This document shows positions 1 through 64,000 of a stretch of DNA of 64,000 bases, piece after piece; position 1 is the stretch's first letter, and each line of letters begins with the position of its first letter. Below the pieces are notes generated by a model. It saw only the letters and a program-made list of their open reading frames with translations, searched no databases and was not told where the DNA came from. The translations under genes were made by a program, and so were the position numbers. Source of the stretch: Entomortierella parvispora E1425 (Eukaryota; Fungi; Mortierellomycota); contig BQFW01000006.1 of assembly GCA_020891255.1 (NCBI GenBank), forward strand, positions 1,054,001 through 1,118,000. Direction: 5' to 3'.

Positions 1-129
1 CCAGTGACGCTATAACAAATGGTGCTCTTGTCAGACAGAGCCACTCCTACCAATGTTCTGCAATAAAGATATAGATACCCTGTTTTCCTAAAACATTTTT
101 TTTTTTACTCTGCTTTCATTGTGGATGCT

Positions 130-2664
130 CTATCTGCCGCGTCCATGGTCCATTCCACGACGGTCATCCACCCGATCTTCCGAGTAACGCGATGTGATAT
201 CTCTAAACATCTTTTTGCACTCTACTCTGGCTCCCAGTTTTGAACAAAGCAAGAATGCGCCAGCCAATTTCCTGTGCATGGAATAAGTCTCGTCTGGTGG
301 GGGTGTCAATCTGTGCTTGAGCATCGTTGGGATCTGATCCTTGACTCTTTGGGTAATAGTCTGGTACCGGAAGTCGTACACATCCGGCGCTGATGGGTGG
401 AATGGCTCTGCCAGGGTCAAGAGCGAATTGATATGGGCTGTCTCCATCACGGGCGTCTCCTCGCCCGTCAAGAATCCTAGCTCACGGGAGTATTGCAGAC
501 ATGCCTCGCGGTCTCCAGAAGCGCCGGCCTGCAGCGTATGGAGGTAAAGGGTCGTGAATCTCTTGTCGAATCCTCGGGTTGCGCCAAAGTCCAACAGCTC
601 CAACTTGTTTGTTTCGGCATTATACAAAAAGTTGCTCCAGTTGGGGTCTGTTTGCATGTACTGAAACTCGAAAAGCTCCCGCAGACAGAGGGCCATAATG
701 CTGGTACCGATTCTATCCCTAGCTTCCTGATCGCGCAATGCCATGGCATGTTGCATCGTCTCGCCTGTCATCCATTCCATTGTGAGCACCATAGGTCCGC
801 AAGCCTCGGGGACCAAACGCGGCACTTGGAAGTCCCGATCATTCTCCAGCAGTCGCCCAAACTCTGCAATGCACTCTGCCTCTCGGAGGTAGTCAGTTTC
901 CCATCCAAGCTCACGCTGTGCGACTTTGATGGTGTTGTCAAGGTACATGCCTCGAGGAAGGAGACTGGACATGACAACTAGTGTCTTCAAGTTGGAGAGA
1001 TCAGAATCAATTGATGCAGCCACTCCTGGGTATTGGACTTTGACAGCCACCTCCATGCCTGTGGCGCGATGAACAGCGCGGTGAACTTGACCGATGGATG
1101 CTGCAGCAATGGGGGTCATGTTAAACTCGGAAAACTCAGACTCCCAGTTAGACCCCATTGTCTGGCTCATGACGCTCTGTAGAAAATTAGCAGAAAAATA
1201 CACATTATTAGTACGAGAGCTTCGCGCGAAGATATCAAAAGTGGTTTGAATGACAATCTCTTACCCTCATCTGCTTCTCAGGCATAAAGTTGGCACTGTT
1301 TTGAACCCTCAACAAGACCTCCTCCAACTCTGGTGGCAACATCTTGTTGTCTAGGTGGTCGCGTTGAATGTTTATAGGAGTTAGAACACAACATGGTAAT
1401 AGTATTATAATTCTCAAAGTGTAAGCATTTGCCTGCACATACCTTGGATACTCAACATCTGGCCCAACTTTAGGGCAGCTCCTCGCATCCTAGTAAGCTT
1501 ATTGACCAGACGATCCATGTTTGCTGGAGTCAAGAATGAAGGTGACTCGCTTGATGCTGTTCCTCGTCCAACGGACCGTCTGACCGTTTCCGAGATGGCT
1601 CCAATTCCCAAGGAGGCGGCCAATCCTATTGAACAACCCTTTGTTAGCACATGTTGTCTTCTCTTGGGAAACATGATCCGGTAAACGAGGTGATCATTAC
1701 CTCCGTAGTGCAGCAGTCGACTCACACGTGAAGTGGGCATTGCTGATTCAGTCAGGTTTTTTTTCGATATCTCAACAGGAGATCGATTCCCGACCTCCCG
1801 AACCTCCTGCTGGACGGGCTCAACGGCGCCAATATCAGGCTCCTGTTCTTCTGTTACGGATGTCAATGTCGAGGCATGCGGCGAAGGAGAGGAAGTTGGT
1901 GCTGCCGATCCTGCATCCTCTGAGGTGGATATATCGGCCTCAAATGCCTGTTGATCCGTAATAAGGTCCTGCTCATGGCTATGTTCCTCGGTATGCTGCA
2001 GAGATTCGTAAACCATCATCCTTGGACCCAGTCTCTCCTTTTGTTGCCATGCCTCAAAACTTGGATCAGCCAAGTTCAATCCCGTGGTATCCTCGGCATG
2101 CATAGAATCCAACCACTTGGATTCCCGGCGCAGTGTCTGTAATGCATCCATGTTGGTTGGGGTCTCCTTTTTGATTGCTTTCTGCTGGATCTGATGTGAG
2201 GCTGCAGGTGATGATAGTGGCGATGTTGCGGATTTCGCAGGCATCTCTGGCGCGATGGTCGTGACGGTAGGTCGATGATGACCATGCGCAGCTGGGGTGG
2301 CAAGAAAGCTTGGATCAAGCAGCGAAGGCTTCAACTGAGACTCTGAACCGTCGTATGCCTGAGCATTCACCAACGTTGGTTGGACCGGCGAGGAGGTCAA
2401 CGATGGGGTAGGGGTGAAGAGCTGATCGATCCATGTTGACGCCGGTCGGACGACACTGGACGGTGCTTCTCCTGTGGTTGAAGTAGAGGTAGTAGACTCT
2501 GCATTGGTGGACACTGTAGATGAGACCCGGTTCTTGCTCTTGAGTAGACTTGATGTAGCCGCATAGGACTTGAGCTGCTGCAACTCTAGGCCGAGGAACT
2601 TTTTTGAGACGCGGACGCCGACAGCAGCCAGTGCCTGGACATCAGCGTACCGACGGGCAGACAT
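130..2664 (-). CDS. COQ8: ABC1/UbiB-family atypical kinase Coq8 (759 aa; exons 2664-1701, 1625-1443, 1350-1265, 1176-130)
   Basis: Motifs MRGAALKLGQMLSIQ, PIAAASIGQVHRA, VAVKVQYPG, MQTDPNWSNF, LLDFGA and HRKLAGAFLLC. Three GT-AG introns join the ORFs in frame (2280 nt). Confidence 0.95.
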
Positions 2665-3740
2665 GTCGAGGGGAATGAGCTAAGGGGCGATGAATTGAAT
2701 GAATGAACGAACGAATGAATGAATGAGAGAGGTGCAGGGGTAGGTCGATGGGGCTCGAAGAGGACGACCAGGAAGGAGACGACCAGAAGACTGACTGGAC
2801 TGGAAGGACTGGGAGGGACTGGGAGGAACAAAACGGTCGCGGGTGTGCGGAGGGCGACGGTGGCTTAGCACCTGCAGATCAACAACACGGCCTCAATCTG
2901 TGCATCTGGTACCTGTGTGTCTGTGTGCCTGCGCTGTCTGCGCTGTCTGCGGCTGTGCTCCAGCAAGAGACCAGCGCAGATAGTCGTTTCGTCTTGCCAC
3001 CAGTCATGTCCGTTCTGATAATGGAAATGATGATGCCAGTCCTAAAGGAACGCCAAATCAACAACGCCAAACGACTAACCCATGTTTACAATACATCCAG
3101 TTCTTTGTTTGCTGCTTCGTGCCACTCAGAAGATTAGATTCAGCCATATGAATTCTAATATGAAGACTCAAAACCTCGATCTATTGTCCATCAGCGACCG
3201 CGCTCACTCGAGTTTCCGCGAAGACCTTGTGTATTACCAATCAGGCATTCAGTGTCAGTCCACCATTTCGGAAATTCCTCTCTAGGCAAAGACATTGCCG
3301 TCTCGCGACCTTCCCCTTTCCCCCTTCCGGCCACTTTCTGAACGCAGATCGCCATTGGCGGTAACCTCTGAAAAAGAAACGAACCAACACATTCGACGGA
3401 TCGCTCCGGAAGAGTGGACACGAGCATTGGACACAGGACCATGGAAGTGTGTTTGATGCATGTTCTCCACTTGAGGGGACCACAAAGAAGAGAGAGCGAC
3501 AAATTGCGCCCAATCACGCCCTCCCAGCTGGCAACTGTCGGACGGAGACACGCGCCAACCGCCAACCGACTTAACTCTATTTATTTATTTTAGGAGCTTT
3601 TGTCTTGTTCATCTCTCATTCTCTCATCCCCATCTCTCATCTCCACACTGCTCTTTCTCGCATCTCATTCCTGCCTCTCTGCAACAACAATAACTTTACT
3701 CTCCTGTCTCTCCACTAAAACACACTTATAATCACATACA
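2665..3740. promoter_or_regulatory. Divergent intergenic/promoter region between COQ8 and RAMP4
   Basis: Head-to-head genes; pyrimidine-rich tracts upstream of both starts; no credible ORF. Confidence 0.45.
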
Positions 3741-4101
3741 ATGGCCACTGCATCATCTCCCGTCATGCGCGCTCGTAACGGTAAGCGACCTTACCTTGTT
3801 TTTTTCCTCTTTTTTTTTTTCCTCCTTCATCCTTGTCTATCTTGGACCAATCCACTCATAACGATCCATTACCTCTCTGTTTCCAAAAACTGCAGCAAAA
3901 TACCAAGCTAATGTCACCAAGCGCGGACACACCAAGGGCGCCTCAGACAAGTCCCACTCATCGTCTTCTTCAACAACCAAGAGCAAAAGCTCAGCTGTGA
4001 GTCCGGCCCTGGCCGGCTTCTTGGTTGTCCTTCTCTGTGGAGGAGCCATTGTAGAAATCCTTCGACTCTTTGGCGCCGGAGCTCAGACCGATGGTTTTTA
4101 A
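3741..4101 (+). CDS. RAMP4: RAMP4/SERP1/Ysy6-family small ER membrane protein (81 aa; exons 3741-3780, 3896-4101); absent from the ORF track
   Basis: Spliced product MATASSPVMRARNAKYQANVTKRG...SAVSPALAGFLVVLLCGGAIVEILRLF...; GTAAGC donor and CTGCAG acceptor; C-terminal TM helix typical of the family. Confidence 0.85.
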
Positions 4102-4583
4102 GACAAGAAGGGACACGAAATAGGAAACGAATCGACTAGGCGTTCTGCCAGGAGCAAGAGGCCGGATTTTTTTTTTTATTCAACATTAGCCAGAAGCTGG
4201 CTTCTTTGCAGATGCTATCGAATGAAATGAAATGAACTTTGAACAACCCTACGCGAGCTACCCCTTCTTTTTTGTCAAAATGAGGTTCATCTAACCTGAC
4301 GACATTCAATGACTACATGTCACTGTGGCTGGAATCGTACCCTCTTCTACAGCTGGACGCGGCGACAAGAATCTCGGCCTGTCCACTGTGGGATCAGCCA
4401 CGTTTTGCTTTTAACAGAACCCAACGAACCAAGTAGCAACTGAAGGGGCAGGCCAGACGAGCTGGAAGAAATGCATCTGACAATCGGAATCAACAAAACT
4501 CCATGAACATCTGGAATTGACAGGAACTGCACGTTTTAAGGACAACAATGGACGTCAAAAGGGGTCAGCGCCCTTGGTCTCTT

Positions 4584-5512
4584 TTATTTGCGACGCCAGA
4601 CGCCGATTTTCTCCTTGCCCTGGCGCACATCAAACGAAGTGCAGTCGTCTACCAATAGGCATTCAAAGTTAGGGTCCAAGAGAGCATGGTATCCTTCGAT
4701 GCTGACCGCAAATGGAGGTCCATCCGTGTGGTCGCCAAGGGGATACATGAGTGTGATGAGGACACCACCCTTAGGGATGAGCTCGCCCATTCGACGACCC
4801 CAATCTGGCCTTTGCTCAGGTTGGATCGCACAAAAGAAACTAGTTTTTTGAGGACGAATGGGAAGTTAGTGTCGTGTAAAGAGGAAACATTCAAAGCCCC
4901 CATTGCCCGTCTTCTCTCTTACGTGTAATCGTAAACGAGTTGGAATCCTCCAGCAGGGATGTCAAACTTGAAAAAGTCGCCCTCAAAGAACTCGGCTTGA
5001 GACTCGGGGATGTGCTTCTCGGCACGGATCTGAATAAAATGTAGGGGTGTGAGCTGACAAAACAGACAGGACACTAGAAATGACATCAACCCCATGAATT
5101 GAGACTTGAAGACTTACATCCTTGCACTGCTGCACAGCAATGGGACTGATATCGAGACCATAGGCCTTGCGGTGCTCATTGCTGAGGTAAAAGACATCGA
5201 CACCGCGTCCGCAGCCGGGAACGAGGACATTACCAGTCTGAGGGATCTGGTCCTTGATGGGCTTTTGCTCTATGACCTCAACTAGAGCTGGGCTGGGCGT
5301 TGATTTGTCCCAAGGATGGATGCCTCTCTTCCATAGCTCGTTCCAGCCTGATAAAGAAGCAATACAAACACCTCTTCACGTTAGTCAAAACCTGCATACT
5401 GCGCTTTGCTCTTGGAAATATGACGAATCAGGATCGTAGCACACGAAATGAGAATGAGGCGATGTCACTTGCCGTCGGGCTGCTGGACAATGGACTTGCT
5501 GACATCGTTCAT
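4584..5512 (-). CDS. SAM-dependent thiol/halide methyltransferase, TPMT/HOL-like, copy A (210 aa; exons 5512-5473, 5347-5118, 5029-4923, 4839-4584)
   Basis: W..LW...HPWD, VLVPGCGRGVDV (SAM motif I), GLDISP, GDFF, YDYTFFCAI and GPPF motifs. First intron is GC-AG. Exons total 633 nt. Confidence 0.9.
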
Positions 5513-5869
5513 GGTGAGAATGTGTTTGTGGTGTGTTGAAATGGAAAAGTGAGGAGAAGAGGAAGGGGGGTTGTCATGTGGAGATGTGGAGATGGGCATC
5601 CCCTGGACTATTTAAGCGAATCTCGCGCGCTCACTGGTTTCCCCGCCCCAATTTTTGCTCCCACGATCTGGACTGACTGTCACCTCCACGCGAAAGTGAC
5701 AGCTTCAAAGAACAGCGCAGTCAAGGACATCCCTTGCCTTTGCTTCTCTTCCTTCTCCTGCTATTGATTCCGATCTTCCGGAACAAGCATGTACCTCACT
5801 GGACACGTAACGCCGTGTTCCAGGCTGTCTAGCCCCATTGGCGCGCTGCGCAGGTGTCAACGCGAGCTG

Positions 5870-6120
5870 GAACAAATCTCTGCAAGCAACCTAGCGCAGA
5901 CGCATACCAGTCTTCCACGAACATACAGCGGGTTGACATGCCAAGAAAGTGAATATTATTCCATCCGCAGTTTGAACATTTGATCCCGATCCTGACAGCT
6001 GATCACAGTTTTTTGCAGATGAGTGTAACTGAACATTCAACATTTCCTTCTAGATCGGCTGGGTACAGACGGGAGGTCGGCAAGGAAGCGATCGCCATCG
6101 CAGAAACTACTGGAGCAAGT
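5870..6120 (+). pseudogene. Decayed internal fragment of the neighbouring GH5 (EGCrP-like) gene
   Basis: 5975-6013 matches 9706-9744 at 34/39 nt, 6032-6050 matches 9762-9780 at 18/19 nt, and 6099-6114 matches 9854-9869 at 15/16 nt, all collinear. No intact reading frame. The left boundary is approximate. Confidence 0.8.
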
Positions 6121-6203
6121 CGAAATGATCACAGAGCTTCAATTGAACTCTTTAATAATAATAGCAACAAATGTTGGGAAAGATGAACGCCCTTTGTGTC
6201 TTT

Positions 6204-7132
6204 TTATTTGCGACGCCAAACACCAATTTTCTCCTTGCCCTGACGCGTCACGAACGAGGTGCAGTCGTCAATCAACAGACATTCAAAGTCGGCGTCCAGG
6301 ACAGCATGGTAGGCTTCGATGCTGACCGCAAAGGGAGGTCCATCCGTATGATCGCCTAGGGGGCACATAAGCGTGATGAGAACACCGCCCTTGGAAATGA
6401 GCTCTCCCATTCGACGACCCCAATCTGGCCTTTGCTCAGGTTGGATCGCACAAAAGAAACTAGTTTTTTGAGGACAAATGGGAAGTTAGTGTCGTGTAAA
6501 GAGGAAGCATTCAGAACCTCCATGCCTGTCTCCTCTCTTACGTGTAATCGTAAGCGAGTTGGAATCCTCCAGCAGGGATGTCAAACTTGAAAAAGTCGCC
6601 TTCCAAGAACTCGGCATGAGACTCGGGGATGTTCTTCTCGGTACGGATCTGGATAGGATGGGGGTCGCAGAATACAGGGATGTGAGATGCCGGAACAAAC
6701 AGGGGATTGAAAAGGATAACCTTGCGAAATGAAACTGAAGACTTACATCCTTGCACTGCTGCACAGCAATGGGACTGATATCGAGACCATAGGCCTTGCG
6801 ATGTTCATTACCGAGGTAAAAGACATCGACACCGCGTCCGCAGCCGGGAACGAGGACATTACCAGACTGGGGGATCTGGTCCTTGATGGGCTTTTGCTCT
6901 ATGACCTCGATCAGGGCTGGGCTGGGCGTGGGTTTATCCCAAGGATGAATACCTTTCCTCCACAGTTCGTTCCAGCCTGATAAAGAGACAATGCAGATAG
7001 TCCAATTGTCAGCCACGTTTTACTCCTCGGAATACGGGGGAATCAGAGTCATGCGAATGAGATGAGAATGAGTCTGAGTCAATGTCACTTGCCATCAGGC
7101 TCCTTGACAATGGACTGGCTGAGTTCGTTCAT
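6204..7132 (-). CDS. SAM-dependent thiol/halide methyltransferase, TPMT/HOL-like, copy B (210 aa; exons 7132-7093, 6976-6747, 6648-6542, 6459-6204)
   Basis: Tandem paralog of copy A with identical exon lengths (40/230/107/256 nt), the same motifs and the same GC-AG first intron. Confidence 0.9.
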
Positions 7133-8492
7133 GGTGCGGATGTGTTTGTGGTGCAAGAGAGGAAATGAGAGGAATGATTGAATGGACAAATGGCACTCTG
7201 ACGCCTCTTTATACGAATTTCCCAATTTGCTCACAGGATTGGGAAAGACAAAACAGGTTGCTTGCACGCGAAACTTCGTCTCGTTGTGGACACCTCACTA
7301 GGTGGAGATACCCTTGCCTTGTTCCTCATCGACCATCGTTCAAGAGGCTCCCCCTGTGGAAGTAGCATTAAAGCACCGAAGTGGCTACGATTTGGCAGAG
7401 AAAAGAGAACAGGGCAAAGTGAAACTCATGCTGCTTGGCAACTCCCAAGGGATCAAACAATCTCATTCTTGCAAACTTGCGGACAGTCTTTTAGTACAGC
7501 CTGTAGGCAGAACCATGCCGCCATTCCATGGACATGCTACGACTTCTGTCTTGAACTGTAAGCAGGGCATCTGAAAATCACGGAGGCAAGTCCAGGAGGC
7601 ACACAGAAAAGCCCTGTCTAGAGTCCTTGCCAGTTCAGGAAGGGCTGGTAGAGAACGCGTTTTTCTGGTGACAACTCTTGACGCGATCTGGCTTTGAAAG
7701 AGAGTCAGACAGTCAGGCCACTTTTTCGAGGGCTTTTTTCTCAGGGGGGAGCGTGACACAAACAGAGGTGTCCAAGGGTTGGGTGCCAGCGAACATCACG
7801 ACAGTCTAGTGGAGATAAAAAGGGGCTTGAGATGGAAGACGTCCAAGGCGGAAGAATCATCTGCCCGCTGAAATCCGATCGAGCTGGACGAGTGCAGGAC
7901 GAGAGAAGCCAACATGCCAACGACGTTGTTCCCAGCCGGTTTTGTGTGAGGACAGCACGTCCCTTTGGTGCTGCAGCCCTGATGATCACGCTGTGTGGCG
8001 CGTGTGTTTGTGTCGATGAAAGCATGGCGATGCACGCTCCTCTTCCTCTTCACCCCTGTGTGGAACAAGACTCTCTAGCAGTCAAACGACATGTCGGCCA
8101 GAAACATAAAAGGGCGGTAGCAATCGTCGAAAAAAGTCCTCAATTGTTCACATTCCCTCTTTGCTCCCTGTCTTGTTCATCGTTTGAATGAACAAAAAAA
8201 ACTTAGTCCCTCCTCAACGCTTTCTTCTCTTTCTCGCCAACTCCAGTTGCACCTCCCCGTATATCCACCCAACTTTCCCCTGTTCTTGATTCCACTCTGT
8301 CCCTAATCTGTGTGTTTGCCACGCCCTATATCTAATTCCTCGGGGCAACTCGACCCACATTGCACTTTGTTTTTTCAGCACTCCCCTGATACCACTTGCG
8401 AGCGATCAAGTCCTCTCGCGCTCATTCCTCCCTCTTTTCGTAAAAATTCTTCTCTCCTTGCTTTTTTTCCACATTATCAACAGCACGGAGCA
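7133..8492. promoter_or_regulatory. Divergent promoter region between methyltransferase B and the GH5 gene
   Basis: Head-to-head arrangement. Short blocks (CCCAATTT, CACGCGAAA, CCCTTGCCTT) also occur upstream of copy A at about 5645-5740. Confidence 0.45.
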
Positions 8493-11400
8493 ATGTCCAG
8501 GCAGCCTGATTTGACTTCAAGCTTCGGCAATGCATGGGAGTCTGCAAAACTAGCAGCCAAGGACGGATGGATTCTCGATCCTCAAAACAGAGTCGTGATC
8601 CTACATGGCATCAACCTCTCTGGAGGATCCAAGATGCCGTTCTTGAGTGCTTCAGAAGCTGCTGCTGCAGTCGCTGATGCATCCAGCTTCTCATCTTCCC
8701 CCACGGGGGACAGTATACAACAGCAGCCAGCCTATTTTGGAGCCACCCCAACACCAACGCCACTAGCGGCAGCATCCAACAAGACCAAAAAAGAGCAACA
8801 AAAAGAGGAAGAGATCCGTATCATGAACAAAGGCGAGGTCCCTGGAGTGATGTATGCGTACAAAGTAGAGCACTTCTTCGACCATCGACAGGTTTCGTTC
8901 GTGAATCGACCATTCACCCTGGAACAAGCCGACCTTCATTTTGAGAGACTGGCTCGATGGGGCTGTCAGTGCCTCCGGGTTCTCGTGCCATGGGAAGCAC
9001 TTGAGCATGCCGGACCGTAAGCTGATCTTGCAGTGATTTAGCCGCGCGCGCTGAGGTCATGGCACGTGTTTTCCTGACGAGCATCTTTTTTTTCCCTCTC
9101 AAAACAGAGGCATCTACGACGAGGATTATATTGAATACTTGATCAAACTTCTCAAGATCGCAGGAAAATACGGACTCAAGTGTTTCTTGGACCCCCATGT
9201 CGATTGTTGGAGTCGATTCACCGGTGGATCTGGAATGTAGGTGCCCGATACAGTGACTACAGGACCTACATCATATACCTCTATGTCACTCACTATATTC
9301 CTTTCCTTCTATACCTTTCATAGGCCTGGCTGGACTCTTGAATTGGTGGGACTAGAGATGACAAAATTCGAACCTACAGAAGCTGCAACTGTCCAGAACG
9401 TAAGAGCTGTTCTTGATCTTGGTCACCATTCAGTTACGAACGTTGCCTAATCTAGACATTTTGGAAACAGACATCCAAGGACAAGGAAGACTATCCCAAG
9501 ATGATCTGGGCTACAAACAGCTTTAAGGTTGCAGCCGCTACCATGTACACGCTATTCTTTTCAGGACAGATCTTTGCACCAAAGGCCATGGTCCCACTAT
9601 CAACCGTTACCCTAGCTTATTTACGAAGAATTCATTCAACCGTTGTCGCAGACGAGGCATACAGACGAGGGGTGGAAGGCGGTGTCAAAGCTCCGTCACC
9701 GGTTCAACATCTGATCCCGATCCCGAGAGCCGATCACAGTTTTGTCGAGGCAGGACAAGTCAACATTCAACATTTTCTTCAGGGCCATTTTATTGAAGCG
9801 TTTTGTCATTTGGTGAAGAGGATTCGGGAGGATGATGCGAAGGTGATTGCCGCCGCAGAAGCTACTGGAAACCGCAGAGGCTCTGGCGCTGACATGATAG
9901 GACTTTTGGCATCCGGTACCGTGATGGGATTGGATTCGATTAATGAGCCCTCTCCAGGCTACCTGAACCATCCAGATTTGAACAAATTGGTAGAGCTGGC
10001 AGATCTCCAGATCGGAACATGTCCTACCCCGATCCAGGGCTTGGAACTGGCGCAGGGACGAACTGTGGAGTGTGAAGTTTGGAAGACTGGAGGATTGGGG
10101 CCAATGAAGACAGGATCGGCCAAAGTAAACCCGGATAATATCAACCTGTGGAAACGGCCTTATTGGAAGACACGGCAACAGGTCGATCAAGACGGCGTTA
10201 ACAACGGAACTCTGCACCCTCCATCTGCGCCAACCATGCCGGATAGCTCTTCTGCTCGAGATACCCACATGTTTTTTCCCTCGGTTCGCTCTCCTTTTGA
10301 TATGGTCTCAAGTCTCGACATATCTTCGGCAAAGACTGCAATTGCCAACACACTGGGCTTGATGGAAAGTGGAAACGGAAAGGGGCTTTCGGCTCAGGCG
10401 CTAACTGAAGCACACCTGCCTAAGACTGGATGGCCAGCACCCTCCGGCTACAGTGACCTATGCCTTTGGGCCGATCATAAAGTCTGGGATCCTCAAACAG
10501 GCAAGTTATTGAAGCCCAACTATTTCGAAAGAATACCAACCCAAGGAGTCCAGGTCGCTATCGGATACCAACCTGGAAAGGAAGTCGAGTGGAAAGAAGA
10601 TTTCTGGTTACCGTTTGTTAACACGTTTTCACTGCGGTTACGTCAAGAGGAGCCCAGACTGACAATGTTTGTGGAACCGCCGATTAACGAGGCACCACCG
10701 ATTTTTAAATTGGAAAAAGTCCTCATCGGAGGCACAGGAGACCACCTCATGAATATGATACGGGCCTTGGTACACTGGAAACCTTTGGATCGGTTCAGGA
10801 ATCAGCATACTCTTACGACATTTAGTCGAAGATCTGCCTCGGCAAACATGACCACGGCAGCAGTGACAGAATCCGAGGGGACCCCCAATGCCGATACAAC
10901 TGGCAACAAAGGGAAGGGACTCTCTACTAGGCGAATCGAGGACGACCTGCACGATAACGCATGTCAGAATCCCAGTTTTGATCCTGTTGGGGATGTCAGC
11001 GAGAACATTGTGGTGGCGCCTCACTTTTATGACGGATACACGAACGTGACCAGAGACTTTGTGCCTTTCACTTTGGATTACCTGGGCTACAAACGTGGCA
11101 TCTACTGGTCGGTGTTGGGCGCTTTGAAATTTGGATGGTCAGGCGTAGGACTGGCATGGAAGGACCAAGTACAGGGAATTCAGTCAGACATCCGTTTCGC
11201 GATGGGTCATCAACATGGTATCCTCATGGGTGAGACAGGTGTGCCAATGGACATGCACGACAAGGCCAGTTTTAAGCATCGGTATGGATCTCCAAAACAA
11301 GTCTTTGCGATGCAGCTCATGCTGGACGCTATGGATTCGTCAATGCTCAGCTTCACACTCTGGAACTATTGCGCAGATAACTCGAATCAGTGGGGAGATC

Positions 11401-12884
11401 GGTGGAATGGAGAGGACTTTAGTGTTTGGTGTCCACCAGAAAACGACTTTTTGGAGCCAGACTTTCCTTTGTCATCTTTGTCTGGATCGAAAACTGGGTC
11501 TGGAATTTTGGCGCGTAGAGGGAATTCAAGAAATGAGATGAACGATGTGACTCTGACAGAGATTTCGACAGAGATTGGCACAGGAAAAGAGGTTGCTGGA
11601 TGCCACGAAGGTCTAATTTGGTGGTGCTGTCTTCCAGGAAATTTTGTTTGGACACGCAGGACAGCTCCAAAGAGACTGGTGGTCATTTCTGTGGATCCAG
11701 TGACGGAACCGCCTTCGGCATACAATGCAGGAATGGCGGCATCGTCCTCAAATCCAACCTCGATAGCCTCCGCCAACACCGCAGGCACAGGATCTCCATT
11801 GACAGGGAAGAGCGCTGTAGGACCAGCACCGGCTACACTGGATTCATGGCAGGACATCCTTCCTTTGTCTCTGCAGATCGAACGCAGTCGCCCAGAGTTT
11901 TATTCCGGTCTCCGTGTCACCGAGACATTTATTCGGGCATATCCCTTGGCCATCTGGGGAGAGCCATTGATGTACAAGTTTGAACCTGGAAAGCCGCTCT
12001 CAGGATCTAGCCTCTCCTCTCCCCGGTTCAAGGCCAGGACGAACGATGTCGCAAGTTGGGGAAACCGCTTTGTGATGTTCTTCAAGCTTGAATGTAATCG
12101 GCGCCCGAGTCGTGATGGCCACTGCAAACCGCAGCAGAACGAAATATCTACTGCACCGCCTACCGACGTGTTCTTGCCAAGATTTCATTTCTCATTGGAT
12201 TCGCCTTCAGGGGTAGATCAGTTTGAGTCCCTTCGATACGTACAGGAGGTCAATGAAGGACGGATGTCAACGCACTCGGCATCTCTGCCGTCATCGCTAT
12301 CACCCACACTGAGAACGCAATCTCAAAAGGACAAAGGTCGCTGGCACAGGCTTGATATCAAGATCTCGGATGGACATTTCACTCTGACGCCGGATCGTCA
12401 ACTTCTTCAAGTTTGGACCACACCCAATATCTCCCTCAAGACGACCATGACCGACAATGGCCGTGCTATAGCTTATAACCCTCAAGATAACTTGGCTTCA
12501 ACGGCATCCTTGTTTGAAGCGGCTGAGACGCGGATCAAGAACCTCTTTGACGAAGGATGGGACGGTCAATTGGGTATCACCACTGAATCTGAGAAGGACT
12601 GGATCCGTCGATTGTGGGCCGAGATGCAAAAGGGTCTAGCTGAGGCCGAGAGTTTTGTCCGCCCCTCCATCTTTTCGTGTTTCTGGTCAACGCCTTCAGA
12701 GGATGATGTTGCGGTGGAGGAGAAGAAGCGACTCAAGTTGAAAGAGTTGCAGCAACGGTGGCGCGATCGGGTTGGACTGCCGGTCAAGGGAGCAGCGTTC
12801 TGTCAGCAGTGTGGACAGTTGGAGGTGATGCATTTGCATGGGATTGAGGCTCAGCTCTCGATGTGGTCTGGATACCGTGGCTAG
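8493..12884 (+). CDS. GH5 endoglycoceramidase-related / steryl-beta-glucosidase-like protein (EGCrP/Egh1 family), 1385 aa; exons 8493-9016, 9108-9236, 9324-9399, 9456-12884
   Basis: RVVILHGINLSG, RPFTLEQAD.HF.RL..WG, WEALEHAGPGIYD, DPHVD.WSRFTGGSG, acid/base motif NEP, APHFYDG, nucleophile motif GETG, and W.Y...N...WGD.WNGEDFS. Three GT-AG introns keep the frame. Confidence 0.9.
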
Positions 12885-13637
12885 GAAGAGGTGGAAAAGG
12901 AGAGAACGAGAGAATGCTGCCGCAGAGCGATACCAACTTCTATATCCGTATTATCGTAATTCATAAATAGGTCAAATAATTCATATCGAGAAACTAGGAC
13001 GAGAGGACGAGGGCTTTTATTTGGGCCTGTTCCTAGTCAGGCAGTCAAAGGGATAGATAGCACTCTAATGTGCCTCATGTCGCTCTTGATCCGCCCTTTT
13101 AACAGTCAAGCTGTCGCCCCTGTTACAAAGTTGCGTCAGAGAATGGGTCAAAAGAGACCCCCAACATGGGTCCCGACGGGTCTAGATGGCGCTGCAGGTG
13201 GCCACTGGAAACGAAGAAGAGAGAGCAAGAGCAAAATAGGAAGGTACATGTACTTGGCCCAACATACTTTACTCCACCCACAGCGTGCGTATGTACCTGT
13301 CAGGGAGAAGAGGGGAAGAGGGAAGAGTGAGAGAGAGGGGGGCCAGAGTGAGAGAGGAGCTTGTTCACTCGGGTGGCCAATCACACCCGCCGGGTCACAG
13401 TCAGCGCAACCTTGTCGCCCAAAGAGGCAGGCGCGCCCTCTTTTCCCACGGGCGTAGCTCCAGTCCCACAGCGTGTGTCCGTGTTCCTCCTCTCTCTCCC
13501 CAGAAGAGTCACCATCCCCCGCGCACGCCGTGCTACTATTTCTCTGCCTTCCTCCCCCTGTCCGCTTTTCCCTCTTCTTTTCTCTATTCCTCTCCACTCC
13601 TCTCCTCTCCTCTCCCCACTCCCTCACTCTATTCACC

Positions 13638-15402
13638 ATGTCCATGCGTCTTCTTACAAAGGCCTTCAAGCCTTCCATGCTCCCCCACGTCAGGGCCATG
13701 GCTTCCCAGCCTAAAGGTAATTTACTTGGATTCATCATGGTCTCATTTATCTCGTCATGATGCACCCCATCTGACCCCATCTGACCTGCTCATCATTGGC
13801 TGACCTCTCCCTTTGACCTGCTTGTTTAGCCTTCGTCAAGTACGACTGGACCGATCCCCTCAACTTGAACTCGCTCCTCACTGAGGATGAGATCGCCGTC
13901 AGGTAAACACCCTCTTGATCTGGTCCGACTCTTGGTTCTGCCGGCCGTACTTGAGAGAGACTTGCTGACATATGGTACTTTTATTATATTACTTTTATGT
14001 TCGCAGAGATCTTGCTCACGATTACTGCCAGGAGAAGCTTATGCCTCGCGTTACCATGGCCAACCGCCACGAGAGTATGTTGTTGGCTTAGCCTGTGCTT
14101 CATCGGACTTGAATGTCATTGATTCCGGATGCTAATCGTCTTTTTCTAATGATTTACAGAGTTTGACAGAGAGATCATGTCCGAAATGGGTGAGCTCGGT
14201 CTCCTTGGATCGACCATTGAGGGATATGGATGTGCTGGTGTCTCTTCCGTTGCCTATGGTCTGACTGCCCGTGAGGTCGAGAGGTAAGATATTATTACAC
14301 TTAAGAGGAACGAGAGAAGCGTGGGTAAAATTACATAATGAGCTCAAAAAAACTTACAAGTCATCATCCTCTTCCTTCAATCACACAGAGTCGACAGTGG
14401 TTACCGCTCAGCCATGAGTGTCCAGTCCTCGCTCGTCATGCACCCCATCTACGCTTATGGAACTGAGGAGCAGAAGCAAAAGTGGCTTCCCCGTCTCGGT
14501 AAGTATTCGATCTGACTTCCGTAATGATCGAGCTCCAAAAAAATGGACAATGATGGCTAATATAGATTATCCGTCCTTCTACTCTAATAGCCAAGGGTGA
14601 GATTGTTGGATGCTTTGGATTGACCGAGCCCAACCATGGCTCAGACCCCGGCTCCATGGAGACCGTCGCCAAGAAGGTTAACGGCCACTATGTCCTCAGC
14701 GGTTCCAAGACCTGGATCACCAACTCGCCCATTGCCGATGTCTTCGTTGTTTGGGCCAAGGATCAGTCGGATGACAACAAGATCAAGGGCTTTGTTCTCG
14801 AGAAGGGTATGAAGGGTCTCTCTGCACCCAAGATCGAGGGCAAGTTCTCCCTCCGCGCCTCCGTCACCGGTATGATCATGATGGACGACGTTGAGGTCCC
14901 TGTTGAGAACCTGTTGCCCAAAGTCCATGGTCTTAAGGGACCATTCGGTTGCTTGAACAACGCTCGCTATGGTATTGCCTGGGGTGCCCTCGGTGCTGCC
15001 GAGTTTTGCTTGGCCCAGGCTCGCGACTACACCTTGAACCGTAAGCAGTTCGGTGTCCCCCTTGCCCGCTTCCAGTTGATGCAGAAGAAGATGGCCGATG
15101 CCAACACTGAGATCGCCTTGGGTTTGCAGGCTTGCTTGCAGGTTGGTCGTCTGAAGGATGTTGGCAAGATCGCCCCCGAAATGATTTCCATGATCAAGCG
15201 CAACTCTTGCGGCAAGTCACTTGATATCGCCAGAACTACGCGTGACATGCTTGGAGGCAACGGTATCAGTGATGAGTACCACATCATCCGCCACGTCATG
15301 AACTTGGAGGCCGTCAACACCTATGAGGGAACGCACGATGTCCATGCTTTGATCCTTGGACGTGCCATCACCGGCCTTGCCTCGTTCACCGCCACCGACT
15401 AG
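13638..15402 (+). CDS. GCDH: Mitochondrial glutaryl-CoA dehydrogenase (6 exons)
   Basis: [66 protein letters not shown] and [15 protein letters not shown]; basic N-terminal presequence; canonical introns. Confidence 0.95.
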
Positions 15403-15712
15403 AGTATTTCCAACTTGCTGTATCATAATTTCCTTTTCCCCCTGCAAATAAACCCCACACCCTAGATTGATCGATTTACCACAGCGCTTGTTTTGTTGAT
15501 GAAAGGAGTTGGCGATGCTTTCTTTCCCTCTGCCTTTCTTTGTTGCCACCGTTCTTGACGTATCTTCCACTCTTGTCCTCTGTCGCCTTTCCTTTACCCC
15601 ACTATAACCGCAGTTCTTTTTTCTTTGACTTGAAGATATCTGGCAACACACGATAGTTCTGGAGTCTAAAGGGGGCACCTTTATAGTCTTCTTCCTTCTA
15701 CATCTGGACACG

Positions 15713-16982
15713 ATGGACCTGGAGGAAAGCAAAAGTGGAGTCAACCGCGATATCAAGCAAGAGTCGCCGTCTAGGCCCATAGCCACCAAGAGAAAACGAC
15801 GGCAACCCCACTTGATTCTCGAGACTGGTCCAGTTGGGCTCGATTCAGACCACCTGAAGGAAAGGCTGATGGAGAACGGAATTGTTGTTGATCTGCGTAA
15901 AGAGAAGACGGTGGAATCTACTGAACGACAACAGCAGCAACAACTACAGAAAGAGCAAGTCTCAGAGGTTGATCAGGAAGATGAAGGACCCCCCAAGTGG
16001 TGGTCAATCAAAGACCGGGGGATACATTACTGGAAGGCAAGTCTTTTTTGAAACTGACGGAAGCTCCGGTCTGTTTGTCCACAGTACAATACTCATTGTT
16101 TCCTCTTTATGGGCTTTTGCCACAATATCCCCATGACATGAATGGGAACATTAGCGATGGTGCGAGCAACAGGGCTTTCTGGACTGTGACAAGGTGACCA
16201 AGAGTAAACTGGCACTGTATTCAAAAGAGTTTGTATTGCCTATGGAACGAGCGATGAACGAGCTCACCGAGAATCCGAGAATGAACAAACTCTGTGGCAC
16301 GCGCGTCTTTCTGAAGCCTGTCCAGGAACTACAGGCAGAACAGCAGATTGGGCAGGGCAGTCAAAAACAGAAACAACAACAGCCGCCATCACTCCAATTA
16401 CTCATCAACAATGACAGCGAGGAAACCACGACTTCGACAGCATCAACCTTGCCACTCTCTTTGCCCTGCCCGCCCAAAGTGGTTCTTTTGAACAGCAATC
16501 TGTTTCAGCAGCAGCAGCAAGGCAAGGCAAGACAACAGCTGCAGCAGCTGGAGCAGTCGGGAGGACCCATCCGTTTCAATGCTCAAGAGTTTCTAATTCC
16601 GTTGCGGAAGAGAGGCCCTCAGTCGGGTACCTTGGCGGCCGGTGTTTCCCCTTATGTCCTGAACAGGAACGTAGCCACGGTCCGGGATGTCTTGGCAGAA
16701 TGGCGCTACGGTGTCGAGGGTGGACGGGCCATTCAGGATCATGTATCGATAAGTCGCCGCGCCTGGGGCATTGCTAGGGATCGGTACGAGTACACTGTTC
16801 GCTCTGCAATCGTGGAGGAATTTGTGCGTGCAGTGAAGGAGGATGGACAATCGGAAGAGGAAGCCATCGAGCGGTTGGAGGCTCTTCGGAAGCGGAGGCT
16901 ATCGTCGATCTACGGAGCCATTCTGGAAGAGCGCGAAGTCCGACGCCGACATCATCAGGGGCGAGAACGGGACGAGCTCTAA
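15713..16982 (+). CDS. GCR1_C-domain protein, probably Crypton-derived (simplest model: exons 15713-16036 and 16155-16982, 383 aa)
   Basis: C-terminal LNRNVATVRDVLAEWRYGVEGGRAIQD...RYEYTVRSAIVEEF...AIERLEALR resembles GCR1_C. RWCEQQGFLDCDKVTKSKLALY resembles the Crypton/Ndc10-type N-terminal motif. Joining the two ORFs needs the GCAAGT donor at 16037. Confidence 0.6.
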
Positions 16983-17833
16983 GTGGATTTGCCGGATGTG
17001 CAGATGAGCTCCAGATATTGGATCAAGAGACAATCATGGCTGTGGACTGGAACAAACAGAGCAAGGACGCCTGAAGATACAACGACAGAAAGAGAGGGAG
17101 TGACGAGGCAAGGAACGAAAGGAGATGAATGAGCACAACCGGCGCCACCAGTGCTCTCGTGTGTCGACTTGTCTCGCACCGAGACGACACGACATGACAC
17201 GACACGACACAGTTGCAGGGATGGGAGGAAGGGAAGGTGAAAATGGGATTGTGCTCGGCAATTGCTCTCTCGCCTCGGACGAGCGCATGCTGTGTCTCCG
17301 AGGGCGGCTACTGCACAGGGCGGAGAGTGGGGCGGACCAACAACGAGCGGACAAACAAAAGGAAAAGAGGACAGACTGAAAAAAGGAAATAAATCAATTC
17401 GAAATCTGATAAGGGGCCCTCAGTCGGCCTCTCGCTGTGTGCTTTTTCATCCTTCTCGTCCTTCGGCCTCGGACGTCTATTTCCGTCGTCTCTTCTTTTT
17501 TCGCACCTCTGTCTGTCTGTCGGTCTGTCGGTCTGTCGGTCGGTCTGCCGTCGTTCCCTTCCCTCCTTTCCTTTTTCCCTTTCCCTTTTCCTTTTCCTCT
17601 TCATTCATCCACTTGCTTCCATCCTTGGCCTCCTCCCTGTTCTTTTCTTTTCTTTCCTTTCCTTCCTTCCCTCCTTCCTTCCTCCATCATCCGCCATTCT
17701 CTCTGCTCGGAGCATTACCTCTCTGTCCTTTTAGCTCTGCTCAGCTGATCTCGGCTTTGCTCGCCTCTTGTACCTCCCACATTGCCTTCGACTTGACCCC
17801 CCACTCAAAGCGACCCTCCATATATTCCCTCTA

Positions 17834-19909
17834 ATGGCATCCGCGCTTCAGATCCATTCACAGCACGACGACATGCCCCTTCTCCCCGATCCTGTCTCTC
17901 CCCCAGCCACACCGGCATCTGTGCCCGGAGTAGCCTATGACCTCAAGCGCCTCAAGGTCTACTCGTCCTGCCTGCGCTGCAGAGCCAAGAAGGTCAAGTG
18001 CGACCGCAAAGAGCCATGCTCGAGGTGCGAGAAGCACTCTGTTGAATGCTCCTACCGTGAACTCGCCTCTGTCCAGCTCGACATTCGCCAGTTCCAACGG
18101 CATCTCAACAACCCAAAGATCAGGAAGGATGGCTCCGGCATCATCACCTCGACCGCCACCCCCGTCATTACCATGACCCCTTCCCCTTCGCCTTTGTCCT
18201 CTTCCTCCGCCCCCAACGCCCCTCTGGCAGCCCGGTCTGCACTCACCGCAGTAATACCGTCCAAATCATCATCACTCACCGGAGCATTATCACCGGCATC
18301 ATCAACATCCTTAAAGAACTTTACCTCGACTTCGAGCCCCTCGGGCTGGTCGGCAAGCACTACTATTAATACCTTTGCCTTATACCCGGGATCAAACAAT
18401 GAGCGCTCGCAGACTGGCACCTCCGGCTCCACAGATACAGACTCGGACTCGAACCACCGCAGCAGCAATAATCCCTCACGCAACAGACCCCGGGTCCACA
18501 AGGTCCATCGCAGGAAGCCATCCAAGGGGTTCGGCCTCAGCCTTGACCGTGACCTTGATCGTGACCATGCTCTCCACGCTGACCTGCGTGCCATCAGCGA
18601 CCACGTGGATCGAGTCCAGCTCTCAGAGGACGCCATGGCCCCAGACACGAGTATGTCGTCGGCCTCGGATGGCGAAGGGGCGCATGAGGGTGAAGGCGAT
18701 ATGGACAACAAAGAGGATGGCGATGACCATGATAGCAACCATGATCTGCAAGAGGATGTCCCCATCTGGCGGGTGCAGGCCATGGGCAAGCACAAGCAGA
18801 CAGCACACGAGCAGGACATGGCCGAGACATTTGGACTGGCGGCGTATCTCAAGGCCCGCGAGATGGAGATTGCGCAGGACCCAGAGCGAGCAGGACAGAC
18901 GCTCGACTTTGAGATGGAACTTGAGAAGGCCCTTGCCCAACGCATGCCCAGCTCCTTCTCCCGACCTGACAGGTCCTTCTCGCGTGCACGAAAGAATGCG
19001 CCCAATGGATACAGCCCCAAGATGCCCTATGCTCGACCCTCCTACTGCCAGCTCTCGCCCGGAAACAACAAAAAGAACAGCCACCGACATGGCAGCAATG
19101 GCAGCAGCCCTGCATCTGGCGCTCACTCTGCCTCTTTGAACGCCTTGCTCTCTGCCGCCCAGTGCTGTTGCCAAATCTCTGCTCTTCAGGGCCAGGCATT
19201 GAATGTGTGTCCGTACTCCAACGTGAGCCACAGCGGATATGAAAAACCGCGACTTACCCTCTCCTCCTCAGCCACCGTCGTTCCAGACTCAGCCACCCAG
19301 CCCTCAGGCACAGAGTCAACTTCGCTCCCACCACCCTCCGCTCCCAAGGCTGCTGAGGGTGCCCGCATTGCCTACTCGCCTTCGTACTCGCCGACCTACA
19401 ACCCGCGCGATGTGCCCCCTGTCTCCACTGCCGCTACCCGGGCCACAGAGACTCCCCAGTCCTCATACCCATCCCCGCAAGAACAGGAGAGCCCTCTTTG
19501 GCAATACACGCCCTCGTCCAAGCTCTTTTCCTCGTCGTCTTCCACTTTTGTCTTCAATAGCGCTAGACTTCCATCATTGTCTGTTGCTGCGCCTTGCTTG
19601 ACTCCAGATGCCTGCTCAATGGATGTGGATGTTGCCATTAGCTCCCCTCGAACAGAGCTGGCGCCTATCCTCTCTCTACCGACTGTGACCTCTACAGTGT
19701 CTTCGTCCTCGTCCACCACGCCGTCTTCTGACCTAACAGCGTTCCAGGTTGGCAAGGATGGCGAAGCGCCCATCCAGATTGAGTGCAAGTACAACGAGCC
19801 TAATGTGGATGCTTGGGACATGATTGAAAAGCCCATCTCGAGAACGATTCCTTTGACAACAAAGCGCGGCCGTTCCATCAAAATGGAGATGGGGTGGATT
19901 CTGTCCTAA
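17834..19909 (+). CDS. Zn(II)2Cys6 binuclear-cluster transcription factor (691 aa, single exon)
   Basis: SCLRCRAKKVKCDRKEPCSRCEKHSVEC followed by a long Ser/Pro-rich low-complexity region. Confidence 0.88.
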   Translation: MASALQIHSQHDDMPLLPDPVSPPATPASVPGVAYDLKRLKVYSSCLRCRAKKVKCDRKEPCSRCEKHSVECSYRELASVQLDIRQFQRHLNNPKIRKDGSGIITSTATPVITMTPSPSPLSSSSAPNAPLAARSALTAVIPSKSSSLTGALSPASSTSLKNFTSTSSPSGWSASTTINTFALYPGSNNERSQTGTSGSTDTDSDSNHRSSNNPSRNRPRVHKVHRRKPSKGFGLSLDRDLDRDHALHADLRAISDHVDRVQLSEDAMAPDTSMSSASDGEGAHEGEGDMDNKEDGDDHDSNHDLQEDVPIWRVQAMGKHKQTAHEQDMAETFGLAAYLKAREMEIAQDPERAGQTLDFEMELEKALAQRMPSSFSRPDRSFSRARKNAPNGYSPKMPYARPSYCQLSPGNNKKNSHRHGSNGSSPASGAHSASLNALLSAAQCCCQISALQGQALNVCPYSNVSHSGYEKPRLTLSSSATVVPDSATQPSGTESTSLPPPSAPKAAEGARIAYSPSYSPTYNPRDVPPVSTAATRATETPQSSYPSPQEQESPLWQYTPSSKLFSSSSSTFVFNSARLPSLSVAAPCLTPDACSMDVDVAISSPRTELAPILSLPTVTSTVSSSSSTTPSSDLTAFQVGKDGEAPIQIECKYNEPNVDAWDMIEKPISRTIPLTTKRGRSIKMEMGWILS

Positions 19910-20739
19910 GCTGTTGCACCCCCTATACAATAACTCTGCTACCCCAGTTCCTTTCATATAATTCTATTACTGTCCATAATAAACATCATACCTTGTATCA
20001 TACAGCAAAAAAAAACTTGAACGCTTGCAGGGACTGTAAAGAGGAGAAAAGACGGAAGAAAGAAACCAAGATCTCGAGCTCACTTTCTGTTGCTCTCCTG
20101 GCGCACACGCGTGCCACGCGTTCTTTGTTGGATTCTCTTTTTCTGTTTGTTTGTTTGTTTGGGCGTAGATGACCCAACGAGAATCGCGCCATTTCTCGGA
20201 TGGATCAGCCAAAGGGGATTGACTCTCTGTTCCCCTCTCTCTGTGTATTAGAGTCTGGATCTCTTTCCCTCCGTTCCTTCGACCCTACACACATGCACTA
20301 CCGCACTACCGCCAAAGTCGCGCAATCGGTAGCAGGAACACGCATTGCCACAAACAGGCAAGGTGGTCAGCTTTAGAATACCCTTGAAAGAGTACCTTGA
20401 ATAAACTGTCGCACAAGAAAAGGGACGATGAAAATCCAACAGAATGAATGAGCACGACAGACAAACGGTTCAATTGGCCATCCCGAGACAAGTCATAGAG
20501 AGGCCCGCCTTTTCTGACCAGTTTTTGATTATCTTTCCGATGCAAGCTGCGTGCTGTCTTTGGTGTCTGTTCGAAAATGGCACCATCCTCGCGCTCTGTT
20601 GTCTGAAGAGCAAAGGAATATAAAAAGGGATCGCCCCTGTTACTTTTTTTTTTTCTTTTCTTCTTCCTCGTCTTTCCCACCCTTCCTTCCTCCAATCCAA
20701 AAATCTCTTTCCTCTTCTTCATCACCCTTCACATCCACC

Positions 20740-22884
<2,145 letters not shown>

Positions 22885-23346
22885 ATAGAAAAGACACCAC
22901 ATAGGAAAAAAAGGAACCGGAACGAAGGGAACTAGGCCTTCGCTTTTTTATCAAAAAGAGGCTTTTCCTTTTTTTTCGCACGCGTGTTTCGTCTCTTGAA
23001 CGCGTGCACTTTGTAAATAAAAAGTTAGACCCACAAAAAAACACCCTCGCTTGTTGCTTTGTCGATCTCACATGCTGGCATCCTGCTCCGGTGCACGGCC
23101 GCCGTTGTGGTCTGGGCCAATTTGACGGGAATGGGATGGGATGACTCTGTGAAGAATGACACCGAACACTAACAAACAAACAACATTGAAGATTTATTCC
23201 TTCAGATCAGACGTGAGTCAAAATTCAAGTCGAGACACCATCCCTGTAATACCGTTCGGATCGTTTCTAGACTTCCCATCCTGACGTTCTTTTGCCTTAT
23301 CGTCGTCTTGAACCCCAGCGTTGTCATCACACTTACTTCTCGTCAG

Positions 23347-26073
23347 TCACTCTGATCCATTCCCAGGAGGCTCCTCTACCTCTTCTTTCTGAACAGGGTG
23401 CACGGTCGAGCTTTGAAAGGCTACGTCCGAGTTACGAAAGCGGGGTGATGGAACGAGGGTCGACTGTGGGCGGTACATGGGACGTATTTGGTATTGGTGG
23501 TGATGGTGTTGCTGGGAAACTTGGTGTTGGTGTGCTGTCGGTGATGGGACTGAAGAGGAGGGGATAGATGCGTTGACGATAGAAACGGAGCGCCTTGTCG
23601 ACATGTAGGTTGTCGAGGGCCAACAAGCGCCCTGGTCCTCTATTCTCGCCATTGACATGGCTAGACTCCTTGGCTGGTATCCTGTTACAAGCTGTGACGC
23701 GGGGGCTGCAGAAGTAGTCTTTGTAGAGGACATGAACGCTGGAGGTGTATGACCAAAAAACTCCCTGGAAGCCAGAACTCTGGCGACCACAGAGTCCAAG
23801 TCACCAGAATCATGGCTGATGAAATCTGAACCCGCGGCAACGGTAAACAACGGATGCGGTGTCGTCAACAAAAGCTCATGGGATGTCGCCGAGGATGGCA
23901 TAGAGAAAAATGTCTCTGGCTCGCAAAGTTGGTCGTTGTTATCCACGTCTTCATCTTCATTGTCGTCGACAACTCTCCGGCCATCATGTTTTACAGCACC
24001 TTCGCCTTCATCCTCTCCCTCGTCGCTGTCCTGGCAAGATTCAAATTCCATCCTCGAGTTATGAAAGACCGCCGCTGCTGCCGCTGCGAGGACAGGTGAC
24101 TTTTGACCGCGATATTTCGGAAAGGTGGAAGGGTGAGGCGTCCTTTGGATGCAACGCGTTCGACTGTTCCCAATTCCATCAATGGTATTCTGTACGTGGT
24201 GCTTACCATCCTCATCCTCATCCTCATCCTCATCCTCATCCTCATCCTCATCCTCATCCTCATCCTCATCCTCATCCTCATCATCCTCACTTTCCTGGTC
24301 TTCTTCAGATTCGTGCTCCTCGTGTACCACTGCTGCCTCTGCTGCTGCAACGGTGTAACTTGACTCGAGAGACAAACTCGACATTCGATGCATTCTCTGC
24401 TCTTGGTGTCTCTGCTGTGATTGCTGTTGAAGATGGTGTTGCTCCCAGGCCCCAAGTACTTTTTGCTCCATAGATCGATGTGTGTGGATCTGCTGCACTC
24501 TCCTCTGCTCTTCTTCGGGTAGTGGGGGGAGCGGAGTATTGTACGGAGTGAAAAAGGGTACTACCTCTAAGAAGGAATTATAAAAGAGATCGTCAGGTCC
24601 CTCTCTGCTAAGGTCATTCCTTCCTAGATCAGGAATCGGTATGGCGGCCGAGCCTCCGTGGTTGGTGATGGCCTCTCGTCGGAGATGCCTGTTCCTTGCA
24701 AGGATTTGTGCACGACTGAGTGGAAATCGATTGGATGGACGCGAGCCCACATTGGAGGAGGGGGACGATAATGAAGCTTGGTCCCCTGGGCAACCGGGCG
24801 TAGAGGCATCTCCTGGAGCAGAGACTTTGGTGGATGAACATGTGGCAATAGCCCGATGATTGAAGGTCCTGGTGCATTCATCTGCATGGGCAATCAGGCC
24901 CACACGTGCGGCTCGAGCTATAGCCAGGTTTGTGCTGATCCCATAGAGGACATAGAGACGGATAAAGGCCCCTATTGGGGCGAGGAGCCCGATCTAGAAA
25001 AGAAAAGAATAGTATGTTTATGAAGGGGCACAGGATCATAGATAGACCTTCTTTCGAGTTTACGTTACTAACCAATAGGTCGACGAACAAACCACGAGCC
25101 AAGGTTCGCCGCAACACCAAACGCTGGCTATCCTGCATATGAAGTCTCGTCAGGGGTATGTACACCTTGACAATCGTCAGAACCAAACAAATTAGGATGC
25201 CAACACCGGGCACCAGGGCTTTTTTTTTTTTTTTTGTTTTCAAGATTGGAAAAAAGAGCTCAATCAGTCATTATCACAATGTATGAATACTTTGGATCGT
25301 TGGATTTACTTACCGATCAGAAAAGAGATGCCAATCTTTTTGACCGCAGCATGCCATCCATGTTCCTGTACTGTATTAATCAACGCGCTGATTGAGGGTC
25401 CCTTTTGTCGGTATCGCTGTGTGTTTACACCAGAAAAACAATGAACTCTACCGCAAAAACTAGTTCTTTGTCTTGTCATCAGAGCAGGAGTCCCAGGATC
25501 GCTCGCACTTGCATTTGCCATATTAGTTGTAACTGCAAGCCCAGTACTGCTATTACGACTCGAACTCATTCTTTGAAGTGGTGGACGCAATGGCGGGGTT
25601 GGAGAAGACCCCAAAGGGTCATTTTCGTCTCCTTCATGGTCCCCTGTTGTAGAATCTATGGAGGATAAGCCGTCCAGGATACAAGCCCATCGTAGGGCTT
25701 CTTGGAAATGAACGTTATTCTCGCGCATCTGCTCCTCAATTGGGTCACAAAGGGATGGGGTAGGTCTGTTGAAATCATGGTGACCAGTAGAAAGGACGGC
25801 AGATGCGGTTGCAGCTGCATCGACGGCTGGAGCGGAAAGACTGCTGCGGCTGCCTCGATCGTTCGAATTATTTGAATGGGAGGACTGTGGTAGAAGGTGT
25901 TGGTGGACAGGGATGCTTGGGGCAGCACCGTAACGTTGACGATTATGGATATAGGTGGGCTGGACAGCAACAGGTGGGAGAGGATGCGATGGCGCTAGAG
26001 GAAGGCATGGCGTTGTGCATGGCGTTGTCAGCGGCGCTGAGCCATCATTCTGGGGAGGGCGATAATGTATCAT
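23347..26073 (-). CDS. DUF4112-like membrane domain protein with long low-complexity acidic C-terminus (about 850 aa; exons 26073-25314, 25218-25073, 24993-23347)
   Basis: Splicing gives HGW..AVKKIGISFLIALVPGVGILI...RRTLARGLFVDLLIGLLAPIGAFI...STN, which resembles the DUF4112 pattern GW..IIGLIPGIG...DFLIGLVP. Exons total 2553 nt. Exon 1 may hide an in-frame intron. Confidence 0.6.
24207..24278. repeat. (CATCCT)12 perfect hexamer microsatellite encoding a poly-(ED) tract on the minus strand
   Basis: Twelve perfect units counted directly. Confidence 0.95.
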
Positions 26074-26330
26074 GCTCGACGCTGGAGATAGGATCGATTA
26101 GGGAAGGAAACGAAAGGTTGTGGAAAGTGGCTAAAGATGGGGAAAGTATGAAGAACGGTCTGACAGAGGAAGTAAAGTAGTCGTATCATCATTGCCGCCA
26201 CTGAATAGGCCATCAGATCTTTGATCGACAAACATTTCTTTCATCCCTTTCACGATATTAGGGAAAGCTACATTGTAACTGAAAGAAATGGGAATAAATG
26301 TTCTTCTATTTCTATTACAAACTTGCGAAG

Positions 26331-27918
26331 CTATGCAGCCAATGAATCATCACTTTGTTGTACATGCTGAGAGATTTCCGCAACTGGTGGCGCCTTCAGA
26401 ACATCCGTTGCGGCTTCCGCGGCAGCAGCGGCTGCCTTTGCAGCCTTTGCGGCAGCAATTTCGGCCTTTTCTTCCTTGGTCCGTAACCGCCTGCCTGCGG
26501 CCGCAGGTTTAAACCCTGTTCGCTCCCGGACCACGACCAAAGGTTCGTACCATCCACGCGTCAAGCCACCTTTCTCTCGATCCACCGTGTTGAATGGTGG
26601 CTTCAGCGATCCTTTGAAATACTGCACGACTACTTCCTGGAATCTCTTTCGCCTCCGTGCCTCGACAGGGTCCACGATCTCCTCCGCTACAGATGCCTCT
26701 GTTGTAGAGACTTGTTCTGATCCCTCGACTGTTTTGATAAGCTCGATGGCGGCTGTTGGCGTTGCCTGGACTCGATACTCGTAAAGATCCTCCTCCTCCT
26801 CGCCTTCTTCTTTGTTCGGGATATCCATGGCTGCTCCAAAGGCCTTTGTCTGTTGTGTAGACTCCTTTGCGCCAACTCCCTCGTGCTTCTGAAGTAAGTA
26901 ACAGAACCACCGATGGCCAATCTGTACATGGGTCACCTCGTCTTCGTGAATGAGCTGCAACATCTTTGCAGAGTCCTCGTCACCCGACCGATCAAAGCGA
27001 GCAATAGTGGCCGGGTTCACATCCAGTCCTCGAGATTCAATCGTCATATGAACGACCGCCATCCTTGCCAAAGCTGACCGAGCCGTATCTGTGCAGGAAT
27101 CCCAGATGGAGGCATGGACAGGCAATTGACCATAGAACGCTCCCTGAGATTCTAGCCTTTCGACAAGCCATTTGAAATGCTATCAGAAGGAGAACAGAAA
27201 TGAAGGTGTTGAGTAAAAAAATAAAAAAAAAGGTTTTTCTGGTCAATGTGGAACGAAATCCTTTCGTAAGAGACTCTCTTTGTCCGCCCTGTACCTTTGA
27301 TTCATCGCAGGCCATCTGCATAAAGTCGTCAAAGAACCGATTAGGCATAGTAAACTCTTGCTGTTCACCCTGTTGCAGTCGTTGCTGTTGTTCTTTGTTG
27401 CCCTCTTCTTGAGACTGGGCTTCCATCTGCTCTCCTGTCTTTTCGGCCGTTTCCTGCATGTCGCGGGCTCCAGCGGTCGCCTGGGTATAGTACCCAAACC
27501 GAGCCATGTTGTCCAGTGCAGTATCGATGGCCCATTGCTCCACGTTTGCCAAAGCATGCAAGATTGCAATCCGACTCGACAGCGACCCAGCCCTGCCGAC
27601 CTTGACTCCATAACCTGGTCGAACAAACTCGAGATTATCGGGTCGAAGAGGGATGTCTGGCGGTGTGGCGCGTCCGAGAGGAAGGATTGGCCCCTTGCTA
27701 GTTGTGGATTCTGTGGAGGAATGAGACTCTTTTCTGGACTCGATGGTCGCACGCCATTGTTCACCGAGCAGCAGAGTCAAATCGGCCTTTTCGACGGGAT
27801 CAATCACATGCATGATGTGGACGCATCTCTCCAAAAGCGAATCACAGCCAGCGGGGAATTGGACCTCCTTCTTACCCCTCTCCACCGGCAGTGGTGTCGG
27901 CACTGCATCTGTGTCCAT
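26331..27918 (-). CDS. DUF455 ferritin-like di-iron-carboxylate domain protein (490 aa; exons 27918-27295, 27179-26331)
   Basis: ILHALANVEQWAID, DESKHF, G.LPVH..IW, HMTIESRGLDVNP and IHEDEVTHV.IG.RWF motifs; one GT-AG intron. Confidence 0.85.
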
Positions 27919-28074
27919 GTGGGTCGAACTGTCTGCTGTCGTGGAATTGATGAGAGAAGAAAGAGAATGTTGTTCAAGTTTGATTTTTTATTTTTGTATT
28001 TTTTGACACAATCAAAAAAAACGACATATTTCAGGTATGAGGGGGTGTTTGGGTGCAGTGATTAGAGGGACGCT

Positions 28075-29326
28075 TTACAGCTCATCCATGGCGCGCATGG
28101 TCTCCTCGAGCTCATCCTTGATCTTCTTGTTCTCGGCATTGATGGTCTCCCACTTGATCTCGTAGGCCTCGTTCTCCTTCTCCAAGGTCTTGACCTTGCG
28201 CTCAAGATCCTCGTTCTTCAGCTCCAACTCGCGAACCCTATGGTGCAAATAGGACAAATCAACTGGTGAGCATGTTTCTTGTTCGTCTGGCTTGTGAGCG
28301 AGAGAGAGAGAGAGAGAGAGAGAGAGCAAACGTAACAATGGCAGCCAAAAATAAGAAAATATTGGAAAGTAGTGTCGTTTTGGGTGCCCAACAACGCAGA
28401 TTGACCACAGAGACTGCCAGCCCTTGATACCATGTCCTCCCCTTAGCAACACGAGGGAAAAATCTTGCGCGTGCGCTTCAAAGATAACGAGCAACTGCCC
28501 GTTGGCCATTTGGTATCTGCTGGTGCACGCACGTATGCACACATGCGAACGACACAAAACAAAGAAAGAAAGGGACACGAGGGGAAAAACAGAGCACAGA
28601 ATGGTCAATCAAACTCACTTGGACTTGGAGTCGCTTCCACCGGTCTCGGCCTTCTCCAACTGACCCTCGAGCAAGGCGATGCGGTTGTTGAGAGAGATAG
28701 CCTCCTGATCCTTGGCGGAAACCTCGGCCTTGGCGGCAGCAAGGTCGCGCTCGGCAATCTCGGCACGGGTCTGAGCAGCGTCAGCCTCGGCGCGGAGGTT
28801 AGTGAGTTTCTACGGAAAGTGTAGATGAACAGTTAAACACGGTTAGCAATGTTGGAACGAATGTAGTTCTTCTCTTTTGCTCCTGTTCGGCTGGTGGACT
28901 GTCTCTTGTCAACAGTGCTATCTCCTTTCTCATTCTTTCATAGTCTGGTCCAAGGCAAAACGAATGGGCCGCCGAAAAGGTTGATGTGTTTGGTTTCGCT
29001 TATTTTCCGACGTCCAAGGATCGCCACTCTGGTCTGTAAGGTCTGGACGATCATCTTCCTAGTCCATTCTTAATGCCGCAGTCGCAGAGCGCAGACATAT
29101 GCGCAGCGCAAGGAGTAGTGGCGATGCTTGTGGGTAAGGACTATTGGGTCGACAACTGTCCTACCTCCTTCTCTCAACGAACTGAAAGAACGTCTGCTCG
29201 TCCCCCCTGAGGAAGAGGATCGCACGAGGAGGACGGGCGAGGAGCAGAGAGACAGACGGATAGACGGGCGGACGAGATGAGAAGAGAGGGATGAGGGCGA
29301 CAACTTACTTCCTTGAACTTGTCCAT
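28075..29326 (-). CDS. TPM: Tropomyosin, 123 aa as spliced (exons 29326-29309, 28809-28619, 28237-28075)
   Basis: MDKFKEKLTNLRAEADAA...ISLNNRIALLE...LERKVKTLE...DELEETMRAMDEL; coiled-coil heptads; canonical splice sites; 372 nt total. Confidence 0.9.
28299..28326. repeat. (GA)n dinucleotide microsatellite in tropomyosin intron 2
   Basis: Direct reading. Confidence 0.9.
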
Positions 29327-30121
29327 GTTTATGTGTGTGAAGGGTAGATGATGATGATGAAGAGAGATGCGGACAGAACGACACAGAAGCGCGCGACTTT
29401 TTAAAGAGAGCCGCTGGCAAGAAGAGAGCACTTACCTCCGCTGACTGAATTTTTATTTATAGAGGTCGGCACAGCAGCCATGACGTATTAGAAGTGATTT
29501 TCATGCACGTCTACATCGCATGCGCTGTGGTTTCTGCGTTTCTGTTGGACCCTCCATGGCCATTTTGACAAGAACCACAGAGTGCAGGACGGACACCTCC
29601 CAACCTTGGATCTTGTGTCCATCCTCGACACCCTACCACCCTATTCCGGCTTCACCTCTTGTCCCCACTCCAACTGCAAGGGGCACGCAAGGGGTCCTGC
29701 CCGAAATCGCTCCAATTGAGCGCGCGTCGTCCCTCACAGGCCGTTTCCAATTCGAAGGGGACCTTTTTCCTGTTCGTTGCAAGACCCGTCAAATCGCCGA
29801 TTCCCTCTACTTTTTTTTTCTTTTTTTTTTTTTTTTTTCTTTGGAGTACCCTCATATCGTTCCTAGCAACTTTTTTTTTTCTTTTTCTTCTTCTTCTTCT
29901 TCCTCACTTTCCTTCCCTTGAAAACTTTTCCCACCCGTTAATTGAAAGAAAGCACCCAGTCTCCAATACTTTTTTTTATCTATAGATTTTTCGTCTTACA
30001 ACTTGCCCATTGACATTATCGTCAATCCCTGCATCGTTCTGCGAACACTCTTCCTCCCTGCCGTTGCTCCCCTCCCCCGTTATCCTCATCCCACGCCACC
30101 AAAAGGGACATCCAGTTAACC
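29327..30121. promoter_or_regulatory. Divergent promoter region between tropomyosin and eEF3
   Basis: Head-to-head genes; TATA-like elements on the minus strand near 29400 and 29455; long poly-T tracts upstream of eEF3. Confidence 0.45.
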
Positions 30122-33100
30122 ATGTCGGATGACATCAAAACTTTGAACGAGCTGATCAAGGCCACGGAAGAGGCTTCGCTCAGTCCCCAGGACCGCAAGG
30201 CGCACGCGGCCAAGGTCGGAGCTCATGTCAAGAAGATTGGCGTGATCAAGGCCTTTCACGATGGTCATCTGGTCAAGACCTTGACCACTTTGCTCGAGAA
30301 CAAGAAGCAAGCCCACTTTCGTGAGGCCGCCCTCTTTATCTTGGCAGATGTCAGCAAGGCTGTTGATCAGGCTGGAGAGCCCTATCTAATTCCTTTGATG
30401 CCCAAGGTCCTCGATGGATATGCAGACAAGGCCGTCTCGGTCAGAGATGCAGCCGATGAGGCCAGTAAGGCCATCATGGCTCTTCCCTCTCGCTATGCAG
30501 TCAAGCTGCTGCTGCCTGTTTTGTTTGACTCTATTGAGAATGGACGATGGCAAACCCAGTGCGGTTCCTTGAAGATCTTGTCGGGTCTTTCAAAGACTTC
30601 TCCCAAGGTAACAAGAGAACCCCAATGCACGATGACGGGATGAGTGGTGGTGTGTTTGCTCATCTGCTCCCTGGAACAGGAGGCGGTTGCTTTTTCTCTT
30701 TTGGTTTTTTGTTTCTTTGTTTCTTCTGTGGTACCAGATCCACAGATCATTGCACAAGGTCGGACAGGAATGTGCGACGATGCTTAACCAATTGATAGTA
30801 CCTCGTTTCTTTCATTTGCTCCCTTCATGGCTCGATCATCAACGATCCTTTTATCTCCTTTTTGCTCCTGTTACCCAATTCCCTTGCCTCCTTTGAATCC
30901 TATCTGTTCTCTGTGGCCTTCTACTAACCCCGTTTTCATCATTATCTCGCTTTTTTTTCTCTTCACTTCTTTTGCGATAAAATGACGCTTTTGGTCTCCT
31001 GCAGCAAATCAGCAACTGTCTTTCCGAGATCGTGCCTGTTCTGAGCGCCAGTATGTGGTCCACTCGTCCAGAGGTAAGACACCAAGCACTGCTCCATGAC
31101 CATACCTGCCATTCGCGTATGGCGCGTGAGCAGGTCTTGAACTTTGCCTGCAGTATGACTGGTGCGGGAGCCGTGGGACTTTTTATTTTTTTTATTTTCT
31201 GCTCACTCGCCGTTGTTTGATTTGTAGGTCCGTGAAGAGGCTACCAAGACCACAACTGCTTGCTTTGACGTCGTCGGTAATCCCGATCTGACGTCTTCCA
31301 TCCCCTATCTTGTCGGATGTATCAACAGACCAGAGGAGGCCCCCGAGTGTATTCACCAGCTGGCCTCCACAACCTTTGTGACCACGGTCGAGGCTCCAAC
31401 ACTTGCCATCATGAACCCCCTGTTGATCCGTGGTTTGGCGGAGCGCTCACCTGCTATTCAGCGTCAAACCGCCGTCATTATTGACAACATGTGTAAGCTC
31501 GTGGAGAACCCCGCTCACGCGCACCAGTTCTTGCCAAAGCTTTTGCCTGGTCTTGATCGTATGATTGAGATTGGTGCCTCTCCCGAATTGAGATCGGTTG
31601 CTGAAAAAGCCAGGGCCACTTTGGTTCGTGTCGGTGGAGGTGAGAAGGGTCACGACGATAGCTCCGTCAACATCGCTTATGAAGTAAAGCCTGCCGAGGT
31701 CAAGCAGGAGATCAAGAAGCATTTGCTAAAGGAGGTCAAGGTTGACGACTTTGTCAAGACCAGTTTGCTTTATTCTGCCACTTTGTGCTCCGAGTTGATC
31801 ACTGCCCGCGATTTTGAGCAAGAGGCCTGGCATGCATCCATCGAACCTTACCTTGTCACATTCACGTCCAAGGATGAGGCCAAGAGGGTTGCCTCGGTCG
31901 TCCATAAGCACTTTGTGGACTTTGACGCCAAGAACACCCGTGACAGTGCTGCTGTCGTTGATGTTGAGGAGGGAGAGCTTCTCTGCGATTGCGAGTTCTC
32001 ACTTGCCTATGGTGGTATGATTTTGTTGAACAAGACCCGTTTGAACCTCCGTCGTGGTCAGCGTTACGGTCTTTGCGGACCTAACGGTGTCGGAAAGTCT
32101 ACCTTGATGCGTGCCATTGCTGATGGCCAGCTTGAAGGATTCCCTCCACCAGACGAGCTCCGTACCGTCTTTGTAGAGCACAACCTTCTGGCTGAGGAGG
32201 CCGATCTGCCAGTTATCCAGTTTATGTTTGCAGATCCCAAGCTTAAAGATATCCCCCACGAGGAAGTTGTTGAAAGATTGGCCAGTGTAGGATTCACGCC
32301 CGCAATGCAGCAGCAGGCTGTCGGTTCATTGTCTGGTGGATGGAAGATGAAGTTGGAGTTGGCTCGTGCCATGTTGATGAACGCCGATATTCTCTTGCTG
32401 GATGAGCCCACCAACCATTTGGATGTCTACAACGTCGCCTGGTTGGAGAACTACTTGACCAGTCTCACCAACGTGACCTCGATGGTTGTCTCCCACGACT
32501 CGAGCTTCTTGGATAACGTCTGCACTGGCATTATCCACTACGAGAACCGCAAGTTGAAGAAGTACCGTGGTAACCTGTCCAAGTTTGTGGAGCAGTACCC
32601 CGCCGCCAAGTCTTACTACGAGCTGAAGTCCTCTCTCGTTCACTTCAAGTTGCCAGAGCCCGGTTTCTTGGATGGTGTCAAGTCCAAGGATAAGTCTTTG
32701 CTCCGATTCGTGAACATCTCGTTCACTTACCCTGGTAACACCGTTCCAACCATTCGCAACATGTCGGCTCAGGTCTCGCTCAACTCCCGTGTCGCCGTCG
32801 TTGGACCCAATGGTGCTGGAAAGTCGACTTTGATCAAGGTATTGACTGGAGAAACAGTTCCTCAAGTCGGAGAAGTCATCAAGCACCCCAACTTGCGTGT
32901 CGCTTACGTGGCCCAGCATGCTTTCCATCACGTTGAGCAACATTTGACAAAGACCCCCAACGAGTACATCCGCTGGCGTTACCAGTTTGGTGAGGATCGC
33001 GAGTTGGCCAGTAAGGCTTCCCGTCAGATCACGCCTGAGGAAGAGGCTCAAATGAAGAAGTTGATCCCTTGGGAGTTCAATGAGAAGACTGAGAAGGTTC

Positions 33101-33801
33101 AAATCGACGACATCTACGGTCGTCGCAAGGCCAAGCGCTCGTTCGAATACGAGATTCAATGGGTCGGTCGCCCCTTTGACGACAACGCTTGGATTTCTCG
33201 CGAGTTGTTGGAGGACTGGGGTTTCGAAAAGTTGGTCCAGTCCTTTGATGACAAGGAGGCTGCCCGTGCCGGCGCGTGGACCCGTTCATTGACCGCTGTC
33301 GAAGTGGAGAAGCATTTGGGCGATTTGGGTCTTCCTGCCGAGTTTGCCACTCACAGCCACATCAAGGGTCTTTCTGGAGGTCAGAAGGTCAAGGTTGTTT
33401 TGGCTGCTGCGATGTGGCTCAACCCCCACATCTTGGTTCTGGACGAACCTACCAACTATTTGGACCGAGATTCACTGGGTGCTTTGACCGAGGCTTTGAG
33501 GGAGTTTGGAGGTGGTGTGGTTATCATTTCCCATCACCGTGACTTTACGGGGGCCATTTGCACAGAGACCTGGTCGATCGATGCCGGAGAGCTGACCGTT
33601 ACTGGTAACAACTACACGCAGAGGGCCGAGAGCAAGATTATCCAGAAGGAGGCCGAGACCAAGATCGATGCTTTTGGAAATGTGGAGAAGGTCAAGTCAA
33701 CCAGGAAGCTGTCCCGCAAGGAGATTAAGGAGAAGCAGAAGCGACGCGCCGCGGCCAAGAAACGCGGTGAGGAAGTCTCTGAGTCTGAGGAGGAGTTGTA
33801 A
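30122..33801 (+). CDS. YEF3: Fungal translation elongation factor 3 (1042 aa; exons 30122-30607, 31005-31073, 31228-33801)
   Basis: N-terminal HEAT region, two ABC cassettes (GPNGVGKST, LSGGWKMK, DEPTNHLD; GPNGAGKST, LSGGQKVK), chromodomain-like insert, and a basic tail ending in an acidic segment. Confidence 0.95.
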
Positions 33802-34019
33802 ATAATTTGTTAAAAAAAGAAAGGGCGCAGCAAAAATGGACAAATGATGTCGCCCTCTGACTCGGTGGTCCCCACCAAAGCTGAAATGCCACCAGCAGAT
33901 CTAGAAAAAGTCAGTCAATAAAAAGCATCCAAAGTATCGAGTTTGCCCCAGAGTGAACCTTTGTACTCTTTCCTAACCACCACTTCCCTCCCTCTGCCAT
34001 CGAACAAATATCATTCACA

Positions 34020-34997
34020 ATGTCAAATAACGAGTCTATCCTTCCCTGGCCGTCTCATCCCAGTGCTGGAATGGAGGTCTTCTCTAGCACCAAAATCAAA
34101 CCTCGCCTTGCCGCTCATGTCGTTGCTGAAAACAAAGACGAGAACAACGAAAAGTTGCGGGTTGGACTCTTCATCTTTGATGATGAAGCGAATGCATGGA
34201 AACACACAGGCGACGTCTTTGAGCATGTCTGGACCGGCGATTGGCTCATCGGGGACCGTCAATACCATTTTCTCTTCAACGAGGATATCCCAATTCTCTA
34301 TGTTATAACACGGGACGACAACACGCTCTACGCTCTCGATGCAACTGATCACCTCAAAATCCTCGCAAAGGTTGCCTTGCCCTTCCGCCCTGCCAGCCAC
34401 ACCTTGTCTCTTTCCCCCTCAAACTCTGCACTCTACATCTCCAGTACTTTTCCCTGGATCGTGAGTGTCTACGATCCCAAGACTCTTTGTCTACTGGGAA
34501 CCGCCCCTAGTGGTCGCCTGGACCTGGATGAACTGAGCGACGAGGACAGAGCCGAATTAGCAGCCACGTTTCACAGCCCTTCCACCGCTATTGCCCATCG
34601 CCGTGTGTACCTGGATGGTGACCACCGTGATGCAGTGGTGATTGACACGCCAGAGTTGTGTTGCATCTCCCACAGGCTAGCCTACCGTCTATCACCCTAT
34701 GTGGATCTAGTCTATTCCCGAGATGCCACCGAGAGGCCTTGGCTTTTGGACTTGCAAACATTGCGTAAAGTAGTGGTGGACTTACTTGGGGGCAGATGCA
34801 TCGATCTCGAGTCTGCAGATTCTTCCAAAATTGTGTTCCGTTGTGCATACAATGATATCAATCGCAGGGCAGGAACATACGAGGTTCCTCTAGAACAGCT
34901 CTCGAAGTGTTTGGATGCGGAGGGCCATCTATCTGAGGATGCTCCTACTACCATTCGCTTCAGTACTGTTACTGTTCATAAATCTAGCAGAAAATAA
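34020..34997 (+). CDS. Intronless hypothetical protein (325 aa) with YVTN/YncE-like beta-propeller-type repeats
   Basis: Long clean ORF with ATG, TATA-like/CT-rich upstream sequence and AATAAA downstream. The segment LYVITRDDNTLYALD...LSLSPSNSALYIS...VSVYDPKT resembles YVTN blades. The family call is tentative. Confidence 0.65.
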   Translation: MSNNESILPWPSHPSAGMEVFSSTKIKPRLAAHVVAENKDENNEKLRVGLFIFDDEANAWKHTGDVFEHVWTGDWLIGDRQYHFLFNEDIPILYVITRDDNTLYALDATDHLKILAKVALPFRPASHTLSLSPSNSALYISSTFPWIVSVYDPKTLCLLGTAPSGRLDLDELSDEDRAELAATFHSPSTAIAHRRVYLDGDHRDAVVIDTPELCCISHRLAYRLSPYVDLVYSRDATERPWLLDLQTLRKVVVDLLGGRCIDLESADSSKIVFRCAYNDINRRAGTYEVPLEQLSKCLDAEGHLSEDAPTTIRFSTVTVHKSSRK

Positions 34998-36153
34998 CTC
35001 ATATGTAATATACAAATAAAGACCATTGAGGATCAAGTTCAACTGGTTGAAAGGCTACAGTGCTGGGGCACGTACGAGCACAATTGAACCAAAAACCCGC
35101 TAAAGACACCCTGCCCCCTGCTTGGTTGACAAACTCTATGGGTCACAAGTCAATAGAGTCACTCAAGGAGAACGCTTCTTGCATCCAAGAAAGTGGGATG
35201 AGCTCAGCATCGAGCATTGGACGCAAGTTCAATCCCAGGAAACGAATGACCAATTTAATTACGTGCACAAATGAAATGTTCACGTACAGGCTATTTTTAC
35301 CAGTGTATCGAACTTTTGGTGCTTTGGAGATTGTGAATTGTGGCTGGATCTGAAGGACAGACCAGAGCCAAACGAACAGTGGCCAGGCAAAAGAAAAGAA
35401 CGTGCATTCATGCAATCCCTTGAATGGAACATGACAATGGAAGCTCCACCGTCCGCGCTACCCCAGCAAACTCCAATGGATGCACAACTACAGCCATTGC
35501 ACGCCACCACTCATTTTCTTGAACTGGTCTTCGCACTCCTGCTTTTTCACGCGCACGCTCGCCTTTAGGATCTGCCGATACGGGAGAGAAGAGCAAGGCT
35601 TTGGTTTTGGTCAAACAGGATTGTTCACCCGTGCCAGAGACCCACCCGTTGGTACCTTTCTGTCCCTCCCTACCGCTGCAATGGCCTATTCCTCAAGCCC
35701 AACTGACAATTTGTGGCTCACAAAAAGCATGACATGGTTTGTGGACCCAAGAAAAAAAAAAAGGCAGATTCCCGGGCAATGATATCAACCAGGCAAAAAC
35801 ACGTAATGGTCGCGCGAAAAACGCGTTTTCCTTGATGAAATGAGATAATTTGGGGGACGGAACCTTCCTCCCTTCCATTTTTTTCATGTTTCCCTGGCTA
35901 TGCCATGAATGCTTGATATGATGTTGCAAAGAGTCAGCATGGTCCTACGATACTCAATTGTGCGTGAGAACTGCTTGACTCTATCGTGGACAACTGAGCC
36001 ATCAAATCAGTGTTCGTTCTGGGTCCTTCGTTTCCTGGTTCAGAAAAGGTATAAATACCCCCATCGTTGTCACTTTGTAGATCTTCATTCCTGTCTACCT
36101 CACTTTTCTTTTCCCCCTCTTACAACCCTACCACCACTCTCAATCACATCAAT

Positions 36154-36810
36154 ATGTTCCACCGCCACCACGACGGATCTCTCGAAGTCACCATCCACTC
36201 TGCCCACGGCTTGGATGATGTTGAGCGTTTCGGAAAGAACGATGCCTACACTCGCATCTCCCTTGACTTCAAGCACGACAAGTCATTCGAAAAGACCTTT
36301 GTCCACAAGAACGGAGGCGAGAACCCCGTTTGGAACCAAACTTTGACTTTGAAGGACCTTAAGCCTGAATACCACGATTTGTACCTCGAGATCCTCGATG
36401 ATGAGACCACCGTGGATGCCCCTATTGCCTTTGCTGCCATTCCCTTGAACCAGGTCTTTGAATCTCCCAACAACACCTTCTCGGGCAAGTTTGACGTCTA
36501 CACCCCCAGCGGAAAGACCAAGGGCGAGATCAACTTGACCATTCGCGCGCTCCAGCCCGATGAGAGTGCTCAGGGTCAAGTTTCTTACGATGGCTCCGAC
36601 AGAAAGGGTATCTCCCGCATCGACGAGGCTCACCAGAAGCGCGTCAAGAGCTTGAAGAACAAGGAGACTGCCGCCGATGTAGGTGGTGTTGCGCTCGCTG
36701 GCTTGGCTGCCCTCGGTGCCGGTTACTTGTTGACCAAGCAGGACAGCAGTGAGAAGGACAAGAAGGAGGCCGAGGAGAAGTTGAGAAACGAGGCTCGCGA
36801 GTTTGCTTAA
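36154..36810 (+). CDS. Small C2-domain protein A (218 aa, intronless) with C-terminal Gly/Ala-rich hydrophobic helix
   Basis: LEVTIHSAHGLDDVERFGKNDAY, NPVWNQ and EILDDETTVDAPIAFAAIPL; TATAAA at about 36050. Confidence 0.88.
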   Translation: MFHRHHDGSLEVTIHSAHGLDDVERFGKNDAYTRISLDFKHDKSFEKTFVHKNGGENPVWNQTLTLKDLKPEYHDLYLEILDDETTVDAPIAFAAIPLNQVFESPNNTFSGKFDVYTPSGKTKGEINLTIRALQPDESAQGQVSYDGSDRKGISRIDEAHQKRVKSLKNKETAADVGGVALAGLAALGAGYLLTKQDSSEKDKKEAEEKLRNEAREFA

Positions 36811-38319
36811 ATCCATTCTAGATAGTCCATATACCAACAAACTTCACTTCCATGTACATATTCCTCCAAAAAGCAACCAAAAAAAACCCCCTGTGCAACC
36901 TCTTGCCGCTAACACACGCGTTTATTTCCCCTTGGAACTGAACAAAGCGTGTTGTTGTATTGTACCATCGTACAGAATCAAATAAAAGAAAAAAAAAATG
37001 AAACCACAAAAAGACAAAAAAAAACGGTGAGAAAAAGGGTGGGAGTGAAAAAAATCGGTGATTTTTTTTTTTTGTTTGGACCGGGTGCATGAGTTTAAAG
37101 CCCTGAACCTGTTTGCCGCTTTGGAAAGGAAAGCGCGTCTTCGAGCTCAGCCAAGCTTCAGGAGGGGACACGATTCATGCAGGTTGGTGATTGGCGTCAA
37201 CACGCACACGCACCCCTCTTACACCGAGTCGTGCTGCATCCTCTCTGTCCTCCTGTTGCATGAGACAATTAAAAAACGCACAGGCAAGGTCAATGGTGCA
37301 AGCAGGCAGCTTGACTTTCCATGGGGACAGCCAAAAGAGTAGAGGGATCTAAAAGTCCCTCCACCGTGTGAGTTTTTTTTTTTTTTTTTTTTTTTTTCAG
37401 CCTTTTTACTTGGGTGCAGCAATTGGCACCACAAACTACGCGACACTGTGAGATAGAAACAGGTCCCAATGGAGAGATGAGGAAAGAACCCTTCTGCCCT
37501 GGGACATACAGGCATTCACATGGACCTGGCACATTGGCACATTGAGTTTCCTGATTCTTTCGTCCTTTTGAAAATGTTTAAAAATAGATCGACAGACGAT
37601 GACGACGGATCTGGGAAGGAATCCTCGTTATCTCAATGCCAATTTGCAAATGTGATCCACTGGTCCTGGGGACCCCAAAGGCCTTCTGGTGAACTGATTA
37701 TCCTGTCTGCCTTCTGGAATTGCTGTCTCAGCGTAGAAACTAATAGGGACAGTGAGCCCGAACGAGATGTGGTCTTCAGGAACAGACAAACAGGCCTTGT
37801 AAAGAACAACCCGCGGTGGGGTGGGGAGGGTGGCTGTTGCCAGCGTGTGCCCCGCATCGCTCGCTTGGCTAATTTTCTTTTTGGCTGAATGAGGGGCGTA
37901 CATGAATAGAACAATATTATTATTGTGTGAGAACTTGTACGTGTGAAGGATCCATCTGTGGCTTTTGGATGCAAAACTGCACCATCGGATGCGAGTTTCT
38001 TCCGCGTCCTGAAAAAAGAACAGAAAGGCATGATCCCAGACTCATTCCATTGCGTGCTGAGCTATGGGAGGGGTCTCTGCCCCCGAGAAAGTCGACAGAG
38101 AAACGGCCGTTGTCCAAACTTATTCAGAAACAGTAATATTTCTGCATCCCCAAGTTCCTGCACCCCCCCCCCCTTCTTTCCCTGTTGCCATATAAATACC
38201 TTTGGTGGGATCGGTCTTTGTCCTCTTTTTTTTTTTTTCTCAGGCTTCTTCAAACACACAAACACTTTTCCACACCAACCACTCCCACCCTTCAACCTCC
38301 ACCCACATATTCAAAGAAA

Positions 38320-39507
38320 ATGATGCTCGGTCAACAACCTCAGGGCCCTTCCCTCGCCATCACTGCTCACAACGCCAGCGATTTGCAGAACGTTGAGGTA
38401 AAAGAACGCGAAGTTTTATCATGACGCGTATTGTGCCCTCCGCCTCCTCACCACAGCCACCATCCACTCGTACTGTGCCTTTCAGCTTTCTGATGTTTCT
38501 CCTTCTCTCCCTCCTGCCTAATATAATTGTAATGACAATCGCAGACCTTTGGCAAGCAAGATCCCTACTTCCAGTTCTCCCTCGACATTACCAACCCCAA
38601 ATCCTTCCAAAAGTCCTTTGTGCACAAGGATGCAGGCAAGAACCCTGTCTGGAACCAGTCCTTCAACATCCCCCTGAACCGTGAGCCCGAGTTGTTCGTC
38701 GAGATTATGGATGAGGAGATGACCGCAGATGCTGTCATTGGCTTTGCCGCCATTCCTTTGACCCAGGTGTATAATGCCCCCGGTGCTACACTCTACGGCA
38801 ACTTTGATCTCTACACCACGGCGCTGAAGCAGGTCGGAACAGTCACTTTGACCCTGACTGCCCACAACCTTCCAGGCACCGCCCCAGGCTATGGTGCACC
38901 AAGCTCCTCGCCCATTCGAGGAGAATCACGCATCAACGAGATCCATCAGAAGCGTATCAAGTCCCTTAAATCCAAGGAGGTCGCTACTGAAGTCGGTGCC
39001 GCCGCCTTGGGAGGTCTCTTTGCCGTTGGTGCCGGTCTTTTGGCCAACAAACTTGTTCAGGACGGACACAAGAAAGAGCAGGCCCGCAAGGAGCAAGAGG
39101 CCGAGGCCCAGGCGGAGCGTGAACGTTTGGAATCTGAGAAGAAGGCCCTGGAGGAACAACGCTCGACTTATGAGAGAACCCACTCTGAGGAGGAAGCCAA
39201 GCTCGCGCGCGAACAGGAGGCACTCCGGGTCCAACAAAAGTTCAACTCGTCCTCAGAGGACCAAGCCAGGATCGCGCGTGAGCAAGAGGCACTCCGAATC
39301 CAACAAAAGTTCAACTCCTCATCCCGAGAGGAGCACCACGAACATCACCACCACAGCAAACACCACAGCAGTTGGAACGCCACCGGAACATACTCGGTCG
39401 GTGAGAAGGTTACTTATCAGGGCCGCGAATTCATTTGCCTCCAGGGCCATACTTCCAACCCCACCTGGGAGCCTACCCAGGCCCACTCTCTGTGGCGCGC
39501 CGAGTAA
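38320..39507 (+). CDS. C2-domain protein B with coiled coil and C-terminal CBM5/12 (ChtBD3-type) chitin-binding module (346 aa; exons 38320-38397, 38545-39507)
   Basis: C2 motifs parallel to paralog A. The C-terminus WNATGTYSVGEKVTYQGREFICLQGHTSNPTWEPTQAHSLW matches the CBM5/12 pattern W...Y..GD.VTY.G..Y.C.Q.HTS...W.P....LW. Confidence 0.88.
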
Positions 39508-40121
39508 TTGATCTCCTTCATATTCATGGGATCCAGATGCTTACACACACACAAAAAAACTTGTAAATACAACGTTGTCGCAATTTCCTCCAACAATCCA
39601 GATGCAAAGCCTCACACAAACATAAGTCCCTTTGAATAAATATGAAAGATCAACCAATATGAAAGAAGTACCTTTTGCTGTCCCTTCCGAAGAAAACGCG
39701 TACACACTGTAGGTTTAGCGCACAGCACACCGAGGCAAGATTGAGGCGTACATACAATGTCTGTAACGAGATCAAGTTGGCAGAAACGATCGGGATTGCG
39801 ATCGTGACCCAGATCTACAGAGAAAGAGCGAGAATGAGAGACGGGTTTTGGCGCCGGGCTGGTTTTTTTTTCTTCACAAAGAGCAAAATGTCCAACTCAC
39901 CTTTTGGTGCAACCATCAATGTTCCACAGGGACCTTTGTGTCAAGGTACAGGTACGATGCGCAAGCGGGCTGAGAGAGCATGACCAGAAGAACCAATTGC
40001 GCCTTCTTTTTTATTTTTGCCCTCTTTGTCAACTTCTTTCCTTTCTTCACCCCATCCTATCTCTCGCTCTCTCCTCTCTGCCCCTCCTCCCCTCCTCCCC
40101 TCTTCTTCTTTTTCTGACTCC

Positions 40122-40944
40122 ATGACCTCACATTCTTCGCGTCTACCCGTTCTCGTTGTTGGTGGAGGTCTCGGGGGCCTTACCATGGCCATCCTCCTTG
40201 AACGCGCAGGACTAAACTACCTTGTTTTCGAAAAGAGCTCGGAGGTTCATGCTCTGGGAAGTGCCACCAATCTAGGTCCCAACATTCAACCGCTCTTTGA
40301 GCAGTTGGGACTCTTTGAAAAACTGGTGGCCATCTCAAAGCCCTCGAGCAAGGTCGACATCTTCAACGAGCGAATGGAGCAGATTGGCGCCATCAACTAC
40401 AACGAATATCTCTCAAAGTACGGCATTTGACTAGTAACAACATGCAAAAGCTAACACCACTTCATCTTTTTAAACTGACCTGATTCTACCTTTCAGATGT
40501 GGGTACGAATCGCGTACGATGTCGAGACCCGACCTCCATCGGCTATTACTAGACCAAGTACCGGACAGCAAGACACTTTTCGGGAAGAAAATCCTTCGGA
40601 TTGAACAGGATCCAGAAAAGGTGACGGTTTACTGCGGCGACGGCTCAGTTTATCATGGGAGCTTGTTGATAGGATCGGATGGCGCGTACAGCAAGGTGCG
40701 CAGAAGTCTATATGAACAGATGGAGGCCCAAGGAATAAAGGTCCCAAAGACGGACACCCAAAATTTAACGGCCTGGCACAGGAGTATCTTGGGCATCACT
40801 GATCCTCTGGATCCAGAACGTTACCCTGTAGTCAAAGAGCCAGCTACAAGATATATCTCCGTGATCGGGGATAATAAGCCTAACACGGTACGTCGCCTTT
40901 GCAGCTATTTTCAACAAAGATGATCTGGCAAATGTCAAATTAAT

Positions 40945-40976
<32 letters not shown>

Positions 40977-41825
40977 GAAAAAAAAGTGGCGTTGCTGGAC
41001 CATACCTGGCAATCGGATCTGTTGGAGAATGGACCATCATATCGCGTCCTCTTCCGTCGCAGCTTCTTTTTCATCAGCGCCAACATCCATGAATGATCCG
41101 AATAGCAGGGCCGAATGGGGCACAGAGGAATCTATCAACTCTATTCCCGAGACATGGAGGTCATTTCCAATGCCAATTGGTGGTACCATGGGAGATTTAG
41201 TAGACATGACTCCACCCAAGGTCATTTCGAGAGTTGTGCTAGAGGAGAAGCTATATAAGACGTGGTTTCATGGACGAGTAGTCCTCATGGGTGACGCTTG
41301 TCACAAGATGCTGCCCAACTCAGGGCGTGGTGCAGTCAACGCAATAACTGATGCAATCGTGTTAGCGAACGCTTTGCACGATTGTCAGATAACCCATGAT
41401 CAAAGCCTAGGGAATCTCAAAGCGGCGTTTAAACGGTACTACAAAGAGCGGTATCCTCAAGCAGTTGCAGAGCTTGAAAGAAGCAAACGTATGGCCCGCG
41501 TCGTAGCTGGGCAGGTAAGAGAGCACCTACTACGTAGCCATGTTACTAAGCATACTAAGCAGAGAGCGGCGATCTTGACAACGGTCCTACTTTTCTAACA
41601 AAACAAAACTAAAAACAAAAAAAAAAAAAATAGACCAAATTCGACATCATGGTGCGCAAAGTCTTTTTTGCTCTCCTTCCAAAGTCATTCAAAGACAATA
41701 GCTACTCTGCCATGCTCCGGTATCGACCACAGGTGAAATATCTCCCTCGTATTCAAGACCGTGGCCAACATTTACCTTTGTCTCCACAGTCCTCTAGCTC
41801 AAATTACTTTTGCTGGAGACCTTAG
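40122..41825 (+). CDS. FAD-dependent monooxygenase, group A / salicylate-hydroxylase-like (468 aa; exons 40122-40417, 40497-40887, 40987-41514, 41634-41825)
   Basis: VLVVGGGLGGL (GxGxxG), LLIGSDGAYSKVR (DG motif) and RVVLMGDACHKMLPNSGRGA (GD motif). Confidence 0.92.
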
Positions 41826-42426
41826 AGCACAAGACTGGAACGCGCCTATCACCAAATGCACCGTGCATCAAATTCTGAATAAAATTATTGTTACTATCGC
41901 AGCCATCCGGAAGAACAGGACATAGGGTCAAGTCTCTGCAGTATTCCCGAATACTCGTTTGACCTCTTCTTGCTCTCTTGCCCATTTTTTTCTGTCATTT
42001 TTACAATTCTTTCCACCGATCAGATTTTTTCCAGGATGAACATGCAACAGCCCAAGGTTCTCATATAATCTACAGTTTACTTGGCAACTAAGCTTCATAA
42101 TATATTGTATCCACACCTATTCCTCCTTCCTCCTCCCCCCCTGCCTGCCTCTCTCTCTACCCGCATAAACTTTAAAATTCAACGATAAGTATTGAAGCAT
42201 TTTCAAATTGGACTTTCCATGTTTTCGTCCACTATCTTCCTATCATTACCAACTGTAGACTATATTCCATGATGTTCTCTGCTCCGTCTTATTTTTTTCT
42301 TCGTTTTGGCCATTTTTTTGACCTTTTTCACCGGGAAAATCAATTGCTCTAACCCTTAATCAAGGTTGGCTCACGAGTTATAGTAATATAAGCCACTGAG
42401 AAAATTTTCTTTCAACAGCAGAAAAT

Positions 42427-42499
42427 GGGGATCTAGCTCAAATGGTAGAGCGCTCGCTTAGCATGCGAGAGGCACTGGGATCGATGCCCAGGTTCTCCA
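42427..42499 (+). tRNA. tRNA-Ala(AGC): tRNA-Ala, anticodon AGC (IGC), intronless
   Basis: 73-nt cloverleaf: D stem GCTC/GAGC, anticodon stem CTCGC/GCGAG with loop TTAGCAT, T stem CTGGG/CCCAG, G3:U70 alanine determinant, discriminator A73 and a downstream TTTT Pol III terminator. Confidence 0.95.
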
Positions 42500-43309
42500 A
42501 CTCATTTCTTTTGCTGCTGTTGTACCTTCTTTTTTTTTGGCTTCGCGCATGGTGAACCGTGAATATCGCGCGCGTGTGCAAAAACGATGTAAAACGTAGG
42601 ACAAAGAAAGAAGAGAATCACTGCCGAGCACCCAGACAGGCACCTTACCCTTGCAGAGAACAATTTCCAATAATTGTGCCGGGGCACATAAAAAAAAGGT
42701 TGATCAGGTGTGTGTAACAAAGCTCTTCTTTTTTATCAACAGGACAGACAGGGAACGAAAAAAAAGAGTACCTTTGAATAAGACTGGCGACAAGCCCCAT
42801 GTATAAAGAGTTTGAACATATGTTTGGTGTCAGAAAGCGAACTGAGGCACTGTTCCGCGCGCCTTTTCCCTGAGGAGAGTCGGGCACAGGGTATGAAGAG
42901 AGGAGAATTGTTACGACTCCCCCCCTCCCTTTGCTTGCCAGGAGACGAGGAGGGATGTATGCACACTGGGAAGAAGAATGAACAGGCAAGTGTTCGGCAG
43001 TACTCTTATCAAGCAAGCCAACGGAGGATCAAACCGTATGGTTTCTGGCTGCTCAATTAGGAAGAGTGCGGGGAGGAGGCCGAGAGAGCAGACGACAACC
43101 CCACGATCAGTAGAGTTTGGTCGGTCATGCGTCGGGATTGACGAGTCGGAGGAAAGATAGCAAATGCAAAATGTTGCAGAGAAAGGAGGTGGAGTAACAG
43201 ATCAATTGAACCAGCATTGAAAGAGAGTGCTAGTCTGAACCACTCAGGCGCGCGCTCTGTTGTGCGGGATCGACCACAGACAGGGGACAGATGCGGTGCA
43301 TGCTCGGCA

Positions 43310-43348
43310 AGAGAGAGAGAGAGAGAGAGTGTGTGTGTGTGTGTGTGT
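43310..43348. repeat. Compound (GA)n(GT)n microsatellite upstream of the GS-like gene
   Basis: Direct reading. Confidence 0.9.
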
Positions 43349-43669
43349 TTGCAGTCATCGACACTAATGTATATCATAGACGTTTTGTTTCTGTGCTCAC
43401 TTCGCGCGCGTGTGTGTCTGTGTCTGCCTCATGTGTTTCCATTCATTCTCTGTGTTTCTTCCAAGACTCAAGGCTGTGATGGAGTGTTGATACGCTTTGT
43501 CCGTTTGTTTGTTCGTCGGTCATCACTCGCCGATAAAAAGGGATTCGTTGTTCTTTGTCCCTCTCTCTTTCTTTTTTTTCTGTTTTCCATTGCCTTATTC
43601 CCCCATCCCCTTATCCCTTGATCATCCACCACTGCCTTTCTCACCAACAAGCCATAATCATATTTCATC

Positions 43670-45646
43670 ATGTTGCAAGCACCTTCAGCCCTAAAGAGCA
43701 GGATCGAGGAGCTCAAGGAGGAATTGAAGGATGATCATCGCGTCAAGGTTGCAGGCGTGGATCTGGACGGCATTTTGAGAGGCAAGGTCATGGCAAAGTC
43801 AAAGTTCCTGTCCATCCTCGAGTCTGGCTTTGGATTTTGTTCCGTCATCTTTGGCTGGGACATGCACGACAAGACGTATCCTACCGAGCTCAGTGTCTCC
43901 AACGCCGCCAACGGTATGTCTGTGCCCTCTGGGTATCGCAGTTGATTACTGCATTTTTTAGGGAGATCAGCATCACTAACATACCTCTTTCTTTTTTACT
44001 GTGTGCTCCCTTAGGTTATAGAGACATCATTGCGATCCCTGACCTTTCGACCTTCAGACGTATTCCGTGGGAAGGAAACATCCCATTTTTCCTTCTGTCC
44101 TTTTTCGAGCCCGCGACACGCGAACCCCTGGCGGTCTGCCCTCGCGGAGTCCTAAAGAAGGTCACAGATGAGCTGGCCTCTCTCGGATGGGAGGCTATGT
44201 GCGGAGCCGAGTTTGAGTTCTTCAACTTCAAAGGTAACGGCGACATTCGATGATCTTTTGTCTTATCTGTGGGTCTGTGGGAAAAAGAAGAGCGGGGAGG
44301 GAGACATGTGTTGCATGAACGAGGGCTCTTGGATTATGGAGAACAGAAAACTAACTGAACCTGATTACCACTCTTTCAAAATGAATCTGGGTCATACAGA
44401 ATCCCCTGACTCCTTGGCAGCCAAGGGACATACTAATCCCGAGGCATTGACTCCAGGCATGTTTGGATACTCGCTTCTTCGACCCACACTGAACAAAGAG
44501 TACTTTTATGATGTCTTTGATGAGTGCAAGGCGTTCGGAGTCAATATCGAGAGTTTCCACACAGAGACAGGTAAGAACAGTAGGATCGATCGAGAGTGTA
44601 GGGAGCTGGCCCATGACATGACCATGATTGCATGGAAACTTTCGTACTACTGAGGAAGTGGGGAAGGAGCAGGGGGTTATCATCAGACCCGAACAAACAT
44701 ACGCCCACAACAAACAGAAAACCTTACTGACACTCACTTTTATTGCTCAATGGATACCTGAATTCTTCTCTTTTACGCTAACCCAGGCCCGGGCGTATTT
44801 GAAGCTGCGCTGGCGTACGACAATGCAACCAACATGGCCGACATGGCCAACCTCTTCAAGCTCTCGGTCAAACAGCTGGGTATGAAGCAAGGGATCATGC
44901 CCACATTCATGGCCAAGCCCTATGGGGATCAGCCTGGATGCTCGGGGCACCTGCACTTCTCACTCAGGGACATTGCCACCAAGACCAACCTCTTTGCCTC
45001 CTCCTTGGCCAACAAGGACGATCCACAGCAGTTTGATTCTAATGCAGCAAGGGCTTCGTGGGAGGACTCTACGGACGGCGTTGAGCACATGAGTCAGATC
45101 ATGAAGTGGTTCACTGCTGGATTGTTGACAGGTTTGCCAAGTATCATGGCCATCCTGGCTCCCAACATCAACTCTTACAAGCGTCTTGTTGAAAACTACT
45201 GGGCACCCGTGACCGTCTCCTGGGGAATTGAGAGCCGAGTCTCTGCGATCCGTATTATTGGACCACCTCAATGCGATCCCAAGGGCACACGTCTGGAAAT
45301 GCGTGTCGGTGGTGCGGATATCAACCCTCACCTGGCGATCGCGGCCTGTTTGGCCATGGGTCTCTACGGTATCAAGAACAAATTGTCAATGCCTGTGGGA
45401 CCAACAACGGCCGACGCCGAGGTGGAGCAAAACAACGCAGGCGGCAAGGTCCAAGTCAAGGCCGAGAGGTTGCCAAAGTCACTAAAGGATTCTGCCAACG
45501 CCATGCTTGCCAAGGGTTCGATGGCGCGTGAGGTCTTTGGAGACGACTTTGTGGACCACTACGGTGCCACACGTTTGAACGAGTACAGGATCTGGGAGAC
45601 TGCCGTGACGACCTGGGAGACCCAGCGGTACTTTGAGCTCGTATAA
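43670..45646 (+). CDS. Glutamine synthetase type-I-like / gamma-glutamyl-amine ligase (PuuA/FluG-C-like), 497 aa; exons 43670-43913, 44015-44233, 44400-44570, 44787-45646
   Basis: GVDLDGILRGK, IPDLSTFRRIPWE, GAEFEFF, HTETGPGVFE, TFMAKP...GCSGHLHFSL, NSYKRL..NYWAP and RLEMRVGGADINPHL. Confidence 0.9.
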
Positions 45647-45946
45647 ATTGGTTGAAGAAGAAAAAAAAGTGGGCCCTTTTTGTCAATAAACAATAGGCAC
45701 GGACAGTGTCGCAATGCACATCAAGGGCCTTTGAGTCAGAGTGTGGCTGAAGGGGGAAAAGTCGGATTTTTGGACTTTGGATGCAGGGCTCACAGGAATG
45801 TCGAGCAAGGAGGCTACAACTCCTTTTTTTTGCTTTACTTTTCATTCTTCTTTCATCTCTCATCTCTCCTTCACAACTACCTTATACTCTTGCTGGGACA
45901 AAGCAGCCGAATTTTCTGTTTATATCAACAACTCGCAGGACTCAGG

Positions 45947-48043
45947 ATGGTATCACTTAGCGGCCGACCGCTTACGGGATCCTCGCCGCGTTACCCTGGC
46001 AGTACCGTGAGGGGGATCGGCAGTGCCGGGGGTGCGCTTCGAATGTTGGGTCGCCGACGGATGACCAAGTTTCGGTTCAGGATGATGATGTGTATCTACC
46101 TAGCTCTGGGCTGCATCGTTCCTTATTATGTCATGAAGCACGCTGAACAGGACGAGTTGGTGAAACAACGTCAACAACATGAGCAACACCAGGATGCGAT
46201 GATCTTGCAAGAACAAGAGCGACAGCATCGTCAACAGGAAGAGATACAACTGCAGCGCCTTCATGGATTTTCACCCCCTGCTTCGAGACAATCCGATGGA
46301 AGGCAGACACTTTCCGTCGAGGGTCCTGGTATTGTGAGCGAGGACAACCCAAGAGGCTATAGACGGCGACCGTTCTTTGAAGATTTGGTCGAAGTAGAGA
46401 CACCTGCAACAGATCAGTCCTCTCTAGATGATCAGCAAAAGGATAAAGCCTCTAAGGATTCTTCTTCACTGGAAGGGACTGTGCCTCTACTCAGTGGTTC
46501 AGTTCAGCACAAGCCAGAACCCGCCTTTAGTTACCCCACGGAGGATCATATTCGGTATCAAAAGGAAACACAGACAGAGGTTCTTCGCGAGTTTATCAAC
46601 AACCTGGAACTTTATCAAGCTCAGTTCGAGTTCAAGAAGGTCAAGACTGTCGAAAGCTATAACAAGAAGATGGACCGCGTCGTCTCGTCAACCCAAATGT
46701 GGGTCCAGAACAAGTTGCCAGAGGAGCTTCGTTTTACAGGAGAGCAGGAGATGATCCCAGGCACTCGACTCAATACTCCTCAGAAGGCAAAACGATTTCG
46801 AGCATTGATGGATCAGGCCCTGAACGCCGGTCGATGGGTCTATGAGCCTCAACGGGACTACCCAGACTTTGGAGGCGCCACCGGCTGGAACAAAAAGAAG
46901 CTAAACGAGCGTGATCGTGATGTGGCGATCGATCGACCTCCTTTTCCAGAAGCGGGCAAGTACTACTGGGAACCTCTTCCAGGATCCGACTCTGGTGCTT
47001 CTCTGTCAGGATCAACAGGATCCTCTCCAAAGCAGCAGTATCTCGGAGGGATGCCTTCTGGATCTGTTCTTGCTCGCCATGGCTGGCACGCCAATCGAAT
47101 CTCACCAGAGGACTTTTGTTCGCTCCTTGGACCCCGTCACATCGTCCTTGTTGGAGATCTGATCCATTGGCAGTTGCACGACTCGATCATGTACAACATG
47201 TTTGACACTCCCCAGGCATGCTATGGTGATCTGGCGTGTCATATTGGAGTTGGACATCCGCTTTGTCCTTTACCAGACGATGTGCGCCTGAAGTTTGTCC
47301 GGAATGATCAATTGTCCACAGTCCGACTCCGCAAGAGCAAAGGCAATGAGACAAAGACTCAGGATCCTGTTGAAATGCCTTGGCTCAAGGATGTGAAACT
47401 GAAGGATACCATTATCCTAGGGGCCACCCATCATGCTCCAAAGGATCAGTTGTTCCGGAGGCAACTGGCGGATGCCCTGATCAAGATTCGGATAAAAAGA
47501 CCAGAGGCACTCATCATATACCGCAACAACCCTGTCGGGCATCCGGAATGTCCTTCCAAAGCCAACGGGTTCAATAGCCATAAGGACCAGGAGCGACAGA
47601 GAACGATTGAGAAGCTGAAGCTGAAGCAGAAGTACAAGCAGCAATGGCAACAACGACAGCAACAGCAGCAACAGCAAATTAACAGCACGGCACCGCCATC
47701 GCCGCCGAAAAAAAAATGGACTCGTATCACTCACGACAATTTGACGTTTGCAGCGGCTCCAAAACCTTTTGACCAGGACATCCCTCTGGGAGATATGCTT
47801 GATTACCCATTGAATTGGGCCCATTACGACCGGCAAAATAATATTGCCAAAGTCATCGTCGAGGCTGCGGGAGGGATCTATTGGAACGTGGCTACGATGA
47901 CCAACATGAGGCCGGATGGACATGTTGGTGGGCAAGATTGTTTAGGTTATAAACGACCTGGACCGACAGATGAATGGGCTGTTTCTCTATATAACATGTT
48001 CAAGACAATTGACCAAGTCGAACGAGAGATGTCGACAGCGTAG
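45947..48043 (+). CDS. Type II membrane protein with TBL/PC-esterase (SGNH-like O-acetyltransferase) domain, catalytic residues substituted (698 aa, intronless)
   Basis: N-terminal signal anchor and Q-rich stem, then RHIVLVGDLIHWQ (normally GDS) and MRPDGH..GQDCLGYKRPGPTDEW (normally R.D.H...DC.HWC.PG..D.W). Confidence 0.75.
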   Translation: MVSLSGRPLTGSSPRYPGSTVRGIGSAGGALRMLGRRRMTKFRFRMMMCIYLALGCIVPYYVMKHAEQDELVKQRQQHEQHQDAMILQEQERQHRQQEEIQLQRLHGFSPPASRQSDGRQTLSVEGPGIVSEDNPRGYRRRPFFEDLVEVETPATDQSSLDDQQKDKASKDSSSLEGTVPLLSGSVQHKPEPAFSYPTEDHIRYQKETQTEVLREFINNLELYQAQFEFKKVKTVESYNKKMDRVVSSTQMWVQNKLPEELRFTGEQEMIPGTRLNTPQKAKRFRALMDQALNAGRWVYEPQRDYPDFGGATGWNKKKLNERDRDVAIDRPPFPEAGKYYWEPLPGSDSGASLSGSTGSSPKQQYLGGMPSGSVLARHGWHANRISPEDFCSLLGPRHIVLVGDLIHWQLHDSIMYNMFDTPQACYGDLACHIGVGHPLCPLPDDVRLKFVRNDQLSTVRLRKSKGNETKTQDPVEMPWLKDVKLKDTIILGATHHAPKDQLFRRQLADALIKIRIKRPEALIIYRNNPVGHPECPSKANGFNSHKDQERQRTIEKLKLKQKYKQQWQQRQQQQQQQINSTAPPSPPKKKWTRITHDNLTFAAAPKPFDQDIPLGDMLDYPLNWAHYDRQNNIAKVIVEAAGGIYWNVATMTNMRPDGHVGGQDCLGYKRPGPTDEWAVSLYNMFKTIDQVEREMSTA

Positions 48044-50424
48044 TGTTTTCTCTTCCAGTTATCTCTGAGGATGTTCTCGCCAATTAAAATACCAGAAAGA
48101 CAGAAAACGTAAAAAAAACACGCGTCTGATCGAAGTGAGGCGCGTCAAGTCCGAAGACGACCGACTCTTTTTCTTTTCGGGCGTCATGGTTCATCAGGCT
48201 GTTGCGCGGGACAGGGAGACGTACCGGGTGAGGTCCCGATTGGGAGAAGAGAGAAAAGCAGCATATCCTTGCTTGGTGGTGTGCTGTCCCACGTCGTCTC
48301 TTTACTTGGGATGATCAATGGGCTACAGCCGTGAATTTCTCTGATCCAAAAGGAGCAAACAAAAGGAGTGACAAAGGAGGGTCCAGATGCTTGTTGACAT
48401 CATTCTCAGCTTGCACAAACAACGCCAAGAAATGTAAAGAGGCAAGAAAGCCAAAGAAAGATGGGTGAAGGCGGGAAAAAGACGTGGAGGGGAGGAAGAG
48501 CATCGTCCCTCTGGCTTCTTCAGGGCCTCGTCATGCATTAATGCAATTAACCAAAAAACACAACAGCCCAGGCCGGTGACGGGACAAAGCTAGAAAAAAG
48601 AGATCAAGACCAATGAACTGACCTTGTGGCATGCTCCTTGAAATGGTGGCAAAGCATCCTATTCGAAGGGAAGGAAAAAAATTGCAAAAAACAGGAAGAA
48701 GCGCTCATTTTATGGAACAAGCTAGAAGTCTTGTGACGGACATGAGTCTGGATGAGTCGTCAACAGTGCAATGTCCAAGCCCAACCGCAGTTTTGCCTTT
48801 GGAGTTCCCTCGCCTTAAAAGGGACAAAGAAAACAGACAAGATCCAGAAAAAATACCCCTCAGCAACAACAAAAGGAATCCCAAAGAAGCAGACCATCAA
48901 CGAAGCGTTTTTCTCGAGGTCAACCACTCGTCCTATCATCGATCAACACGGATCTCAACATCCATTTCCCTCGCTTTTATCTTTTTTTTTGAGCTCTCGC
49001 TCTCTACTTTTTATTCGCCATTTTTTTTTATTCATACCCTTTCCATACACCATTTAACACCCCTCCAAGAACGACAACATGATGTTCAGGCTCTAGCTTT
49101 CCGACTTGCAAAGGTAAACGTTCATGCAAAACGAGATTTTAGGGCCAGATATTTTTTTCTCCCTTTTTGTGCGACCATATGTTGCTGTGACGGGAATTGA
49201 CATGGAGCCGCAGCAGTTAAGGCTGGAACAGTCGTACTTTTTTGGTGTCGTCTGGTCACGCAGTGCGTGCTTGCACTCAGGCGGCAATCGCCCCCTGTTG
49301 CCGCTGTCGCAATGATAGCGATGGTCAATGAAGGACGCGTGAATTAGAGGGAGGAGATGAACAGGTCAGAAAGACAAGAGAGGGCTCGAACAGAGATGAC
49401 GAGCAAAGAGGAGCAGTTTGTATTTTTGTCAAGGTTCGATGTGGCAGTGCTACTCGCCCTCCCTTGTGAGCATTTGTCGGCCGCTGGCTGCAAAAAGTGG
49501 GTGGTTCTCTCGAGGATGGTTGTCCGTGACGATGGGCCATGATCAGTTCTTCGTCGAAGGGGACCTAGTGCTTGGTGAACTATCGTTGCCGATGGGAGTG
49601 AGTTCAACGCAGGCCCTGTTGCCAGATGTTTCGTTTGTGGTGGCAATTGAGTGGTAGGTGAGTTGGGCTGTGCGGTCGGGATGGATGGGACTCTGCTGCG
49701 TCGCATTTTTTTTTTTCGATCGGTTTCTTCGCCCTTGGTCTGGGAATGGGTGAGCAAAGATGAGCAATTGGGGCAAAGGGAGTTTGGGAGTCCCTGTGAG
49801 CGATATAAAGCCACGGGTTTTGGACCATGGCCGTTTTCTTTCTTTCTTCTCTTCCTCCACCCTCCTTTCCACCTTTTCCCTTCCCCCCTCACCCCCTCCT
49901 ACACTTGTTGTTGGTCGTCGTCGTTGCTTGTTGTTCAACACATCCTTTCCTCTTCCCTCTGTTGTTGTTCGGTCTTGCACCACTCCTTTTTCTGACAAAC
50001 TGACCCTTGTTAGCTGCAACAATCCCGTTGTTCCACATCTCTTCCTCCTTTGCGCCCCAAAAAGATCCTCTCTTTTTCGCGAGTGTGCTCGGTTGAATTC
50101 TTGTGGTGATTGTGTAGTTTGCTCGCTGCGTCTTTTTGTAATTAAACCCCAGAAAAACGAACGCTTGACCTTTAGAAAGGAAGAAGAAGGATTCTCTTTT
50201 TATATTTCTACCCACCCTACAAAGTTGAACACACAACGTCGACGCGTACTGTCGTCCGATTGAACTCTGCAAAGTAATCCATCGTTTCTTTCGTCTTTTT
50301 TTTCTGAGTTTCTGTTTTCTCGAGCCATCGAACCCCTCAAGTCCTCAAGCGAGCCTGTCAGTCATCTAACCTGATATCGCCATCATCTTCCTTTCCAATT
50401 GCATCCTTTAGGCACACTTTAACA

Positions 50425-51744
50425 ATGGATCCCTCAGCTCAATTCCTTGCTTCTTTGGCCATGGATATGTCTACTGATATGGGCCTCTTTGAGGATTGTG
50501 CTCAGTCCCTGTTTCCTTCGAATGAAGTTTTCCTCGCTGGCGCCAACAACCTGGCTGCTACCGCCAATGCTGCTACTGCTATGAATGCTTTCCCCGCTGC
50601 TGCTACCAACAATGCCGACGGCACCTTGAACTTGGATGATTGGCCTACCTGGGATACTATCCAATCCAAGCAGGCCCTTTCCTCGTTCTCTGCTGTTTCT
50701 GAAGTCAATGCCTCTGCGACCGCTGGCCTCTCCATGGATTTCACCCCCGACCTATCGCCTTCCATGAGCCTGTACACCCCTGCTGTCCACTCCTTTCAGT
50801 CTCCATCTGCCTTTGACCACCTGGCTATGGATGAACTGAACTCGAGCCCCGCGATGGAGGATGCTCTCTTCAGCAGCCAACAATCGCAAGACAGCTTTGA
50901 CTATGACTTTGGTGTCTCGACCCAGATGAGCATGGCCCCCTCCTGGTCTGCCATGGCCTCATCTCAGACTGACTTTGAGTTGTTCCCGAGCCAACAACAT
51001 GGCCCCTCGGTTACCAGCTTGGAGCAGCTGCTGATGACGCCCCTGGTGATGCCTTCACAGTCAGTTTTGGGTGCGATCGATGAGTCGCCCTTCGAGTCCG
51101 AGATGGATTACTTTTCGCCAGAGAGCTCGACCTCTGTTAGCCCAATGATGGCTAGCTACGGCGATTTGTTTGACAACCTCCATTTCGGAACGACCTTTGC
51201 TGTCCCTGCCAATGGTGGTGTTTCCGCTTCCGTCTGTGGCAATCTGTCCCAAAAGACGACCAGCTACCAGCCTCCAAGGCGCCGTCGCCGTCGCCGCATG
51301 ACCTCGGAGGAGGCTGCGCGTGTGATTGTCACGGAGCCCGTCAAGGCCAAGAACACGACGACCTCGGACGTAAAGCCCCGTTACCAGTGCTCGGTTTGCG
51401 ATAAGACCTTCTCGCGTCCCTTCAACCTGCGATCTCACAGGGCCACGCATGCCGGTATCAAGCCCTTCGCCTGCACGCATTTGAACGATAAGAGCGAGGT
51501 CTGTGGAGCTGCATTTGCCCGTCGCCATGACCTGGAGCGCCACATCTGCAGTTGCCATTCGGCTGAGAAGCTGTTCTCGTGCGATCACTGCGGTGCCAAG
51601 TGTGGTCGTAACGACGCGTTCAAGCGTCATTTGCAGAGACACCCCGCTTGCGGTCTGGCTGCTGCAGCCGCCGCAGTCACGAAGAAGGCGCTCCTGATCC
51701 AGGAAGAGGAGAACTTGAAGAATGCCGCAGCCGCATTCGACTGA
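50425..51744 (+). CDS. C2H2 zinc-finger transcription factor with three fingers, Crz1-like finger sequence (439 aa)
   Basis: CSVCDKTFSRPFNLRSH...H, C......CGAAFARRHDLERH and CDHCGAKCGRNDAFKRH; basic NLS PPRRRRRRR; acidic N-terminal region. Orthology to Crz1 is not established. Confidence 0.88.
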   Translation: MDPSAQFLASLAMDMSTDMGLFEDCAQSLFPSNEVFLAGANNLAATANAATAMNAFPAAATNNADGTLNLDDWPTWDTIQSKQALSSFSAVSEVNASATAGLSMDFTPDLSPSMSLYTPAVHSFQSPSAFDHLAMDELNSSPAMEDALFSSQQSQDSFDYDFGVSTQMSMAPSWSAMASSQTDFELFPSQQHGPSVTSLEQLLMTPLVMPSQSVLGAIDESPFESEMDYFSPESSTSVSPMMASYGDLFDNLHFGTTFAVPANGGVSASVCGNLSQKTTSYQPPRRRRRRRMTSEEAARVIVTEPVKAKNTTTSDVKPRYQCSVCDKTFSRPFNLRSHRATHAGIKPFACTHLNDKSEVCGAAFARRHDLERHICSCHSAEKLFSCDHCGAKCGRNDAFKRHLQRHPACGLAAAAAAVTKKALLIQEEENLKNAAAAFD

Positions 51745-51846
51745 TGAATGAGTGCGCTTGGTCCCCGCGTCTCCATTCATTGCCTGGATGCTCCCTTCCT
51801 CTCCTAGAGTGATTACTCTAAGAGTTCAAGGATAGGTCGATTGACA

Positions 51847-51950
51847 CCAGCAACACAGCAACAGCAACAGCAACAGCATCAACAGCAACAGCATCAGCAG
51901 CAGTAACAACCAGCAACAAGAACAACAACAAACAACAACAATAACAACGC
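51847..51950. repeat. Imperfect (CAA/CAG/CAT)n trinucleotide tract downstream of the zinc-finger gene
   Basis: About 19 Q/H-type triplets bounded by TGA and TAA, then a CAA-rich tail; not in any supported CDS. Confidence 0.8.
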
Positions 51951-53068
51951 CCCCATGATGATGGCGGTCGACAGGAACGGCACCGAACCGCCTCTTTCCG
52001 ATGAAGAGGTGGACGGAAAGCATTGAGAGAAGACTCCCAAAAGAGTCTGAGGTGTCCTCGGACGAATTCCCTGGCACCCTTTCTCTTCTTCACCCTCAAC
52101 TTTTGCCAAGTACTCCCGTCTAATCATACCCCACCTTTTCGACAACCTAAACAAACACACCCCTCTTGCGATGTTCATACCTTTTCCCGATCAAAACAAG
52201 ATCGACTTTATTTGGAACTGTGGGCATTTAAAGGCATGCCTCAGCCTCCTCTTATCGCTCGTCTTTTTTGTTCTAAGGTGGTGACTCGTCCCATATTTTT
52301 TTTTTTTTCCTTTTTTTTTTTTTTTTTTTTTCCTTAAAAAGCATTCATTTCAGAAGGATTGGATAGTTTTACCTTCATTATCGCGTTCATATTTTGCCCT
52401 TGCAACTTCGCTCCAGAATATCTCTCATTTTTTGCGAAGGGGAGCTAGTTCTTTCAAGAAGAACAATTGGGACCCTGAAGATGCAATCACTTGTCCGCAT
52501 GGGTCCAAGACATCCTTTTACTTTTCAACTTGCATCATCCTCCAACAATAATAAAAGACACTCACGAATCCTCCACAGCTATGCGCACTTTATGTTTTTT
52601 TTTATTTACTCTACACACTGACGATACACCAGCACAGTTGTTGATCCGGAGTTCTGCTGGATTTTTACTTCCAGTTTACTCAAAGACGCGGTGGAGTGCC
52701 ATTTGTGCTAAACAAGTTTAGATGCAAGATACACCCCTCTCTCCCAAACCTCAGCTCACATTACCTGAACACCCTACGCGTCAACTTACAGGAAACATGG
52801 GGATGTCTGGCTAGAATTGGATGCGATGGAGCGTTGTTATGAAGGCAAGCGAAGGGTGAAGGGGTGAACAACAATCACGACAAACGCGTTGATTTCATGC
52901 ATTCGAAATTATTTCAATAAATCCATATCACGTGAATTTCCTCCACTAAAAAATAAAAATGAATGCAAGCACACATTGTCCATTGAACTTTGTTCCTTCA
53001 TTTGCTTCAACCCCTCTTCATACTTCTTACCCCAAGGCCAAGTAAACTCAAGGGAAAACACACATTCG

Positions 53069-56000
53069 ATGCAGAACATCCCAGGCCTCTCTTTCTTTGA
53101 CGGACTGACGCGATCCCGACCTGCATCCGCTTCTGGGCGCCAAGCCCGTTCTCCGCCAGAGACGCCGCTTCTTGATGCTGCCCCATTCTCATCTCTAAGG
53201 GGAGTCATGTCCACCTCACATCCACTCGGGGCTCATGGAGATGGAAGCAGTGATGCCTTGGAACAAGGAGATTCCTCCGATTCAAAGGATGCAAGCTCGG
53301 AAGTCTCGGGAGACCCACTGTTATCTCCGTCTCCTTCACTTCCTCCAGCATCTTTCTCCAGGAGAGCCGCAACCGTCTCTTCAGGGTCTCCTTCCCCTTC
53401 GACTTCTTCACCTTTTCCAGGATTGCCAGCGCGACGAACCAGTGGAGCTTCTAATTCCGCGCGACCCTCCATTCTTTCCAAGGACAGCAGTTTCTTCTCG
53501 TCGCCGATTCTGGGTCGAAGGATTCCGAGCACAACGGAGGGAACAAGGGAAAGAAGTGGCTCTATCCAGAATGAGGAGCCGACCGCCAAGGATGTGTCCT
53601 TGATGTCCCAGGGGACCCAGGCCTATGCGATGTTGAAACGGATTCAGGAGCACCCTATCGAGCTGGCAGACATCATCCGTTTACTTGTCACCAAAAAGGT
53701 ATGGGATTGGCGGGGGTCAATCGGCGGGGTGGACGCGTCGAAACCTTGCCTGTGCCGCCTATTTAAGTTTTTTTCTTTTTCTTTCTTTGTTCCATTTCCC
53801 AATAGGCGATTTTGATCTTGCCCACCTGCCCGGTTGCAGCAGAGGAGCAAACACCCAACAGGATGTATTATGAAGACCATGTGATTATCCCTGAGAGCAA
53901 CCATGGCGAGTCTCTGTTTGTGACTCTGAGTGGGATGCGAGGAATACTGCGGCCAGCATCTTCATCAATCACGATGCTTGGGATGACATCTGGACAGGAT
54001 ACCGGGACTTTGGTTTCTGATGCCTCTGGACCCACCAAGCGATCCTTCTTTGACAATATTTCAAAGTCAGTTGACGCTTCCAGTTCTGAAGAAGCAAACG
54101 AGAACAGTGCCAGTCATCTAGAACTGAAGCTCGTGAATTCGAGTAAAAGACCAGTCGTCATTTTTGTGGAATCCGTGGGCTCGGTCCACGCTCTTCTGTT
54201 GGATCATCCGGTCGTACGGCAAGAAGGCGATGTGGCCCCGACACCGATCGTGCCACTGATGACTTCTTCTACAGCAGGTACCTCTACGACCACCGTATCA
54301 CTTATGGATCGTGCCGCAGCTAGGAGAACTGCTAGTTCAGCAGGAAGTTCCGTACGGTCCGCAAGTCTTTATGAGGATACAGGGGATCTTCCAAAGCTCC
54401 CCAAGATTGCAACTGACTTGCCACTTGAGTGGGATAGTATGGTCCGCGGCTTGGAGAGGTAATATTCTCTTTCCCAGGGTCAACTTCAGGAGGGGGGTGT
54501 TGATTTTTGCCCTTCAGCCAACTAATCGACGAGTTTATTCACTACATTTTTTGGATAGTATGGCTGTGAAACTTAAGAGAAATCCATTGCTGAACCCGGA
54601 CCGATATGCCAACGAGCTGCAGCGAAAGTATGATGAAGTCAGGGAGCGGTTTGAGGTCTATGGTTCTGCTTCGGGAATGAACCATCGATGGAGCGACCAA
54701 GACTATGACGAGGTTCAGCAGTGGGTCGAGGCATGGCTCTGCCGAGAACTTTATCATACATTGTTTGCGCAGCCTGGCAGTGTAGACTTCTTGCATGACG
54801 AGCAACTTCAGGCCAAAATTGCAGCATTGAACTTTTTAGATTTGTCGCTGGAGCACCTTGGATTTGTACTTGAACATCCAGAGGATGTAGCTCACATCGC
54901 GGACGTCGTACGCGAGGGAGGTGTTGGTGAGTACGGCTGAGTGCTGCATTGTTCTGATACCGACAGCAATATGATCTGCCAGGCAACTAAACTCTTCATT
55001 TCCTCCGCTACTGCTAGAAATGCAAAAGTTGGCTCTAGTGAAGTCACCTACTGACAAGATGAACGTCATCCTCTCCTCTCACCGTGTTGTCGTTAGTAAG
55101 TATCGTGGGCAGGTTTTTGACTAGAGATCTGTAATTGGAACGACTGACTTAATCGTGCACTATACGTAGACGCATTGAATCGGGAACCGGCTGTTCAGGA
55201 GTTGATAACAAAAGTGGAAGAGGCAAAGAAAGAGATTCAAGCAGAGTCAGGCGACGGATCAGAGGCATCCAAACTTTCCACCGCCAAGGAAACAGAGATA
55301 AAGTCGAGCATCAACAGCAAACGTACAAGCATGCCGAAGATTTTGATGGATGGCGTTATTCCTAGGGCTAACTCTGATGTGTCTCTCTCAGGAGCTCGTT
55401 CGCCCAAGATTATGATGGACGAGGGCTTTGAGAGGCCTTTTTCACTGGATGAAAAGAACGACGAGACGGAAGAGCCACCTTTAACAAGCAACAAGATCCC
55501 AGAAGAAGAAAACCCCAAGACCGATAATACTGTGGATGAAGTTGATCCTGCAAGCGTCGAGCTACCAAAGAGCCCTGCTTTGGAGGAACCTGCTGGTGTA
55601 TCAATGGTGTTGCCTAAGACTACAGTAGAGAATACCGATGGAGATACTCAAGAGGAAATCGTCGTGGCAGATTCAGCTTCAGCTTCAGGAGCCGTATTTG
55701 CTACAGAGAAACCGACAGCCATACAGTCGACCCGGAAGCAGTACAGCGCAGATGTACTGTTGCCTCTATTGATCTTCAGTGTGGTCAAGAGTAATCCGCC
55801 AATGCTCATCTCTAATCTGAGGTAAAGTAGATTTCTCTGCTTGATACCCTAGTTTGGATCAGTAACTTCTGGGAGTTATAGGGTCTAACGGCGCCGATAT
55901 CAATCATCGTATAGGTACATTCAGCGGTTCAAGGTGCAGGACCATCTTACAGGAGAGCTGGCTTACTGTCTCACGAACATGGTAATGGCGACTACTGAAG

Positions 56001-57031
56001 CTGAAACTGTTTCTATGAGTACATTTCGCTGGTTTTCTCACGCATGGTTCATCAAAATTATTTTTCAACTAGATGGCAGTCGTTTCATTCTTGGAGAACC
56101 TAGATCCTCATACACTGGGGCTATCAAGTGATATTCGAGTGCTAAGGTGCTGATCTGGCCTACATCTATCCACGCGTCACCTGTTGTAGATTGTCACTCG
56201 GAAACTAAGTTCTGTTGCGTGACCTACTACCTTTACTTTACTAGCGATATGTCGGATATCCAGGTCAATCCAGGAAAGCCGACTCCAACTCCTCTGATTA
56301 ACTTCCAGGAAGGCTTAGATCAGACAAAGGCCTTGAGTCATAAAGTCAGTCAGGATATCGTTGGGGTGGCTGAGGAGGGAATTAAGGAGGGTATCAAAGT
56401 GATCTCAGACGTTGTTCAGGATTATTCCAAATTCTGGGGCAGGTTTACCAACAGTGGCTCAGGAGGAAACATATTGAATCGAAACGGTAGTGGTGCCAAT
56501 AATAAGAGGAGTATCTCGGCTGCGTCTTCGCTAGCAGCAACAGTGACCGCGGCCAATGTTACAACGGCGTCTGCTGATCCAGCTTCAGGACTGATTAGTC
56601 CTGCTTTGTTGACAAAAAATGTGTCCACGGTCAATGTTGACAGCAAGCCAGGCGAGAACTCTAGTACACAAGATCTTTCAGAGAGGGTAAGAAACTTTGA
56701 ACGTTGAAAGATACCCCTTCATGTAAAATGGAATCAATTCGCTTACGCTTTGTCACTGCTTTGTATGCTTACTAGAACCGCGTTTTGGACATTTTGAGAG
56801 CCTCCGAAGGTCCCCAGATTCAGTTCATGGCATGTACAGACCACGAAGACTTGCGCATTTGCGATGTCAAGAGTACGCTAATTTTTTTGCCCTCTGCGCG
56901 ACATGTACCAGTGGAAATGTGCTTGTCTTAACCTGAAAATGTTTTTTCATTCCCTCCTATCTTCTATAGGTCTGCTCCAGGATTATCAGAGGATTGGAAA
57001 ATTGTTGGAGGAAATGAGACGCCAGGTTTAG
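53069..57031 (+). CDS. VPS9-domain Rab5-family guanine nucleotide exchange factor (multi-exon)
   Basis: DEQLQAKIAALNFLDLSLEHLG, KSPTDKMNVIL..H, SADVLLPLLIFSVVKSNPPMLISNLRYIQRF, GELAYCLTNM and C-terminal DLRICDVKSLLQDYQR. One or two 3' exon boundaries are not fully resolved. Confidence 0.9.
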
Positions 57032-57300
57032 ACAAACACCAAAGATACCCATTTAGAACTACGCCCAGTGTAACAAAAGCATGACGCTCAGCCCATACTT
57101 TGCCAATAAAGTCGAAACTAAAACAACAAAAGTCGGATGCTCAAAATGCCTCGTTTCCGGAAATGTGACCACCCAGCGAAGCATTAGGCTTACACATAGT
57201 CTTAGTCCTTTATTCTCTCTCTTTTCTCTTACTCTTTCTCGCTCATCCTCACCCACCAATCCCCATTTTCAAAATCCACCTTTTCGTCAATAACCAAATT

Positions 57301-57970
57301 ATGGAGTCGGCCCCCAGTGTCCATCCCACTTCCTCCAGAAGGTCACAGGGAATGAGAATTCTCAAGGAATTTATAATGCTTGCGGCATACGGCTTTGTGA
57401 TGCAAGCGGGTTCATCTCGGGTGACAGAAGCCTGCTTTTGCATGTACAAAGAGTTCCATTACAATAGAGGTAAGAAAGGAGAGAAAAAAAAAAGAAATGA
57501 ACTTGTGATCTTCCAGTGACCTGTCGTGTCTCATATCTTTCTTCTTCTTGCCTCAAGATCATAGCCTCCTCCTTCTCCTCAAAACGACACTCTTCTGCAT
57601 AATAGTCCTGGACAGTCTTGGGCGGATGAAATTCGCATTTCGTTTTGTTTTAAAAAAGTTGCAAAAACCTCAAGACTTTGCCAGATACCAGACGTTCTGG
57701 ACTTTTTTGATCTCGTCCATGTGCTTGGCTTTGACGGGGTATAACGTTTACAAATGGCTGGAGGTGAAGGCACCGGACTCAAGGGACATGGACATGGAGA
57801 GCACAGTGTTCAGCGAGGCCCAATATCGATATTTTCCATGGGATTTAGTACAAAAGAGCTGGAACAGTCTTGCATGGATGGCAGGCAGTCTTTTTACGGC
57901 CATGGCCCTCAAGTATCGAAGCGACAATTCCCTAACGCAGGTGAAGGTCAAGGAGGACGAAAAAGTATAA
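57301..57970 (+). CDS. Hypothetical multi-pass membrane protein (193 aa; exons 57301-57469, 57558-57970)
   Basis: GTAAGA...CAAG intron joins two ORFs in frame; 3-4 hydrophobic segments; a diverged copy lies immediately downstream. Confidence 0.65.
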
Positions 57971-58150
57971 GACACTCGAGAACAACGGAAAGGGATAGGT
58001 CAAGAGAATAAAACGAGTTAGCCAAGGCAATTGGGCTAAGACCATAATTCTTGAAAGGAAAGGGTAGTCCAGCAGACCTGAGTCTGATGGTGCGCGTTAG
58101 AGATTGTGTTTCATCCACTGGATGTCCTGATTCAGTTCAAGCTGTGCACA

Positions 58151-58717
58151 GACCATGGTCTTTCATCACTGCTGTTCCATGTCGATGCCTTGTTGTTGTC
58201 GATAATTGTGTATACTGAAAATGATAGGGTTGTCAGTCTCAAATGACGATCTTACGCCCCACATCTTTTGAACACTGTAAACTGGCCGTTTCGCACTCAC
58301 TGGCCATTTTTAAAAAAGGTATTATACATGCACTTATCGCGGGATTTTGATGGGATTTGGGGGCAAAGTGAGCCATCCCCCAGTTTCTGTCGCGGATGTA
58401 ATTCTTGAGATCCGAAAATAGAACCCTCAGATGCTTCTTGCGTCGTGTCGCTGTGCATTGACTGCATGATGAAGTATCGATATTGGCGATTGGATTTGGT
58501 CCGAAAGGGTCGGAACTGTCTTGTCTATATGGTCATTCCCTTGGTGTTAACGAAAATTCTGAAGGATCGCTGCAAGACTCCCTCAGCAGAGGCGCAAGTC
58601 AAGAACGATGAGAAGAACGAGGACTCTGAGAAGGAGACAACCCTGATTGTCATTGAGCCTGACCATGTTCTCGAGGAGAGCCAAACAGAAAAAAAATCAA
58701 ATATTTGTCTAATATGA
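58151..58717 (+). pseudogene. Decayed tandem paralog of the 57301 membrane-protein gene
   Basis: KYRYWRLDLVRKGRNCLVYM vs QYRYFPWDLVQKSWNSLAWM (43/58 nt identical). Upstream homologous-looking patches are in other frames and carry stop codons. Confidence 0.7.
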
Positions 58718-58766
58718 TGCCTTTTTAATGAACAATGCAAGGTATGAAAAAAAAAAGTCAACTGCT

Positions 58767-60153
58767 CTACAAGCCGGAGAAGGCGCCTGCCATCTGTTTC
58801 TCCAAGATGGCCTGCTGCTCCTTGCGTTGTTGCTCCTTCTCCGGTGAGTAATACTCTCTCAAAAAGCAAAAGCCTGTCTCTGACACAGTGTTGATGACGC
58901 CCTTCTTCTGAACCATGGTCAGTACCTCTGGAGTCTTGGCCAAGACCATGCATGCAAACCCCAGCGAGTTCACGTCCAGGGAAACTCCATCCACAGGGTC
59001 AGATGAAGCCTGTTTCCGGGGAACGATCATCATGAACTCCTTGGTCAAGATCCAGTTGTAGGCGAAAGATGACATTCCATTTGCGCACAGACTCTTCTCC
59101 TCATCTGAGAGGGATTCCTGATCTGCGTACTCGCGGATAGAGGTCATCATGGCGTCCATAAGTGAAATATATGCCTCAATCAGGATTTCCTCCTCATCTT
59201 TGTCGGACTGTGCTGGGTCAGGCAGCAGATAGACATGGTTGATACAATTGAACGGGACAGAGATGATGTCACCTAAAATACACAATTTGCAAGCAAACAC
59301 AAAAGAAAAGAGAAACATTTAGTCATTCTTCCATGGTACAGATCCCGAGTATTGAAAATGCCTAGCACGCAATCCATCGCAGGAAACGCCGAGATGGGCT
59401 TCTTTACCTGGTCTGTTCTCCTTCTTTCCAGGTCGACGCATGGAGGTCTCTCTGACAAGGATCGAGATGGGTGAAGGTGTTTCCAATGGAATCACTTGCA
59501 TGTGCTTGTGAGGCTGACTTGCTCCTGATCGTGATCCACAGTTGTAAAAAGCCAATGCGTTCCTGCTATCCTTGACTGCATTCAAACAGCTCCAGACTGC
59601 AAGCATATCCTGAGGTGAAAGTGGTTCCGTTTGAGGATGAAATTCTACAAAAAAAAAAAAAAAAAGAAAAAAAAAATAGACGCGGAAATATCAGTCAATT
59701 GGGCTGAAGGAGATATCATCTTTTGCTAACCCTTGATCTGACTCTACCTTTTGTAACGACGAGAAAGTGACGGGGGACGATACAAAATTTGTTGAGGAGG
59801 ACCTTGTGTTCCTCGCCAATGTCGGTTACATAGAGGGCAGGCGAGTGAGGCAAGAAGGGGTTGGTCTTTTCAATCCTCTTTTTAACAGGGGTCGAAGGCA
59901 TGGCTGTGTGGAGATCACCGGAGGTTGTTGGTGCTGAAGTCACTTTTGGGTTGGGGTCGGCCTCAACCACGGGGAGGACACCCTGAGGCTTTCTGGCGAG
60001 CGCGGGCGCGTAGCAGATCTCACAGTCGACTTCGTACTCGGTCTCGGTGCTCTTGACAGTTTCCGAGGCGGTGAAGATGAGCTCGCCTGATTCAAGGGCG
60101 GACTGGTAGACGGATGACAACTTTGCGTCGAAGTTAGCAAGAGATTTAGCCAT
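58767..60153 (-). CDS. APA2: ATP adenylyltransferase / Ap4A phosphorylase, Apa1/Apa2 family (382 aa; exons 60153-59748, 59644-59408, 59272-58767)
   Basis: ALESGELIF, NPFLP, VLLNKFCIVPRHFLVVT, AFYNCGSRSGASQPHKHMQ (HxHxQ), YNWILT and NSLGFA.M.L.K. Confidence 0.92.
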
Positions 60154-60600
60154 TGTGAGGAGGAGGAGGAGGAGAGCGAGGGGGGAGGAAGGGGAGGAAG
60201 GGGAGGAAGGGGAAGAAGGAAAGAGGTGTCTGGAATGCAAACAAGAATGAATGCAAACAAGAATGAGTGAAGGGAAGAGACGTCACTTTCGCGCGAAGAA
60301 GGAACGAAGAGCGGAAAAGGTGGAGTGATTGGTGGTATGTTGGTGGCGGTCCCTCTGTGGACATCCACAGAGGTGTTGTCCCTGTGCTCTCACTCTCTGG
60401 AGGAAGGTCATTTTAATTTTGTACCGGTACAGCACTGCTCTCTTTCCCTTTCATTCTTCCCTAGTGTCGCCATCATTCAACCCCTTCCCTTCCCTTCATT
60501 CCTTCTCTGCCTCTCGTCTCTTTCGCTCGGCCTTGATATACTCTCTCTCTCTCAAACACCCACTGCCCTTAGCAACAGCGCAAAGCTCTCATCCTCCGCC

Positions 60601-62302
60601 ATGGCACACAGCAGCGCATACAGCGCCATCGAGATTGACGACGACGAGGTACTGCTCGCTGATGAGGAGCCAATGCTTGGCAAAGATGACCAGGATGCCC
60701 CTCCATGCGGCCGCACGGCAACGAAGCTGTACAGGCTGACCGAGCCGAGAGACTGACTTGTCGGCATCCCTTTTGCTTGTCATTGCATAGATCAACAACG
60801 CCACCGAGCTTCAGTTTCAGAGTACGCGCCTTGGCAAATGAACCCTTGAACTCTTTTTTTTTATAGACAGACATTGGACGTGACAATTGCGGTCAACACA
60901 TTTCATCACTGGACACACATGCCCGTCCATGCATGCTTTCATCTAGAGGCACTCGACTCTGCTGATAGAGAAACACAGCTCGCACACAATGAACTCAACT
61001 TGACCGCCTTGGCAAAGACGATACATCTATCAGGGTCATTCGCCTGTTGCTGGAAATCGCGGGGAGAACCTCCCGAGCCCCTTTTCAGGACAAGGCGTGC
61101 CAGGGATATCCCAACTGGATGCCATTCCACTTACGCCCGCCTTATCAGCCTCCCCATGCTCATGGATATCTGGATCACCCCATCCTTCACAGTGAAGACA
61201 ACTGTGACAGGGATCGATCGTCCAAAAATGAGCCTTGGCAGGACTGTGCGACGGAGAGAGGACGAGCCGAGCCCCTGATTTGCATTCCTCGAGATGAACA
61301 GTGCTGAGCTGACTTTTCTTCTTTTTCTCCTTCAGATTTTACGTCCTCGGACACTGCTACTGCTGCTCCAACCGGAAACCTGTCAAGTTCTTCTGCAAGC
61401 ACACCACAGCCCCGACCAACTGGTATATATTCATCCCATACCGTCGTTACAGATACTATACCGTTACCCATTATGCTAACGTAGCCTTCACCCATAATAG
61501 GCTTTGGATCTTCTGGTATCTTCAATCCTGGCCGTGCCGCACAGGAGCAGGCTGTGAACAGGCCCATCTGGTCTATTGAGTACTATGCAAAGTTCTTTGA
61601 TGTGGACACAAACCAGGTAACATTGACCGTGGCATCCTTGGACAGAGCAACCACCTCGGTCTCTTAGTGTTCACATGGTGCTAATTCGACTTCTCTCCTT
61701 CAACGGAAATGTGTCTTTAGGTCTTGGAGAGATGCTTCGCCAGTGTGATCCCAAAGGACAACTTTCTTGAAGTCATGGGTGGCAGTCCCGACCTGTATGG
61801 ACCTTTCTGGATTGCGACAACTGTGATTTTCGTGCTCTTTGTCACCTCCTCCATCGTGGACTCGATCAACGCCTACTTGAACGGAACCACCTATTCTTAC
61901 AACATCTACCAAATGACCTTTGCGTTCGGTGCTATCTACACATACGCCTTTATTGTGCCATTGATGGTCTGGGGCGCCACCAAGTACTTTGGATGTCAAC
62001 CAGATCTTCTCGAGATGTTGTCCCTCTACGGCTACGCTTTGACGATCTGGATCCCTGTCTCTGTCCTGTCCGTGATCCCGATTGAGCTGGCTCGTTGGAT
62101 CCTCCTTGGAATCGGAGCAGGTCTCTCAGGCGTATTTTTGATCAGAAACATGTACCCAGTTCTGTCCAGAGCCGAGGCCCAGATAGCAAAGATCATCCTC
62201 ATTCTCGTCATCGCCTTCCACGGAGCATTGGCGCTTGTTCTCAAGTACAAATTCTTTGCCAACACCAGCACTATCGCTCCTCCAGCTGACCCTTCGACCT
62301 GA
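60601..62302 (+). CDS. Yip1-domain Golgi membrane protein, YIPF1/YIPF2-like (287 aa; exons 60601-60648, 60791-60821, 61336-61422, 61501-61616, 61721-62302)
   Basis: ELQFQNF, WSIEYYAKFFDVDTNQVLERC, PDLYGPFWIATT and LYGYALTIWIPVS; exons total 864 nt. Confidence 0.9.
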
Positions 62303-63258
62303 ATAACCACATATTAAATCATATGGATTGAGTGCATTACAGCGGTTACTGCTTGTTTTTTTTCGCCCATGTGTGCTCTATTGTTGTTTTATGTTGACTG
62401 TTACCAGTTCTGTCCAACCCGCAGCGCACGCAGGTTATATTGTCTACAGAGCAGGCACAAGCACGAGTGTGTATTACAAATCCGTGGGATGCAAGTGTGG
62501 ATGATGGGCGAGGAGGGGTGGGCCTAGGCAATGTCCCTCAAGGCTCTACTCGAGAGCCTGTGGAGAAAGTCCATAGGCGATTAGCCATTCTTTCGCCCCT
62601 CGTTCAGAAAAGCCGCGCGCTTCGTCCTCCTCTCTCCTCGCCACTTTGACGCAACAGAACAACAGAGTCTTCAGTCCAAAGCGACAACAATAATCCCCCG
62701 TTTCCGCCGAGAGTAAAAAGAAAAGTTTGTCTTTGCATGTTTTTTTCTTTACAAGCTCCCCTCCATACAAAAATGTCATGAATACGAGAGTGGGCGCGAA
62801 TATCCTGTGCGACAAACAAAAAGTTTGCGATCTTGTGGTCAGCGAACCAGAAGCGGACAGCGGCAGAAGAAGAGTCTACTCTGTCGTCCACCCTCTCAGC
62901 CTTTATTATGGTTTCTATTCAGTCATGGTAACAAAGTTACACCCTCACCCTCGCCCGATGCAGGCCAACGGTGGGAGGGCAAGGCGGTCAGTCAAATTCC
63001 CCCCCACATCATCCCATTTGACATGCGCGCCTTCCAACGGTCAACTTGCTTTGTTACTCATGATCAGCCCGCTCTTGCTCCACTCATCTGTCGCCACATC
63101 GTACCATCCGTGTCGGCGGATGTTTTCCGTATAAATGCCCGAGTCTTGAAGGTGGGCTCGATCGATTTTTCTTCTTTTTTTCCCCACACTTTCCACTTTT
63201 CCCTCTTTATTTCTCACGCGTCTTTCCTTCCGATTTCTCTCCACAAAACACACACACA

Positions 63259-63927
63259 ATGCGTTTCTCAATTGCTGCTACCCTCATCGCCGCCTCGGCT
63301 GTCGCACTCCTTTCCCAAGTCTCGGCCGCGTTGACGGAACAAGAAAAAGCAGATATCCGTGAAATGGACGGTGACAATGCCAACATGTGCCCACCATGTC
63401 TCCAAAAGGCCATGAACAACCACTTTCCTCATGCATGTGACAAGGACTTGGATACCGGCCGCGTTCGGCCCGAGGGCGCCACGGATAGCGAAGAACACTG
63501 CGTTTGCGTGGCCTTCATGGACTTGCACTGGATGAAGGCAGATTGCTCATTCGAGTGTCCGTATGTCTTCAACGAGAAGACCATGGGCTTCTTCTTGCAC
63601 TCTTCCAAGATTGAGGGATGTGACAAGTGGATCGATTTTGAGACAGGTCTGGAAAAGCAGGTCAAGGGTCATCTCACCAAGGATCCCAGCTACAAGCCCG
63701 AGGTCTACGAAATTGCACCAGAGCCACCCAAGGACGAAGCCATCGCGACTGAAGAAGAAGATGAGCGCCTCTACGATGTCACGGTCAGCATCACGACGGA
63801 GGAGAGCGACGCCAAGTTGAAGGCCGAGAAGGAGGAGAAGGAACGCCTAGAGCTCGAGAGTGGAATCAAGGTCGATCCTGTCGTCGCCAAAGAGGCCGAA
63901 GCCGAGAAGCCCAAGGACGAGCTGTAA
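63259..63927 (+). CDS. Predicted ER-lumenal Cys-rich protein with signal peptide and C-terminal KDEL (222 aa, intronless)
   Basis: Hydrophobic N-terminus MRFSIAATLIAASAVALLSQVSA, eight cysteines, acidic tail, ends PKDEL-stop; TATAAA at about 63129. Confidence 0.85.
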   Translation: MRFSIAATLIAASAVALLSQVSAALTEQEKADIREMDGDNANMCPPCLQKAMNNHFPHACDKDLDTGRVRPEGATDSEEHCVCVAFMDLHWMKADCSFECPYVFNEKTMGFFLHSSKIEGCDKWIDFETGLEKQVKGHLTKDPSYKPEVYEIAPEPPKDEAIATEEEDERLYDVTVSITTEESDAKLKAEKEEKERLELESGIKVDPVVAKEAEAEKPKDEL

Positions 63928-64000
63928 ATATCCCCCTCGCTGCCCTTTCCAAATAAATTAAAGAATGACCAAAAATGAAAAAAAAAAAAAAAGATCGCCA

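Follow-up and report, generated by a model that had tools for sequence, protein, structure and literature searches.

A tandem pair of C2-domain proteins of Entomortierella parvispora that may link a membrane to the chitin wall

Introduction

Mortierella, the Mucorales (including the agents of mucormycosis) and the blastoclads form mostly aseptate hyphae with walls rich in chitin and chitosan. To our knowledge, little is known in these early-diverging fungi about the attachment of the plasma membrane to the wall, or about the way in which Ca2+ signalling is combined with wall integrity. A 64,000-nucleotide stretch of the soil fungus Entomortierella parvispora E1425 (contig BQFW01000006.1, hereafter the window) carries two adjacent genes, here called A and B, whose products share a C2 domain and an apolar helix and of which only B ends in a chitin-binding module of the CBM5/12 type. 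What does such a module do at the end of a C2-domain protein, and on which side of the membrane does it lie? An earlier interpretation made from the letters of the DNA (the sequence-only reading) proposed a two-component, Ca2+-triggered membrane-to-wall system that might seal wounds. The analysis described here suggests that the pair could tie a membrane to wall chitin; such a tie, a trigger by Ca2+ and a part in the sealing of wounds are what we infer from the features of the two proteins and of their relatives.

The gene pair

Genes A and B are neighbours on the same strand and encode paralogs (BLASTP: 47% identity over 192 aa, E 1e-55), with 1,509 bp between the stop of A and the start of B. 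The coordinates of the pair and the spacing of about 1.5 kb given by the sequence-only reading agree with the open reading frames, their translations and the deposited proteins (Table 1). The product of gene A matches the deposited protein P0001 exactly, and the two joined exons of gene B match P0043 (EMPS_04369) at both ends and in total length. The intron of gene B splits the C2 domain, a detail absent from the earlier interpretation. An identical 10-mer, TATAAATACC, precedes both genes. An Rfam scan of positions 35000-40500 gave no match, and tblastn detected neither a relic of the arm and CBM 3' of gene A nor extra copies within the window.

Table 1 Features of the A/B locus (positions within the window).
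Feature	Position	Strand	Basis
TATAAATACC box, ~100 bp 5' of gene A start	36050..36059	+	Read from sequence
Gene A, 218 aa in a single exon: C2, then a basic and an apolar helix, then a short charged tail	36154..36810	+	ORF; Pfam C2
C2 beta-sandwich of A, residues 8-133	36175..36552	+	AF2 pLDDT >90; Foldseek
Residues 150-175 of A: conserved extension with basic helix, docked on C2	36601..36678	+	AF2; alignment
Gly/Ala-rich apolar helix of A, residues 176-194	36679..36735	+	Kyte-Doolittle 19-residue mean 1.71
Charged C-terminal tail of A, 24 residues, aligns with start of B charged helix	36736..36807	+	BLASTP
TATAAATACC box, ~120 bp 5' of gene B start	38191..38200	+	Read from sequence
Gene B, whole, 346 aa, one intron (EMPS_04369 of Entomortierella parvispora)	38320..39507	+	
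Gene B exon 1, 26 aa, first C2 strand	38320..38397	+	Translation; equals P0043 N-terminus
Gene B intron, 147 nt, GT..AG (predicted)	38398..38544	+	Spliced product agrees with deposited 346-aa protein
Gene B exon 2, 320 aa and stop	38545..39507	+	Pfam C2 and CBM_5_12; equals P0043 C-terminus
Exon-2 residues 126-148 of B: conserved extension with basic helix	38920..38988	+	Alignment
Gly/Ala-rich apolar helix of B, exon-2 residues 150-168	38992..39048	+	Kyte-Doolittle 1.67
Long charged helix of B, E/K/R/Q-rich, ~87 residues	39061..39321	+	AF2 helix 173-259, pLDDT ~76-88
In-frame 69-nt tandem duplication (two 23-aa units) inside B charged helix	39183..39320	+	Repeat search, 84% identity
His-rich linker of B	39322..39372	+	Sequence
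CBM5/12 (ChtBD3-type) module of B	39373..39504	+	Pfam PF02839, 1ED7 match, AF2 pLDDT 80-87

The folded domains

The Pfam gathering scores served as thresholds, and all matches of A and B lie above them. The C2 profile (PF00168, cut-off 22 bits) matched A with an E of 6.9e-15 (55.6 bits) and full-length B with 3.2e-13 (50.2 bits). The AF2 model of the A domain is an eight-stranded beta-sandwich with pLDDT above 90 throughout, and Foldseek aligned it at a probability of 1.00 with many solved C2 domains (TM 0.8-0.86 by target). The best match is dysferlin C2A (7JOF, E 1.5e-9, TM 0.83 by target), and the nearest solved structures, this domain and a Trichomonas C2, bind Ca2+. In the family alignment the loop acids D22, E24, D30, D82 and D88 of A and the loop motif MDEE..D of B are invariant or nearly so. 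The C2 domains of A and B are genuine and have conserved acidic loops, as the sequence-only reading had held for both copies. These acids align with the Ca2+ ligands of synaptotagmin-7 and the Trichomonas C2; the C2 head is a putative binder of Ca2+ and lipid.

In both proteins the C2 domain is followed by a conserved extension with a basic helix and then by the Gly/Ala-rich apolar helix, a shared block that had been recognized earlier and that two alignments show to be conserved throughout the family. Residues 151-170 of A are modelled with a pLDDT of 95-97, and G152, R163, E171 and D175 are invariant or nearly so. In the corresponding part of B, 20 B-type proteins show no variation at the exon-2 residues G126, S128, I130, H134, R137, K139, L141 and E145.

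The features said to distinguish B, namely a charged helix, a His-rich linker and a terminal CBM5/12, were recovered by AF2, by inspection of the sequence and by Pfam, respectively. The CBM_5_12 profile (PF02839) matched B with an E of ~2.6e-12 (47 bits against a cut-off of 26.2) and also scored above the cut-off in the Sorochytrium and Fennellomyces orthologs. The module aligns over its whole length with the chitin-binding domain of Bacillus circulans ChiA1 (1ED7, E 3.1e-9), keeping the N-terminal Trp, the Tyr, the TWEP Trp and the C-terminal Trp, all invariant in the 20 B-type proteins. In the B-type alignment 13 CBM5/12 columns are invariant, and no other part of the protein is as well conserved between phyla. 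Judged by its sequence, the terminal module is a genuine CBM5/12 that is closest to a proven crystalline-chitin binder, and it may bind chitin itself. The usual context of CBM5/12, a secreted protein with a signal peptide, is not that of B; CBM5/12 modules also occur on non-chitinase enzymes, for example the intradiol dioxygenase 4ILV. An ESM Atlas structure search with the module returned only bacterial and viral CBM5/12 proteins, and a feature search there for the CBM outside C2 families gave no usable match. The AF2 model of B has a pTM of 0.42 and therefore gives no confident domain arrangement, including any packing of the CBM on the C2 domain.

The apolar helix and the arm

Neither A nor B has a signal peptide, as previously noted for B, since their N-termini are not hydrophobic; the N-termini of B and of all its orthologs are hydrophilic. 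The only strongly apolar stretch in A and B is the internal Gly/Ala-rich helix. It comprises 18-21 residues in the A/B family, which is reportedly short for a span of the fungal plasma membrane, with a Kyte-Doolittle mean of 1.2-2.0 and a positive rough Hessa-scale sum in every member. AF2 models the stretch as helical in A with a pLDDT of 44-46, and the B helix has values below 50. Some A-type members have a lysine within the helix or lack it altogether. For a membrane span, the hydrophobicity of the helix is marginal. It has a small-xxx-small pattern, and its glycine positions are conserved from Mortierella to Sorochytrium, which suggests specific helix-helix packing. The N-terminal flank carries a net positive charge (+1 to +5) and the C-terminal flank is approximately neutral. 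In B, a cytosolic-type domain precedes the helix and an extracellular-type domain follows it. Such a domain order and the flanking charges would fit a protein with the C2 domain inside and the CBM outside.

The charged helix of B would be ~13 nm long if straight, according to the model, and the orthologs are also E/R/K-rich at this position. The BLASTP alignment of A with B extends to residue 214 of A. A His-rich stretch occupies the linker position in all lineages. The B-type arm as a whole is rich in E/K/R/Q/H/D and poor in Thr, with K-runs and SD-repeats. N-glycosylation sequons, a sign of an ectodomain, are not conserved after the apolar helix; the three sequons of this B are species-specific. 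Nor are KR/RR kexin sites depleted in the arm (in 55 proteins, 110 observed versus 96 expected, and as many as 10 in a single protein), unlike the expectation for an exposed stretch that passes the Golgi kexin.

Of the two topologies that the sequence-only reading had allowed, a helix that spans the membrane with the C2 domain inside and the CBM outside, or a cytosolic protein, both survive these tests. The domain order and flanking charges favor the former, and the marginal helix and cytosol-like arm speak against it. Because the helix is marginal and the arm is cytosol-like, with its dibasic sites not depleted, a fully cytosolic protein remains a serious rival.

Distribution and history

A survey of the architecture and of paired synteny found the complete B arrangement (C2, apolar helix, arm and CBM5/12) in four lineages among the matches listed: Mortierellaceae, Mucorales, Calcarisporiella and the blastoclad Sorochytrium. 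A profile search with distant B-types added no new phylum among the matches listed, and an ESM Atlas fold search with A gave nothing beyond the Mucoromycota cluster to which A itself belongs. In the tree, the short A form is a single Mortierellaceae clade (support 100/100) derived from a B-type gene. The same-strand order of A then B occurs in at least six genomes, and twice in E. parvispora. The pair was seen at the two E. parvispora loci, in Linnemannia schmuckeri and in Actinomortierella wolfii (as A-A-B), and consecutive locus tags place A before B in four more genomes. The same two locus groups appear among the A and among the B copies, the B groupings being weakly supported, which suggests that the pair was duplicated as a unit. 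The pair is conserved as a unit in Mortierellaceae. The idea of two components fits this family only; it does not extend to Mucorales and Sorochytrium, where a B-type gene stands alone without an A partner.

No published description of a C2 domain combined with CBM12, CBM_5_12 or chitin binding, or of Mucoromycota C2 proteins, was found in the literature, and a search on Mortierella and C2 turned up unrelated papers. As far as the literature on the C2 and chitin-binding combination shows, the architecture appears to be undescribed, as had been supposed.

Relation to known systems

The plant SRC2-type proteins (VvSrc2, CaSRC2-1, AtSRC2) resemble A and B: they are small, carry a single C2 domain at the N-terminus, have no signal peptide and contain an apolar helix rich in Gly. 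Their helix lies close to the C-terminus, and A and the SRC2-like Rumex protein P0210 have this same layout. The family profile matches P0210 at an E of 1.5e-22, a match at the level of the C2 domain that is not evidence of orthology, and in the tree the branch of the plant SRC2-like protein measures 2.4. Where A and B have a short conserved strand and the docked basic helix, the plant proteins have a Pro/Tyr-rich (Pro/Tyr/Gly-rich) linker, and, unlike B, they have neither a charged arm nor a carbohydrate-binding module. They reach membranes mainly via the C2 domain; in VvSrc2 the predicted transmembrane helix is dispensable for membrane localization, and the protein is partly nuclear (PMC12684713).

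The ferlins (dysferlin, myoferlin, otoferlin) share the C2 domain with A and B, and dysferlin provides the best structural match of the A domain. Ferlins have a C-terminal tail anchor and act in Ca2+-triggered membrane repair or fusion. They are of giant size, contain five to seven C2 domains as well as FerA/DysF domains and have no wall-binding module, whereas A and B have a single C2 domain and an uncertain anchor. Membership of A and B in the ferlins was rejected, as both have one C2 domain and no FerA, DysF, FerB or other Pfam match besides C2 and CBM_5_12.

The B module resembles the ChiA1 domain (CBM family 12) in its aromatic and His-Thr-Ser/Trp-Glu-Pro positions. In ChiA1 the domain belongs to a secreted bacterial hydrolase; in B it ends a fungal protein with neither signal peptide nor catalytic domain. 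In concept, B can be compared with the yeast wall-integrity sensors Wsc1 and Mid2, single-pass proteins in which a stalk joins the wall to a cytosolic signaling end. Both sensors are of type I and have a signal peptide, a mannosylated stalk rich in Ser/Thr, a head (WSC or another) and a short tail in the cytosol; A and B show none of this, and membership was rejected. Inn1, Fic1 and SppA, which are also fungal, begin with a C2 domain and have a functional tie to septum (chitin) formation and wound survival. They have a long Pro-rich PxxP tail, no apolar helix and, unlike B, no CBM. No PxxP occurs C-terminal to the C2 domain in the A or B sequence, and this assignment was also rejected.

Interpretation

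We tentatively favor, at somewhat less than even chances, a reading in which B is a membrane-embedded adaptor that couples a head sensing Ca2+ and acidic lipid to wall chitin, with A as an arm-less partner. The head, the N-terminal C2 domain and its docked basic helix, would lie on the cytosolic face of the membrane. The Gly/Ala-rich small-xxx-small helix would anchor B in the bilayer and probably drive oligomerization, with the N-terminus inside and the C-terminus outside. The C-terminal arm, comprising the ~13-nm charged helix, the His-rich linker and the ChiA1-type module, might then reach the innermost chitin layer of the wall. A, a tandem duplicate specific to Mortierellaceae that kept the head and anchor and lost the arm, probably co-assembles with B via the common helix and would thereby set the number of wall attachments per complex. 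The proposal builds on the observed domains, conservation, pairing and evolutionary history of A and B, to which it adds the binding of Ca2+, lipid and chitin, membrane insertion, a topology and A-B assembly as conjectural steps.

It is possible, though rather unlikely, that all of B faces the cytosol, the second option of the sequence-only reading. The apolar helix would be a shallow or monotopic anchor or an oligomerization helix, and chitin would be met only after membrane rupture: a tear admits Ca2+, the C2 domain clamps membranes or vesicles, and the arm binds inner chitin to form a wound tether. A short, marginally hydrophobic helix is what such a protein could have, and the nucleocytoplasmic-type composition of the arm, its undepleted dibasic sites and the lack of conserved sequons point the same way. 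The dispensable helix and partly nuclear location of the plant Src2 analogue (PMC12684713) are also consistent with it. Dysferlin, the nearest solved C2 protein, is a membrane-repair protein, which is weak evidence because C2 domains all match one another closely. Among the matches listed, the architecture is confined to early-diverging lineages that are largely coenocytic, which does not demonstrate absence elsewhere. Against a cytosolic B, the very strong conservation of the module suggests constant rather than occasional use, and we know of no precedent for a cytosolic CBM5/12 that awaits exposure of the wall. Moreover, gelation of gellin is described as the wound response of Mucorales in PMC12712441 (citing Nguyen 2021), so a wound role for B would be an addition and not the only system. 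A sharper version, which we consider unlikely, makes the cytosolic, membrane-bound B a coincidence detector of rupture in coenocytic fungi that requires both Ca2+ influx, through the C2 domain, and naked inner-wall chitin, through the CBM on its rigid 13-nm arm. At the wound, B would staple membrane or vesicles onto the wall, and A, which has no arm, would act as a modulator.

The similarity to plant proteins raises the improbable alternative that A and B are general SRC2-like adaptors in Ca2+ and lipid signaling, and that the CBM5/12-like module recognizes something else than wall chitin: a partner protein, for instance, a different polymer, or a compound of the wall or of storage that is aromatic or anionic. 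The C2 domain with a C-terminal Gly-rich helix common to SRC2-like proteins, including the Rumex match, the occurrence of CBM5/12 on enzymes other than chitinases and the conservation of the module well beyond its aromatic residues argue for this. However, the module matches a proven chitin binder best and retains its key aromatic positions, the walls of these fungi are rich in chitin and chitosan, and no result points to another ligand. Very doubtful, in our estimate, is a role of A and B as co-factors of chitin synthesis or of septum or plug formation, in which the module keeps newly made chitin close to the synthase. Such chitin is extruded and does not face the cytosol, A and B lack the proline-rich PxxP tail after the C2 domain, and no chitin synthase gene lies beside the pair at the six loci inspected. 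This role would accord with the N-terminal C2 domain and the link to chitin, and with the SppA/Inn1 C2 proteins, which in Aspergillus have a role in septation and influence survival after wounding (PMC10023807).

Significance

The family joins a putative Ca2+- and lipid-binding head and a candidate chitin-binding module, and is conserved across early-diverging lineages. B would offer one of the few examples of a CBM5/12 beyond the classical setting of secreted proteins and, if the coincidence-detector view is true, the first chitin-binding module to serve inside the cell as a sensor of damage. Binding tests should be easy, given the small size of the B module and its close relationship to a domain that already serves as an affinity tag. 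The A/B family is a concrete, testable candidate for membrane-wall coupling or wound response in early-diverging fungi.

Gene structures and genomic context

The features of the pair formed by A and B, and of its surroundings, are collected in the table. Three lines underlie the intron call in B: signals in the sequence, the deposited annotation, and the way B aligns with intronless A. The deposited Entomortierella parvispora protein P0043 (EMPS_04369, 346 aa) starts as exon 1, ends as exon 2 and is exactly as long as the two combined; the two exons were queried separately at first, and P0043 subsequently served as the reference for full-length B. The identical 10-mers preceding both genes are probably TATA boxes and may reflect common ancestry of the two promoters. 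In the 1.5-kb spacer between the genes, which includes long A-rich tracts and a T-run, neither an ORF with a homolog nor a match to Rfam was found.

Features of the A-B pair, its flanks and related loci
Feature	Position	Strand	Description
A	36154-36810	+	intronless ORF, 218 aa; identical to deposited protein P0001
B exon 1	38320-38397	+	26 aa
B intron	38398-38544	+	147 nt, GT..AG
B exon 2	38545-39507	+	320 aa + stop
TATAAATACC box before A	36050-36059		100-130 bp upstream of the start
TATAAATACC box before B	38191-38200		100-130 bp upstream of the start
Spacer tracts	36960-37080 and 37372-37397		long A-rich tracts and ~26-base T-run
Repeat in B	39183-39320		69-nt in-frame tandem duplication, 84% identity
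eEF3-like ORF	31378-33801	+	double ABC ATPase, upstream of the pair
FAD-type ORF pieces	40100-41600	+	GGGxGG FAD-binding motif
ABC_tran gene, Linnemannia schmuckeri (L004)	7621-9285	-	adjoins the pair
A-A-B array, Actinomortierella wolfii (L005)	930-7206		two short C2 genes, then a long C2+CBM gene, on one strand

The flanking genes, among them one for an eEF3-like ABC ATPase, one for a hypothetical protein and a FAD-monooxygenase-like gene whose ORF pieces resemble an intron-split monooxygenase, offer nothing that points to a function. The ABC-type neighbor found both here and in L. schmuckeri may represent residual synteny.

Domain structure

The sequence-only reading had proposed two paralogs sharing a C2 domain and a common downstream block, acidic residues at the C2 loop positions, and a C-terminal CBM5/12 module on B; all three proposals hold. 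Pfam places C2 domains in A (E 6.9e-15) and B (E 3.2e-13), both above the gathering scores, and the proteins share 47% identity over 192 aa (E 1e-55); the alignment covers the C2 domain together with the basic and apolar helices and extends into the first turns of the charged region. AlphaFold2, given 21 aligned sequences, models A with a mean pLDDT of 81.7. The C2 sandwich exceeds pLDDT 90, and residues ~151-170, comprising a short strand and the first part of the basic helix, dock on it with pLDDT 95-97. Residues 158-217 are modeled as one long helix, the apolar part of which reaches only pLDDT 44-46.

Among solved structures, the C2 domain of A lies nearest to dysferlin C2A with bound Ca2+ (7JOF, E 1.5e-9), to Trichomonas C2 proteins, likewise Ca2+-bound, and to an elicitor-responsive C2 from a plant. 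When A is aligned by HMMER with synaptotagmin-7 and the Trichomonas C2, its residues E24, D30, D82/D83 and D88 fall at or beside Ca2+-ligand positions, and these residues are invariant or nearly so among 21 A-type (short, C2-only) and 20 B-type (long, C2 + CBM_5_12) proteins, which makes Ca2+ binding by the head plausible.

The terminal module of B matches Pfam CBM_5_12 above the gathering score (E 2.6e-12) and can be aligned along its full length to the chitin-binding domain of chitinase A1 from Bacillus circulans (ChiA1; 1ED7, E 3.1e-9). A further match is to the tandem CBMs found in chitin-oligosaccharide deacetylases of Vibrio. Among 20 B-types, 13 columns of the module do not vary, and B retains the tryptophan of the TWEP motif, the counterpart of the Trp critical for chitin binding in ChiA1. 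The AlphaFold2 model of exon 2 likewise leaves the apolar stretch uncertain; beyond it come an 87-residue helix (173-259, pLDDT ~76-88) and, closing the chain, a small β module modeled with confidence.

The tandem duplication within the charged helix of B, with an N-S-S sequon at the end of each unit, is recent, since the nearest relative, P0044, has it only in part. In the metagenomic protein P0092 (254 aa), which may be degenerate, the CBM begins only ~10 residues after the apolar helix and Met takes the place of the TWEP Trp. The linkers of four Mucorales B-types (P0059, P0061, P0064 and P0124) carry repeated Cys-His-Lys-rich motifs of the D-C-H-K-K-K-K type, a composition that suggests metal binding.

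Distribution and evolutionary history

A word-index search with A returned at least 42 proteins: short forms of ~195-220 aa (C2 only) and long forms of ~310-365 aa (C2 + CBM_5_12) throughout Mortierellaceae, and a C2-only relative in Lichtheimia. A CBM-restricted search gave only C2+CBM proteins among the matches listed, including those of Cunninghamella and Absidia. The profile search of 1.84 billion representatives yielded at least 96 matches below 1e-30 and added Fennellomyces, Apophysomyces, Sporodiniella and Pilobolus (Mucorales), Calcarisporiella, and Sorochytrium milnesiophthora (Blastocladiomycota). The survey of the C2+CBM12 architecture, as proposed, extends it beyond Mortierellaceae, with a constant plan in these added taxa of C2, basic helix, Gly-rich helix, E/R/K-rich helix, His-rich linker and CBM. 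No member from Dikarya was among the matches listed. At the top of the profile search stand giant proteins (P0068-P0082 and others; 1,400-4,000 aa) with 8-17 C2 stretches of the A/B subtype and no terminal anchor.

An A gene followed by a B gene in one orientation, the paired synteny that the sequence-only reading had suggested surveying, recurs at a second E. parvispora locus (EMPS_09621/09620, L001), in L. schmuckeri and, judging by consecutive locus tags, in Haplosporangium gracile and Mortierella spp. 14UC, AD032 and GBA30, and A. wolfii has an A-A-B array; pairing is not general, however, as the B-type gene stands without an A neighbor in Fennellomyces and Sorochytrium.

Two trees were built, one of 85 rows and a careful one of eight pairs and outgroups; fragments and proteins longer than 450 aa were omitted. 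In the former, the 33 Mortierellaceae A-types form one clade (SH-aLRT 100), and Mucoralean short forms nest among Mucoralean long forms, indicating independent losses of the arm. In the latter, Mortierellaceae A and B group together to the exclusion of the outgroups (85/99), and A is monophyletic (100/100) and nested among B-types. On this topology A is of single origin in the Mortierellaceae lineage, a tandem duplicate of a B-type gene that lost all of the sequence past the first turns of its charged helix; downstream of A, no remnant of the arm was found. Two groups of loci are mirrored in the A and B halves (the present pair, GBA30, AD032, L. schmuckeri and H. gracile; the second E. parvispora pair, 14UC and A. 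wolfii), which suggests that the pair was later duplicated and kept as a unit, with weak support on the B side (48-62%, unresolved forks).

Topology and proposed function

C2 domains bind acidic membranes, often with Ca2+, ChiA1-type modules bind insoluble chitin, and E/R/K-rich helices are stiff spacers. From such textbook properties and the anatomy of B, we propose that B would be an adaptor joining membrane to chitin through a Ca2+/lipid-sensitive head, and that A would be its armless partner, the helix interface probably being common to both.

How B would be placed depends on the apolar helix (18-21 residues, Gly/Ala-rich). Averaged over 19 residues, its Kyte-Doolittle hydropathy is 1.7 in both A and B and ranges from 1.2 to 2.0 family-wide, and a crude Hessa sum, to be taken only as a rough guide, comes out positive for all members. 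On its N-side the helix is flanked by polybasic sequence (net +1 to +5) and on its C-side by about neutral sequence, so that the N-terminus would be oriented inside. A bitopic B, whose head would lie inside while its arm and CBM extend into the wall, is the reading we favor, at somewhat less than even odds. Doubts about a robust span arise because some A-types have a lysine within the helix or lack it, because 18-21 residues are short for a fungal plasma-membrane span, and because a plant look-alike, VvSrc2, kept its localization when its predicted transmembrane helix was deleted, and is partly nuclear (PMC12684713). The glycine positions, kept from Mortierella to Mucorales and Sorochytrium, are better explained by sequence-specific packing between helices than by a simple greasy anchor.

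The arm itself leans towards a cytosolic location: across 55 B-type proteins it abounds in E/K/R/Q/H/D/S, has little Thr and often carries K-runs and SD-repeats, B-types have no conserved N-glycosylation sequon in it, and it shows no depletion of KR/RR dibasic sites, of which 110 occur where shuffling predicts 96 (Cunninghamella and Sorochytrium have up to 10). This evidence is not decisive, as helices are poor protease substrates and SD-repeat stalks occur on bacterial surface proteins. A fully cytosolic B, whose CBM reaches chitin only once the membrane tears, is therefore a somewhat unlikely but real competitor of the bitopic arrangement. That B is an SRC2-like adaptor whose module has another ligand seems improbable, the TWEP tryptophan being retained, although plant SRC2 proteins share the head-plus-helix plan (a Rumex protein matched at 1.5e-22, without the arm). 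The gene model of P0210 (Rumex salicifolius, 424 aa) resembles two such C2 + Gly-rich helix units fused head to tail. A role as helper of chitin synthesis or septation is the least probable; Inn1/SppA-type C2 proteins act at septa in Dikarya (PMC10023807).

Among known kinds, SRC2 proteins, ferlins, which combine C2 domains with a tail anchor and act in membrane repair, and the ChiA1 domain, which resembles the B terminal module, come nearest; unlike B, none joins a C2 head to a carbohydrate-binding arm. The described wound response of Mucorales is gellin gelation (PMC12712441). A full-text literature search returned no paper on the C2 and CBM5/12 combination, in keeping with the initial view that the system could be undescribed, and deposited family members are named only 'hypothetical' or 'C2 domain-containing'. 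The family presents familiar domains in a conserved, apparently lineage-restricted and uncharacterized arrangement, and its union of C2 and chitin-binding modules is open to direct testing.
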